Shown: piece by piece, positions 1-64,000 of the stretch | How positions within the stretch are numbered: the stretch's first letter is position 1 | Layout of the letters: every line of letters starts with the position of its first letter | Source of the DNA: Macrostomum lignano | Lineage: Eukaryota | Reading direction: 5' to 3' | Length of the DNA: 64,000 nucleotides | Assembly: GCA_002269645.1 (NCBI GenBank) | Contig: NIVC01000068.1 | Location: forward strand, 681,480-745,479 | Position numbers and translations under genes: made by a program | Notes under the pieces: model-generated | What the model was told of the DNA's origin: nothing | Seen by the model: only the letters and a program-made list of their open reading frames with translations | The model's database searches: none

Positions 1-26
1 TATCTGGTGCCACATGTACCATAACA

Positions 27-309
27 GGCAATGTCTAGAGTTCCGGCACCGGAACCTGTTTTCTAATGTCTCTGGATCTGGCAGTGCATTATAATATAGA
101 GAGAACATTTTTTTTTCTACAGGTGGCTAATATTTAGATTTTGTTCTATATAAGATTCAAACAATATGATAAGATTCAAAACAAGATGCTTCTAATGTTC
201 AGACTTCTTAAGATATGTTCTTAGTAGTGTTTTGTATGCTTTTATACAGCATTGCTGGATCCATAGCTGTTAGAAAATGGGTTCCAGTGCCAGAACTCTA
301 GCCATTACC
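27..309. mobile_element. MITE-like element (~283 bp), ~40-bp imperfect TIRs, probable 9-bp TSD (Mutator-like)
   Basis: GGCAATGTCTAGAGTTCCGGCACCGGAACCTGTTTTCTAA (from 27) is inverted-matched by TTAGAAAATGGGTTCCAGTGCCAGAACTCTAGCCATTACC (to 309). Flanks are accataaca (18-26) and aacataaca (310-318), 8/9 identical. Confidence 0.55.
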
Positions 310-2819
310 AACATAACAACCCTTTTCCCTTTGGCGCCATGCTGTACTGGGCCTCTGTTTATTATCCCATTTAGGACTTGACTTGACCTTGAACCTGAAA
401 TTGATAGAAAAACAGGGTAAAATAATTTAATGAAAGGCAGAATAATATAACGAAGTAAACTAGAACTATGCCAACTATTTTACTATTATATTATACATTG
501 CTATTGCATAACATTATTACTGCCACAAAAAATTTTACACATAATATAAATCAAATAAATGTTAACTTTTTCTGTGTAAAAAGTAAGATAAAGTTTCAGT
601 GGAGCTGTAGAGGTAGGTCATGTCTTGTATTAGGACAGTTTAATGCAAGTCACAATCCATCCATCCATCCACCTATACTAAATCTCTTCTCTAAGATCTG
701 TTTGTCTGTTTGTCTGTCTGTAACGCTCTAGGGAGTGCAATTCTTGACCGATTTTGATCGCATTTTCGCCAAAACATTCAAAATTGTCTGGAAAGAAGAC
801 AGTTAAAATTTCTTTAATCTGCTTCAATGCTAAAGAAATTAAATATTCGAGAAACGGTTTTAAATGGGCAAATTCAATGTAATTTTTATCAAACTGCTCG
901 CAGCAATAGAATTCACAGCCAATTTTAATGATTGCACCAGAGCCAACTGATAAGAAAACTCACTGGGCCCCACTGGCGAGATAACAAACTCTATTTAAAT
1001 TGCGCGACCATTAAATGGGTGAATATAAAAAGTACTCTCGATACTGGCAGATAGCTCTAATTAGCTATCGCTCTATACAGACTGCAATTCTTGACCAATT
1101 TTGATCGCGTTTTCGCCAAAAGATTTATAGTTATCTGAAAAAAGACAGTTAGAATTTCTTTAATCTGCTTCAATGTTCAAGGCATTAAATATTCGAAAAT
1201 CGAGTTTTCCCTATGCTTTTAATGCAAGGTTGAATTCTTAACTGGCTGAATTCCAAATCTAATTTTGATTGCGCCACAACTGTGTACTGCATATTCTCGC
1301 TATAGCTGACTCTGAGCTTTTTAGGTGGAGGCAGTGTGCCGGCACTCTGGAGGGAGAGAGAAATCAGCCAGTGCATTTTAAAAGTATTGAAATTAAAATA
1401 ATGCTCAGTGGCTGCGTGTGTACATTCTTCTCACCCTGGCTGAATGGCGGACTGCATAGACAATTGCTATTTATAGATTTCTCTTAACTGTGCATTGGCT
1501 CTGCCAGCACCAAACCTGTGCACACTGAGCAGCCTATCACTGCTATGTATTTGACTGCAATGTCGAAGCATATATGGCTGATTTTTGCGCCCTCCAATCA
1601 GTAGGCGGAATAGCCGCAGTGTAGGCACTAGGACTAGGTTTAGGCTAGGCGTAAGGTCCAAGGTTCGAGTCTGCCTCGCAGGCCGATAATTAAAATTAAA
1701 TAAATTAGTTCATTTATAGCTTGCGCCTCAACTAATTGAATCATTTTTGATTAATTAGTAAGCCACACTCAATGAATGATTTTTGCTATTCAACACAAGT
1801 TGCTAAACAAACTTGATTTTGTCAATTTGAATTTGATTTGATTTCAGCCAGTGCATTTTAAAATTTGATTTGTAAAAAACTGCTTCGTGTATTATTGCTC
1901 CCAAATTGCAGACGATACTGCTAAATAGCCATACAGCTGAAGGTACTGCTAAATGCTGAGCTGTGCAAAAGACTGCCGATATATATCGCAAAATTGATTA
2001 GTGAGCTGTACTAAATACTGAGCAAATTATCAGATTACTGAAAGAATCATTGCTGAGAAGACTCATTCATGCAGACTGCAATGGGAAAAATTGAAAAAAA
2101 CTGCTGAGGTATTCCTCCAGACATGAGTGTATAGCAGAGCAAGTTGTTGAGGAGATACGAGTAACTGCGGACTGCTGAGTGAATTATTGTAGTTTGCCAA
2201 TGTTAATAAAAGTTGTGGACAGCAAGGTGGATACTCGTACCTGCAGGCTGCTAAGAGTATGACTGCAGTCTGTTTGCAGGATTAGAAGTGATAGCTAATT
2301 TCAGGTTGTTGTGGGGATAACTGCCGATTTCTGGGGGGGGGGTTAACTTCAAAGTGCGAAGTTACTAAACTTCTAGAATAGTATAAGTCTTTTAGTAGAA
2401 GGTCGGCAGTTCGAGTCTACATTGAAGTAGCGAATTTATCTTTGTGACAATAATCATTGTTTCCTATGGGGATTCATGCAAATTTTTTACATTTTATTTT
2501 GTATACTTATGCTTTTGCTGGGGCTACGCTAAGCTTCAAAAGCAGCGCTTATCTGCTGTAAGTGCTAATTTGCAAAGGGTATTGCTAATCTGGGTGAGCA
2601 GCGCTAATCGGGGAGAGCAGTGCTAATCTGACGCATATAATAAAATAATAATTGGGGAGAGCAGTGCTAATCTGACGCATATAATAAAATAATAAATATG
2701 TAAGGGAATTAAATTGAACCTGCAAGTTGCAGAAACATTTTAAATGGTTTCTATTATCTAGAAGCAATATAGCCATAAGCAAAGATTAGTGCAATGTGCA
2801 AAACAGTACTGGTGAACGA

Positions 2820-3070
2820 TGACTAAACTGCTGGTGAAGCATTTCTAAACTGCATTGCTAAACTGCTAGTGAAGCATTTCTAAACAGCATTGCTAAACTG
2901 CTGGTGAAGCATTGCTAAACTGCATTGCTAAACTGCATTGCTAAACTGCTGGTGAAACATTGCTAAACTGCATTGCTAAACTGCATTGCTAAACTGCTGG
3001 TGAAGCATTGCTAAACTGCATTGCTAAACTGCATTGCTAAACTGCTGGTGAACCATTGCTAAACTGCAGA
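2820..3070. repeat. Minisatellite of ctaaactgcattg / ctaaactgctggtgaagcattg units
   Basis: Visible tandem units of 13 and ~22 bp. Confidence 0.85.
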
Positions 3071-4442
3071 AAGCTATAGTGAAATATTGTTTTTTTATTA
3101 AAAACTTCTTTTAAAGAGAAGAAAACACAAAGGCAAGAAAAAACAAGAATGAACAAGAATCATCATGTCAATTATAAAAGAAGCGCCCTGTCGAAAGTAA
3201 AAGTCTCATTGGGAATTGCTAAGACTGTTAAGACTGCTAAGACTATTGCTACGAGCATAAGGCTGGTATGGCAAATTGCTGTGATATATCAATACTCATG
3301 GGAGGATTTATAAGATCTCAAGGCACAAGGGGAATTGCTATAATTGTCATTCTGGGGAGAATTGCTTTGATTTCAAGGTTCATTTGTGAAATTGCAGAAA
3401 TAAATTGTTGAAATACAAGTGCCAAGACATCAAAAGGAATCAAAAGTCACTCAATTTTCAGGCTCATGGGGAAATTACTAACATTTCCAAAGCTCATTGG
3501 GGAATTGCTGAAATTCTGCTGCAGGTTAAGGGTTAGGCTTAGGATTCAATTATAGAGCGATAGTTGTGTCAATCATTAATGATCCATCGAGGAATTGCTA
3601 AGATTAAATGCTCTTGGGGTGAATTACTTAAATGCTTTGGCTCTACGGGGAATTACTGACAGGTCAAGGCTTCCGATGAAATTTAGATTTGAAAGCTTAT
3701 GAGGAAGTTACTTTAATGCTGAGGCTCAAGGCTCATTGTCGAAATTGCTAACATGCCAAGATTTTCTTATGGGTTAGGGTTAGAGGCTTAGGGTCAGTTT
3801 TGGTTCAATCATAGATTAACCGCTGTCAACCATCAATTAAAGACTTGCTAAGATATCTAAGCTCATAGGGGAATTGCTGAGATGTCAAGGCTCATGGACG
3901 ATGGCTGAATTGTTGGGGGGTGGAGTGTTAGGTTGTTAGGCAATTGTCAGATAGTCAGGTAGTACGGCTCAAGTAGCTCATGTAATTCAGATAATGAAAA
4001 AGTACATACAAGCAATGCTGATTTCTGCTAATAGGAAATACCAGCGCATTCATTAAAGGTTTGATCCTTTGATTTAGGCTAATATAGAGAGAGGGTCTAA
4101 GGGTGTCAGGGATTTGCATATTGAGCTCCTGCTGCAGATCAGAATATGCCCCGGCCATTGACGATATCCATCCAGTGGCGGATCCAGGGGGGGGGGCGGC
4201 CGCCCCCCCACTTTTGCTGTGGCTGGACTTGCATGGAAGGGAGATATTTTAATTTTGGGCTCCTCAACCCACAAAGTCCAAGTTCTTCATTATATTTCCA
4301 TTGCTTCTATGGTCTGTCTGCTTTTCCTTGGAATGGAATTGCATCCCATGGAACATTGTCGGTTCGGTTTTATTTATTTCTAGCCAAACCATTGGCAAGA
4401 GAGAAGCTAAGTTAAGTTATGATAGTAAGAGTAGGGTGAGAG

Positions 4443-4691
4443 CACAGACCAAGAAAAGAAATATAACTAGACTGCGCATCCCGCATTTCTTGCTTGGGCT
4501 TGTTTTTGACCAAATGACAGTGGAAAAAAAAGAGACCCCGACAAGCTGAGTTGGCTGAGGGTAAGAAGAAAGGCCCGGGCACAATTATCGATCGTGGGGG
4601 AGTGGGCGCTGGGGTGCCACTTTTCCTACTAGGAAAAAGGCACAACTTTTTTTACCCTCATGCGCAGTCTAGTTATATTTCTTGGTCTGTG
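4443..4691. mobile_element. MITE (249 bp) nested in the 5' region of the hAT
   Basis: TIRs CACAGACCAAG(AAAAG)AAATATAACTAGACTGCGCAT (4443-4479) and ATGCGCAGTCTAGTTATATTTCTTGGTCTGTG (4660-4691). 8-bp TSD GGTGAGAG (4435-4442, 4692-4699). Confidence 0.85.
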
Positions 4692-4971
4692 GGTGAGAGA
4701 GACACTGAGACTCTGAGAGAGACTTGGGGTGGGGGAAAGGAATGAAAAGGGGTTGAAAGGCTTTTCCTCCCCCATTTTGGGGTTCAGACTTGAGAGCAAT
4801 GTACATTGCGTCAATGCGTCTTGCAAAAACCAGCGAAAGCTTAACAGCCTGCTACAAAGGACAAATAGTTTGAGCCAGTCCCGGCTATCTGTCTACACTC
4901 AACACCAATTGAACTTGAAGTCCGTAAAATCCATTTGGCAAGTCTTAACATATGATGCACAATCACGAAGA

Positions 4972-7542
4972 ATGAAGCGAGCATCTTCTCCATTAGAGCG
5001 TGACGCAAAGCGACAAAAATTGCTAACGCACTTTTTTGTTACACCACCTGGTCCTGCCACTGCTGCTGCAAAGTTATCTGCTGCTTCTACTGCTGCTGAG
5101 ATCCGATTCATTTCTTCTTCTGCTGCTCCTGCTGCTGCTGCCACTGCTGAGAGACCTAGTTCTTCTGCTATTGCTGTTTCGGAACAATTTGCTACAACTT
5201 GTACTCGTAATTCAGATGAAGCTGAAGCCGGCACCTCTGAATGCGATGCCGAGTTCAATGGAGATACCAGAGAAGCCAATGAAGTACAAGTGAGCAAGTT
5301 GTCTGACTTTGACATAGGTCTATTCGATCCTGCTGCTGACAGTGCCACTAAGATAGCCTTCCTGACGCAAACGTGGGAGCCCCCCAGTTCCTACCCAATG
5401 CCATTTGAAGAGCGAAAGACAAAGGGCAAAATAGAAAAGAGATTCCTGAGGCACAGTCATCTAGCCGACAAACCCTGGTTAGCATACTCACATGTAAAGA
5501 GTGGCTTGTTCTGCAAAGTTTGTGTGCTATTTGGTACTCAGCAAGGGCAACAAGGTCACCAATTGGGAAGACTAGTTCATGAGCCGTTGCAAAAGTACGC
5601 AAGACTCTTGGGAGCAGATGGCTATCTCTGCACTCACGAGCATACCAACTACCACAAAGACAATGTACTGAGAGCACAGGAGTTCAAGCGAATGGTGCCA
5701 GAACAGCACATTGACAGTCGATTGGCAACACAGAGGCAGGAGCAGATTGCAAAGAACAGGCATATCCTCAGCTCCATTGTGCGTGCCATCCTAGTCTGTG
5801 GAAGGAGTGGCTCTGCTCTCATGGGACACCGAGACGATCATGGTGTGCTAGAGACTGCCGACCGACCTGGCCAGAATGATGGTCTCTTTCGAGAGATCCT
5901 GCGAGCAATGGTGGACACAGGAGACAAGAGGCTAGAGGAGCATCTGCGCTCTGGACCCGGCAACGCTAAGTACACCAGCAAGACGATTCAGAATGAGCTG
6001 ATCGAGTGCATTGGAGAAGTGATTCTGGACCGCCTGAAGGAGCGGATAAACAATGCACAGTTTGTGTCCATCCTGGCTGATGAAACAACAGACCAGGCCA
6101 CAAAGGAGCAGCTGACAGTATGTGTTCGCTATGTGTTTGATGGAGCAATTTGTGAAGACTTTCTGGGATTCACCATTGCAGAGGACATGACTGGAGCGGG
6201 ACTTGCGAGGAACATTCTGTCCCAGTTTGTCACTCTCGGCATTCCCTTGGAAGGGCGGCTGGTGGGATTGGGATTTGATGGTGCCAGTGCGATGAGCGGC
6301 AAGTTCAAGGGAGCTCAAGCAATAATCAGAGAAGAGCACCCCATCGCCATCTACATTCATTGTGCTGCGCATCAACTCAATCTGGTCATCAGCAAGAGCA
6401 GCAAAGTCCCTGGCATCAGAAATACGTGGGGAAACATCCAAGAGCTGGCGAAGTTCTTCAACAGTTCTGCTCAGAGAGTGAAGTGTCTGGAGGACATAGT
6501 GAAGTCACAGAACCATCAGGCCAATACCCGTCGAGTGAAGAACCTATGCGACACTCGCTGGATTGAAAGACACGATGCGGTTCTAACAACAAGACATCTA
6601 CTGATACCAATCGTGCAAGCTCTTGAAGAAGTTCGCGAGCATTCCAACCCAGAAGCATCCAGAAATGCAAAAGCTCTGCTTAATTCGATGGACGCAGAGT
6701 TTATGGTATCAATCGTGGTTCTGGATGTAACTTTGACTCTCACCAAGGGATTGGCAGAAGCTCTCCAGAAGTGTGCAATAGATTTGCTAAGCGCCAGGTT
6801 TCTAATCGCAGATGTGCAAGAGCAACTACAGAAGTGGCGGGAAGAGGTTGCAGAGAAGTTCAGTGAGCTCTGGGAGAAGATTCTAGAGACTGCAGAGGCA
6901 ATTGAAATCGACTTGACTCCTCCTAGGCGAGTTGCGCGTCAAACGAATCGTGCCAATCTTCCTACTACTGATCCCAAGGACTACTGGCGTTTGACAATCT
7001 TTGTTCCCTTCTTGGATGGACTACTGGTCAACCTGCAAGACCGATTTGCACGCCTTTCTGACGTTGCTTCTGGACTCAGTGCCCTTATCCCAGCAACAGC
7101 CAAGAAGCATGCAAACCCATTCATTCAGCTCAAGCCATCAATGCAGCACTTTGCTTCAGTTCTGCCAAGCCAAGAGCAAGAGGAGGTTGAAGCAGAATTT
7201 AACCAGTGGATGCGACTCTGGCAAAGGGAGGATCCACAGAAATGGCCCACAACTTTGACTAAGACAATCTTGGAGTGCGACCATAGCCTGTTTCCCAACA
7301 TCAGCACTCTCTTGAACATTTACGCAACGCTGCCTGTCTCCACTGCCACTGGAGAAAGATCCTTCTCTTCGCTGAAGTTCCTAAAGAATTACTTGCGCAG
7401 CACCATGGGAGAAGAGCGGCTGAATGGACTGGCATTGGCCTTCATCCACAAGGACATGATTTGTAATACTGCAAGTACAATATCTGCAACTGTGGAGAAG
7501 TTTCTGTCAAAGGATGTCAATCGCCGTGCCTGCTTCAATTAA
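4972..7542 (+). CDS. hAT transposase (ZMYM1/THAP12-like; DUF4371 region plus hAT C-terminal dimerisation domain), ~856 aa from the ATG at 4972
   Basis: Stop-free ORF 4729-7542. Zn-finger-like FCKVC...H...H, catalytic DETTD, FDGASAMSG, CxxH (HCAAH), TRW, and LPVSTATGERSFSSLK...LRSTMGEERLNGLAL. Confidence 0.93.
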   Translation: MKRASSPLERDAKRQKLLTHFFVTPPGPATAAAKLSAASTAAEIRFISSSAAPAAAATAERPSSSAIAVSEQFATTCTRNSDEAEAGTSECDAEFNGDTREANEVQVSKLSDFDIGLFDPAADSATKIAFLTQTWEPPSSYPMPFEERKTKGKIEKRFLRHSHLADKPWLAYSHVKSGLFCKVCVLFGTQQGQQGHQLGRLVHEPLQKYARLLGADGYLCTHEHTNYHKDNVLRAQEFKRMVPEQHIDSRLATQRQEQIAKNRHILSSIVRAILVCGRSGSALMGHRDDHGVLETADRPGQNDGLFREILRAMVDTGDKRLEEHLRSGPGNAKYTSKTIQNELIECIGEVILDRLKERINNAQFVSILADETTDQATKEQLTVCVRYVFDGAICEDFLGFTIAEDMTGAGLARNILSQFVTLGIPLEGRLVGLGFDGASAMSGKFKGAQAIIREEHPIAIYIHCAAHQLNLVISKSSKVPGIRNTWGNIQELAKFFNSSAQRVKCLEDIVKSQNHQANTRRVKNLCDTRWIERHDAVLTTRHLLIPIVQALEEVREHSNPEASRNAKALLNSMDAEFMVSIVVLDVTLTLTKGLAEALQKCAIDLLSARFLIADVQEQLQKWREEVAEKFSELWEKILETAEAIEIDLTPPRRVARQTNRANLPTTDPKDYWRLTIFVPFLDGLLVNLQDRFARLSDVASGLSALIPATAKKHANPFIQLKPSMQHFASVLPSQEQEEVEAEFNQWMRLWQREDPQKWPTTLTKTILECDHSLFPNISTLLNIYATLPVSTATGERSFSSLKFLKNYLRSTMGEERLNGLALAFIHKDMICNTASTISATVEKFLSKDVNRRACFN

Positions 7543-8266
7543 GTGATTCCAATTCGTTAATTCCAATTTCCATTCTTTTACGCTCTATTTGCTACTAACG
7601 ATTGCTTATTCGCGTCTCACTGCAACACGTACATTCTATTCAAATTTCAAATTAAAATATTATAGTGTTGGTCTTCTCACATTGTCATTGACTTTCTTTT
7701 AAATGAAGCCTTGATAACTCACTAAATATAATTGTCAATATTGGCCAAAACGGGTTAGTTCTTCCCGAGACCCGAGCCAACTTCTACTACTACCCTCATG
7801 TGTCAGAGTCATTTGCACCACTCTAGGCATTAAAATGTATGCAAAAATTGATATATCCTTTCAAGATCTTGTATTGAGCATAGATGAAAGATAGATGGAT
7901 TGGGATTACTTAGTTTCTAGTTTCTGTACTCGCATATCCGCCACCCCACTTAAGAAATCCTGGATCCGCCACTGTATCCATCAAGAGTTTGTGCTTGAAA
8001 GGATAAGCACTATTCGCTGATTTAGAAAGGGTTTTGGGCTGATGAAGGAAACTTTTTTGGCTAATGAAAGTTTGGATTAATGGAAATTTATTTCTGCCAA
8101 AATGAGAAAAGGTACTCATAATTTTTGATTAATGGAAATAAATATTTTGGACAATTATAGTAAATTTACTCTTGTGCAAAAATAAAAACCAATTGGTGTC
8201 ATTTTCAAGGCTCCCCAGCGGGGGGCTAAATGGCTAGTCCCATATGCTAAAAATGGTCTTTCTGTG

Positions 8267-8299
<33 letters not shown>

Positions 8300-8789
8300 G
8301 TGATCGATTAGAGAAAAAATGGCTCAACCGATTTTGTTCGAACTTGCACCATTCGATCGGAAATTTTTCCGTGACGGTACATGCATCGTGGGTAAGAAAT
8401 TGCTGGATGCTAAAGGGATTAAATATTCGAAAAACATGCTTTTCTGCAAAGGTCAAGAAAACTTTTTGACTTGAAATGCATTGTAAAAATGCTAGAGAAA
8501 AAACTGACTGGTTGAATTCTGATTCTGAAATAGATTGCATCATTATAATAGGCTTTTTTATTTATCGTCTGTGTACTGGCTGAATTTTGACACTGAATTG
8601 AATTTGTGTCATAGTATTGAAAACGCAGTGTGGAAGCATAGCACAACACTTGATTTATATTGCGTAACCATATTGCTAACTTTAATAGAGACTGGTACTG
8701 ACTTGCCTAAGAAATTGATTATGTCATAACTGCTTTGTGTGACTTTAACTCAATTGACTTGGTGTGAGTGTTGAATTATATAAATCTAT

Positions 8790-9190
8790 TCTAAGAATCT
8801 TTTCTATTTTTGCATTCTAAGAATCTTTTCTACTTTGTATTCTAAGAATGTCTTCTACTTTTTGTATTCTAAGAATGTCTTCTACTTTGTATTCTAAAAA
8901 TGTCTTCTACTTTGTATTCTAAGAATGTCTTCTACTTTCTATTCTAAGAATCTCTTCTACTTTATATTCTAAGAATCTCTTCTACTTTGTATTCTAAAAA
9001 TGTCTTCTACTTTATATTCTAAGAGTGTCTTCTACTTTCTATTCTAAGAATCTCTTCTACTTTGTATTCTAAGAATCTCTTCTACTTTCTATTCGAAGAA
9101 TCTCTTCTACTTTGTATTCTAAGAATCTCTTCTACTTTCTATTTGAAAAATCTCTTCTACTTTCTATTCTAAGAATGTCTTCTACTTTTT
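8790..9190. repeat. ~25-bp minisatellite (tattctaagaatctcttctactttg) inside B copy 1
   Basis: About 16 tandem units, period 25 (e.g. 8881 vs 8906). Confidence 0.9.
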
Positions 9191-9230
9191 ATTAGCTTTT
9201 ATTAAAAAACTAATTAAAAAGACCTGAATT

Positions 9231-10760
9231 ATGGCGCTAGATAAACAAAGGATTATTGCACTTGATAAACCAAGGATTATTGCACTTGATAAACCAAAAA
9301 TTACTACGCTTGATAAACCAAGGATTATTGCACTTGATAAACCAAGGATTACTGCACTTGAAAAACCAAGGATTACTGCGCTTTATAAACCAAGGATTAT
9401 TGCACTTGATAAAGCAAGGATTACTGCGCTTGATAAACCAAGGATTATTGCACTTGATAAGCCAAGGATTATTGCACTTGATAAGCCAAGGATTATTGCA
9501 CTTGATAAACCAAGGACTACTGCACTTGATAAGCCAAAGATTACTGCACTTGATAAACCAAATATTATTGCACTTGATAAGCCAATGATTATTGCACTTG
9601 ATAAGCCAAAGATTACTGGCTCATTCCATATAAGCATGGTCGTAACATGACAGGTTATTTTTACTTATAAAATGAAATCTAATAATAGAATATACTAAAC
9701 CAATATTTTAAATGAAAGATTATTTTGTCTAGAATATATTTATAGAGTTTCATATAGATATCATCATTAGTATAGATGCTATTAAACCTTAAATGACACT
9801 TATGGTCGTAACGACAGGATTTTTGACATATAGAAACTAAAAGGTAAAAGTCTTATAACATTTTTCATTTTTGATATTTTGCAATACATTTTTAAAATTT
9901 GACTAAGAACATCTTTAGAAATCATACTCTTTTATTAGAATATATAAACTCAAAAGGCAACAAAGATACAAAAGAAAAGGCAGCCTTATGGTCGTAACAT
10001 TATGGTCGTAACATATTTTTTTCTGTCAATTCAGTAACTTTGAGGTACTAATACATTAAAAATATAATAGATTATTTGGTCACCAATGCTTTTATCTGAT
10101 GATGCAAGTACTATACTTTTATCTATAGTTTGTTTCAACCTTCAAAAGCTTTCTATTTGTTTTTAAAAGGTACAAAATCTTAATGATGTCTTTTGCTTCG
10201 AAAAATGTCCAAATTTTTACAAAAATGACTTTTTGCCAATTGATAACATACTAATCCAACATTTTACCATTCCTTTATTCTTAGATTGTATATATTGCAC
10301 AATATAAACATTTGGTAAAAAAATAGGCTAATTAGGCAATGGCAAGCAAAAATATTGACTTTTTTCTATTTTCCAAATATGTCCATCTTATATGGAATGA
10401 GCCTACTGCATTTGATACACCAAGGATTATTGCACTTGATAAGCCAAAGATTATTGCATTTGATACACCAAGGATTATTGCACTTGATAAGCCAAATATT
10501 ACTGCGCTTGATAAACCAAAGATTATTGCACTTGATAAGCTAAGGATTATCGCACTTTGATAACAAGGAATATTGCACTTGATAAACCAAGGATTATTGC
10601 ACTCGATAAGCCAAGGATTATTGCAATAGATTAGAAAGGGCTATTGCACTAGCTGAGACATTGATTTTTGGACTTGATGAGTAAAGGATTATTGCACTAG
10701 CTGAGAAGCTGATTATTGCACTGTCTAAAAAAAGAGATTATTGCACTCACTGAGACGTGG
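9231..10760 (+). repeat. 24-bp minisatellite (ttgataaaccaaggattattgcac), split by a MITE
   Basis: Tandem 24-mers; source of the spurious ALDKPRII and LHLINQGL ORFs. Confidence 0.9.
9618..10403. mobile_element. MITE (786 bp), 17-bp TIRs, 4-bp TSD; superfamily uncertain (Sola-like possible)
   Basis: GGCTCATTCCATATAAG (from 9618) and CTTATATGGAATGAGCC (10387-10403). TSD TACT (9614-9617, 10404-10407) within a 24-bp unit. Internal motif ATGGTCGTAAC at 9636, 9802, 9988 and 10002. Confidence 0.8.
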
Positions 10761-10829
10761 ATTGTTGCACAACCTGAGAAAGCGATTATTGCATTAGCGG
10801 AGGTAACACTTGCACTAGCTACTTGCTGT

Positions 10830-11140
10830 CTCGCGTATGTGCTATCTGGAGGATGCCTGCTCTCGAGGGGGGATACTTGCTATTTGGGAGGGGGGTACTG
10901 GCTACACGTATGGGATTCTTTCTATCCAGGGATGCTTGCTATTTAGGGATTCTTGCTATCTGCAGGATGCTTGCTATTTGAGTGGATGCTTCAAAAATAT
11001 CTGGGGGGGGTGCTTGCTATCTGCAAGATGCTTGCTATCTGGGTGGATGCTTCTATCTGGGGATGCTTGCTATGAGCATTAGAGGATGCTTGCTATCTGC
11101 GGTTGTTTACTTTTGGAGGGGGGTGCTTGCTGTCTTGGGA
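10830..11140 (+). repeat. Degenerate gatgcttgctatct repeat block of element B
   Basis: Reverse complement of the larger agatagcaagcatc block at 13010-13680. Confidence 0.8.
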
Positions 11141-13009
11141 ATATTTTCTATTTAGGGGAAGCTATATTTTGTTGTCTGTTTGTTAATTTTAGAGAAAAAG
11201 TGATTTTTTCACTTTGTAAACATCTTTGTCCTAGACAATTTTACCCGAATACGAGCTAAGGTGATTTTTAAAAGTGAAGAAGGAATTGGTGTTTAAGAAA
11301 ATGTGCTTTTTTATTGTTTTCCGTGAACTATTTTTGCTCCTTTCTTATTGGGCGCCCCGAAGGGGGGCCGCACTAGATTGCTAGTTTACAACAAAAGTTT
11401 TAAGACACATAATCCAAAAATTAACGTTTTTATTAAATTTTATATTTTATAATATACTTTATTGAGATAAAGTAAGAAGACAATAGATAGATATCTAAAC
11501 AAAATTTAAAAATCTTCAAAGCATTATTACAACATGCAATTGCTTTCAGACTACCCAGACACCTTCAGACTGAACTAATTATATTTCGATGAAAAATAGG
11601 TAATTAAATACGATACTCAATGAAACAACAGTTTTTAAGTTTTTATGTTTTATTGTAAAAACGAATTTGTTTTATAGTTATTAAATTTTTTAAAGTGTTT
11701 TTCCGTCATTAAAATAGGAAAAGCATATAAAAAAGCTCAATAAGTTTGTTATTGCAATATTTTGACTTTTGCCTTTTCAAGGAAATTTACTTTGAAAAAG
11801 ATACCTTACCCCGACCCTGCGACCCTGCCCGGTCGTAAACAGCTTAGAGCTACTGTAGTATAGTATTTTTGAGTTTGCACAATTATTGTATGAGTCGGCT
11901 CTCACGAAGAACAATAGAGGTTCTAATTTTTACTAGCACTAGCCACAAATCTTATCCTTTTGCTATGAAGTTCTTTCTTTCCTGTTTTTAGTTTTACTAC
12001 ATTTTTGTTTGAGTTAATTCATTAAAGTTCCGCTAGACCTAGCCAAACTTGCAATTTTTTAATTTAAATTCTTTTCATTCAACTTTTCTAACAGTAGGGG
12101 GCCTACTTTTGAAGTCGAATGTTTGTTTAGAAGAATAACAATGCAAATTTTCATGCCTTTTTATTTAGATTTTCTAAAGATGTTTTTTACAGTTTTTAAA
12201 AAGATTAGTTACTTTCTGTGTACAAAACCTAGGTAGGCGTAATAGTTGCTTGGTAAGCATTGGTTATTTTAATAGTAGGCAGTTGTTATTTGTCTGGTTA
12301 TTTTACTGGACAAATAGCCATTTTGTTATTCGTCTGGTTAAGTATATATTACCAGTACTATCTACTTGTAGGGAATATGTCTGGTTTTTAATGGCTTCTT
12401 ACTCGTATCTTAAATAATATATTGTTTTACTAGTGTCCGGTTAAGTTGCTAATATAAGTTTTTCTACTTCAAAGTATTTGTTAAGTAATTATTATTCTGG
12501 ATTTTTAGAACCTTTTTTTGTATCTCAGTTAATATTTTGTTTATACTGTATAAGCCTAGCATACTTAGGGTGTGTATGTGTATGCGATTGTAAACTTGCT
12601 TAAAAGTTTACTTGCATGTTGAACTGCATGATTATTGAAACTGCTCATTGTGCAGTTAGATTTTTTATTTATCCGGATATTTGTTCATATAATATATACT
12701 GTGTACACTGCAGCTATCATGTTCATTAAAAATATTTATTTATATTATTTATTTACTAGCAATCTAGTGCGGCCCCCCTTCGAAGCGCCCAATAAGCACG
12801 GAGCAAAAATAGTTAATGGAAAACAATTAAAAAGCACATTTTCTTAAACACCAATTCCTTCTTAACTTTTAAAAATCACCTTATTCATGTAAAATTGTCA
12901 CGGACAATAATATTTGCTATGAATCTATTTTTTTCTAAAATTAACAAATATACAACAAAATATAACTTTCACAAAGATAACAGACATTACCCCTAAATAG
13001 AAAATATTC

Positions 13010-13680
13010 CCAAGACAGCAAGCATCCCTCCAGATAGCAAGCACCCCCTCCAAAAGTAAGCAACCGCAGATAGCAAGCATCCCCTAATACTCGTAGCAAG
13101 CATCCACCCAGATAGCGAGCATCCTGCAGACAGCAAGCATTTCCCAAATATTGTAGAATCATCCACCCAGATAGCAAGCATCTGCAGATAACAAGCATCC
13201 CCCAAATATTGTAGAAGCATCCACCCAGATAGCAAGCATCCCCCAAATATTGTAGAAGCATCCACCCAGATAGCAAGCATCTGCAGATAGCAAGCATCCA
13301 CCCAGACAGCAAGCATTTCCCAAATATTGTAGAAGCATCCACCCAAATAGCAAGCATCTGCAGATAACAAGCATCCCCCAAATATTGTAGAAGCATCCAG
13401 CTAGATAGCAAGCATCCCCCAAATATTGTAGAAGCATCCACCCAGATAGCAAGCATCTGCAGATAGCAAGCATCCACCCAGACAGCAAGCATTTCCCAAA
13501 TATTGTAGAAGTATCCACCCAAATAGCAAGCATCTGCAGATAGCAAGCATCCCCCAAATATTGTAGAAGCATCCACCCAGACAGCAAGCATCTCCCAGAT
13601 AGCAAGCATCCACCCAGACAGCAAGCATCCTGCAGATACCAAGCACCACCCAAATATTGCAGAAGCATCAACCCAGTTAG
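13010..13680 (-). repeat. Complex agatagcaagcatc(c) minisatellite
   Basis: Tandem 14-bp cores with longer variant units; source of the spurious Cys/Trp/Leu-rich ORFs at 12941-13783. Confidence 0.9.
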
Positions 13681-13780
13681 TAAGAATCCATAAAAAGCAA
13701 ACATCCCTAGATAGAAAGAATCCCATACATATAGCCAAGCTTATCAAGCGCAGTAATCCTTTGTTTGCCAAGCGCAGTAA

Positions 13781-14077
13781 CATACATGCGCAACCTCCAA
13801 AATTCGGTCAGCCGTGCGACTTAGTTTTAACAAAAATGCGACGTAGTTTTTGGCCAAAAATGCGACTTACATGTAAAAAACCCTAAAGCAAAATTAACGC
13901 AACTTTGGGTAAACGGCAGGAGTAACTATAACAGTATTATTAAGCCAAAATGCCTCGTCAGCTACTTAGTACTACTACTTTGGTATTTTTTCGGGTGGGC
14001 ATTTTTGCGACTTCCTTGGTTGGCCGCCAAATCGGTCGGCCAGATTGGCCGACTCGGCCGACTGTTGTGCATGTATG
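13781..14077. mobile_element. MITE (297 bp), 14-bp TIRs, 8-bp TSD (hAT- or P-type)
   Basis: CATACATGCGCAAC (13781-13794) and GTTGTGCATGTATG (14064-14077), 1 mismatch. TSD CGCAGTAA (13773-13780, 14078-14085) inside the 24-bp array. Confidence 0.85.
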
Positions 14078-14085
14078 CGCAGTAA

Positions 14086-15415
14086 TCATTGGTTTATCAA
14101 GTGCAGTAATCCTTGGCTTATCAAGTGAAGTAAGTTCTGGTCTATCAAGTGCAGTAATCCTTGGTTTATCAAGTGCAGTAAGTCTTGGTTTATCAAGTGC
14201 AGTAAGTCTTGGTTTATTAAGTGCAGAAATCCTTGGTTTATCAAGTGCAGAAATCCTTGGTTTATAAAGTGCCGTAAGTCTTGGTTTATCCAATGCAGTA
14301 GTCCTTGGTTTATCAAGTGCAATAATCCTTGGTTAATCAAGTGCAGTAATCCTTGGTTTATCAAGTGCAGTAATCCTTGGTTTATCAAGTGCAATAATCC
14401 TTGGTTTATCAAGTGCAGAAATCCTTGGCTTATCAAGTGCAGTAATCCTTGGTTTATCAAGTGCAGTAACCCTTTGTTTATCAAGCGCAGTAGTCCTTGG
14501 TTTATCAAGTGCAGTAATCCTTGGCTTATTGAGTGCAATAATCCTTGGCTTATCAAGTGCAATAATCCTTGGTTTATCAAGTGCAATAATCCTTGGTTTA
14601 TCAAGCGCAGTAATCTTTGGCTTATCAAGTGCAATAATCCTTGGTTTATCAAGTGCAGTAATCTTTGGCTTATCAAGTGCAATAATCCTTGGTTTATCAA
14701 GTGCAGTAATCCTTGGCCTATCAAGTGCAATAATCCTTGGTTTATCAAGCGCAGTAATCTTTGGCTTATCAAGTGCAATAATCCTTGGTTTATCAAGTGC
14801 AGTAATCTTTGGCTTATCAAGTGCAATAATCCTTGGTTTATCAAGTGCAGTAATCCTTGGCCTATCAAGTGCAATAATCCTTGGTTTATCAAGTGCAGTA
14901 ATCCTTGGCTTATCGAGTGCAATAATCCTTGGCTTGTCAAGTGCAATAATCCTTGGTTTATCAAGTGCAATAATCCTTGGTTTATCAAGCGCAGTAATCT
15001 TTGGCTTATCGAGTGCAATAATCCTTGGCTTATCAAGTGCAATAATCCTTGGTTTATCAAGTGCAATAATCCTTGGTTTATCAAGCGCAGTAATCTTTGG
15101 CTTATCAAGTGCAATAATCCTTGGTTTATCAAGTGCAGTAATCCTTGGCCTATCAAGTGCAATAATCCTTGGTTTATCAAGCGCAGTAATCCTTGGCTTA
15201 TCGAGTGCAATAATCCTTGGCTTAGCAAGTGCAATAATCCTTGGTTTATCAAGTGCAGTAATCCTTGGCCTATCAAGTGCAATAATCCTTGGTTTATCAA
15301 GCGCAGTAATCCTTGGCTTATCGAGTGCAATAATCCTTGGCTTATCGAGTGCAATAATCCTTGGCTTATCCAGTGCAATAATCCTTGGTTTATCAAGTAC
15401 AATAATCCTTTGCTT
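14086..15415 (-). repeat. 24-bp minisatellite (~55 units)
   Basis: ttatcaagtgcaataatccttggt units, the reverse complement of the array at 9231. Confidence 0.95.
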
Positions 15416-16124
15416 CTAATCCATAATCCAGGTCTTTTTAATTAGTTTTTTAATAAAAGCTTTCAATAAAAAATTTATGCTACTTTTATTCTTTTATACA
15501 CTACTAAGATTCGAACCCAGGTTGCTGCATTAGCAGTCCAGTGTGTTCACATCTAGGCTAGCTCTCATTGAAATTGTAAATGAATTTGTAGCACTTATAA
15601 TTCAACACTCACACCAAGTCAATAGAGTAAAAGTTACACGAGGCAGTTATGACATAATCAATTTCTTAGGCAAGTCAGTACCAGTGTCTATTAAAGTTAG
15701 CAATATGGTTACGCAAGATAAATCAAGTATTGTGCTATGCTTCCACACTGCGTTTTCGATACTGTGACGTAATTCAATTCAGTGTCAAAATTCAGCCAGT
15801 ACAGAGACGATAAATAAAAGCCTATTGTTATGATGCAATCTATTTCAGAATCAGAATTCAACCAGTCAGTTTTTTCTCTAGCATTCTTACAATGCATTTC
15901 AAGTCGAAAGAGCTGCTTGACCTTTGCAAAAAAGCATGTTTTTCGAATATTTAATCCCTTTAGCATCGAGCAATTTCTTATCCAAGATGCATGTACCGTC
16001 ACGGGCAAATTTCTGATCGAACAGTGCAAGTTCGAAGAAAATCGGTCCAGCCATTCAGGAGAAAATCGATTTCGTACAAGCAAGCAAGCAAGATTTTCAT
16101 TTTTAGTATATAGAAAGAAGAAAT

Positions 16125-17909
16125 GGCTTATCGAGTGCAAGTAATCCTTGGTTTATCAAGTGCAGTAACCCTTTGTTTATCAAGCGCAGTAGTCCTTGGT
16201 TTATCAAGTGCAGTAATCCTTGGCTTATCGAGTGCAATAATCCTTGGCTTATCAAGTGCAATAATCCTTGGTTTATCAAGTGCAATAATCCTTGGTTTAT
16301 CAAGCGCAGTAATCTTTGGCTTATCAAGTGCAATAATCCTTGGTTTATCAAGTGCAGTAATCCTTGGCCTATCAAGTGCAATAATCCTTGGTTTATCAAG
16401 CGCAGTAATCCTTGGCTTATCGAGTGCAATAATCCTTGGCTTAGCAAGTGCAATAATCCTTGGTTTATCAAGTGCAGTAATCCTTGGCCTATCAAGTGCA
16501 ATAATCCTTGGTTTATCGAGTGCAGTAATCCTTGGCTTATCAAGTGCAGTAATCCTTGGTTTATCAAGTGCAGTAATCCTTGGTTTATCAAGTGCAGTAA
16601 GTCTTGGTTAATCTAGTGCAGTAATCCTTGATTTATCAAGTGCAATAACCCTTTGTTTATCAAGCGCAGTAGTCCTTGGTTTATCAAGTGCAGTAATCCT
16701 TGGCTTATCGAGTGCAATAATCCTTGGCTTATCAAGTGCAATAATCCTTGGTTTATCAAGTGCAATAATCCTTGGTTTATCAAGCGCAGTAATCTTTGGC
16801 TTATCGAGTGCAATAATCCTTGGCTTATCAAGTGCAATAATCCTTGGTTTATCAAGTGCAATAATCCTTGGTTTATCAAGCGCAGTAATCTTTGGCTTAT
16901 CAAGTGCAATAATCCTTGGTTTATCAAGTGCAGTAATCCTTGGCCTATCAAGTGCAATAATCCTTGGTTTATCAAGCGCAGTAATCCTTGGCTTATCGAG
17001 TGCAATAATCCTTGGCTTAGCAAGTGCAATAATCCTTGGTTTATCAAGTGCAGTAATCCTTGGCCTATCAAGTGCAATAATCCTTGGTTTATCAAGCGCA
17101 GTAATCCTTGGCTTATCGAGTGCAATAATCCTTGGCTTATCGAGTGCAATAATCCTTGGCTTATCCAGTGCAATAATCCTTGGTTTATCAAGTACAATAA
17201 TCCTTTGCTTCTAATCCATAATCCAGGTCTTTTTAATTAGTTTTTTAATAAAAGCTTTCAATAAAAAATTTATGCTACTTTTATTCTTTTATACACTACT
17301 AAGATTCGAACCCAGGTTGCTGCATTAGCAGTCCAGTGTGTTCACATCTAGGCTAGCTCTCATTGAAATTGTAAATGAATTTGTAGCACTTATAATTCAA
17401 CACTCACACCAAGTCAATAGAGTAAAAGTTACACGAGGCAGTTATGACATAATCAATTTCTTAGGCAAGTCAGTACCAGTGTCTATTAAAGTTAGCAATA
17501 TGGTTACGCAAGATAAATCAAGTATTGTGCTATGCTTCCACACTGCGTTTTCGATACTGTGACGTAATTCAATTCAGTGTCAAAATTCAGCCAGTACAGA
17601 GACGATAAATAAAAGCCTATTGTTATGATGCAATCTATTTCAGAATCAGAATTCAACCAGTCAGTTTTTTCTCTAGCATTCTTACAATGCATTTCAAGTC
17701 GAAAGAGCTGCTTGACCTTTGCAAAAAAGCATGTTTTTCGAATATTTAATCCCTTTAGCATCGAGCAATTTCTTATCCAAGATGCATGTACCGTCACGGG
17801 CAAATTTCTGATCGAACAGTGCAAGTTCGAAGAAAATCGGTCCAGCCATTCAGGAGAAAATCGATTTCGTACAAGCAAGCAAGCAAGATTTTCATTTTTA
17901 GTATATGGA
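16125..17909 (-). mobile_element. Tandem 5'-partial copy of Helitron B (head plus 24-bp array)
   Basis: Near-identical to ~14.4-16.1 kb at an offset of 1795 bp (15543 vs 17338). 5' end A|TCCATATACTAAAAATG at 17909. Confidence 0.8.
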
Positions 17910-17910
17910 T

Positions 17911-18710
17911 GGCTTATCGAGTGCAATAATCCTTGGCTTATCGAGTGCAATAATCCTTGGCTTATCCAGTGCAATAATCCTTGGTTTATCAAGTACAATA
18001 ATCCTTGGCTTCTAATCCATAATCCAGGTCTTTTTAATTGGTTTTTTAATAAAAGCTTTCAATAAAAAATTTATGCTACTTTTATTCTTTTATACACTAC
18101 TAAGATTCGAACCCAGGTTGCTGCATTAGCAGTCCAGTGTGTTCACATCTAGGCTAGCTCTCATTGAAATTGTAAATGAATTTGTAGCACTTATAATTCA
18201 ACACTCACACCAAGTCAATAGAGTAAAAGTTACACGAGGCAGTTATGACATAATCAATTTCTTAGGCAAGTCAGTACCAGTGTCTATTAAAGTTAGCAAT
18301 ATGGTTACGCAAGATAAATCAAGTATTGTGCTATGCTTCCACACTGCGTTTTCGATACTGTGACGTAATTCAATTCAGTGTCAAAATTCAGCCAGTACAG
18401 AGACGATAAATAAAAGCCTATTGTTATGATGCAATCTATTTCAGAATCAGAATTCAACCAGTCAGTTTTTTCTCTAGCATTCTTACAATGCATTTCAAGT
18501 CGAAAGAGCTGCTTGACCTTTGCAAAAAGCATGTTTTTTCGAATATTTAATCCCTTTAGCATCGAGCAATTTCTTAGCCAAGATGCATGTACCGTCACGG
18601 GCAAATTTCTGATCGAACAGTGCAAGTTCGAAGAAAATCGGTCCAGCCATTCAGGAGAAAATTGATTTCGTACAAGCAAGCAAGCAAGATTTTCATTTTT
18701 AGTATATGGA
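17911..18710 (-). mobile_element. Second tandem 5'-partial copy of Helitron B (short 24-bp array)
   Basis: Offset 801 bp from the previous copy (17338 vs 18139), with several private substitutions and indels. 5' end A|TCCATATACTAAAAATG at 18710, with a duplicated head motif out to ~18725. Confidence 0.8.
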
Positions 18711-19160
18711 TTTAGTATATTTAGATTTATATTGAAGTTAAGACTTGCATCTATTTTTTTTCATTTGGGGCACAATTATACTGCGCCAATACAGAACAAT
18801 TCTCTAGCCCCCTTCCAGCTGCCCTTTAGCCACCCTAAAGTCAACTTTCACTGCCAGATTTTCATAGAAACAGCATCGACCATGTGAAACATGTTTTGGG
18901 GCAATCAATTAAGAGCGTATGTGAATCATTTTTTCTAAAAATTACACCTAGGGCACTCATTTAAAATTTCGGTGCAGCTGGAAGGCAGCTACGGACATGT
19001 CAGTCCTACAAGCTAAATTTTAAGTGAAACTAATTGCGCGTGTAGTCGTACACTAGTATAACAATATATTGATCAAGATACAAGTAAGAAAGCCGTTAAA
19101 AACCAGACATATTCCCTACAAGTAGATAGTACTAGTGATATATATTTAACCGGACGAATA

Positions 19161-20100
19161 ACAACTGCCTTAATAGTATGTGAATGTTGTTAAATACATT
19201 GATGTAATATCAATTTAGAAGAGAATAAAAGTTTTGTTAGGCCCTACTTTTTTTGTCAAAGCTTAAGTAAGCAAAATTAGATTAATACCTATAAAGGTGC
19301 ACAGTCATTTCATCTACCGCCTTTTTGTCTGCCGGCAGACAAAATGACTTTTTGAGAAGAAAAGGCAAAAAATAGCTACATAGCTAGCAAAACTAGTTTT
19401 CATAATTAAATATTGCAAGGCATGCAAAAAGAGTTAAAGTGGGATGTCAGTTTTTCTAAGCATAATTTTGTTTAACAACTGCCTTAATAGTATGTGAATG
19501 TTGTTAAATACATTGATGTAATATCAATTTAGAACAGAATAAAAGTTTTGTTAGGCCCTACTTTTTTTGTCAAAGCTTAAGTAAGCAAAATTAGATTAAT
19601 ACCTATAAAGGTGCACAGTCATTTCATCTACCGCCTTTTTGTCTGCCGGCAGACAAAATGACTTTTTGAGAAGAAAAGGCAAAAAATAGCTACATAGCTA
19701 GCAAAACTAGTTTTCATAATTAAATATTGCAAGGCATGCAAAAAGAGTTAAAGTGGGATGTCAGTTTTTCTAAGCATAATTTTGTTTAACAACTGCCTTA
19801 ATAGTATGTGAATGTTGTTAAATACATTGATGTAATATCAATTTAGAACAGAATAAAAGTTTTGTTAGGCCCTACTTTTTTGTCAAAGCTTAAGTAAGCA
19901 AAATTAGATTAATACCTAAAAGGTGCACAGTCATTTCATCTGCCGCCTTTTCGTCTGCTGGCAGACAAAATGACTTTTTGAGAAGAAAAGGCAAAAAATA
20001 GCTACATAGCTAGCAAAACTAGTTTTCATAATTAAATATTGCGAGGCATGCAAAAAGAGTTAAAGTGGGATATCAGTTTTTCTAAGCATAATTTTGTTTA
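19161..20100. repeat. 314-bp tandem triplication
   Basis: acaactgccttaatag recurs at 19161, 19475 and 19789. Each unit carries the palindrome ttttgtctgccggcagacaaaa (degenerate in unit 3). Confidence 0.95.
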
Positions 20101-20594
20101 ACGCATTATTTTAAAGAAGCGTGTTATTAGGCCCTAGTTTTAAACATCCGTTGAAAAAATGAACTTATAAATGAAGTGATGGAAGCTGCAGTTACGAATA
20201 TTGAAGGCAGAGACAGAGTTTGTTGTTGAATATGATCAGCCGGCTGTTATGTGCATTGTTATGACCCCATCCAATGATAATGCATTTTCATTATGAACAA
20301 TTATTCAGCCTCCAAAATTCATATAACAAACAAAAAGTTAGTATTATATGTGTACTACAGGTCCCTTGGGAAAATATTTTTTAGATTGTATACTCATGCT
20401 TCTAGCGTAATTATTTTGTTATTTTCAATAAAGTATTAGTAGTTTTTAAGATATACAGATATTTATTTCCAATATTATATGTACTGACATTGTACTTAGT
20501 CTTAATATTTTGTGGTAGACGAAATGACTGCATCATATTTTTGCAGACAAAAGAATGGCAGACAAACTGGCAGCAGACAAAATGACTGTCAACC
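19296..20594. mobile_element. TIR element (unit length ~670 bp) whose left end is triplicated
   Basis: Left TIR GGTGCACAGTCATTT at 19296, 19610 and 19922. Right TIR AAATGACTGTCAACC ending at 20594 (13/15 match). TSD CCTATAAA (19288-19295, 20595-20602). Subterminal gcagacaaaatgac motifs at both ends. Confidence 0.7.
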
Positions 20595-21616
20595 CCTATA
20601 AATGCAGTATATTACCAATAATGGAAAACAACAATGTTTTAAATAGCAAAATCAAGAAGCAAAATAATTTTTTATAAATCTTTCAAACGAAACCTGTATT
20701 GATAAACTCTGGCTTACAAAATTGATTTATCTAGCCTTTAGGTTCTTTGAACTTTACAATAGCAAATTAGCCTGCTTGAGGTGTTTTTTAGGCTTTAGTT
20801 TAGCTCTTTTTTTCTAATAAACTCTTCTCTTCTAATTGTGTCTATTGTCCTCTCTACTGTCTTTTTACTCTTTTTCTTTTCTCTCTTTTTTGACTTTTTT
20901 ATTTTCTATTCTATTACCTCATCTTTTCTTTCCTCTTTTTGTTCTTTTCTATCCTTTTGACCCTCTTCTCACTCTCCTTTTTTGGCTTGTTTTATACTAG
21001 ATTTTTTATCTGGCCATTATAAGCTAAAAATATCCATAAGGAACTCTTTGCTTAATTAGATAATAAAAATACATTTTTAGATAGTTGTGCTTCTTGATTT
21101 AAAATGGTGTTTCTATTATTTGTTTCTGTTATTTAACTATAATTTTTTATTATTAAGCCCCTATGTCTTATATTTTATTTAAGCTATGGAATACTCAATG
21201 CCTTTATTGATTAAATTTATCAACATTGTTTTAGTTGCTTATTTTATTGTCTAATTAAGCAAATTATGGAATTTTGACACATATTTTGGATATAGTTAAG
21301 TTTATTTTAGCTTATTAAGGTATATCAAACTAGATTACAAAAACTATGAATTCTAAGTATTTTAATCCTTCATTATTTTGTGCCCTTATCAGTATGTTTT
21401 GTTTCTCCTAAAGGCTTATAAGGCTTCAATATGCCTATACTATGCTATTATTGCATAACAGCTTAATAACACATTCTCTATTATGGTTAGTTATTAAACT
21501 ACCAAATCATCTGTTTTATTCTCTTATTTGAAATTTTTGACAAAAATTAATATTTTACCTCTAGGTCAATTCTGAGAAAAACTTCACTGTGCTACCCCAC
21601 TGCAGGAGCAATAATC

Positions 21617-24600
21617 ATGTCAGCTAAGCTTCAACCAGTCAGGCCCCGAATCGAAGTTCACCACTCCCAGCTGGACAACAACAATGAAGACGAGGACAGT
21701 CGCGAGAATCACCGACAAGACGCTGAGCGCGCCGCCATTGTTGCTCGCTACGATGGCAAAGCATCAGGCGGGATTTCTGGCATCAACGAAGCTGACCCGG
21801 TGCCTCCGGACAGCCAGATCGATCACTTTGGCTTCTACCACCCGGCTGCCTCAGGCGGCGTGCCCGCCGCTCTGTCCCTCGCCGAGGCGCGAATTCGCCA
21901 AGCCGACCTGCGCCGCGAGCCGAAGTGGCAGCGGATGCTGCGGCCAGCAAACCAATCTGGCCAGGCCAGCGGCAGCCGCTTCGCCAACTGGCACCGGGTT
22001 GCCGCCGAAACTGACAATGGCGGCAGAGGCGAGACTGCTAGTCGTCGAGCTCTGGATTTTAGCGCCAAGTTTTTAAACCGCCTGTACAAAGGTGTGCCTG
22101 AGAAGTTTCGGTATCCAGTCTGGTACGAACTGTTGGCAATCGATGAAGCCAGGAGATCCTGCCAATGGGGCTATCCGGCCATCAGGGAGTACGCCAGGAA
22201 GCATTCACCGGATGTGCACCAGATTGATTTGGACGTGAATAGGACTTATCGGTTTACGGAGTTCTATCGAGTTCGATATAATGCTAGGCAAAGAGTGTTG
22301 TTTAACGTTCTGGTGGCCTATAGCATGTACAACACGGATGTTGGCTATTGCCAGGTTAGTGGTGCTGGAGAGCTACAAGGTTTGAGCAGTGACGATTCGG
22401 TGAATTGTGGTGGAGGGGTGACAACTGCGGGCCCTGAAGTATCGGTGGATTGTGATGGAAGGGTGACAACTGCGGGCCCTGAAGTATCGGTGGATTGTGG
22501 TGGAGGGGTGACAACTGCGGGCCCTGAAGTATCGGTGGATTGTGGTGGAGGGGTGACAACTGCGGGCCCTGAAGTATCGGTGGATTGTGATGGAGGGGTG
22601 ACAACTGCGGGCCCTGAAGTATCGGTGGATTGTGATGGAAGGGTGACAACTGCGGGCCCTGAAGTATCGGTGGATTGTGGTGAAGGGGTGACAACTGCGG
22701 GCCCTGAAGTATCGGTGGATTGTGGTGGAAGGGTGACAGATGCGAACCCTGAAGTATCGGTGGATTGTGGTGGAGGGGTGACAGATGCGGGCCCTGAAGT
22801 ATCGGTGGATTGTGGTGGAGGGGTGACAACTGCGGGCCCTGAAGTATCGGTGGATTGTGGTGGAGGGGTGACAACTGCGGGCCCTGAAGTATCGGTGGAT
22901 TGTGGTGGAGGGGTGACAGATGCGAGCCCTGAAGTATCGGTGGATTGTGATGGAGGGGTGACAACTGCGGGCCCTGAAGTATCGGTGGATTGTGGTGGAG
23001 GGGTGACAACTGCGGGCCCTGAAGTATCGGTGGATTGTGGTGGAGGGGTGACAGATGCGAGCCCTGAAGTATCGGTGGATTGTGATGGAGGGGTGACAAC
23101 TGCGGGCCCTGAAGAATTGGTGGATTGTGGTGGAGGGGTGACAACTGCGGGCCCTGAAGTATCGGTGGATTGTGGTGGAGGGGTGACAGCACAGCCAAAA
23201 TGCTGTAAACCGATGACAAATCTACCCACCGTACCGCAGGGCATGAGTCAGCTGGCAGCCTTCCTTCTGCTGTACTTCAACGACGAAGAAGAAGCCTTCT
23301 TGGCGCTGACCCAGCTGTTCACGGGACCGCGCCACGGTCTTCACGGCTTTTTTATTCCAAACTTTCCAAAGCTTCTGCGCTACATCGAGCAGTACAGGAC
23401 TTGTCTGCAGAAGCTGATGCCCAGACTCGACAGGCTGATTCACGAGAAGCACTTGGTGCCGGTCACCGCTTACGCTGTTCGGTGGTTCATGCAGGCGTTT
23501 CTCGACTGCATGCCATTTCCCATCACCGTGCGGCTGTGGGACATCTTTGTGGCACTGGGGGAGCAGGTCCTGGTTGCTATGGCGGTTGCCATCATGCGGT
23601 TGCACTCTAAGAGGCTGATGAAGATGAACTCGGACGAAGAGTTTCTGGCCTTCTTGGGAGCTGGACTGCAGAAGGATTTCAGCTATACTGAGGATCAGGT
23701 GAGGGGATCATTTTATGGCTATTGATCATGAGTGTTTATGAGATTTGATTCGGTGTTTATAGAATTTGATGTTTATGTGATATTTATGTTTATGTTTATG
23801 TTTATGTGATGTTTATAGTGTTTATGTGAATCGATCAGGTGTGTTTATGGAATTTGATCAGGTGTGTTTTATGGGATTTGATCAGGTGTGTTTATGTGAA
23901 TCGATCAGGTGTGTTTATGAAATTTGATCAGGTGTGTTTATGGGATTTGATCAGGTGTGTTTATGGGATTTGATCAGGTGTGTTTATGGAATTTGATCAG
24001 GTGTGTTTATGGAATTTGATCAGGTGTGTTTATGGGATTTGATCAGGTGTGTTTATGGAATTTGATCAGGTGTTTCTATGGGATTTGATCAGATTTGTTT
24101 ATGGGATTTGATCAGGTGTGTTTATGGAATTTGATCAGGTGTTTCTATGGGATTTGATCAGATGTGTTCATGGAATTTGATCAGGTGTGTTTGTGAATCG
24201 ATCAGGTGTGTTTATGTGAATCGTTCAGGTGTGTTTATGGGATTTGATCAGGTGTGTTTTATGGGATTTGATCAGGTGTGTTTATGTGAATCGATCAGGT
24301 GTGTTTATGAAATTTGATCAGGTGTGTTTATGGGATTTGATCAGGTGTGTTTATGGGATTTGATCAGGTGTGTTTATGGAATTTGATCAGGTGTGTTTAT
24401 GGAATTTGATCAGGTGTGTTTATGGAATTTGATCAGGTGTGTTTATGGGATTTGGCTAATTTTGTTTATGAGAACTTGTTTGGGTTGTGAATTAATGCAT
24501 GCTATCACATTTCTCGGGGTTGTAGACGCTTAGTAAAAATATTTTTGAGTTTCTTGACAATATACTCGTAGTTTCCAAATCTCATGCTTTCAAAGATTAA

Positions 24601-26362
24601 TTGATGTCGGTCTCGTCTTTGACTAGTGTGTTGTTAAGCATTTTTATGGTTCGTATCCTTAGTTTACTTTGGCGCATTTTGGTTTACTTACAGTTTGTAT
24701 CTACAATTGCGCATATAATTTTGTCTGTCTGTCATCTTTCTCTCATGCTGTTATGAGAATTATGATCAGGCTGGGTTAAATCGCGGTTACTGCAGACCTC
24801 TTGTTTATTCATTCACTAATGACGCAGTTTGATGCAGAATCTGTTAGGGTAGAGTTCATTGTGCGAGCTAAGGTTTTTAGCTTTGCTACCATGGCGACTG
24901 TGTGTTAAACTAGACAATTTAGTTGTCAGCTCCCCTCTTACCCTGCCTCACCTCTATCTGAACCCTCCCCCCATATCTATTCACCCTAATCATCTCAATC
25001 CTCATGCTAAACTCATTCCGAATCTCGCTCTACCTCGTCTCCATTCTCAACCTAAAAATCTACATTCTCACCCTACCTCATCTCATCTCCAATCTCACCC
25101 TACCTCATCTCCAATTTCACCCTACCTCGTCTCCAATCTCACCCTACCTCGTCTCCAATCTAACCCTACCTAATCTCCAATTTCACCCTACCTCATATCC
25201 AATCTCACCCTACCTCACCTCCAATTTCACCCTACCTCATATCCAATCTCATCCTACCTCACCTCGAATCTCACCCTACCTCATCCAATCTCACCCTAGC
25301 TCACCTCCAATCTCACCCTACCTCGTCTCGATTCTCGCCCTACGTCATCACCTCATCACCATTTCATCCATCCTATTGACCTTCACTCCTCTAAAGAAGA
25401 ATCTCACCGTTTAATCTCACCATTCTCATTCTAACCCTACTCTCTGGATACCCCAGGTGATGCAGTGCTTACGCGACACCCTGTCTGAGCTGAAGTCGCA
25501 GCGGTTGCTTCCCGAACCCGGCAGTCTGCCAGACGAGCTGCCGACTCGCCCACCGATGCGCGCCACCCCTCGGCAGCCAGTCGGTGTCAATGGCAGTGCC
25601 GACAGCACCGATCGAGCGCCTCAGCAGCCGCTCCCGCCGGTGCCAGCGCCACGTCAGGCATCTCAGCTGAACGCTCAAGACGTGCTCCGTCGCTCGCTTC
25701 AGCGTCGTGACCCGGTACCTTCGCCTCGGCAGTCCACCGCCTGGGAGATCGAAGTCGAAGAGTCGCTTCCAGCCCAGGTGCGCCGTCCCGTCGCCAAAGA
25801 CGAAGCGAGGGTGGCGCCCGCCGCCAGCCCCACCACAGCCGTCTCCGCCGCGGCCAGCGTGTCGGTCAACTGGCGAACCGCCCATCGGCGGGATAGCGGC
25901 AGACGGCAGCCGAATAGCAGGTGAGATCGAACTAAACCCGTCGCCATAGCAACTGAACTCGTTCCTATACCACTTTTGCACTTTATCAAATCAAAGTCTA
26001 CATGCATATATCATCCTGTGCTTATCCCTCCGATTAGGTCATCACACACGCAGCAGCAGCAGCCGCAGCAGCCGGTAAATCATAATCACCAGAACCGCTC
26101 AACACCCTCAAAGCCTCGCATAATTCATCATTCGGCCGCTAAAAAGCGTATCAGCATCAGCGGTGGCTCATCAACAGCCGCTGTGACTCAGCACTATCAT
26201 CAGCGCAGGCTCAGTGGTCGATCCAGCTCGTCGCGCCAGCAGCAGCGGCAGCAGTCAGGTGGGAGTTCCACCTCGCCCATCAGGAGGCGGACACCCCACC
26301 AACAAGGCAGTCAGTCTTTCATTGGCTCTGTTGGCGAATTGTCAGTTGAAACGCCATTGTGA
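21617..26362 (+). CDS. USP6NL: USP6 N-terminal-like (RN-tre) TBC-domain Rab GAP; coding exons 21617-22354, 23240-23698, 25457-25920, 26038-26362 (~661 aa)
   Basis: N-terminal ERAAIVARY...DHFGF...EPKWQRML, arginine finger IDLDVNRTY, glutamine finger GYCQ|GMSQ joined across GT-AG intron 22355-23239, RWF..F....PFPITVRLWDIF, and DFSYTEDQ|VMQCLRDTLSELK. All junctions are GT-AG and phase-compatible. An upstream acceptor at 21564 implies 5' UTR exon(s). Confidence 0.88.
22400..23190. repeat. 45-bp intronic minisatellite (~17-18 units)
   Basis: ggtggaggggtgacaactgcgggccctgaagtatcggtggattgt; the pattern recurs every 180 bp (4 units). Confidence 0.97.
23830..24450. repeat. 23-bp intronic minisatellite gatcaggtgtgtttatgg(g/a)attt
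   Basis: About 27 tandem units. Confidence 0.95.
24935..25430. repeat. ~22-bp pyrimidine-rich minisatellite ccaatctcaccctacctc(a/g)tct
   Basis: Tandem units running up to the acceptor at 25456. Confidence 0.85.
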
Positions 26363-26630
26363 TTGTCGTTTAATAAATTTAAGCTCAAATTTTACCTCAC
26401 TAAATTGTATTTATTGGGTATGTAATAATTGGGCGCTTTCAAAAACTAGAACTTTCACAGGAATAAATTATTGAGTAAAGTTAAATTAGATATAATTGAA
26501 ATTGAAATCACTGCCTGCGATGCACAGGATCCAAAGCAATTAAATTTATGAAACATTAATTAGGGTGGGGTTAGTTGGGTGCTGATAATAAAAAGAGTGC
26601 GCGACTTAGGAAGTTGAAGAGGTAAGATAA

Positions 26631-26960
26631 GGCCGCGGGATAGAGATAAGAATGACGAGAGTCGAGACTGAATCAGTAAGACAGAGGGAGAGAAAACAGT
26701 AAACGGAGACGAGGTTGGAGTGGGCTACTGAGGCAAGAGGCCAGATCGAATAGCCAATCAGAAGGCCGCGGGATAGAGAGATAAGAATAACAAGACTGAA
26801 TCAAACAGAGGGAGGGGAGAAAACACAAAACAGAGTAAAAAGAGTCGAGGCGTGGAGTGGGCGACTGGGGAATGAGGCCAGATTGAATAGCCAATCAGAA
26901 GGCAGCGAGGAAAAATAACAAGACTGAACTAAACAGAGGGAGAGAAAACAGAGTAAACAC
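26631..26960. repeat. ~130-bp degenerate tandem repeat (~2.5 units)
   Basis: ggccgcgggatagaga...aatagccaatcagaag occurs twice, plus a partial third unit. Confidence 0.7.
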
Positions 26961-28489
26961 TGACAAGTGCAGATGAACTGAATTAGATGAATAAGAAAAT
27001 AGTGACTAACTTGCTAAGTCGCAATTAATGCTACTTATCTAGGTATCTGACGCAGATTGGAATTTGTTCTTTGTGAAGCTTCTGGTTTATGAAGGTTCTC
27101 AATTATTAATAATAATAGACAATTTTATATACAAATACAAGCACCAATATATGGCTTGCTCAGAAGCAAACGTAAGTTTTTATCTAGATGATGAAATAAA
27201 TTCAATCTTTTTCTGAATTTTGATGACGCAATTATTTTTGTTATAACGAACTAACGAACTAATCTGTTTGATTAATCGATTTCAAAGTTTGCTGATCTTG
27301 CCCTATGATGAATTGCTGTGTAATTTTGTTTAAAATATTATCATCTCCTATTAACAGTAGCTAGGCTGCGCTAGCTTCCCTTCACATTCCTGTTTTGTGA
27401 TTGTTTTTTGTAATTTTGTACTTCACAGTTAACCAAGATTGTTTATTTTTTATCCGGCGGGTTTTAACTGTTATTAAGTGTCTATTCTTTTAGATTTATC
27501 TCTCATATATTTAAGTCGCAGCTTGCTGTGAAAGAAAATTTGTCTCAAGTGTTCGCTTTCAAACTTTCTTTTTTAAACGGAATTGGCATCTAGCACTGCT
27601 AGTTGGTCATCCCGTAGAGTTAGAAATAATCGTGTCTTGAAGATTCGCTTCCATTTAAACAAAAAGAATGTAACGTGAATATTTTATAATCTTAAGCTGG
27701 CTTAATTTGTACAAAGGTAAATAATTTTGTTGAACAAACACAGGCTGTTAAATTGTGGTGCACCGAACAAATAGTGCCTTAATGCGTTAAATGCATATTT
27801 TTGTACATCTATTTTAGCCTTGATCGAATTGCCTAATTGTTTAGTTTTTCTATATTTATCTTGCATGCAATAAAGCAGTCTCGCTAACATTGCAGTTTGG
27901 TGCTTAAAAGTAGTATTGATGGAAAAATACCGATTAATATGAAATAAATATTAATAAATGGAGTATTTTCGGATTTACCAAACTAGATATGAACAAAATG
28001 TTTCGCTTCAGATTTTTTTTCTAAATCTCATGTTGGATTCTTATATTTCTAGGAATAAAAATGATTAAATATCTTTATAGGTAAAATATTTTCTTAGAAT
28101 CCAACATTGTCCGTGACTTGATTTAACTTGTCGTTGCAAGCCAGAAAAAAACTTTACGCAATTTTGTTTTTTATCAATAATGATTAGCAGCGTTTAAAAG
28201 GCATGGAAAGAATCAAAGTTATTATTTTTGAAACATTATTTTCATGGTTTCTAGACTGCATGTTTCCCACTTGACATTTTGCCATTTCACATACATTTGA
28301 CAGTCGACTTTTGAGAAATTTTTCTAAACTGATACAGCCGCATGCTTGAGCTGTATGCTTGCGATCATTGCAATTTGAGTTGAGATGGTAATATTTTTAT
28401 AGCAATAGCAAAAGTAACTTCTGCTCCTTGAAAATAGTATTTCAAATTATCTTTTTGTATTTATTTATTGCATGAAAGTACACAAATCT

Positions 28490-28715
28490 CACAGATCTCA
28501 TGCATGAGGTATTGGATTGATCATGCATGAGGTATTGTATTGACAATGCTCACAGATCTCATGGATGGGGTATTGGATTGTCAATGCTCACAGATCTCAT
28601 GGATGGGGTATTGGATTGTAAATCCTCACATATCTCATGGATGGGATATTGGATTGTCAATGCTCACAGATCTCATAGATGGGGTATTGGATTGTCAATG
28701 CTCACAGATCTCATG
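28490..28715. repeat. 38-bp minisatellite cagatctcatggatggggtattggattgtcaatgctca
   Basis: Period 38 (28553 vs 28591). Lies directly after the stop codon of the channel gene. Confidence 0.9.
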
Positions 28716-28728
28716 CATGTGCCTGCGG

Positions 28729-31056
28729 CTATCGAGGCTTCAGGCTCCACACTCTGACAAGGCAGCCAGTCTCATTTTTCTTTTCTCTGCTGCCGCATGC
28801 GCGCCTCGACATCCGAGTGAGCCATCCATACAACTGCCAGGTGTGCAGCGAATTATTCAGCAAACTCAGCGTGTAAATCATATCGAACTTGTTGACCGAT
28901 TCGTCGAACGAGTTCGATATCATGGCAATGATGAAGTTCTGTACGTTGATGCCAACCACCAGAATGAAGAGTGTGTGCAGTACCACGCTGGTGAAGTCCT
29001 GCGCCGGACTGGCAATGTTCAGCAGCAAGCGCAGCGGTGAATAGAACACCGAGTACGGCTTCGCGAACTCCTTGCCGAGAACGTCTGTCATGTAGAACAG
29101 GCTGCCGAACACGATGTACGTCCACAGAATGAAGAGCGGCAGAACGCCGACAAATCTGGAAATGGCTCGTCGGAAGCTGATGCACAGAAAAGCCATGCTT
29201 CGGCATCCGCTCTCGTAGGTTTCAAGTGCGCTAAATAGCGTAAAGAATATGTACAGAACTGCGGAGCACTCGGACACATTGGCTGCCACAGTCAGCTGCA
29301 AGTTTCTTGGGCCCCTACGGCCGAGCACATAGTCTGTGCAGTCAATGGATCTCTCCAGAGTCATTGAGGCAATGATGAAGATAATTCCTGTCATGAAGCT
29401 GAGCGCGTAAGCAGTCAAGAAGTAGTGCGACTGTACCAGATACTCTTTCGGACGTCGGTGCGTCGGTGTCCATTTGCTGAAGCGCCGCGCAAATTGCAGC
29501 TCCTTGAAGCAGTTAAGCAATAGAACGGCGAGTTGAATGACTAGAACTGGGCTCAGGATGAACAGCGAAATTGACCAGTTTTTGAGAATCGTTGTCCTCT
29601 GAATTGGGACACCCCAGAGTGGCGACGTGAACAGCGTGTCGGTATTGTTCGGGTTGGACTTGTCAGTCAGGTAGTGGATCAGAGACGCTGGTGAGCAGTT
29701 GACTCGGACAGTCTTTTCTAGATCCGTGATGCTGTAGTTCAGGCCTTCAGTCATTGACCCATCGCTGCTGTTTGAGCTACTCAAAGCTAGTTTGATCAGA
29801 TCAGTGTACCGCTCAAAGCCCGTCTCAAGCTCATAGCCGATGGCTGCCATGGACACAATGAGGTCGAAGCGGTTGCTGAACGGAGTGAAGGAAGAGGCCA
29901 GTATGCTCAAAGCTACTAAACGCAGCGTCAAAGTGCATTTCATGTCTTTATTGGTCAAATCGATCCAATTCTTCATCACTGGCACATCCTGCAAGCCGGA
30001 CTGTGCGTACTGGTCCGCTTGCTCCGTCGACATCCGCGTCAGCATCAGCAGAGGGTTCTTGTCTCGTCGCTCTCCGTTCATCAGATCGTACTCAGCAAAG
30101 TCATACGCACTTCGCACGCGAATTCCGTGAGCACCTTGCTTAACTAGCAGGTACCCTTCAACGCCAAGGATGAGTCGAACGCTGAAATAGGCGCCTATGA
30201 GCATGGAAAATTCCAACGGTCTCAGGCCTTGGGCATTTTCTATTCGACACAGTCGATGAAGCAGGTTTACCTGTGGGCTGGAGGTTTCGTGCGTTAATAA
30301 AGAGATTCATTGACTGCAGTGATCGGTTGCTAACTGCTGCATTTCAGTCACTAGTTGTAAATTTAAGGTAGGAGTCAACAGGTACAGTGTGCATCATGGA
30401 AGAATTTATCGTCTTTCTGATGAGTCTACCTCTAATGAGTCTACCTCTAATGAGTTGCCTCCGCGACGTAAGCACACCATATATTCATTTAACGCTCTCC
30501 TCCCAGTCTCTACGAGTGTAGTGCATGATTACTTAGGAACTTGTGAGCATGAGCAAAACGAAAACTAATGTAGCATGTACCTATCAGACCATGGATCTTC
30601 TCCGGCTGGCGCCCAAAAAACATGACGTAAGAGTTCAAAAGCCTCCGCTTGAAAAGCTTCGTAGCCGGCAGTTCCCGAGCAGCTGGCCTCGGCCATGCAG
30701 TGCAGCAGGTTCGACCCGGAGTCCCTGTCAGTTAGCAGCAAGAGCTGGGGATGAGTCAGCGCCAGGTAGCGAAGAACCCGCCGACTGGACAGAACGACGC
30801 ACAGCTGCGGCAGCCGACATGCAAATGCCGGTGGTCTGAGCTCTGATAAAGCTGCTGCACTGTGCTCCAGCCTCCAGCTCAGCCGATCCTCCAAGCAGCA
30901 TTCTGGTCCGCTGGCAGTTGCAGCAAGGCTGATCATTCCTTCAACGTCGTCTTCAAGCAGTCGCGCTGTGAGCAACTCGGATGTGCCGGCGTCAAACCAG
31001 AGGCAGTCAGCGCCTCCGCTAACCGAGTTCGTTCTCGAGTTAAACTGCTTATTCAT
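28729..31056 (-). CDS. Divergent TRP-family (TRPV-like) cation channel; coding exons 31056-30581 and ~30277-28729 (~674 aa)
   Basis: Ankyrin-like motifs DSGSNLLHCMAE and RIENAQGLRPLEF, several hydrophobic helices, S5-like RFVGVLPLFILWTYIVFGSLFY, pore-helix-like YSVFYSPLRLLLN, and S6-like LFILVVGINVQNFIIAMISNSF (TRP NxLIAM(M/L)S pattern). Donor AG|GTACAT at 30581 (phase 2); the phase-compatible acceptor CTCCAG| lies at 30277. Confidence 0.62.
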
Positions 31057-31699
31057 TGTGCTGAATGAAAGCATATATCAGTTGCAAACGGTTTTGATTC
31101 CACTCGCTTTATACTGGCTTTTATCGATCAGCCCGGGCTCCGTAACCACCTGAACAAACAGTGGGGCACAGTGTAAACATTTTGGCTATGCTGCTCACCT
31201 GGAACCAGCTTTGGTAATTAAGTTTGCTCACGGAAAATGAATAGAGTAACGTTTTGTGAAGCAGTTTTATTTGCTAAATTCGTACAAACGAACAGGCAGT
31301 CAGATATTTTAGTGCACTTTTGCGTCGCAGTTGCCAATTTATATGCACTCTGAATCGTACCATCACTAAAGCTGCAAATTGTCTTTTCAATTTATAAGTA
31401 CTTCGACAAAGCATTGAATAAGTGGGGAACCGTCACCTGACTTTGACGTTCTTGTTTTTGGTTGAAATTGATTGCTATCTACCGTGTCATGCCGTCTAAG
31501 TGATAGTACTCTGTGTGAGTGAATTGTTTTCCACACAGTGCTGCATTCTCGAACCAGTTTTCAAAGAAACGTTTAACTTTTAAATAGACATTGTAGTCAA
31601 GCATTTAATAGTAATAATAATAATTGTTTACACCTTCCCTAATGATCAGTTGTGCAACCGACAGCTCAGCCACAGCTGAAGGCTGCATACGGCTGTTCA

Positions 31700-31830
31700 T
31701 TCCAAGGACTGTTTGGGTCGCCACACTCCCTCAATTACCCTTTGATAATGCAAGTACCCATTTTACTGCAGCTGGGTGAACTGAAGCGACGCAGAGTTAG
31801 ATGTCTTGCTAAAAGAGCAAACTGTTCCAA
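31700..31830 (+). mobile_element. Possible SINE central-domain remnant
   Basis: gtacccattttactgcagctgggtgaactgaagc...gatgtcttgctaaaag resembles the central domain of invertebrate SINEs as I recall it. No tRNA head or tail identified. Confidence 0.3.
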
Positions 31831-32149
31831 GTGGGTCGCGAAACAACTTGGCTTTACGATTGCATTTACCGAAAAAACAAGCATGAAAAACGCATACTGT
31901 GACGACTTATATATTTGTCAAAAATATTGTAAAAAGGGACTAAACGCGAAGTACATGTAGCAATTGTACATCTATGCAAACCCGAGTAAACGACAGCACG
32001 CACAAACGAATGTACATAGCTACACAGATAAGGTAGCTAGAGCAACGCAACCACCAAAACACACAAAGCAACCAAGCACCAACACCACAGATCCGACACA
32101 CGCCACACGCTACCACACCTCTCCCAACCAAGAGCAGAGCCCAGCTCAG

Positions 32150-34900
32150 TTAGAGTTCAGTCTTTGTCACTTGTACATCAGCTGGTCGGGAGGTGCCCGG
32201 TTGCGTCCAGACCGGCGGAGCTCGGAACCGGCGGTTCGGCTACGGCCGTCGGCGCCGAACTGGCCTTCGGCAGGACCAGGTCTTGCGACGTTGGCGGAGC
32301 GCTTCAAACTCTGCAGGGCCTCTCAGCTAACCCATTGGACGCCGGGTGGTACGGTGGGGTACTCACATGACGAACGCCGTTTTGGAGACAGAATTCGCAG
32401 AATACACTGCTCACAAAGCACGACCCATTGTCCTTCACCACGACCTCCGGTAGGCCGTGCGTACAGAAGCTCTGCCGCAGCTTCTCTGCTGTTGTCGCCG
32501 CTATCCGCTGACAATGTCACGTGGACGTCAAGCCGCTTTGAGTAGGCGTCAGAGCCTGCATAGTCGATATGAAGCCGCGTCCATGGTCAAGTAGGCAGAG
32601 GCCAGGGCTGCAGCGATACCGGAGATGCTTCCCGTTGATTTCGCTGACATTCAGAACAAGACGCTACCATCGACTCGATTTCCTGATCAATGCCTCGCCA
32701 CTAAACATGGCTTCGGCCAGCGACTTCATACTAGAAGAACCCAGATGACTCTGGTGGAGGCACTGAAGCAACTGAACGTGATCCGCTGGTAGGATAATGA
32801 TGCGGCTACCCCAGAACAGGCAGCCATCTTGCACAGAAATTTCCTTGGATCAGCGACTGTATTGCAGCAGCTCCGGCGACACGGTCTCAGGCCAACGAGT
32901 AAGGCAGAATCGAACGACCTGCGACATCATGGGATCCCGCCGTGTCCAACTGCCGATGTCCTCAGAACTGACAGGACCAGAATCCAGACTGTCTATTAGC
33001 AGGACGATCTCTCTGGGCACGGGAGTCGGCGCTGGAAGACAGCCAAGCGCATCCGCCCTCAGAAGCGAAGAGCCACTGCAATGCACCAGCTTTGTACTGA
33101 TATGCTGACAGCAGCAACGCCCACCGCTGCACTCGGCCAGATGCCAACGGCAGATTTGCTTGCCTTAACCGAGGAGCCGAGGCAGAGGTCGATGATCCGT
33201 TAACAGGCTGAACTCGAGGCCTAGGAGGTACTGGTTGAATTTCTTGACTCCGTACACCAGTGCGAGCTCCTCCTTCTCCAGCTGGCAATAGTTCCTCTCG
33301 GCTGAACTCGGGGTCCGGCAACCGGCTTGTCCAGACCGCCGACCCGATGGAAGATTACGGCTCCTATTCCGTAGTCCGAAACGTCGCACTCCAAAAAAGC
33401 TCCTCTGCTGCATCATAGTGAGCCAGGACGTTCGGAATTGGACAAGAAGACGCTTGCAGGTGTCGAAAGCCGTCTTTTGCGACTGTCCCTAGTTCCTTGT
33501 TGAGCAGCTGGTGAAGGGGACTCAAGACTGTCTACAAGTTAGGCAGAAACTTTCCGTAGTAATTCAAGAGACCCAGAAAACTCGGCAGCGGCGTCGGATC
33601 CGTTGGCTCACATCCGCTATGGCTTGGACCTTGTCCTTCAGCGGATGAAGGCCTTCCGAGTCAATGCGGTGTCCCAGGTACACCACAGAATCCTGCATGA
33701 ACGCGCACTTCCATCCATCATGACTCTCTGGAACATGCTCGGCGCCGTCGATACACCAAATGGAAGCCCCGAGTATCGAAGAAGCTCCAATCGCGTGTTC
33801 ACTGTGCAGAGCTCCTGAGCTGCAGTGTCGATGGGCATCTGTGAGAAGGCCTGATTCAGATCCAGCTTGAAAAACTTCTTACCTCCGGCGGGAGTCTCGA
33901 GAATAATTCATTGATGTTCTTCGGCGAGTACGTGTCCGAATTACATGTAATATGAGGCATTGACGATCTGTTTAAAATCAGCGCAAACCCGAATGCTGCC
34001 ATCCGATTTCATTACAGGAACGATCGGCGACGCCCATTCTAAGGACTTCACGGGGTACAGCACTCCCTGTTGCACCTTCTTGTTCTGCTGCTGTTCGACG
34101 TTGGGCTTCAGCTAGAACGCAATGGGGCGAGCCTTTGCTGAACCGAAGCTTGGCATCCGGCTTCAGCTCTATCGAAAGTGGCGTGCCTTTGAATGTACCG
34201 AGATCACCAAACATCCTCAGTGAATTCGTCCAGTATAGTCCTTGCCCTTTGGTGTCGGTGGCGGACTTCAGCTGTTTGATGGACTGCCAGTCGAGTTGCA
34301 GCTGCGCAGCCAGTAGCGGCCGAGCGGCTGAGCAGACTTGGGCCGCTGCCCTCCACAACGAGCAGGGGAATTGGGATGGACTCCTCTGAAACCAACTTGC
34401 TGACGGGCAATTCCAAATTAATTTCCGAGCACTTTAACGGAGTGTCTGGAGTATTTGGTCAGCTGGGCAGTTGATGGGCGCAACTCGGAGCCGCCGTGCA
34501 GGACATCCTTGTATAGATGCGCTCCGATTTCAGCGACACGGAAGCTCCAGCTAGTGTCAACCCTCCATATCCGACACGGATGTCCGTCCATTAAAACAGT
34601 TGTGATGATCGGGAGCACAGTTTCACTGCTCGCGGAGGCAAAACCAAGTTGGTGCAAATAGTACGGCTGGTCTTGATCCTTCTTGATGGTTGTCGCCTCA
34701 GAAACTTGATTGGCCACTTGCTGAGGCTATTCTAAAGCCCTAGCCACGTGTTAATTTTTCTGACACCGGAAAAATTTCTGTCGAGCAAGTCAACAACGCG
34801 GCACTCTATCGCCGCGCTGGCCTGCCACGTCCAAGCGATCTATACTGCGCCGTCGGCGACTCCAGCTCGCAGGCCATCTCATCCGCGCCGAGTCGTTCTG
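32150..34900 (-). pseudogene. Decayed Ty3/Gypsy retrotransposon pol (PR-RT-RNase H-IN), frameshifted and internally deleted
   Basis: Minus-strand fragments in Gypsy order: protease (GHPCRI..VDT), RT (WASPIVPVMKSDGSIRVC; KLDLNQAF; LPFGVSTAPSMFQRVM, YxDD region missing), RNase H ([40 protein letters not shown]), integrase (WxRLHIDYAG; HGLPEVVVKDNG; PYHPASNGLAER). No LTR pair found. Confidence 0.88.
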
Positions 34901-35056
34901 CCCACAGCCGGTGCAGGTGTAGTGTGAGCATCTTTTGCGTGTATTTTGTTAGTTGGTTGATTGTGTTGGGTTCTATATTGTTATTGAATTATTATTTTGC
35001 TTTAGTTTAGTCACACGTTTTTGATGGACTTTTTCTTGTTAGTTAAAATCTAAAAT

Positions 35057-36064
35057 TGTAAACAGGTTAGAAGTCAAACGCAAATCTGTGACTCAGCGGA
35101 GGGTTGAGTTCTCTGCGAACCCCGGCTTTGCGCGGCCAGCCAATCAGAACCGGCCTGGACCCTGGCACGCGGCAAGTTCCAGTTCTACCCGGCGCCGCGG
35201 GCACAGTGCAATTCGGCTTAAGCAAGCGGCCGGCCAGACGACCACCACCCGGCTTGAGGGGGGTTTGACTCTGACTATATATGAAAGTGTGTTTGGCAAT
35301 CAGATCTCACTTTTCCTTCTTCTCTCCTTCTGCCCGGTCCTTGGTTTTGTTCAGCTTCCCGGCCGGTGGCCTGTTTCCCTTTTTTTGGTTCGCGCTTTGA
35401 GGCGTTTTGATTTCATCACCCCGGTCCATACTTTGTTCCCTTGCCCAACCGCTTCAGTCTTGTGGCGTAACGTCTACGGCAAATCCTTGTCTGAAGTCGT
35501 CGCTGTCAAGCGCGGTTAGATAGAGACTGTCGGATCTGATCAAGTACGCGGCCTCGACCCCGAGGGCCTCAGTGTCACACTGAAGGGCAGTGCCGATAGA
35601 ATTTAGTCGGTACTCCGTTGAACGGTCGGTTCGGCAGGGCTCTCGTTCGAGAGTAGGTTCTGGTTTAGGCCAGGGGTTAGGAGTCTTCTCCGTGGTCGTG
35701 TTCGGTTCTTCCTTTTCCTCAGCTGAGATCCGCTTGCCAGTTGCGTTATTAATTTATTATCGCTAATCGTTATTACTCGTTATCATTGCAGTGTCAATTT
35801 ATCTGCGCCGTGAATCGTGTTGAGAATCTTGTAACTTTACTAATCAAATTAAACCGTCGATCAAGTTTAGCTATTCTAATAGGATTATCACTCTCTAAAT
35901 CTATTCGGTTCGTGTTCCCTCTTGTTCTTTCTTTTCTTGTACTGTACCTGTGACTATTGGAGAAAGACTGGTAGGACTCGCCGACCGGCGATAGGCAATT
36001 AGGGCCATAATAGCTTTAAAATCTCCGAACGCTCCAAAAATAGGTTTGTCTAGGGCCTAAATCA
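35057..36064 (+). mobile_element. GC-rich LTR-like or promoter-like segment
   Basis: Begins TGTAAACA, with a CCAAT motif (gccaatcag ~35138) and a TATA-like ctatatatga (~35275). No TSD, PBS or partner LTR established. Confidence 0.25.
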
Positions 36065-38768
36065 TTGCTTACCGTGCATGCTATTTATCTAATTGCCTCT
36101 TTTCATCACACAGGAGTGCTGCTGCTCACGCTGCAGGCACCCTACCGGCGAGGTCAAGCGCGAACTCGGCGTTACGTCGACTGTCTGCTAGCGACGCCGG
36201 CGCCCCGGACACTGCCGGTGGCGCGGCCTTTGTTCGCGCCCAAGCCATGAAGCGCGCCCTGTGACGCTGACTTTTGTCATCCTGACAGCGTATTTTTTTG
36301 TTGTTGTTGTTGACACCGCGAAGCACTGCTTGTCGATGAACGCGCACACTTTTGGGACATGTCCTTGTCGACAGGGGCCTGCCGGATCGCCGAACTATTG
36401 CTCGAACTATATAATGAGCTCTCACGCACACGCGCTCTCGAAAAAGCTGGGAGGGGCAGGCGCTGGGTCTGGTGTATACATAATGTAATTACATAGTAGT
36501 ACACATCAGAAGTCTACAAGAAGCTCTCAATCTGATGAGAAAAAATACTTGCCAGCGACGACCATCGACCTCGAGCACGTCTGATACATCGGTGGACTTG
36601 AAATGTTGCACTGGATTTGCACTATATTATGGTTTTTTAGTAAAATCTGTAGCTTAGTGCACAGTGCAAAACAGTATAACATGTGTACATGTACATGTAG
36701 CGAATGAATTGTACTTATAATATATAAATTCACACAGGCACATACTAAAGCTGTCGTTTTAATATACCATTAGCACAATTTATGTAAAGTACCCATTTGC
36801 CATCGACGTTAGATGAATGTTGCAGGCCGAAAGTAGAAAATACAGTGTACAGATACCATTTGTAACATTTAACATTATTTTAGGCCATGCCGCGTTCTTT
36901 CTGTACAATTGCACACAAAAACTTCTAAATTACTTAATAACTGAAAATTTCGCGTTAAATTTTGAAGAAAGATGGTAAAATTTCGGCACCCCTTCGAAGC
37001 AAAGACTCACCACGTGATTGTGGTATTTCAATTTTATTACGAAATTGCATGTTATAAGAAAATAGTATTGCTTAAACACTATAAACTACCAAGAAACGGC
37101 TGTTATAAGTATTAAAAACTGCTATGTGGTATAGGTTTTAATATTAGGCTGTAATAAATATTACTTCTGCAGCTAGTTGCACTGTTTATATGTTGGCTTT
37201 TAAGTATCGGTTTAGCTGGTATTCCCGCGAGCCCTAATTGGTCAGTGGGGCTGAGTGGGCCAGATTCAGACCTGAAATATCACTCCTGACCCTAGCAGAG
37301 AGACTATAATTGATTTGAAATAGTCAATTCTTAACATACTTCTATCTCCGGTGTAAAATTGCCAGAAATCTCTGGCATAGCCATAAGTCTAATCTTAAAT
37401 AAGCTTTGGTGTAGTAAATTATTAGCATAACATAAGAAACAAATGGAAGAATGAACTGGCATAAAAACAAATACTAGAGAGACATATATAATTTTTAGGC
37501 ACAATTGCATTTTATTTAAAGAAAAGAAAATTTATATATATAAAGATTATATTTTACCATTTTTAATATAAAAAATATGAATTATGATGTTATAATATGT
37601 TGGCCTAAACTCTAGAAATCTTGCCACAAACCAACAACTTTTTAGGGCTATCCTGCAGAATCATTATTATTGTTACTGATAATAAATTTAGATATTTTAT
37701 TTTATATTTTCTCATTTTTATTTCAAAATAAAAATGTATTAAACTTTTAAATATAAAACCTCTATCTATCCTAGGCACAGATCAAGAAAATTTTTGAGGG
37801 GGAGAGGCAACTGGGCAAGCTATACCCTACAACCCAATATTGGAAAATAGACCTATTATAGTTGTAGGCCAAAAAGTATAGCCAACTTTTTAGCTGCAGC
37901 TAGGGGGGGATCATTGGCCACTTGCCCTCCCTCTAGATCAGCTCTTGTTTTATCCAAGGAATACATTATCATTGCTTGTTTTATGCTACATAACTTAATA
38001 ACTATATTATTTAATTGCTATTGATAGGCCTACTTTTTACCTAATTATCTACAAACCTAATGTATTTATCTACCCATGTTAGTGTAAAATTATAAATCTT
38101 ATATAACAATCTATCAATTTTTTATAGTATAAGCCTAAATCTAAAATTTAATATGGGATATACATTATTCATTTGTGTATATATTAAAATATTTTTTTAT
38201 TAAAGAATGCAGTTATATTTAAACATAAATTTGACATAAATTATGCATTATGATACTTTGTAAAAGATAGGGCCTAGGCCTAACATAATATTTGCTGTAT
38301 TATTAAGTTAAATTGCTTGAATAAAAATGCTTGTGGCAATGCTAGTTGCATATAAAAAGTAATATTTTATTACCAGTGTATACATATTTTTATATAGTGT
38401 ATAAACTAGTAGTCTAGTTCTCCCTTTAAGGTAGCTAAGGGCCTAATAGGCCTACAGAAGGGACAATTTTAAAATTTATTTATATGAATCTTACTTGCCT
38501 TGAAATCATAGCAATTCCTCCAGTAAGCCTTGAAATCATAGCAATTCCCCTAATAAGCCCTAATATCTTAGTTATTCCCTTAGTAAGCTTTGGTATTTGG
38601 CATGTTTGACATGCGCAACTTTTATATTAAACATTAATAAAAAACTTTTAATATAAAACTATGCTACTAAGATTCAAACACAGGTTGCTACATTAGTAGT
38701 TTAGTCTAGTTATATCTAGGCTAGCTCTCATTGAATTTATAAAATGAATTGTAGCACTTATAATCCAA

Positions 38769-39727
38769 CAAGCTGTTGAAACCCGCGGATTTTGAACCCG
38801 GGAATTCCAATACCTGGAACTACTTTTGCATGTATTCTGAAATCTAAGGCCATACACAAACAAATTAATGTTAGTAGGATAGAGGTAGAAATAAAATGGA
38901 GCACATTCGTGTAAAATTAGGGTTTGAGGCAAACGTTGATATTGTTTGCTGGGGTACTCCACAGAATGCCAGGCAATGTCTGTCTGACTCTAAAACATGT
39001 ATTGGCAAACTCTGGCCTCTCCCTGACTCTCCCTACGTCCCTTGGATCCTTTAAAATTTCTATCGTCTCTTCTGTTTCCTTTCTTCTCTCTCATCCCTCG
39101 TCTCTCCTCTCTCTTCTCTCCTCTCTTCTCTCGTATCTTCCCTCATCTCTCTTCTCTTTCATCTCTCTTATCTCATCTCTTCCCTATTCTTTTCTCTCTC
39201 CTCTCCTCTCTCCTTTCTACTTTTCGTTTTCTCTCTGCTCTCCTCTCTCCTATCTACTCTTTCGTTTTCTCTCTCCTCCTCTCTCCTCTCTCCCATCTTC
39301 TTTCGTATATTACCTCATCTTTATTCTCTTTCATATCTCTTATCTCATCTCTTCCCTCTTCTTTTCTCTCTCCTCTCCTCTCTCCTCTCTACTTTTTCGT
39401 TTTCTCCCTCCTCTCCTCTCTCCTCTCTCCCCCTCTTCTCTCGTCTCTTCCTTGTCCTCTCTATTCTTTTCTCTCTTCTCCTAACTCTCTCATCTCTCCT
39501 CTCTACTCTTTCCTCTCTCTCTCCTCTCTCCCCTCTTCTCTCGTCTCTTCCCTCACCTCTTTCCTCTCTCTCTTTCCTCTCATCGATATTTTCTTGTTTT
39601 ATCTCTTCTCTCTCCCCTCGTCGCTCGTCTCTTCCCTCACCTCTCTTCTCTCTCGTCTGCTCTTTCATCTCTCCTTTCTCTTCTTTTATCTTTTCTCTCT
39701 TATCTCTTCTCGTTTCTCTCTGCTCTG

Positions 39728-39811
<84 letters not shown>

Positions 39812-41655
39812 TATCTCTCCTCCTCTCTCTACTCTCTCCCCTCTCAATTCTCCTCTTTCCTCTCCTCTCTCCTCACTCACTTCTCTACCTTTGTCTCTCC
39901 TCTCTCCTCTCGTCTCTGTAACCTCTCCTCTGTTCTCTCTACTCTCCCATCTCATCTCTGCTCTCTCCTCTCTACTCGCTCCTCTACTCTCTCCTCTTTA
40001 CTCGCTCTTCTACTCTCTCCTCTTTACTTGCTCCTCTCTACTCTCTCTCTCTCTCTCTCTCTTCTCTGTCTTTCTCTCTTATCTCTCCTCCTCTCTCTAC
40101 TCTCTCCCCTCTCAATTCTCCTCTTTCCTCTCCTCTCTCCTCACTCACTTCTCTACCTTTGTCTCTCCTCTCTCCTCTCGTCTCTGTAACCTCTCCTCTG
40201 TTCTCTCTACTCTCCCATCTCATCTCTGCTCTCTCCTCTCTACTCGCTCCTCTACTCTCTCCTCTTTACTCGCTCTTCTACTCTCTCCTCTTTACTTGCT
40301 CCTCTCTACTCTCTCCTCTCATAGTCCTCTCTCCCTCATCTCTCCTATTATCTTTTATCTTTTCTTTTATCCCCTCTGTCGCTTCTCCTCTCTTCGAATC
40401 GTCTATTCCTTCTTCTTTCCACTCTCATCTGCCCCTCAGCTATAAGCTGGATTCTTTATCTGGCCTTTGAGGTAAAAGTCTGCCCAGCCCTGCTTGAAAA
40501 GCCAGTTTGTGGGACGTAGTACTCTCATGGTTGTTCTCATGCTTTGATCACGTCATCTTTCTTGCCAATTTGCAGCCCTGAAAGGAATTTGTGTATCTTC
40601 AGCTCCACTGCAGTCTGCATCAGTCTAACAACCAAGGAAATACGCATTTCTTAGAAGGCCATTTAATATTTACACAGTACCTTTAAAAGAAACCTAAAAT
40701 TTCCATGGTGTGCCTAATTTAGTAGGGTTGTATTGCATTGCATCGCATCGCCTTTTCATAAATCTTTCGCTTTTACAAACCATGCTGGATAGTGGATTCC
40801 CTCGATTTGCCAATTGCCAATTGCCATCCACTGTTAAACTGCTGCAGAGTTTGCCAATACAGAGGGGAGGGCAGTGGTTAGAATTTCTCACTAAACTGTT
40901 ATGGCTAAACGTAGCCTCTCCACTCTCGGGGTGCAGAGAAGGTTATAAATAAAGTTATTCCAAAACACTGTACATTTGCTATGTACATTCAGTCCTATCG
41001 CCTGACCCTTCGTCTGGCTCTGGGGGAATGAGTGAGTGAGTGGCACAAACAACAGAAAAAGCAGACAAACTTCACATGCTTACAGTTTCTTTTTCGGTTG
41101 AGTTAAAGAGTTGAAACTTTACATTTAGACAGAGAATGAGTCAATGAAGAATTGTGTCAAGTTTGAAGTCAATCGCTTTACGTGGAGCAAACTTATGGCA
41201 GCTGAAAGTTAGTCAATTTTGAAACCCTTTTACACATCTGAGCCCAGATCGGGAAAGAGAGGCAGGCGGGCGGAGGTTGGGGTGGTTGCTACGCTGAAAA
41301 AAACAGCCTAACTTTAAAAGTGCACAGCACCGCTCAGGATTAACTTGGAGACTCGAAATTTTACATGATTGTGCCAAAATAGTTAAAGATTATCTGTGTC
41401 AAATTTGAAGAGAATCGGTAGAAGTGGAGCGGCGCTATGGAGGATTAAGTGAAAAAATCGCGCATTTTGAGCAGTTTTTTGTACTTTTAGGTAGGAAGAC
41501 TTGAGTCTGGGAAATTTAAAGGTAGCCTAAGACATTCTCCGTAGTGCGTTTAGGGTGGGTGTAAAGTTTGGTGTAATTTGGTTGAGTGGTTTGGGAGTCC
41601 ATAGCGAAGTAATTTGTCCACAGACAGACAGAGTTTTGATTTTTATAGGTAGAGA
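38769..41655 (-). mobile_element. Non-autonomous Helitron-like element C (~2.9 kb)
   Basis: Minus-strand 5' end A|TCTCTACCTATAAAAATCAAAACTCTGTCTGTCTGT at 41655. 3' hairpin aaaatccgcgggttt then CAACAGCTTG|T at 38769 (CTTG rather than CTRR). Inserted at an AT dinucleotide with no TSD. Confidence 0.6.
39040..40440. repeat. CT-rich low-complexity tract with a (CT)n microsatellite and an internal ~280-bp duplication
   Basis: (CT)n at ~39735-39797; ~39795-40035 is repeated at ~40063-40320. Source of the spurious Leu/Ser and Glu/Arg ORFs. Confidence 0.95.
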
Positions 41656-42143
41656 TATTCCTGCTATTAGAGTAAATGTCACATGTAAGCAGTTATGACA
41701 TAATCACAATTTAAATTAATACACAATCTAATTTAAATTGGTTACACAATCTAAATCAATTCTTGTGCTATGCTTCCACATTGTGTTTTCAATACTGATG
41801 CAATTCAAGTTAGAACCTAGCATAAAAGAGGAAAAACTTTTATAAGTAACCAACTAATAAAAAGAAAACATTTAAATTTTTTGTAGTACAAGACAATGAG
41901 GTATATTGCATTTTTGTGGAAAACAATTTAAACAATGTCACACTGACTACGTAAAACTTAGGTTGCATATGAGTGTTATGGTGTGTTATTCAATAGAATC
42001 CTAATACCAAAAATATTTCTTTTATCCTAATGCAATCAATAAATCATACAAAAGATTCAATACCTAATTTTTTGGCTCTAGATATTTTAGCTTTAGTTAT
42101 GTTACTGTTACTCACATCCTTACAGCAGGCCAAGCCACTGACA

Positions 42144-45100
42144 ATGTCAGACCAAACACCAACCAGTAATGCCCACTTGGATGAGCCGCAGTCTGATCTG
42201 TCAGATAATAACTCTTCTTCCGCTGTTGAAGCAGCTGAAGCATTGCCCGAATCGCCATTAAATAAAGCTCGAATCCCAGCTGCCCTGATGCCCAACAGGT
42301 CCAGTGTGGCCTGTCAGACTGGAGAAAAGGGCGAGGACAAGAAGCAAAGGGGTCACCCATTGAGCTTCCTGGATGCCGATCCGCAGGCTCTGGGTCAGGC
42401 CTATCCCAATCCGGCTATGGATAAAATGTTTCAAGACCTCGAGCGCACCATAATGGAATCTACTAAAGGCATTGACGAGATGAACCAGCGAATGGAGCAG
42501 GAGAGGAAAGATCAGGAGCGGGTTCGCGACACCAAACACGTGCCGTTGCCATTGAAGAGCGCCGGTCGGAGTATGGACAGCTTAATGGAGGACCTGTGCT
42601 CCATGCTGTTTGACTTGAATGGCGACAGCGGTCGGAGGCCGAAGCTGCGCTACTTGGATCAGCGCGCCAACGCTGTGCTGTGCTGTCAGAGTCTGGCCGC
42701 TTGGCTATCGAGTGGCGGCTTTGGGAGCGGCTTTGCTAAACGACTGCAGGTTGTGCAATTTCATTGGTTCTTAGTGATTGCCATTCCATTCATTGGGGTC
42801 TTCTTAATTTAGCTGCGAAACAAGAGATATCTAATTGCATCTAAAGACTACACGTTAAGCTAGCATATCTCTACTTTTGTAGGATTGTTCTACAGATTCT
42901 GTAAGCTTGTAGGATTGATCTACAGATTCTGTAAGCTTGTACTATTGTTCTACAGAATCTGTAAGCTTGTAGGATTGTTCTACAGATTCTGTGTAAGCTT
43001 GTAGGATTGATCTACAGGATCTGTATAAGCTTGTATTGATCTACGGATTTTGTAAGCTTGTAGGATTGATCTACAGATTCTGTAAGCTTGTAGGATTTAT
43101 CTACAGGATCTGTATAAGCTTGTAAGCTGTAGGCTTTTAGGATTGTTCCACAGATTCTGTAAGCTCGTGGGATTGGTCTACCGAATCTGTAGGTTCATAG
43201 AGTTGATCTCTAGAATCTGCTAGTCTCGTAGCACTGATCTACAAAATCTACAGCTCAAGCTACACGTCATGCAACGCTTTTTATAAACTATTTTTATTGC
43301 TTTATCTCAAGTTGATTCAGTAATGTCACTAATGCTACTATCAGTAGGGCTATTGAGGCAGTCGCTATAAATTTTCTTTCGCTTGAACCTCGCCGCACCC
43401 AGGCTGACCTATCGGAATGGATACCGAAAGTGTGGCGCCTCGGAGGCGGCGAGCTGGCCTTCCACATGGACAAGCGGGACAGCCTCGTGCTGGCCTGTCG
43501 CCGAGCACTGCTGTCAAGATTTCCCAACCTGCTGGAGACCGGATTCGAGTGCCTGTTCAGCAAGCCGCCAGTGATCTATCTGCATCCGACTACTTCAACA
43601 AATCTGATGAATTATTTGTCTTGCCAATTGTGCTTGCCGAAGACTTGCTTTCGTATTGTGAGCGTCTTAGAACAACCTTTTTTGTTATTAGCTCCCCCCT
43701 TGATCCTATCTCGGCGCCCCGTATAAATACCTATTTGGCACTCCTAGAAATCTCTATTTGGCACCCTTAGAAATCCCTATTTGGCACCCTTAGAAATCCC
43801 TATTTGGCACCCTTAGAAATCCCTATTTGGCACCCTTAGAAATCCCTATTTGGCACCCTTAGAAATCCCTATTTGCTATCCTTAGAAATCCCTATTTGCT
43901 ATCCTTAGAAATCCCTATTTGCTATCCTTAGAAATCCCTATTTGCTATCCTTAGAAATCCCTATTTGCTATCCTTAGAAATCCCTATTTGCTATCCTTAG
44001 AAATCCCTATTTGCTATCCTTAGAAATCCCTATTTGCTATCCTTAGAAATCCCTATTTGCTATCCTTAGAAATCCCTATTTGGCACCCTTAGAAATCCCT
44101 ATTTGCTATCCTTAAAAATCCCTATTTGGCACCCTTAGAAATCCCTATTTGCTATCCTTAGAAATCCCCATTTGCTATCCTTAGAAATCCCTATTTGCTA
44201 TCCTTAGAAATCCCCATTTGGTATCCTTAGAAATCCCTATTTGCTATCCTTAAAAATCCCTATTTGGCACCCTTAGAAATCCCTATTTGCTATCCTTAGA
44301 AATCCCCATTTGCTATCCTTAGAAATCCCTATTTGCTATCCTTAGAAATCCCCATTTGCTATCCTTAGAAATCCCTATTTGCTATCCTTAAAAATCCCTA
44401 TTTGGTATCCTTAGAAATCCCTATTTGCTATCCTTAGAAATCCCTATTTGCTATCCTTAGAAATCCCTATTTGCTATCCTTAAAAATCCCTATTTGGTAT
44501 CCTTAGAAATCCCTATTTGGTATCCTTAGAAATCCCTATTTGCTATCCTTAGAAATCCCCATTTGGTATCCTTAGAAATCCCTATTTGGCACTCCTAGAT
44601 TCATAGAAATCCCTATTTGCTATCCTTAGAAATCCCTATTTGGCACCCTTAGAAATCCCTATTTGCTATCCTTAAAAATCCCTATTTGGCACCCTTAGAA
44701 ATCCCTATTTGCTATCCTTAGAAATCCCCATTTGGTATCCTTAGAAATCCCTATTTGCTATCCTTAGAAATCCCTATTTGCTATTCTTAGAAATCCCTAT
44801 TTGGCACCCTTAGAAATCCCTATTTGGCACTCCTAGAATCATAGAAATCCCTATTTGCTATCCTTAGAAATCCCTATTTGGCACCCTTAGAAATCCCTAT
44901 TTGCTATCCTTAGAAATCCCTATTTGGCACTCTTAGAAATCCCTATTTGGCACTCCTAGAATCATAGAAATCCCTATTTGCTATCCTTAGAAATCCCTAT
45001 TTGGCACCCTTAGAAATCCCTATTTGCTATCCTTAGAAATCCCTATTTGGCACTCTTAGAAATCCCTATTTGGCACTCCTAGAATCATAGAAATCCCTAT

Positions 45101-48100
45101 TTGCTATCCTTAGAAATCCCTATTTGGCACCCTTAGAAATCCCTATTTGGCACTCCTAGATTCATAGAAATCCCTATTTGCTATCCTTAGAAATCCCTAT
45201 TTGCTATCCTTAGAAATCCCTATTTGCTATCCTTAGAAATCCCTATTTGCTATCCTTAGAAATCCCTATTTGCTATCCTTAGAAATCCCTATTTGGCACC
45301 CTTAGAAATCCCTATTTGGCACTCCTAGATTCATAGAAATCCCTACTTGGCGCCACTTCGAATCTCTGTTTAGGCACCTGTTACTGTTCAGTGCCAGTGA
45401 GTGTTGCTAACCAAATTCCCCAAAACCAACAAAACCCCATCTGCAGTTGCCAGGCAGTTCGCACAACCCCGACTGCATCGATCATTCCGAATTGCAACGC
45501 TTAGTCGAGTCGGACTCTGGCGAAGGTCGAACTCCGCTATTCGTGCAGGCCATGTGCGGCACCCGCCTGACCGGCTCCTATGATCGGCTGGGCCGCGTGG
45601 CCGCCATCTGTCGGCAGCACCGGGTCTGGCTGCACGTTCAGGGCTCGAAGCTGTCCCAGCTGGCGCTAAACTCTGTACCAACTAGTTTGAGACCGTTGCT
45701 AGGCGGCAGCTCGGCTGTCTCCTCCTGTCTGATGGAGTTCGACCAGTGGCTGGGCTATCCGGGTCTGGTCAGCGCCACTGTGCTGCGGATTGCTAGGGAC
45801 GGCTCTCTGCTGCACAAGGTGAGGAAAGAGTAGCTACCGCCTGAGCTCCCTGACTGATTTGTGAATGATCTGGATAGCAACTGGGTGAGTAGCCGTGACT
45901 GATTTGTGAATGATCTGGGTAGCAACTGGGTGAGTAGCCCTGACTGATTTGTGAATGATCTGGGTAGCAACTGAGTGAGTAAGCCTTGGCTGATTTGTGA
46001 ATGATCTGGGTAGCAACCGCCTGCATGATTTAAAGAAATTGAGATACCCTAATTATACGTACAATAATTCGTAATTAGAATAACCTAAATATTGCAATAC
46101 AGGTTAGAAATATAGCTAATTTCCTATAGTAGCGCAGATAGGAAGTTAAATATATATTGAGACAACACAAACTAACTTGAATAACTTGCAGACAACAGAT
46201 GAAGACGAAGCCTCCGCTACCAAAGCCAATAAGCATAGTGACAAAAGAACCACAGAAGCTGCGACGCCAAGCAACAACGACAAGCCAAAAGGCGAAGAAG
46301 AAGAAGAAGAAGAGCAAACTGAGCAGCAATTCGGGCAGCAGAGGAAGCAGCAGCCGCTGACAGCCCCGGCCGATATTCGCTGCCTATCCTACCAGCCAAT
46401 GTCTCTCCTGCCGCTCTGGTTCGTCCTGCAAGCGATCGGCTACGACAATATCCAAGCTCGAGTCCGCAATGTCGAACAGACGGTCAAAGCCACTTTAACG
46501 GCGCTAAAAACAGCGCCAGACATTGAACTGATAGAGCCGCAGTCTCTATCCGACAATGACCGAGCAGATATCAAAGCCAATAGCAATCTGCTAGGCCAGA
46601 TGCTGAGCTTTCTGATTGATTTTGAATTCGCGCCAACTGTTCTGCTGTTCCGGTATTGTCCGCCCGAGCAGCGCTGCGAACTGGCTATTGATAGCGGTGC
46701 TAATGAGGATAAGGTGGCTAATAAGGCCATTAGCGCAGCTAAAAGTACAAACCAGGCCAGGGCGCCCTACGCGCGCATCGGCAGTGACCGGCGAAATAGC
46801 GGCGATGCTCATCATGAGCAGGCTAAAGATAAAACTGATGAGGAAGCTGCAGAAGCTGCGGAGAACTCGTCTAAACCTGCCCATGATGATTCTGAAGACG
46901 CTCAGGAAGAGGTGAAGAAAATTGTGCGAGTATTTTGACCAGGATAATCTCACTAGAGAGACCCAGGTTAATCTCCCCAAGAGATATCCAGGATAATCTC
47001 CCTTAAAGATACCCAGGATAATCTCACTGGAGGTACTCAAGATAATCTCCCCCAGAAATACCCGATATAATCTCCTCTAGAAATACCCGAGATAATCTCC
47101 CCAGAAATACCCGGGATAATCTACCCTAGAAATACCCGGGATAATCTCCTCTAGAAATACCCGAGATAATCTCCCTTCAGAAATGCCCGAGATAATTTCT
47201 CCTAGAAATACCTGGGATAATCTTCCCTTGATATACCTTTGATAATCTCCCCAGAAATACCCGGGATAATCTCCCATAGAAATACTCTGGATAATATTCT
47301 CTGGAGATACACGGGATAATCACTTCTAAAGTATCTGCTCACTCAAGCTACAATGAGCGCCCAATCAATCAATGGATTCTTTCAGCGCTTGCAGCAGCAA
47401 CTGGCCCAACGCCGTCTACTAGGAGAGAATCGCTGGCTAGTGGACAGCCTCCGCTCAGCGCTGCCTCATCTGCAGTCTCTGTCCGTCATCAAAATTCGCC
47501 TACGTAACGGAGATAGTGAATCGAACGCCTCCAGGTACTGCATCCGGTTCTGCCCGATCGAGTCGTGCGCCGACTGGCTGCCAGATCACGTTGACGGCCT
47601 GGCCGAAGCTCTGAGCAGTTCGCTTCGCCTGCTCGACTCTACTAGGCGAGCTCGATCGGAGTTTATAAAACTGGCCGAGGCTAGCGAAGGCCGATTGATG
47701 TACGTTGACATGCCCGACTGGCCTGGCCTTGGCGGCCTGCGCTATCGGCTTAGGCCGGAGGATTTCGGCGATGAAGATGAAGAGGAGAAGCAGCAGAAGG
47801 AGGCTGAGACGGCAACTGGCGGCCCGACTGTTGAGGATGTCGGCGAGGAAAAGGTTGGTTTAATTTTTTTTTAGTTTATTTCTCTCACTATGCTACTACC
47901 AATAGTTGCAGTTTGCTAAATAATATATTGAGCGTTAAAGTGTATCTTAATTTAAATTAAAATTTACTGTCATAATTCTAGGTTCAATCCTTACTTCCGG
48001 CGACTTGTTCAAGCTGCAACCTTAGCTTACTTCTGGTAGCTAGTTCAAGCTGCAACCCTTAGTTCCGTCACTAGGGCAAGCTACAACCATACTTCCGGTT

Positions 48101-48893
48101 ACTAAGGCAGGCTAACCCTACTTCCGGTTGCTAGTTCAAGCTATCTTACGGCCCTTACTTCCGGTCACTATTGCAAGCTACAACCCTTACTTCTGGTCAC
48201 TAGGGCAACTTACATCCCTTATTACCGGTCACTAGGGCAAGTTACATCCCTTATTACCGGTCACTAGTGCAAGCTACAACACTTACTTCCGGTCACTAGT
48301 GCAAGCTACAACACTTACTTCCGGTCACTAGGACCAGCTACAACCCTTACTTCCGGTCTGCTTCTAATGACCCCATGCTTCTCTCCTCCCCCTGATTCCA
48401 GCCATTCGTCGCCGCTGACTCAACGCCAGACGTCATCTCCGCCGAGGAAGAGGACGCCGTGAATCGCGACCTCGCCGCCGCCGTCCGCTCCATGGACGCC
48501 GGATTTGCCTGGTGCCCAGAGTCTGGCTGCCTGCGCTGCGGCCTTGTCCCGGAGGACGCCGACCTGCCATCCTTAGTTCGCCGCGTTCTCGAAGCCGGCG
48601 CCGCCGCAGCCGACGCCAGACTGTGCGCGCGCCGTCTAGACGCCCTAGTTCGTCGACGAATTGCCGAGGCGGAATCGGCGCTCAGACGGGAGCAACAGCG
48701 TCGCCTAGCTGAGGCCGGCGCCCTTCGCCAGGTGCCGTTCCTTGACTCGGTGGTCAACTGGCTGTCGCCGCTAGCCAAGGATCCGGCCAAGGACTCAGGC
48801 GGTGCGGCGTTCTCGTTGCAGAGTGGCCGGCTGACATCGACCGAGCTCACCTACAAGTACAAGATGCAAGTGAACGGGGGGCCAAATCTGTGA
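42144..48893 (+). CDS. PDXDC1: Pyridoxal-dependent decarboxylase domain-containing protein 1 homologue; exons 42144-42749, 43403-43657, 45447-45818, 46192-46911, 47332-47853, 48402-48893 (~988 aa)
   Basis: Family-like segments: CQSLAAWLS; FECLFSKPPVIYL; GRTPLFVQAMCGT...WLHVQG...QWLGYPGL; LPLWFVLQAIG; YCIRFCP...YVDMPDWPGLGGLRY; RLAEAGALRQVPFLDSVVNWLSP; FSLQSGRLTSTE. All five junctions are GT-AG, phase 0. The 46911 donor and the 3' end are less certain. Confidence 0.87.
42880..43210. repeat. ~30-bp intronic minisatellite gtaagcttgtaggattgttctacagattct
   Basis: About 10 degenerate units. Confidence 0.9.
43730..45350. repeat. 23-bp intronic minisatellite tagaaatccctattt(ggcaccct/gctatcct), ~70 units
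   Basis: Fills almost the whole of intron 43658-45446; variant units recur as higher-order blocks. Confidence 0.97.
45850..46020. repeat. ~42-bp intronic minisatellite gactgatttgtgaatgatctgggtagcaactgggtgagtagcc
   Basis: About 4 units. Confidence 0.85.
46940..47320. repeat. ~24-bp intronic minisatellite gataatctccccagaaatacccgg
   Basis: About 16 degenerate units. Confidence 0.9.
47990..48357. repeat. 32-bp minisatellite cccttacttccggtcactagggcaagctacaa
   Basis: Period 32 (48281 vs 48313), about 11 units. Confidence 0.9.
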
Positions 48894-49184
48894 CTGATTT
48901 CACTTTTGTATCGATGAGATTTTTTCCTTTGTTTTCCTTTCATTTTACTATTAACTATTCCTCCTAATATAAGTAAAAAAGTTGCTTTGAAATGACTTTT
49001 ACTTTTGCACTATATGATATTAGTAGCTAGCTATAGTACCTATATTACTAGGTAGGTTCCGGTTCAGTGTTAACGGTTAGCTTATAGCTTATGGTATTTC
49101 CGGTCCGTTCAGTTTACTTTAGATTGAAAATTAATTTTTTGACGTACCCATCTATAGCTTGATTTTTAACTTCCGGTTCATAAG

Positions 49185-49692
49185 TTTATGTTATAGTTTA
49201 ACTTCCGGTCCATAGGTTTTAGGCTGTAATATATGAATAACTTCCGGTCCATATGTTCAGGTTGTAATATAACTTCCGGTCCATAGGTTCAGGCTGTAAT
49301 ATAACTTCCGGTCCATATGTTCAGGCTGTAATATAACTTCCGGTCCATAGGTTCAGGCTGTAATATAACTTCCGGTTCATAGGTTCAGGCTGTAATATAA
49401 CTTCCGGTTCATAGGTTCAGGCTGTAATATAACTTCTGGTTCATAGGTTCAGGCTGTAATATAACTTCCGGTCCATAGGTTCAGGCTGTAATATAACTTC
49501 CGGTTCATAGGTTCAGGTTGTAATATAACTTCCGGTTCATAGGTTCAGGCTGTAATATAACTTCCGGTCCATAGGTTCAGGCCGTAATATAACTTCCGGT
49601 CCATAGGTTCAGGCTGTAATATAACTTCTGGTTCATAGGTTCAGGCTGTAATATAACTTCCGGTCCATAGGTTCAGGCTGTAATATAACTTC
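49185..49692. repeat. 32-bp minisatellite aatataacttccggtccataggttcaggctgt
   Basis: About 15 units. Confidence 0.95.
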
Positions 49693-51010
49693 CTGTCTAA
49701 TTCCTGTAAAATTAACTTTTTTAAAAGCAACTGTAGCATGTCGCCAGTAATTTAGAATTTTAGATATCTACCTGGACATGTTTATTCGTAATAAGTAGTT
49801 CGATTGTATCAATTTTTTAACCATATTTCCTATTTGATGTCTTATATATTCTGCCAGATGTGTCTTAAAATTCCTAACTTCATTTTTTTTATTCAGTAAA
49901 ATTTGTTACATGTATTCCTAACCGCTTTGTCCACGCAATATGATATTTAAAATCATTGATGCTTTTTTGCTACATGCTGTATCTTTCTGTGTTAGCTGGG
50001 TTCTGTGTCTTGGTTAGCTTGTGTTTCTTTACTAAGCTGATCAATAATAACCAGTGTATGGTTGGCCTCAGTTGCACTTTTATTATTGTTTTGTACTGGA
50101 TTTTTCTGGTCACAATCCCATAGGTTTGACTGCGAATGCTTAAAACAGCTGTAAGTAAGGATTTGAATCCTGAAATTCCAGATAACAATTTGTTTTAGTG
50201 CGCGTACGATTGTAGTAATTGGGTTTTCCGGCTTTTTTCTGTATCCACTATCCAGATACTAAGAGAATACGCGTATGTTCTTATTTAACAGAATTCAATT
50301 TTCCTTGTTTATGCCTATTTAATTTGCCTGTGATCTCACAATTCCTTTGCTTTATGGTAATAGAAAATATACAGAACGTGTGTGAGTTTTTAGTAGCTTG
50401 TTAAATTACGTAAGAACACAGGTACGTTAATCGTTTATATTAATTCTGAGTTCCTACTGTTAGTAGGAAGCAAAAACGGTACGGGATTTTAAGTCAACCA
50501 AGACAGTAAACATGACCAAACAAAAGAGAAAGCTGTCGCAAGCAAAGGAGCGCATGTGGAAGAATTGAACGACAATAAACTGGATTGCACCGCGCTTAGC
50601 GAGAAAATCGATAAACTAACATCTTCACCCTCCCCAGGCCACGCACACAGGCGAAGTGGTGGAATTAAAATGTTAAAGTCATTACAGTCAGCGGAGCCGG
50701 GGGTTGAGGTTGGGTTGGGGTTAGCCAGAAAGTCCCTCAATAGCATTCATTCCAATCCAGACCAAGCGCTCGGGCTGGGAGAAGTGTAACGATAATTAAG
50801 TCATCAACTTGGGGAGTGGGTTAGCCAAACAATTAGTCAAAGCGGGTTAATTTAATTGGCGCACAGCTAGGGCAAGGAAATCAGTTTATTTATAACGTTG
50901 CTATAAAATCAGCGTGGGTCAACGATGGATAAATTGATAATGTGAAGAATTGAAGTGGTCGGGGGTTATACGAACCAGCAATTAAATCGATAAATCGATA
51001 ATAGACGAAG

Positions 51011-52661
51011 CAGGGACAACTTAAACTACCGGGACGCAAAACAAGCCAAATCATGGTGAAAAAAGTTGGGGGCTCGTTTGAAAGCAGTGTTCTATGGCCG
51101 TTCCAACTACAACTCTTCAGTCTAAAGAGGTGTGAGGGCAAACAAATAGCCCTCAACTCTTGTGCGACTGTGAAAAATGTCGAGAAAGTGCAGCGTCTTT
51201 AACTGTAGATCAAACTATAACTCAGAAGAAAGCCGAACAACGATATTTGCTCTTCCTTGAGATGCACGAGAACGGGAGCGTTGGAGACAGACCCTACCAA
51301 ATATTTTTGAGGTAAGAAGGATATTAATTCTAAGCCATCGTACGCTGGTATGCGTGGATGAATTTATTACACAAACTAATTGTTAAAAATAACCACTGCG
51401 ATAAAATTTACCATTCTAGACAGTGACTGAACACATGGACATATGCCAAAAGCATTTGCCAAGTGACACCCCATGTTGAAGAATGGTCGATATGAAAGAC
51501 CGAAAGATCTGACTTCTGTCTTCTCTGGCTTTCCATCTTCGTGCTTGATACAGACGGAAAGACAGACAGTTTTTATTGCCCCAAACTTCTCTGTTCGCGC
51601 ATTCATTATGCATACGCCAGTTTTGATTCGAGACTTGCAATAATTGGCAAACTGAATCCAATGGAACCTTAACTATTCAACCGCCAGGTGCAGACAGTAA
51701 ATATATCGGCCAAATGGGTGGACGTGATCCGACTGTACAAATCAGAAGAATATCACGTTGTCAAACGAACGGAATTAGCCCATGAAGCTTGCTATCCTTC
51801 AGTTCAAGCATACACAAAAACGAAGGTAACACTCGCTCTCCAAGTCTTCAATGAAAAGGTTGTTGCAGCACTGAAGTGCGACGGTTCCATAGACACGGCA
51901 GCAGTATAAGTCGTCGGCTTACGAATGTTTATTTTAAAGGCCTGGTAAAGCGCTCATCCAAGGTTGCACCTGCGCCGACTACATCGCACGACAGAAAGCT
52001 ACGCAAACTGGGAGGCCAATGAATTTGCGGTATAGTTTTTAGTATTCTGTCTTTGGAGTTTCAAATTTTTCAATCCGAAATCTTTCATATCTAGCTGCTC
52101 CTTATCTGGGTTCCTCCTAAAATTCGTTCTGTTTAGTCCTGATTTTCTGTGTTCTATTCTACGAGTACGAGTTGCCTTGTACTTTTGTACACACATCATT
52201 TCATGCTTTTAAACTTTTTTCTCTTGTGCTTATCTCACATGCTTAAATATACGTACTTTTCGCTTAGTACCCCAGTTTTTCCTATACAGTATACAGGTCC
52301 CCGTATAAGTTCCTCCTCAAATAAGCTATTCAGTTCCGTTCCACATATATACACCATCCTAAGTTTAAATATTTTCTTCGTGAATATCTCGCGTGTCTAA
52401 TTGTATGTCACTGTGCTCTGTACGGCCATTTTTTAGTACTCAAAAAAAAACAAAAAAACATATTTAAAACTGAATAAAAAAACTTTTAGACAACTTCTGA
52501 ACCTTTTAAAGCAAAAATAATACTGTGGCCTTAGTCTTTTCAGCAGCTAAGCTAAGCATTTAATGCATGAAAAATCGGGCGCCCATAGACTCAAACGCGC
52601 CCCCAACTTTTTTCGCCATGATTTGGCTTGTTTCGCGTCCCGGTAGTTTAAGTTGTCCCTG
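51011..52661 (+). mobile_element. Internally deleted P-element/THAP9-like DNA transposon (1651 bp)
   Basis: 71-bp TIRs CAGGGACAACTTAAACTACCGGGACG...GTTTGA (51011-51081 and 52591-52661, 3 mismatches). Perfect 8-bp TSD AGACGAAG (51003-51010, 52662-52669). Remnant ORF 51688-51909 (KWVDVIRLY...YP...KTKVTLALQVFNEKVVAAL) resembles the P/THAP9 KQKVxLAxQVF region. Confidence 0.78.
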
Positions 52662-54954
52662 AGACGAAGAATATCTGTTCGGTAACGAAATAACTTTTCT
52701 GCAGACTGGCATTAGAGTCGCAGCATGTGCAGCTTAAAGTTAAATGACCAGGCGCAACCGGATTATCCCAGGGCGTCAGGGGTGGCCGGTCGGGGCCGGG
52801 GGTATATTAAATATTTCAATTTGCATCAAGTCTACGAACATCTCGTACTCGTAGCGTTTTTGGTTTATCTCTAATTTACACATTAGAATTTCTGAATGTT
52901 TGAAGTACATGCGGTTATAGTTACATCGGTGACTACTGACTACTACTGTAAAATATATGTAGTTCATATACATATATATGTACGTCTTTAGAAGAGTGAC
53001 AGTGACATACTATTGCAATTATAGTATTACAAAGAAGTTTGCATTTAATGCATATGCATACATGTCTACAAGGGTATGGTTATATTCGTCCGGTAGTTCT
53101 ATTCGTCTACTGTAAAGAGTTTAGAAGTAAAATAGTAAATAGTAAAATAATTGCGCACTGAAGAGCAACTTTTTAAATACTAAATCGTGTCAAAAAACTA
53201 ATTATTTAATATTTTGAAATTTAAAGTATTCTGCTAAAATATAATGGGAAATACCTATATAAATATTTTCACCGGTTTCACCTCCACGAGATGAACCATG
53301 CAGAGGCCTCTTACAAAAATACCCTGCTCAAATCCCACACTGTCGGGCCTAGGCTGTCGGGTCGACCATGCGGGACCGCGTGTCAAATGTATCCCATCTG
53401 TCTGGGCCTGGGATGTTCCTGGCAGGCTGGTCCCCTCCCTTCCCAGCACAATTGCCGGTCAAGATCAAGACACCATAGCAGACGGACGCTCAAGTTCCTC
53501 TGGTACAGTCTAAATTAAATTTTTTAAACCTTACCCAGACAAAAGCAAACAAGCAAAGAACATGCTTCAAATCCAATGAATTTTGGCCACGGTTATTTTT
53601 TATTTCCATCTATCAAGCGCCTGCTATGTCCTAGCTAAATTGCCAATTCTGATCTAAGGGACACATTGCTTTCTGAATTTGTATCGTCTAAAAAACAGAC
53701 CAAAATTACTTCCAGCCCGAAGGGACGGGGTGCATGCCGCAAGTACGTAAAAAGACGAGATTAAGCATGCGCCAGGACCATCCAGAATATTTTCTGCTTG
53801 AGTAAACAGCTGTTGAGTACGAACGCACAATATGTACATGTAACTTCGTTCTTAAATGGATAGCATTTTTTTTTACAAATTAGTTTGCACGCGGAATGTA
53901 TCTACGAGCGTATAATGGTCCCCAGGCCATAAATATTCACACACGCAAAGCCACACGTAGGACATGGAGCTTCGCCCTAAGGAATTCACGAAGAGAAAAA
54001 TTAACTTTTTTATCTGTTGTGACCTTCAAGCAGACAGTTGCTAGCACTCTTCAATGCACAACCACTTTAGCTCATCTTACTCAGGGGACCCAGCTGCAGT
54101 TAATGTACGGAATTATACTCTTATACGGACCCATCCATGCAGAGCCGGCCTAATCTCAACCTATGCAGAACACGACCCATCTACTCAGCCAGCTTGCGGG
54201 CACGTGTCTAGCTAGCCTTGCTGAGCCTGGGTTGTAGGTAGGCCATGAAACCATTCTATTCATGAATGCGTATGCCTTCTCATTTCATTTAGCCGCTTTT
54301 CATTTTACTACAAACCAAATAGAAAATGACGAGCTAACTTACTACAAGAGCACAATGGACGACCATTGTGCTGAGGGCGAGCATGGTAGGGTTCAGATTT
54401 GATAAGACTTTTTCTTTAGTCTCCTAGCGTAGAATTGTCAGAGCTAGACTTCGCCCAACTCGCAAGTTGATGGCGTGACTCATCCCAAGCAAACGAGCCC
54501 CAAACCCTTACCGCGGCGAATTTTTCTGGCAGTGTAATGGCTTGTTGTTAGGGTAAAGTTGGGTCATTGCATGCAGTCCGACTGGCTCTAAGCATGGATC
54601 TTCGTGGCTAATTGCCTTGCCTATACGCCTCCCACACTCCAACACTTTGCTTAAGTAGTTTTTTCTCTTTATAATTTGTTTGGTCTCTTTTAAACTGGCT
54701 GCGCCCATCTTGTGAAATGGCTACAGTACCGTGCTGCAGTGTGGGTATAGGTAGGTATAGGTAGACCAGATTGCACCTTCCCAAGTTCATAGCTATAGAT
54801 TGCTTCTAAACTTTCAATCCACCTCATCTCTTTGGTTTGCAAATCTTGTATATACTTTTAAACGTAACAGCTTAATATAGCAGTTTTCATTTTACCCAAA
54901 AATTCAAGCATTCATTTTAATACACTGAATCATATTCAGCCAATACTTCTACTT

Positions 54955-55150
54955 TAGTCTATGGTCAAACACCGTCTCTATAGTCTATGGTCAAACACCG
55001 TCTCTATAGTCTATGGTCAAACACCGTCTCTATAGTCTATGGTCAAACACCGTCTCTATAGTCTATGGTCAAACACCGTCTCTATAGTCTATGGTCAAAC
55101 ACCGTCTCTATAGTCTATGGTCAAACACCGTCTCTATTGTCTATGGTCAA
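54955..55150. repeat. 26-bp minisatellite tagtctatggtcaaacaccgtctcta
   Basis: Period 26 (54961 vs 54987), about 7 units. Confidence 0.95.
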
Positions 55151-57469
55151 ACACCGTCTCTATAGTCTGTGGCACAGGCGCAGGCAGAGAACTGAATTTA
55201 AGGCAGCAGTTAAATTCAGACAAGTAATATTTGCCTGAAGTCATTGCCTGAGTTAGCAGTGGCTGAACTAATCTATGACCTGAATTCTGTCAAGTGATGC
55301 ATCGTGCAAGCGCTGCTGTTGTGCTGAACTACTGCTAGCTGCTAAGCTTCGTGAAATCGGCTGCACCAGACGAAATCATTCTACAGGATTGGTGTTCCCT
55401 TGGTACTACAGAGAGGATGTCATCACGGTTTCCAAGAGTGCAGCCTGGTTTGCTCACACACTGCGCTTCCTGTCCTGCTGTTTTGCCCGCGAAAACATCT
55501 GATTTGAGCACTCGCACGTGGTCTGACAGTTTAGTCACAGATAAGACTTGTTTGATATGGGCATCGCAAAATGCTAATTGACTTTAATCGCTTGATCACT
55601 TTCTGCACAAATTTTTGTTTAAAATTTAAAATCTGAATTCAACTGCTCCAGGTTTTGGCCATAGACAATTATGGGTAAAATATGATTGGCCTTGCTGAGA
55701 CTTGTTTGACGCTACACTGTACGTTAATCTGCTAAATGGATGGACTACGCCACTGGACGGATATTTCGATTAACTTGTACAGCATTCGACTTGCATTCTT
55801 AATCCATACTTTTATACTTAATACTACTATAAGTATAGAATAATAGTTTAATAGTTTATAGAATAATAAAAGCTCACAGGGCAGAGCGCAATGCGAAGGC
55901 GACGTGCAAGATGCGAAACGCCAAATCAGTGGCGCAACCAGGGGGGGGGGGCGGCCACCGGGCACAATAAGACACTTTCATGAGCATGATGCGTGCGTGT
56001 GGTGGCGCGAGGAGAGGTAAAGAAAAGCTGGGTGGGTATGCGGCTTCAGAACAGAACTTAAAAAAATATTTACAACTTACTCATACTGCTTCTATCTGAA
56101 CAACAGCACAATAAAAATGGCTATGAGAAGTTCACAATTTGATGAGACCACCTGGCCGAAGAAGATTCACTAAACTGGATTGCATTTGAATCTATTAGGC
56201 ATTGCATCGAGCGCCAGCAAACGTCTCGTTTGAAATTGAAAAGCCATAGCTAGCTTTAGCTATCTCCATCCCATTTTGAAAGCATGCATTTTCTATAGCC
56301 CAACGCAACCGACCCGAAAGCTTATATTAATACGAGCTAATGTGGTGTCGGAAATTTCTGGAAATAAAATCCTTTTTGAAGCTATAACAACAAAAGTAGT
56401 GATGACGTAGGTCTCTCGAATTCATTTTCGATTTTTTTAAATAACCTTTTTAAAAAGGCTTTCCATGTTTTGTCCAAGTCTTACTAAATCTGTTTTGGAT
56501 ACAGATTAATGTGTCCCTCAGCCACCTTCTTTTCCCACAATCTGTCTATAAGTAAGCGCTTTGCTTGAACAATCATTCACAGCGAGCGTGGTTTTCTTTT
56601 CTTATACTAATAGCTATTTTTGCCCCTCCGCAACTGGACGTGACGTATGACATAGAGAACACAGAGATATGCAGTGTGACCTGTACAACACCGACAGACA
56701 GAAAAACCAGTTTTCTGGCATGGCATAGCTACCGACTCTTTGCTAACCCATAGCACAGAAGAATTAAGTTGTGTGTGGTGCGGGTCAATTGCCCGACGAG
56801 TTTGAGATGGGTGAGACTCCTGCTGGCTGTTGGTCTTTCTCCCAGCGGTGGCAGTCTTTGAGTAGCCACCTCCTGCTCTACGCCCCGACTAACGCCTAAC
56901 AGCGATCTCCTGGGCGCAGTGCAAACAAACTTGAGGCTGTCTTTTGTAGGCTGAAAGCGCTCTCAACCATTCTGTCTACTCTGCCTCCCACCCCCGGCTT
57001 TAAATCTCTCAATGAAGTCTGAGACATGCAACTGAAAGCAAGGGTTAAAATGGAAGTTTTACGAGCTAGATGCTTGAGATTTACGCGCAGTCTCTTGAGA
57101 CCGGGGCGCGGAGGAGAGGGGAGGGCGCTCCACCCACACAAGCCAGCAGTATAAAAGGCGACCTGTTGCTAATTTGGGAAACTCCGATTAAAGAAGGTCA
57201 TTTTGCGAGAATAAATATTGTTGAAAATATTGATGAGCTGAGTAAGCAAGCATGCGTCATGGTAGTTCGCTGTTTTCATTCAAACTACAATCCCAGAGCC
57301 ACACAAACCACTCATCACTGGTTAGTTTGAAGTTACTCTCCAAAGCAGTTGATTTCAACAGCTGAAGGACCACTTAGCTTCGAAATGCTCGGATTCACAA
57401 AAGGGGCATAGCGGGGCACCAGTCGCAGAAGCGCCACTTTGAGGGCGTCTGGAGGGTCGCTTTCACAAG

Positions 57470-57685
57470 ACCGAAATTTCATAACGCCGAAAAATACTGC
57501 ACGACACTTCACAAGACCGAAACTTCACAAGACCGAAACTTCACAAGACCGAAATTTCACAACGCCGAAAATTCTGCATGGTCCTTGTTATATTAAGTTT
57601 TTAACTTTGTGGAGTTTCGGTCTTATGAGTTTCGGTATTGTAAAGTTTAGTGCTTCGACGTTGTGAAATTGCCGTCTTATGAGTG
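57470..57685. repeat. Small fold-back element: cacaagaccgaaa units facing their reverse complements
   Basis: Units at 57473-57570 versus tttcggtcttatgag-type units at 57614-57683. Confidence 0.55.
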
Positions 57686-58556
57686 TTTAGCATAACCACA
57701 CAATCTTGAGGTCAGGGCGCCATCGTTGGGGCGCCAGCACCAATGTGGATTTATTTACAAAATGCGAAAAAGTTCAAGGGATTTATAAATTTTACATCGC
57801 CACAGTGAGCAAAATCCGTCAAAACAGACGCTCAGAACCTGACTGCTGGGGTGGGTAGTAAAAAGCATGTATCTATGACAATAAGCTGAGCAAATTGATT
57901 TCAATTTGGACGAAATAAGTGAGCTGTATCCCTACAACCAAGCTTATACGAGCGTATTCCTGTCTCCCTCTCGTCCCTCTCTTCTGCCTCTCTCGGGTCC
58001 TGTTTTTCTTTGCGTCAAAAAGCAACTTTATCATTTCGTCTAGCGTTGTTTTATCCTGTATATTTACAACGTCGCATTTATTCTTCTTAATCGTGTGAGA
58101 GCCATGCATATTATATTCAAAAGCGCGCAAGTTTGCAATAAATTTTTTGCCTCAATTGACTTCAGCTAGCTAGTTGATATCTAATGTCCATTTGCCTCGT
58201 GTTCAAGCTAAACTAGCACGTCTTCTCCTTTTCTCATTCTACCTAAAGGTAAGCGGACCCAAAGCCGATACGCGGAGAGATGCATGCAGGGTGCGCGCAG
58301 CCAAAGGTTCGGACAGAGATTTCTTGCTGCTTTGTTCGCTAAGGGTGGCCGCGTCAGAGGTCGGGTGGTCCAGCCGGCCAATAGCTCGAAACGGCCTCAT
58401 CGTTCCACTATAAATAGTCGGCGAACTAAAAGAAATAGCAAACTAGTTCTTTTAAGAGAAGAAAAGATTCAAAGTAGAAGGACAACGAGTATTCTAAAAA
58501 CTGTCAAAACTTTTTTTAAACTTCTTGCATTGAAACCAGAAAATTTGGGAAAAAAT

Positions 58557-61500
58557 ATGTGGCGCTGCCACTACGCCCTGCATTTGCTGATTGCAGCATT
58601 ACTCGTCTGCAGTAAGTTTATTAAACCATTGAAGTTTGACTGCCAAATTTTTGACGGCTTAAGTTTAAATGTATCTTTAATACATAGGAGTCTCAAAACT
58701 CAAATATCATCAACATCTTTGTAGAACTCTCAGCAAGCACGACTGAAATTCCAAATCAGTCCACAACAGCTGAAGCGGTAGCTCCATCTAGTGAACCTGC
58801 CACTTCCGAAGCTCCAACTCTACCAGTCCCATCTGAGGCTCCTACTGCACCTGCTCCATCTGACGCTCCGAGTGCGCCTCCATCGAGCGGACCTGCCCCG
58901 TCCGACGCTCCCAGTGCACCTCCATCGAGCGGACCTGCTCCATCCGACGCTCCCAGTGCACCTCCATCGAGCGGACCTGCTCCAAGTGATGCTCCGAGTG
59001 CAACTCCATCAAGCGGACCTGCTTCAAGTGACGCTCCGAGTGCGCCTCCATCGAGCGGACCTGCTTCAAGTGACGCTCCGAGTGCGCCTCCATCGAGCGG
59101 ACCTGCTCCAAGTGACGCTCCGAGCGCAGCTACATTGAGCGGACCTGCCCCGTCCGACGTTCCGAGTGCGCCTCCATCGAGCGGACCTGCTCCATCGGAC
59201 GCTCCGAGTGCGCCTCCATCAAGCGGACCTGCCCCGTCCGACGCTCCCAGTGCACCTCCATCGAGCGGACCTGCTCCATCCGACGCTCCCAGTGCACCTC
59301 CATCGAGCGGACCTGCTCCATCCGACGCTCCCAGTGCACCTCCATCGAGCGGACCTGCTCCAAGTGATGCTTCGAGTGCAACTCCATCAAGCGGACCTGC
59401 TCCAAGTGATGCTCCGAGTGTACCTCCATCGAGCGGACCTGCTCCAAGTGATGCTCCGAGTGCGCCTCCATCGAGCGGACCTGCTCCAAGTGATGCTCCG
59501 AGTGCGCCTCCATCGAGCGGACCTGCCCCGTCCGACGCTCCCAGTGCACCTCCATCGAGCGGATCTGCTCCATCCGACGCTCCCAGTGCACCTCCATCGA
59601 GCGGACCTGCCCCGTCCGACGCTCCCAGTGCACCTCCATCGAGCGGACCTGCTCCATCCGACGCTCCCAGTGCACCTCCATCGAGCGGACCTGCTCCAAG
59701 TGATGCTCCGAGTGTACCTCCATCGAGCGGACCTGCTTCAAGTGATGCTCCGAGTGCGCCTCCATCGAGCGGACCTGCTCCAAGTGATGCTCCGAGTGCG
59801 CCTCCATCGAGCGGACCTGCCCCGTCCGACGCTCCCAGTGCACCTCCATCGAGCGGACCTGCTCCATCCGACGCTCCCAGTGCACCTCCATCGAGCGGAC
59901 CTGCTCCATCCGACGCTCCCAGTGCACCTCCATCGAGCGGACCTGCTCCAAGTGATGCTTCGAGTGCAACTCCATCAAGCGGACCTGCTCCAAGTGATGC
60001 TCCGAGTGCGCCTCCATCGAGCGGACCTGCTCCATCCGACGCTCCGAGTGCATCTCCATCGAGCGGACCTGCTCCATCCGACGCTCCCAGTGCAACTCCA
60101 TCAAGCGGACCTGCTCCAAGTGACGCTCCGAGTGCGCCTCCATCGAGCGGACCTGCCCCGTCCGACGCTCCAAGCGCAGCTACATTGAGCGGACCTGCCC
60201 CTTCCGACGTTCCGAGTGCGCCTCCATCGAGCGGACCTGCTCCATCTGACGCTCCGAGTGCGCTTCCATCGAGTGGACCTGCCGCGTCAGACGCTCGAGT
60301 GCGCCTCCATCGAGCGGACCTGCCCCGTCCGACGCTCCAAGCGCAGCTACATTGAGCGGACCTGCCCCTTCCGACGTTCCGAGTGCGCCTCCATCGAGCG
60401 GACCTGCTCCATCTGACGCTCCGAGTGCGCTTCCATCGAGTGGACCTGCCGCGTCAGACGCTCCGAGTGCGCCTCCATCGAGCGGACCTGCCCCGTCCGA
60501 CGCTCCGAGTGCGCCTCCATCGAGCGGACCTGCTCCGAGTGATGCTCCGAGTGCGCCTCCATCAAGCGGACCTGCTTCAAGTGACGCTCCGAGTGCGCCT
60601 CCATCGAGCGGACCTGCCCCGTCCGACGCTCCGAGCGCAGCTACATTGAGCGGACCTGCCCCGTCCGACGTTCCGAGTGCGCCTCCATCGAGCGGACCTG
60701 CTCCATCCGACGCTCCCAGTGCACCTCCATCGAGCGGACCTGCTCCAAGTGACGCTCCGAGCGCAGCTACATTGAGAGGACCTGCCCCGTCCGACGCTCC
60801 CAGTGCACCTCCATCGAGCGGACCTGCTCCAAGTGATGCTCCGAGTGAAACTCCATCAAGCGGACCTGCTTCAAGTGACGCTCCGAGTGCGCCTCCATCA
60901 AGCGGACCTGCTCCAAGTGACGCTCCGAGCGCAGCTACATTGAGCGGACCTGCACCGTCCGACGTTCCGAGTGCGCCTCCATCGAGCGGACGTGCTCCAT
61001 CTGACGCTCCGAGTGCGCCTCCATCGAGCGGACCTGCCCGTCCGACGCTCCCAGTGCACCTCCATCGAGCGGACCTGCTCCATCCGACGCTCCCAGTGCA
61101 CCTCCATCGAGCGGACCTGCTCCAAGTGATGCTCCGAGTGCAACTCCATCAAGCGGACCTGCTTCAAGTGACGCTCCGAGTGTACCTCCATCGAGCGGAC
61201 CTGCTCCAAGTGATGCTCCGAGTGCGCCTCCATCGAGCGGACCTGCTTCATCTACATCACCAGCGGCATTGACGACAGTTGCGCCAACAACAGCTGCAAC
61301 AACGTGTTTAGTTGGCTATTGCAAAAATGACGGTGTTTGTTCGATCGTCAACAATGAGCGTACCTGCCAATGCCCTGTTAATTGGGGAGGAGATCATTGT
61401 GAAGAACGTATGTGTTTTTTCTAGCCTCTTGATACAATTATCTATGTTGCATTGCTGAAAAAAACATTTTTTCTCCTATTATAGGGGCAAAGATTGTTCG

Positions 61501-64000
61501 ACCAAAGGTCGTCGTGCAGAAAGACTACGATGAGGACATGAGAGACAACAACAGCCCTGCCGCGCAGAATTTCTGGTTAGCATTCGTACGATTTGTAAGT
61601 TAAACGCTTATTTTAACTAATGAAACTAAGAATACGAGTGTACAAAGTACAAAGTTGCCTTTGTTTCTTTTTTATCATTTTTAAATGATCAACTACAGAT
61701 GCTGGCAGTATTTCGTCGCTCAAGCAACCCAGCATTTGCCAACGCAAGGCACACGCTGATACTGATCAGCCTTGGACCAGGATCTGTTATCACTGAGTTC
61801 GACGACAAAATTAGCGGGCCACAGGTAGACACAATCGAAACAGAGGCAATTTCTTCTGATATCGAGTCTGGCATTTCGAATCTGGCATCATCGAACGAAT
61901 CATTCTCCAACTTTACCGTAAGCAATGTATCCTCGGCAGGTAAGTGGATCTCAGTGTGAAAATTTGTGAAGTTTTCTTTATCCGAACCTACTAAAATAGG
62001 ATCACTCGATATTTCTGCATAACATTGCCTGTTTTAGTGCCCAGCCTGTGCTCCAACACCAGCTGTTCCATTTATGCCTCTTGCGACAACAGCTCTACAA
62101 ACGTTTCAACCCTCTGCACCTGCAACTTCGGTTATAGAAGCGACTCCAACAATTCATATCCTGGTTACCTCTGCACCCAGGAGTGCAGTTCTACCAGCTG
62201 CTCCACCGATGAGACATGCATGGAAAACATTGGTGCCAATTTCACATGTAACACAATAACCACAGTGGGCCCGACAGTCGCTCCTGGCACGACTGCAGAG
62301 CTCAGCTCTACAGAAGCTCCAAGAGCAACAGAAATTTCATCAGCATCAACAGCCGATATTGGCTCGACAGAAACTCCTGAATCCTCAGCAGCTCCGGTAT
62401 CGACAGAAACTCCTGGATCTCCAGCAGCTCCGGTATCGACAGAAACTCCTGGATCGCCAGAAGCTCCGGTATCGACAGAAACTCCTGGATCCCCAGAAGC
62501 TCCGGTATCGACAGAAACTCCTGGATCCCCAGCAGCTCCAGTATCGACCGAAACTCCTGGATCCCCAGCAGCTTCGGTATCGACAGAAGCTCCTGGAACC
62601 CCAGCAGCTCCAGTATCGACAGAAACTCCTGGATCCCAGCAGCTCCGGTATCGACAGAAACTCCTGGATCCCCAGCAGCTTCGGTATCGACAGAAACTCC
62701 TGGATCCCAGCAGCTTCGGTATCGACAGAAACTCCTGGATCCCCAGCATCTTCGGTATCGACAGAAACTCTTGGATCCCCAGAAGCTCCAGTATCGACTG
62801 AAACTCCTGGATCCCAGCAGCTTCAGTATCGACAGAAACTCCTGGATCCCCAGCAGCTCCAGTATCGACTGAAACTCCTGGATCCCAGCAGCTTCAGTAT
62901 CGACAGAAACTCCTGGATCCCCAGCAGCTCCAGTATCGACTGAAACTCCTGGATCCCCAGCAGCTCCAGTATCGACTGAAACTCCTGGATCCCAGCAGCT
63001 CCAGTATCGACAGAAACTCCTGGATCCCCAGCAGCTTCGGTATCGACAGAAACTCCTGGATCGCCAGAAGCTCCGGTATCGACAGAAACTCCTGGATCCC
63101 CAGAAGCTCCGGTATCGACAGAAACTCCTGGATCCCCAGCAGCTGCAGTATCGACCGAAACTCCTGGATCCCCAGAAGCTCCGGTATCGACTGAAACTCC
63201 TAGATCCCCAGCAGCTTCGGTATCGACAGAAACTCCTGGATCCCCAGCAGCTCCAGTATCGACAGAAACTCCTGGATCCCCAGCAGCTCCGGTATCGACA
63301 GAAACTCCTGGATCCCCAGCAGCTCCAGTATCGACCGAAACTCCTGGATCCCAGAAGCTCCGGTATCGACAGAAACTCCTGGATCCCCAGCAGCTCCAGT
63401 ATCGACAGAAACTCCTGGATCCCCAGCAGCTCCAGTATCAACTGAAACTCCTGGATCCCAGCAGCTTCAGTATCGACAGAAACTCCTGGATCCCCAGCAG
63501 CTCCAGTATCGACTGAAACTCCTGGATCCCCAGCAGCTTCGGTATCGACAGAAGCTCCTGGATCCCCAGCAGCTCCAGTATCGACAGAAACTCCTGGATC
63601 CCCAGCAGCTCCAGTATCGACTGAAACTCCTGGATCCCCAGCAGCTCCAGTATCGACTGAAACTCCTGGATCCCAGCAGCTTCGGTATCGACAGAAACTC
63701 CTGGATCCCCAGCAGCTTCGGTATCGACAGAAACTCCTGGATCCCCAGCAGCTCCGGTATCGACAGAAACTCCTGGATCTCCAGCAGCTCCGGTATCGAC
63801 TGAAACTCCTGGATCCCCAGAAGCTCCGGTATCGACAGAAACTCCTGGATCCCCAGAAGCTCCGGTATCGACAGAAACTCCTGGATCCCCAGCAGCTCCG
63901 GTATCGACAGAAACTCCTAGATCTCCAGCAGCTCCGGTATCGACTGAAATTCAACTTCTCCTCCATCGAGCGGACCTGCCGTCGAGCCTTCAACTTCATC
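58557..64000 (+). CDS. Mucin/proteoglycan-like protein: signal peptide - PAS/SG repeat - EGF - SEA - EGF-like - PTS repeat; exons 58557-58611, 58725-61407, 61485-61594, 61699-61939, 62038->64000 (3' end outside the window; 1-nt frameshifts in the repeats)
   Basis: MWRCHYALHLLIAALLVC signal-like exon with an A|GTAAGT donor. (PAPSDAPSAPPSSG)n. EGF CLVGYCKNDGVCSIVNNERTCQCPVNWGGDHC. SEA-like DYDEDMRDNNSPAAQNF...GPGSVITEF. Cys-rich CSNTSCSIYASC...CTCNFGY. (STETPGSPAAPV)n. Splice phases 1,1,0,1 are consistent. Confidence 0.8.
58850..61250 (+). repeat. 42-bp coding tandem repeat (PAPSDAPSAPPSSG), ~57 units
   Basis: Variation is mostly synonymous at third positions in the PAS frame. Confidence 0.95.
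62390..63945 (+). repeat. 36-bp coding tandem repeat (STETPGSPAAPV), ~43 units
   Basis: tcgacagaaactcctggatccccagcagctccggta units; many have CCC instead of CCCC after GGAT. Confidence 0.95.

Follow-up and report, generated by a model that had tools for sequence, protein, structure and literature searches.

A mucin-like Macrostomum lignano gene with two tandem-repeat arrays and an EGF-SEA-EGF core

Mlig021149.g2, which lies on the + strand of Macrostomum lignano contig NIVC01000068.1 at the end of the 64,000-nt stretch of DNA analyzed here (the window), is a real, transcribed gene for a large, mucin-like glycoprotein of the secretory pathway, and with a probability of about 0.7 it is expressed and belongs to a small and lineage-restricted family of mucin-like glycoproteins with SEA modules. 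The encoded protein starts with a signal peptide and 57 copies of PSSGPAPSDAPSAP; next come an EGF module and a SEA domain, then two EGF-like modules of which the first is complete and the second truncated, and then 44 copies of STETPGSPAAPV. The first-pass annotation of this DNA had called the gene unrecognised, which is only half true: exons 2-5 are already deposited, as a partial hypothetical protein in GenBank and as an “EGF-like domain-containing protein” in UniProt. The core is 100% identical to the GenBank entry “hypothetical protein BOX15_Mlig021149g2, partial”, which lacks exon 1. Neither an expression pattern nor a phenotype was found for the gene in the literature, paper supplements included.

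Gene structure, repeat arrays and coding constraint

The gene consists of five GT-AG exons with consistent phases, and all features described here are on the + strand. Exon 1 (58557-58611) comprises 18 codons and 1 nt with the ATG and the predicted signal peptide MWRCHYALHLLIAALLVC and is followed by a phase-1 GTAAGT donor; exon 1 of the paralog Mlig000697.g4 (MGRPKLLQAIIAVCLLCQ, L002 7543-7597) is identical in size and phase. A putative core promoter (58378-58417), read directly from the sequence, is formed by CCAAT (58378-58382) and TATAAATAG (58409-58417) about 148 nt 5' of the ATG, and in the paralog, the sequence about 140 nt 5' of the ATG is TATA-like (TATTAAATA). Exon 2 begins with a unique Ser/Thr/Pro/Glu-rich lead-in (KLSASTTEIPNQSTTAEAVAPSSEPATSEAPTLPVPSEAPTAPA, 58725-58848), continues through the first repeat array and ends with a linker and EGF module 1 (CLVGYCKNDGVCSIVNNERTCQCPVNWGGDHC, six Cys, 61254-61407). 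The SEA domain is distributed over exon 3 (61485-61594), which encodes beta1 plus the beginning of helix alpha1, and exon 4 (61699-61939), which encodes the remainder including the predicted scissile Gly/Ser at 61780-61785 (GPG/SVITEF). The intron within alpha1 is found at the equivalent place in the paralog (FVRF/MLAV in Mlig021149.g2, FELY/MRAC in Mlig000697.g4). Exon 5 opens with EGF-like module 2 (CSNTSCSIYASCDNSSTNVSTLCTCNFGYRSDSNNSYPGYLC, 62038-62175), followed by a truncated EGF-like module 3 (CSSTSCSTDETCMENIGANFTC, 62185-62249, alignment A1). The signal-peptide exon, the EGF module, the SEA-like domain and the two further Cys modules that had been noticed at first reading are thus all present and joined by canonical GT-AG introns, and the proposed splicing agrees with a transcript-derived gene model that joins exons 2-5. 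This model stems from an RNA-seq guided annotation (StringTie/TACO/TransDecoder; PMC5730564).

PTS array 1 (58849-61253) has 57.3 copies of a 42-nt unit (Tandem Repeats Finder, 87% matches), and PTS array 2 (62364-63949) has 44.3 copies of a 36-nt unit (92% matches), in good agreement with the initial counts of about 57 14-residue and about 43 12-residue repeats. Array 1, with the consensus peptide PSSGPAPSDAPSAP, is Ser/Ala/Pro-rich and nearly devoid of Thr (31% Pro, 29% Ser, 22% Ala, 7% Asp), and it contains 56 Ser-Gly dipeptides and one Asp per unit, as had been described. Array 2, with the consensus STETPGSPAAPV, contains 19% Pro, 19% Ser, 16% Thr and 10% Glu. The return of the PSSGPA motif was likewise confirmed: at 63957-63990, 10 nt from the contig end, array-1 type sequence reappears (SPPSSGPAVEP, with PPSSGPA), in yet another frame and with the 21-nt string CCTCCATCGAGCGGACCTGCC that is also found in array-1 units. 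In the related ML2-assembly model P0002, array-1 type repeats also follow the Cys modules.

Window base 64000 is the final base of the contig, and the 3' end of the gene is therefore absent from the assembly. The true C-terminus, and with it the distinction between an anchored and a secreted protein, lies beyond the assembled sequence, which stops within the gene. Up to the contig terminus, neither a TM helix nor a GPI signal nor a stop codon was seen, and since TM and GPI signal are both absent from the assembled sequence, the earlier designation as a surface protein is unproven. Could array 2 and the array-1 motif that returns after it be foreign DNA that was joined to the gene by repeat mis-assembly? 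The contig does terminate in repeats, and its last 45 nt turn to array-1 type DNA in a different frame, but the junction between the truncated EGF module 3 and array 2 is unique sequence with a gradual transition into the repeat, and the transcript-derived protein P0001 covers this junction including the first four array-2 units. Moreover, the independent model P0002 has the same exit from the truncated module, frame-shifted (GPDSRSWHDC = GPTVAPGTTA), and then repeats, and such a chimera is therefore very improbable.

In the assembly, 10 one-base deletions, every one of them in a C run, disrupt the reading frame, and the ORF would hit a stop near 62800. Two of the deletions are in array 1 (~60296, CC to C; ~61039, CCCC to CCC), while array 2 contains eight units of 35 nt, each with CCCC shortened to CCC at the identical spot. 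When the deletions are bridged, 1,687 codons without any stop result. In the claimed frame of array 1, 131 differences from the consensus are synonymous and 48 non-synonymous, with 0 stops, as compared to 16/178/6 and 17/155/27 in the two alternative frames; for array 2, the respective numbers are 25/24/0. The assembly was generated with Canu from PacBio reads and polished with Pilon (PMC5730564), and consensus errors in homopolymers are the most likely cause of the 10 frame breaks, rather than mutations or pseudogene decay. A decaying pseudogene would be a duplicated family member that has lost the end of EGF module 3, the TM and the tail, and that now gains frameshifts. The ten breaks, the truncated module and the absent TM would be compatible with this, as would the substantial redundancy of the M. 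lignano assembly in duplicated blocks (PMC5730564). However, single-nucleotide deletions that are confined to C runs are the signature of long-read homopolymer error, a clearly intact paralog has the same type of break within its own repeat, and the lack of in-frame stops, the excess of synonymous differences in array 1 and the transcript-derived gene model at this locus all argue against decay, which makes a pseudogene unlikely.

The EGF-SEA-EGF core and its family

The Pfam SEA and EGF profiles match, but for the Mlig021149.g2 protein alone their scores stay below the gathering cut-offs. Pfam SEA scores 19.2 bits (cut-off 26.4), EGF module 1 reaches 16.2 bits with Pfam EGF (cut-off 21.5) and has its best PDB sequence matches with EGF/TGF-alpha (E = 1e-3), and EGF-like module 2 reaches 14.1 bits with EGF_3. 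The near-identical P0003 is at the SEA cut-off with 26.7 bits, and the homologous module 2 of paralog P0004 scores 41.2 bits with EGF_3 (cut-off 28.5). Module 3 is a truncated EGF with four of six Cys that ends after Cys4, and Cys5, Cys6 and the TM that follows in the paralogs are missing (alignment A1); its AF2 pLDDT is 32-37.

In an AF2 model built with the paralogs, for which the family alignment had a depth of only six sequences, the SEA region is predicted with a pLDDT of 82-92 and a beta-alpha-beta-beta-alpha-beta topology, with Gly101/Ser102 between the strands 90-99 and 102-112. The top PDB matches of this model in Foldseek are SEA domains (TMPRSS6, E = 1.3e-4; MUC16 SEA, 2e7v, probability 1.0), and PDB profile searches led to the SEA domain of TMPRSS11D with alignment A1 (E = 0.0077) and to that of 2e7v with alignment A2 (E = 0.088). 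The Gly-Ser at the beta2/beta3 hairpin is invariant in both alignments. On the basis of the modeled fold and this invariant Gly-Ser, the assignment of exons 3-4 to a SEA domain holds.

Homologs exist in M. lignano (Mlig000697.g4, PAA64830.1; A0A1I8IR67; A0A1I8GA25), in the Logan transcript P0006 and in Amphiura filiformis (XP_072050660.1). They are 26-35% identical over EGF-SEA-EGF-EGF, with the Gly-Ser invariant, and the Amphiura protein aligns over EGF-SEA only and has no PTS region. By exhaustive phmmer searches, relatives that span the SEA region were found only in Macrostomum and in one echinoderm protein. The paralogs consist of a signal peptide, PTS arrays, EGF-SEA-EGF-EGF, a TM and a conserved tail, the latter (FKRYS ... 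GRQYF or similar) being present in the Macrostomum homologs. While the TM directly follows the last EGF in the homologs, including that of Amphiura, there is none within the assembled sequence of Mlig021149.g2, where the second PTS array replaces the last third of EGF module 3 and the TM. Mlig000697.g4 shares exon 1 and the SEA intron with Mlig021149.g2, but the PTS units of the paralogs (GSPPPSGTPPM, PTGPQPTGPAS) are unrelated in sequence.

Proposed glycosylation and function

It had been suggested that a GAG-like and a mucin-like brush lie on the two sides of the SEA domain. Two different PTS arrays indeed surround the EGF-SEA-EGF core, but the GAG side of this two-brush reading was not borne out, and the surface location is unproven. 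A proteoglycan, in which the 56 Ser-Gly sites would be xylosylated and bear chains of chondroitin or heparan sulfate, so that a proteoglycan and a mucin brush flank the SEA domain, could build on the Asp within eight residues of the Ser-Gly in each unit, and GAG-bearing proteins with SEA domains exist (perlecan, agrin, IMPG2). However, the closest acidic residue of 54 of the 56 sites is at +6, and only one site has an acidic residue within four positions, the other 55 having none. SGxG is absent from array 1, as is an acidic patch at -2 to -4, and Pro is found at +2 and -2, whereas human XT1, for which tolerance of Pro has been demonstrated at -3 and +3, favors an acidic patch in the positions -2 to -4 (PMC5992326). 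The array-1 sites satisfy the loosest GAG rule only (Gly at +1, acid within 8), which has been applied to chondroitin proteoglycans of C. elegans to call candidate sites (PMC2063922), and a strict consensus for GAG attachment does not exist (PMC13038410). As the arrays of the paralog Mlig000697.g4 contain no acidic residue at all, the Pro-Ser-Gly context is shared by the family and unrelated to acidity. Judged from these sequence contexts, the GAG reading of array 1 is weak, and a proteoglycan is improbable. A Pro follows every Ser of the array-1 unit at +2 or +3, as would be expected of a mucin-type O-GalNAc substrate. M. lignano makes Gal-beta1-3-GalNAc O-glycans (PMC6410801).

With its predicted N-terminal signal peptide, the mucin-like protein would enter the secretory pathway, where the two Pro/Ser/Thr arrays (~800 and at least 580 residues) would most likely receive dense mucin-type O-glycosylation and form extended brushes. 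The folded EGF-SEA-EGF-EGF' core, which contains nine N-glycosylation sequons, would then sit between the brushes. By analogy to MUC1, MUC3, MUC12, MUC13 and MUC17, the SEA domain probably undergoes self-cleavage during folding at its conserved Gly-Ser-Val-Ile in the beta2/beta3 hairpin, which would result in two non-covalently held subunits that can be separated under force. Such a protein may have a role at a surface or in mucus.

Comparison with known SEA proteins

MUC13 has the order signal peptide, PTS tandem repeats, EGF, SEA, EGF, EGF, TM, cytoplasmic tail, and the module order of the flatworm family matches it; MUC3, MUC12 and MUC17 can also be compared. PTS, SEA, EGF and TM domains of Muc13 have been described (PMC1552070). 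As in SEA-type membrane mucins, whose emergence has been placed in vertebrates (PMC9578598), there is a Gly-Ser-Val motif at the SEA beta2/beta3 hairpin, and a PTS array is encoded by a single large exon beside a short signal-peptide exon. Orthology to vertebrate SEA mucins was not detected at the sequence level by exhaustive phmmer searches, and Mlig021149.g2 differs from them by the second PTS array past the Cys modules, the truncated EGF module 3, the lack of a TM as assembled, and an array 1 that is Ser/Ala/Pro-rich and almost Thr-free.

In agrin, Ser/Thr-rich mucin-like regions lie on either side of the SEA module, and EGF modules follow. As agrin and perlecan (domain I) already show SEA in GAG-bearing proteins, a layout with two brushes around SEA is not new. 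Unlike these proteins, Mlig021149.g2 has no follistatin, laminin-G, LDLa or Ig modules, and the acidic SGD-type sites of perlecan have no counterpart in its Pro-rich, non-acidic Ser-Gly context. The vertebrate-specific IMPG1 and IMPG2 (SPACR/SPACRCAN) of the interphotoreceptor matrix combine SEA with a central mucin-like domain and EGF-like repeats and carry O-glycans plus chondroitin sulfate, and IMPG2 also has a TM. Their two SEA domains around one mucin domain are the inverse of the layout of Mlig021149.g2, and sequence similarity was not detected.

A possibly secreted protein from 2007 work also contains PTS and SEA modules, which alternate as far as the summary in PMC4948705 describes it, while in Mlig021149.g2 EGFs flank the SEA domain and a single SEA is seen before the contig end. 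For the cnidarian “mucin1-like” proteins of Actinia tenebrosa, which consist of signal peptide, PTS, SEA and TM (PMC9080433), EGF modules are not reported, unlike in Mlig021149.g2, but by architecture alone they represent the same invertebrate combination of PTS and SEA.

Exons, repeats and reading frame

The gene at the 3' end of the window, Mlig021149.g2, encodes a SEA-module mucin-like glycoprotein that belongs to a lineage-restricted mucin family of Macrostomum lignano, and as a system it is of a kind already known. Three-frame translation and splice-site mapping resolve it into five exons on the + strand that are separated by canonical GT-AG introns and agree in phase. Exon 1 (58557-58611; 18 codons plus 1 nt) encodes the putative signal peptide MWRCHYALHLLIAALLVC with a charged n-region and a hydrophobic core of 12 residues, and the exon has the same size and phase in the paralog Mlig000697.g4 on contig NIVC01001710.1, where it encodes MGRPKLLQAIIAVCLLCQ. 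Exon 2 (58725-61407) comprises a unique lead-in, the first repeat array, a linker and a six-Cys EGF module, exons 3 (61485-61594) and 4 (61699-61939) encode the first part and the remainder of a SEA-like domain, and exon 5 (62038 to beyond 64000) contributes a six-Cys EGF-like module, a four-Cys module, a linker and the second repeat array. According to Tandem Repeats Finder, array 1 (58849-61253, +) consists of 57.3 copies of a 42-nt unit with 87% matches, and array 2 (62364-63949, +) of 44.3 copies of a 36-nt unit with 92% matches. The consensus peptides are PSSGPAPSDAPSAP (14 aa) and STETPGSPAAPV (12 aa), with Pro, Ser and Thr together amounting to 62% and 54%, respectively, and both arrays thus are long Pro/Thr/Ser (PTS) tandem-repeat domains of the kind that belongs to membrane mucins. 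The final 45 nt of the window again are DNA of the array 1 type (SPPSSGPAVEP), in a different frame. Arrays, exons and the terminal return of the motif had all been described accurately in the first-pass annotation, whose observation as a whole is confirmed.

The protein had also been called unrecognised, which is only half true, as its non-repeat core is 100% identical to the GenBank entry "hypothetical protein BOX15_Mlig021149g2, partial" and 97% identical to UniProt A0A1I8HM67, an "EGF-like domain-containing protein". The deposited BOX15_Mlig021149g2 protein joins exons 2, 3, 4 and 5 precisely as modelled, and as its source is a genome-guided RNA-seq transcriptome (PMC5730564), a spliced transcript connecting these exons is on record, and the first objection foreseen in the first-pass annotation, the lack of such a transcript, does not apply.

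As assembled, the frame is broken 10 times, twice in array 1 (near 60296 and 61039) and eight times in array 2. All breaks are one-base deletions within C runs, and those of array 2 change GGATCCCCAG to GGATCCCAG in every case. When every break is filled with an X, the conceptual translation runs to 1,687 residues without a stop codon. The reading frame of the arrays is supported by an excess of synonymous differences between repeat units: in array 1, the claimed frame gives 131 synonymous and 48 non-synonymous differences and no stop, the second frame 16, 178 and 6, and the third frame 17, 155 and 27, and 133 of the 226 base differences are at third codon positions. The claimed frame of array 2 gives 25 synonymous and 24 non-synonymous differences, again with no stop. 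Such variation is the pattern of a translated sequence under purifying selection. Off-frame and minus-strand ORFs over the repeats (e.g. 62308-63999, - strand, 563 aa) were considered as well and are repeat by-products; the codon-position test speaks for the + strand frames of the model and for no others.

What could have caused the frame breaks? They might in principle reflect pseudogene decay. However, Canu was used to assemble the genome from PacBio reads, with subsequent short-read polishing (PMC5730564), short reads cannot be uniquely placed in such arrays, and the unquestionably intact paralog Mlig000697.g4 has a comparable break within its own repeat. The breaks therefore are very probably consensus errors, and decay of the gene is improbable. 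The break in the paralog is a -1 shift at about 8017 of NIVC01001710.1, inside a 33-nt array encoding GSPPPSGTPPM, and the deposited protein is therefore "partial", without signal peptide and about 640 PTS residues.

Core domains, family members and the C-terminal region

By sequence alone, the SEA domain of the window protein is sub-threshold in Pfam (PF01390; 19.2 bits, E=1.4e-3, gathering cut-off 26.4 bits); the near-identical A0A1I8GA25 reaches 26.7 bits. The fold is clearer. AlphaFold2 was uninformative with the core as a single sequence (pLDDT 34.6), but with a six-sequence family alignment it modelled residues 38-153 at pLDDT 82-92 with a beta-alpha-beta-beta-alpha-beta topology, and the top Foldseek matches in the PDB were TMPRSS6 (E=1.3e-4), the murine and human MUC16 SEA domains and the TMPRSS SEA domain 2e7v, each with a probability of 1.0. 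Among PDB sequences, the profile of the whole-core family alignment matched the TMPRSS11D SEA domain (E=0.0077), and that of the SEA-only alignment gave weak matches, the top one (E=0.088) again being the SEA domain 2e7v. In the model, Gly101-Ser102 lies in the turn between strands 90-99 and 102-112, which places the GSVI motif (type G|S[VI][VI]) at the beta2/beta3 hairpin. This Gly-Ser is invariant in 6/6 family sequences and among the very few invariant columns of both alignments; in the SEA-only alignment it is the sole invariant position, followed by V/I and then V/I/L. Fold model, Foldseek matches and invariant Gly-Ser thus support the earlier claim of a SEA-like domain whose cleavage-type motif is where the structure requires it; the domain may undergo autoproteolysis at this Gly-Ser.

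In EGF modules 1 and 2, six Cys each are spaced as in EGF; their Pfam scores of 16.2 and 14.1 bits are both below the cut-off (21.5 bits for EGF). The family profile matched Notch, selectin and EGF structures in the PDB with E-values down to 1.7e-11. The proposed modular mucin with an EGF-SEA-EGF core holds, with the qualification that the third Cys module of the window protein has only four Cys.

An exhaustive phmmer search of 1.84 billion representative proteins indicates a very small family. It comprises the M. lignano paralogs Mlig000697.g4, A0A1I8IR67 (with A0A1I8GUW9) and A0A1I8GA25, a transcript from the Logan runs SRR28338164 and SRR28338165, and one protein of the echinoderm Amphiura filiformis. 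Over the SEA region, phmmer gave no match outside the Macrostomum paralogs and the one Amphiura protein; its other matches covered EGF1 only, with the organism looked up for a minority of them. The family alignment, used as a profile, retrieved the known members and EGF-only proteins and nothing else, and tblastn found no second family member elsewhere in the window. In Mlig000697.g4, a PTS region with 58.5 copies of GSPPPSGTPPM and 17 copies of PTGPQPTGPAS is followed by an EGF module, a SEA domain that shares the intron position within helix alpha1 with the window gene, two further EGF modules, a transmembrane helix (TM) and a tail. The other family members also have a TM at their end, and those of Macrostomum share the conserved tail FKRYS ... 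GRQYF.

The window gene departs from this arrangement at its third EGF module, which ends after Cys4 with FTCNTITT where the paralog has FTCDCFTGYTGNSC and then the TM. The truncated module continues, within the same exon, into a second PTS array that is unrelated to the first. Up to the contig end at base 64000, there is no TM, no GPI signal and no stop codon. All paralogs have a TM and a cytoplasmic tail C-terminal of SEA and EGF. As the available sequence of the window gene has neither, its protein is classed as a SEA-module mucin-like glycoprotein and as a possible rather than an established membrane mucin, and the surface protein of the first-pass annotation is a possibility in the same sense. 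Contig NIVC01000068.1 is 745,479 nt long and its last base is window position 64000, so the gene is interrupted by an assembly break within its own repeats. No continuation of the 3' end was found: A0A1I8HM67 is on none of the contigs searched, and a protein search with array 2 and the terminal motif gave no match. Two gene models of the ML2 assembly for relatives of this gene are artefactual. A0A1I8HM67 has its PTS arrays translated in the wrong frame (LHRADL..., SIERTC...), and in A0A1I8GA25, SEA exons like those of the window gene are fused with the second half of a TM-type paralog next to them, which suggests that family members are arranged in tandem.

Glycosylation of the arrays

The first-pass annotation took array 1 for a possible glycosaminoglycan (GAG)-like brush, i.e. 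the protein would be a proteoglycan with the Ser-Gly sites of this array as GAG carriers. Human xylosyltransferase 1 (XT1), as analyzed by structure and peptide library, strictly requires Gly or Ala at +1, generally favours sites in an acidic environment, typically with a patch at -2 to -4, and accommodates Pro at -3 and +3 (PMC5992326). Each of the 56 Ser-Gly dipeptides of array 1 has the required Gly, and the array also conforms to the loose rule by which candidates were called in C. elegans, a Ser-Gly no more than about eight residues from an acid (PMC2063922), which is the only acid rule that it satisfies; GAG attachment has no strict consensus (PMC13038410). However, 54/56 sites have their closest acidic residue (Asp or Glu) at +6 and only 1/56 has one within +/-4, there is no acidic patch and no SGxG in the array, and Pro occupies -3, -2, +2 and +4, of which -2 and +2 are outside the positions where XT1 has been shown to accept it. 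In addition, the PPSG-type arrays of the paralog Mlig000697.g4 contain no acidic residue at all. GAG attachment thus is unlikely, and the GAG part of the earlier interpretation is weak.

Each Ser of the array 1 unit has Pro at +2 or +3, and such Pro positions are typical of mucin-type O-GalNAc acceptor sites. M. lignano makes Gal-beta1-3-GalNAc (PMC6410801). Judged from the sequence, mucin-type O-glycosylation would be the default reading for the arrays.

Relation to known mucins, and other features of the window

Vertebrate MUC13 has the same module order as the Macrostomum TM-type paralogs, and the order in MUC3, MUC12 and MUC17 is close to it. The layout of two brushes around a SEA domain is not new: agrin, a heparan sulfate proteoglycan, has Ser/Thr-rich regions on either side of its SEA module. 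IMPG1 and IMPG2 combine SEA, mucin-like and EGF modules. The presence of PTS, SEA, EGF and TM in Muc13 has been confirmed (PMC1552070). SEA-type membrane mucins have been stated to have emerged in vertebrates (PMC9578598), yet the term mucin1-like has been applied to cnidarian proteins that combine a signal peptide, PTS, SEA and TM (PMC9080433).

It is conceivable, at a probability of roughly one in five, that the PTS-EGF-SEA-EGF(-EGF)-TM cassette of the MUC13 and MUC3/12/17 type is older than vertebrates, and that the window copy is a derived double-brush membrane mucin. On this view, both the family in Macrostomum and the EGF-SEA-EGF-TM protein of the echinoderm would be true homologs of the vertebrate cassette. 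In the window copy, the membrane-proximal EGF module would carry the second PTS array as an insertion between its Cys4 and its Cys5, which would be structurally tolerable because EGF disulfides connect C1-C3, C2-C4 and C5-C6. The other half of this module would follow past the contig end, together with the TM and the GRQYF tail, and the outcome would be a membrane mucin with a brush on each side of a force-sensitive SEA joint.

If confirmed, these findings would provide a SEA-module mucin-like family in a transparent flatworm that is genetically tractable by transgenesis and RNAi, and would permit in vivo tests of SEA autoproteolysis and of the roles of mucin brushes at an epithelial surface; they would have a modest bearing on the claimed vertebrate-only origin of SEA-type membrane mucins. 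Long PTS arrays damage both the M. lignano assembly (contig end, homopolymer frameshifts) and its annotation (partial and fused models), so that the number of mucin-like genes counted in this genome is probably too low. Two adhesive proteins of M. lignano, Mlig-ap1 and Mlig-ap2, were considered and set aside, as their domains differ (vWD, C8, TIL, TSP-1, LDLa, C-type lectin) and include no SEA. Looking through the literature for data on expression or function, we found neither a link of M. lignano to a SEA domain nor the gene name Mlig021149, which is also absent from the supplements of those M. lignano transcriptomic papers that were searched for it; Mlig000697 is absent from the part of these in which it was also searched.

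Elsewhere in the window, an uninterrupted ORF of 937 aa (4729-7542, +) codes for a transposase of the hAT family (55 bits for DUF4371, 44 bits for the hAT C-terminal dimerisation domain), and this element may be intact or recently active. In a RabGAP-TBC gene (21617-23725, +; 144 bits), 17.6 copies of a 45-nt unit (VSVDCGGGVTTAGPE; 22397-23188) that are open in frame interrupt the TBC domain precisely at its catalytic YxQ motif (..VGYCQ | GMSQL..). This repeat probably is an intron that is open by chance, with an in-frame repeat insertion as the less favoured alternative. Matches to PDXDC1-like central domains (26.9 and 25.4 bits) mark the ORF at 47353-47874 (+) as probably one exon of a pyridoxal-dependent decarboxylase domain-containing gene. 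On the minus strand, a 495-aa ORF (28729-30216) contains several hydrophobic stretches, matches no Pfam entry at E<=1e-3 and resembles a piece of a multi-pass membrane protein. The window is also dense in satellites, with arrays at 14079-17205, 43725-45318, 39081-40320, 8787-9615 and others; they include 130 copies of a 24-nt unit, with relatives at 9228-9615, 10407-10802 and 17910-18011, 68 copies of a 23-nt unit, and a CT-rich tract of 1.2 kb that shows a strong strand skew. This density fits the high repeat content that hampered assembly of the genome.
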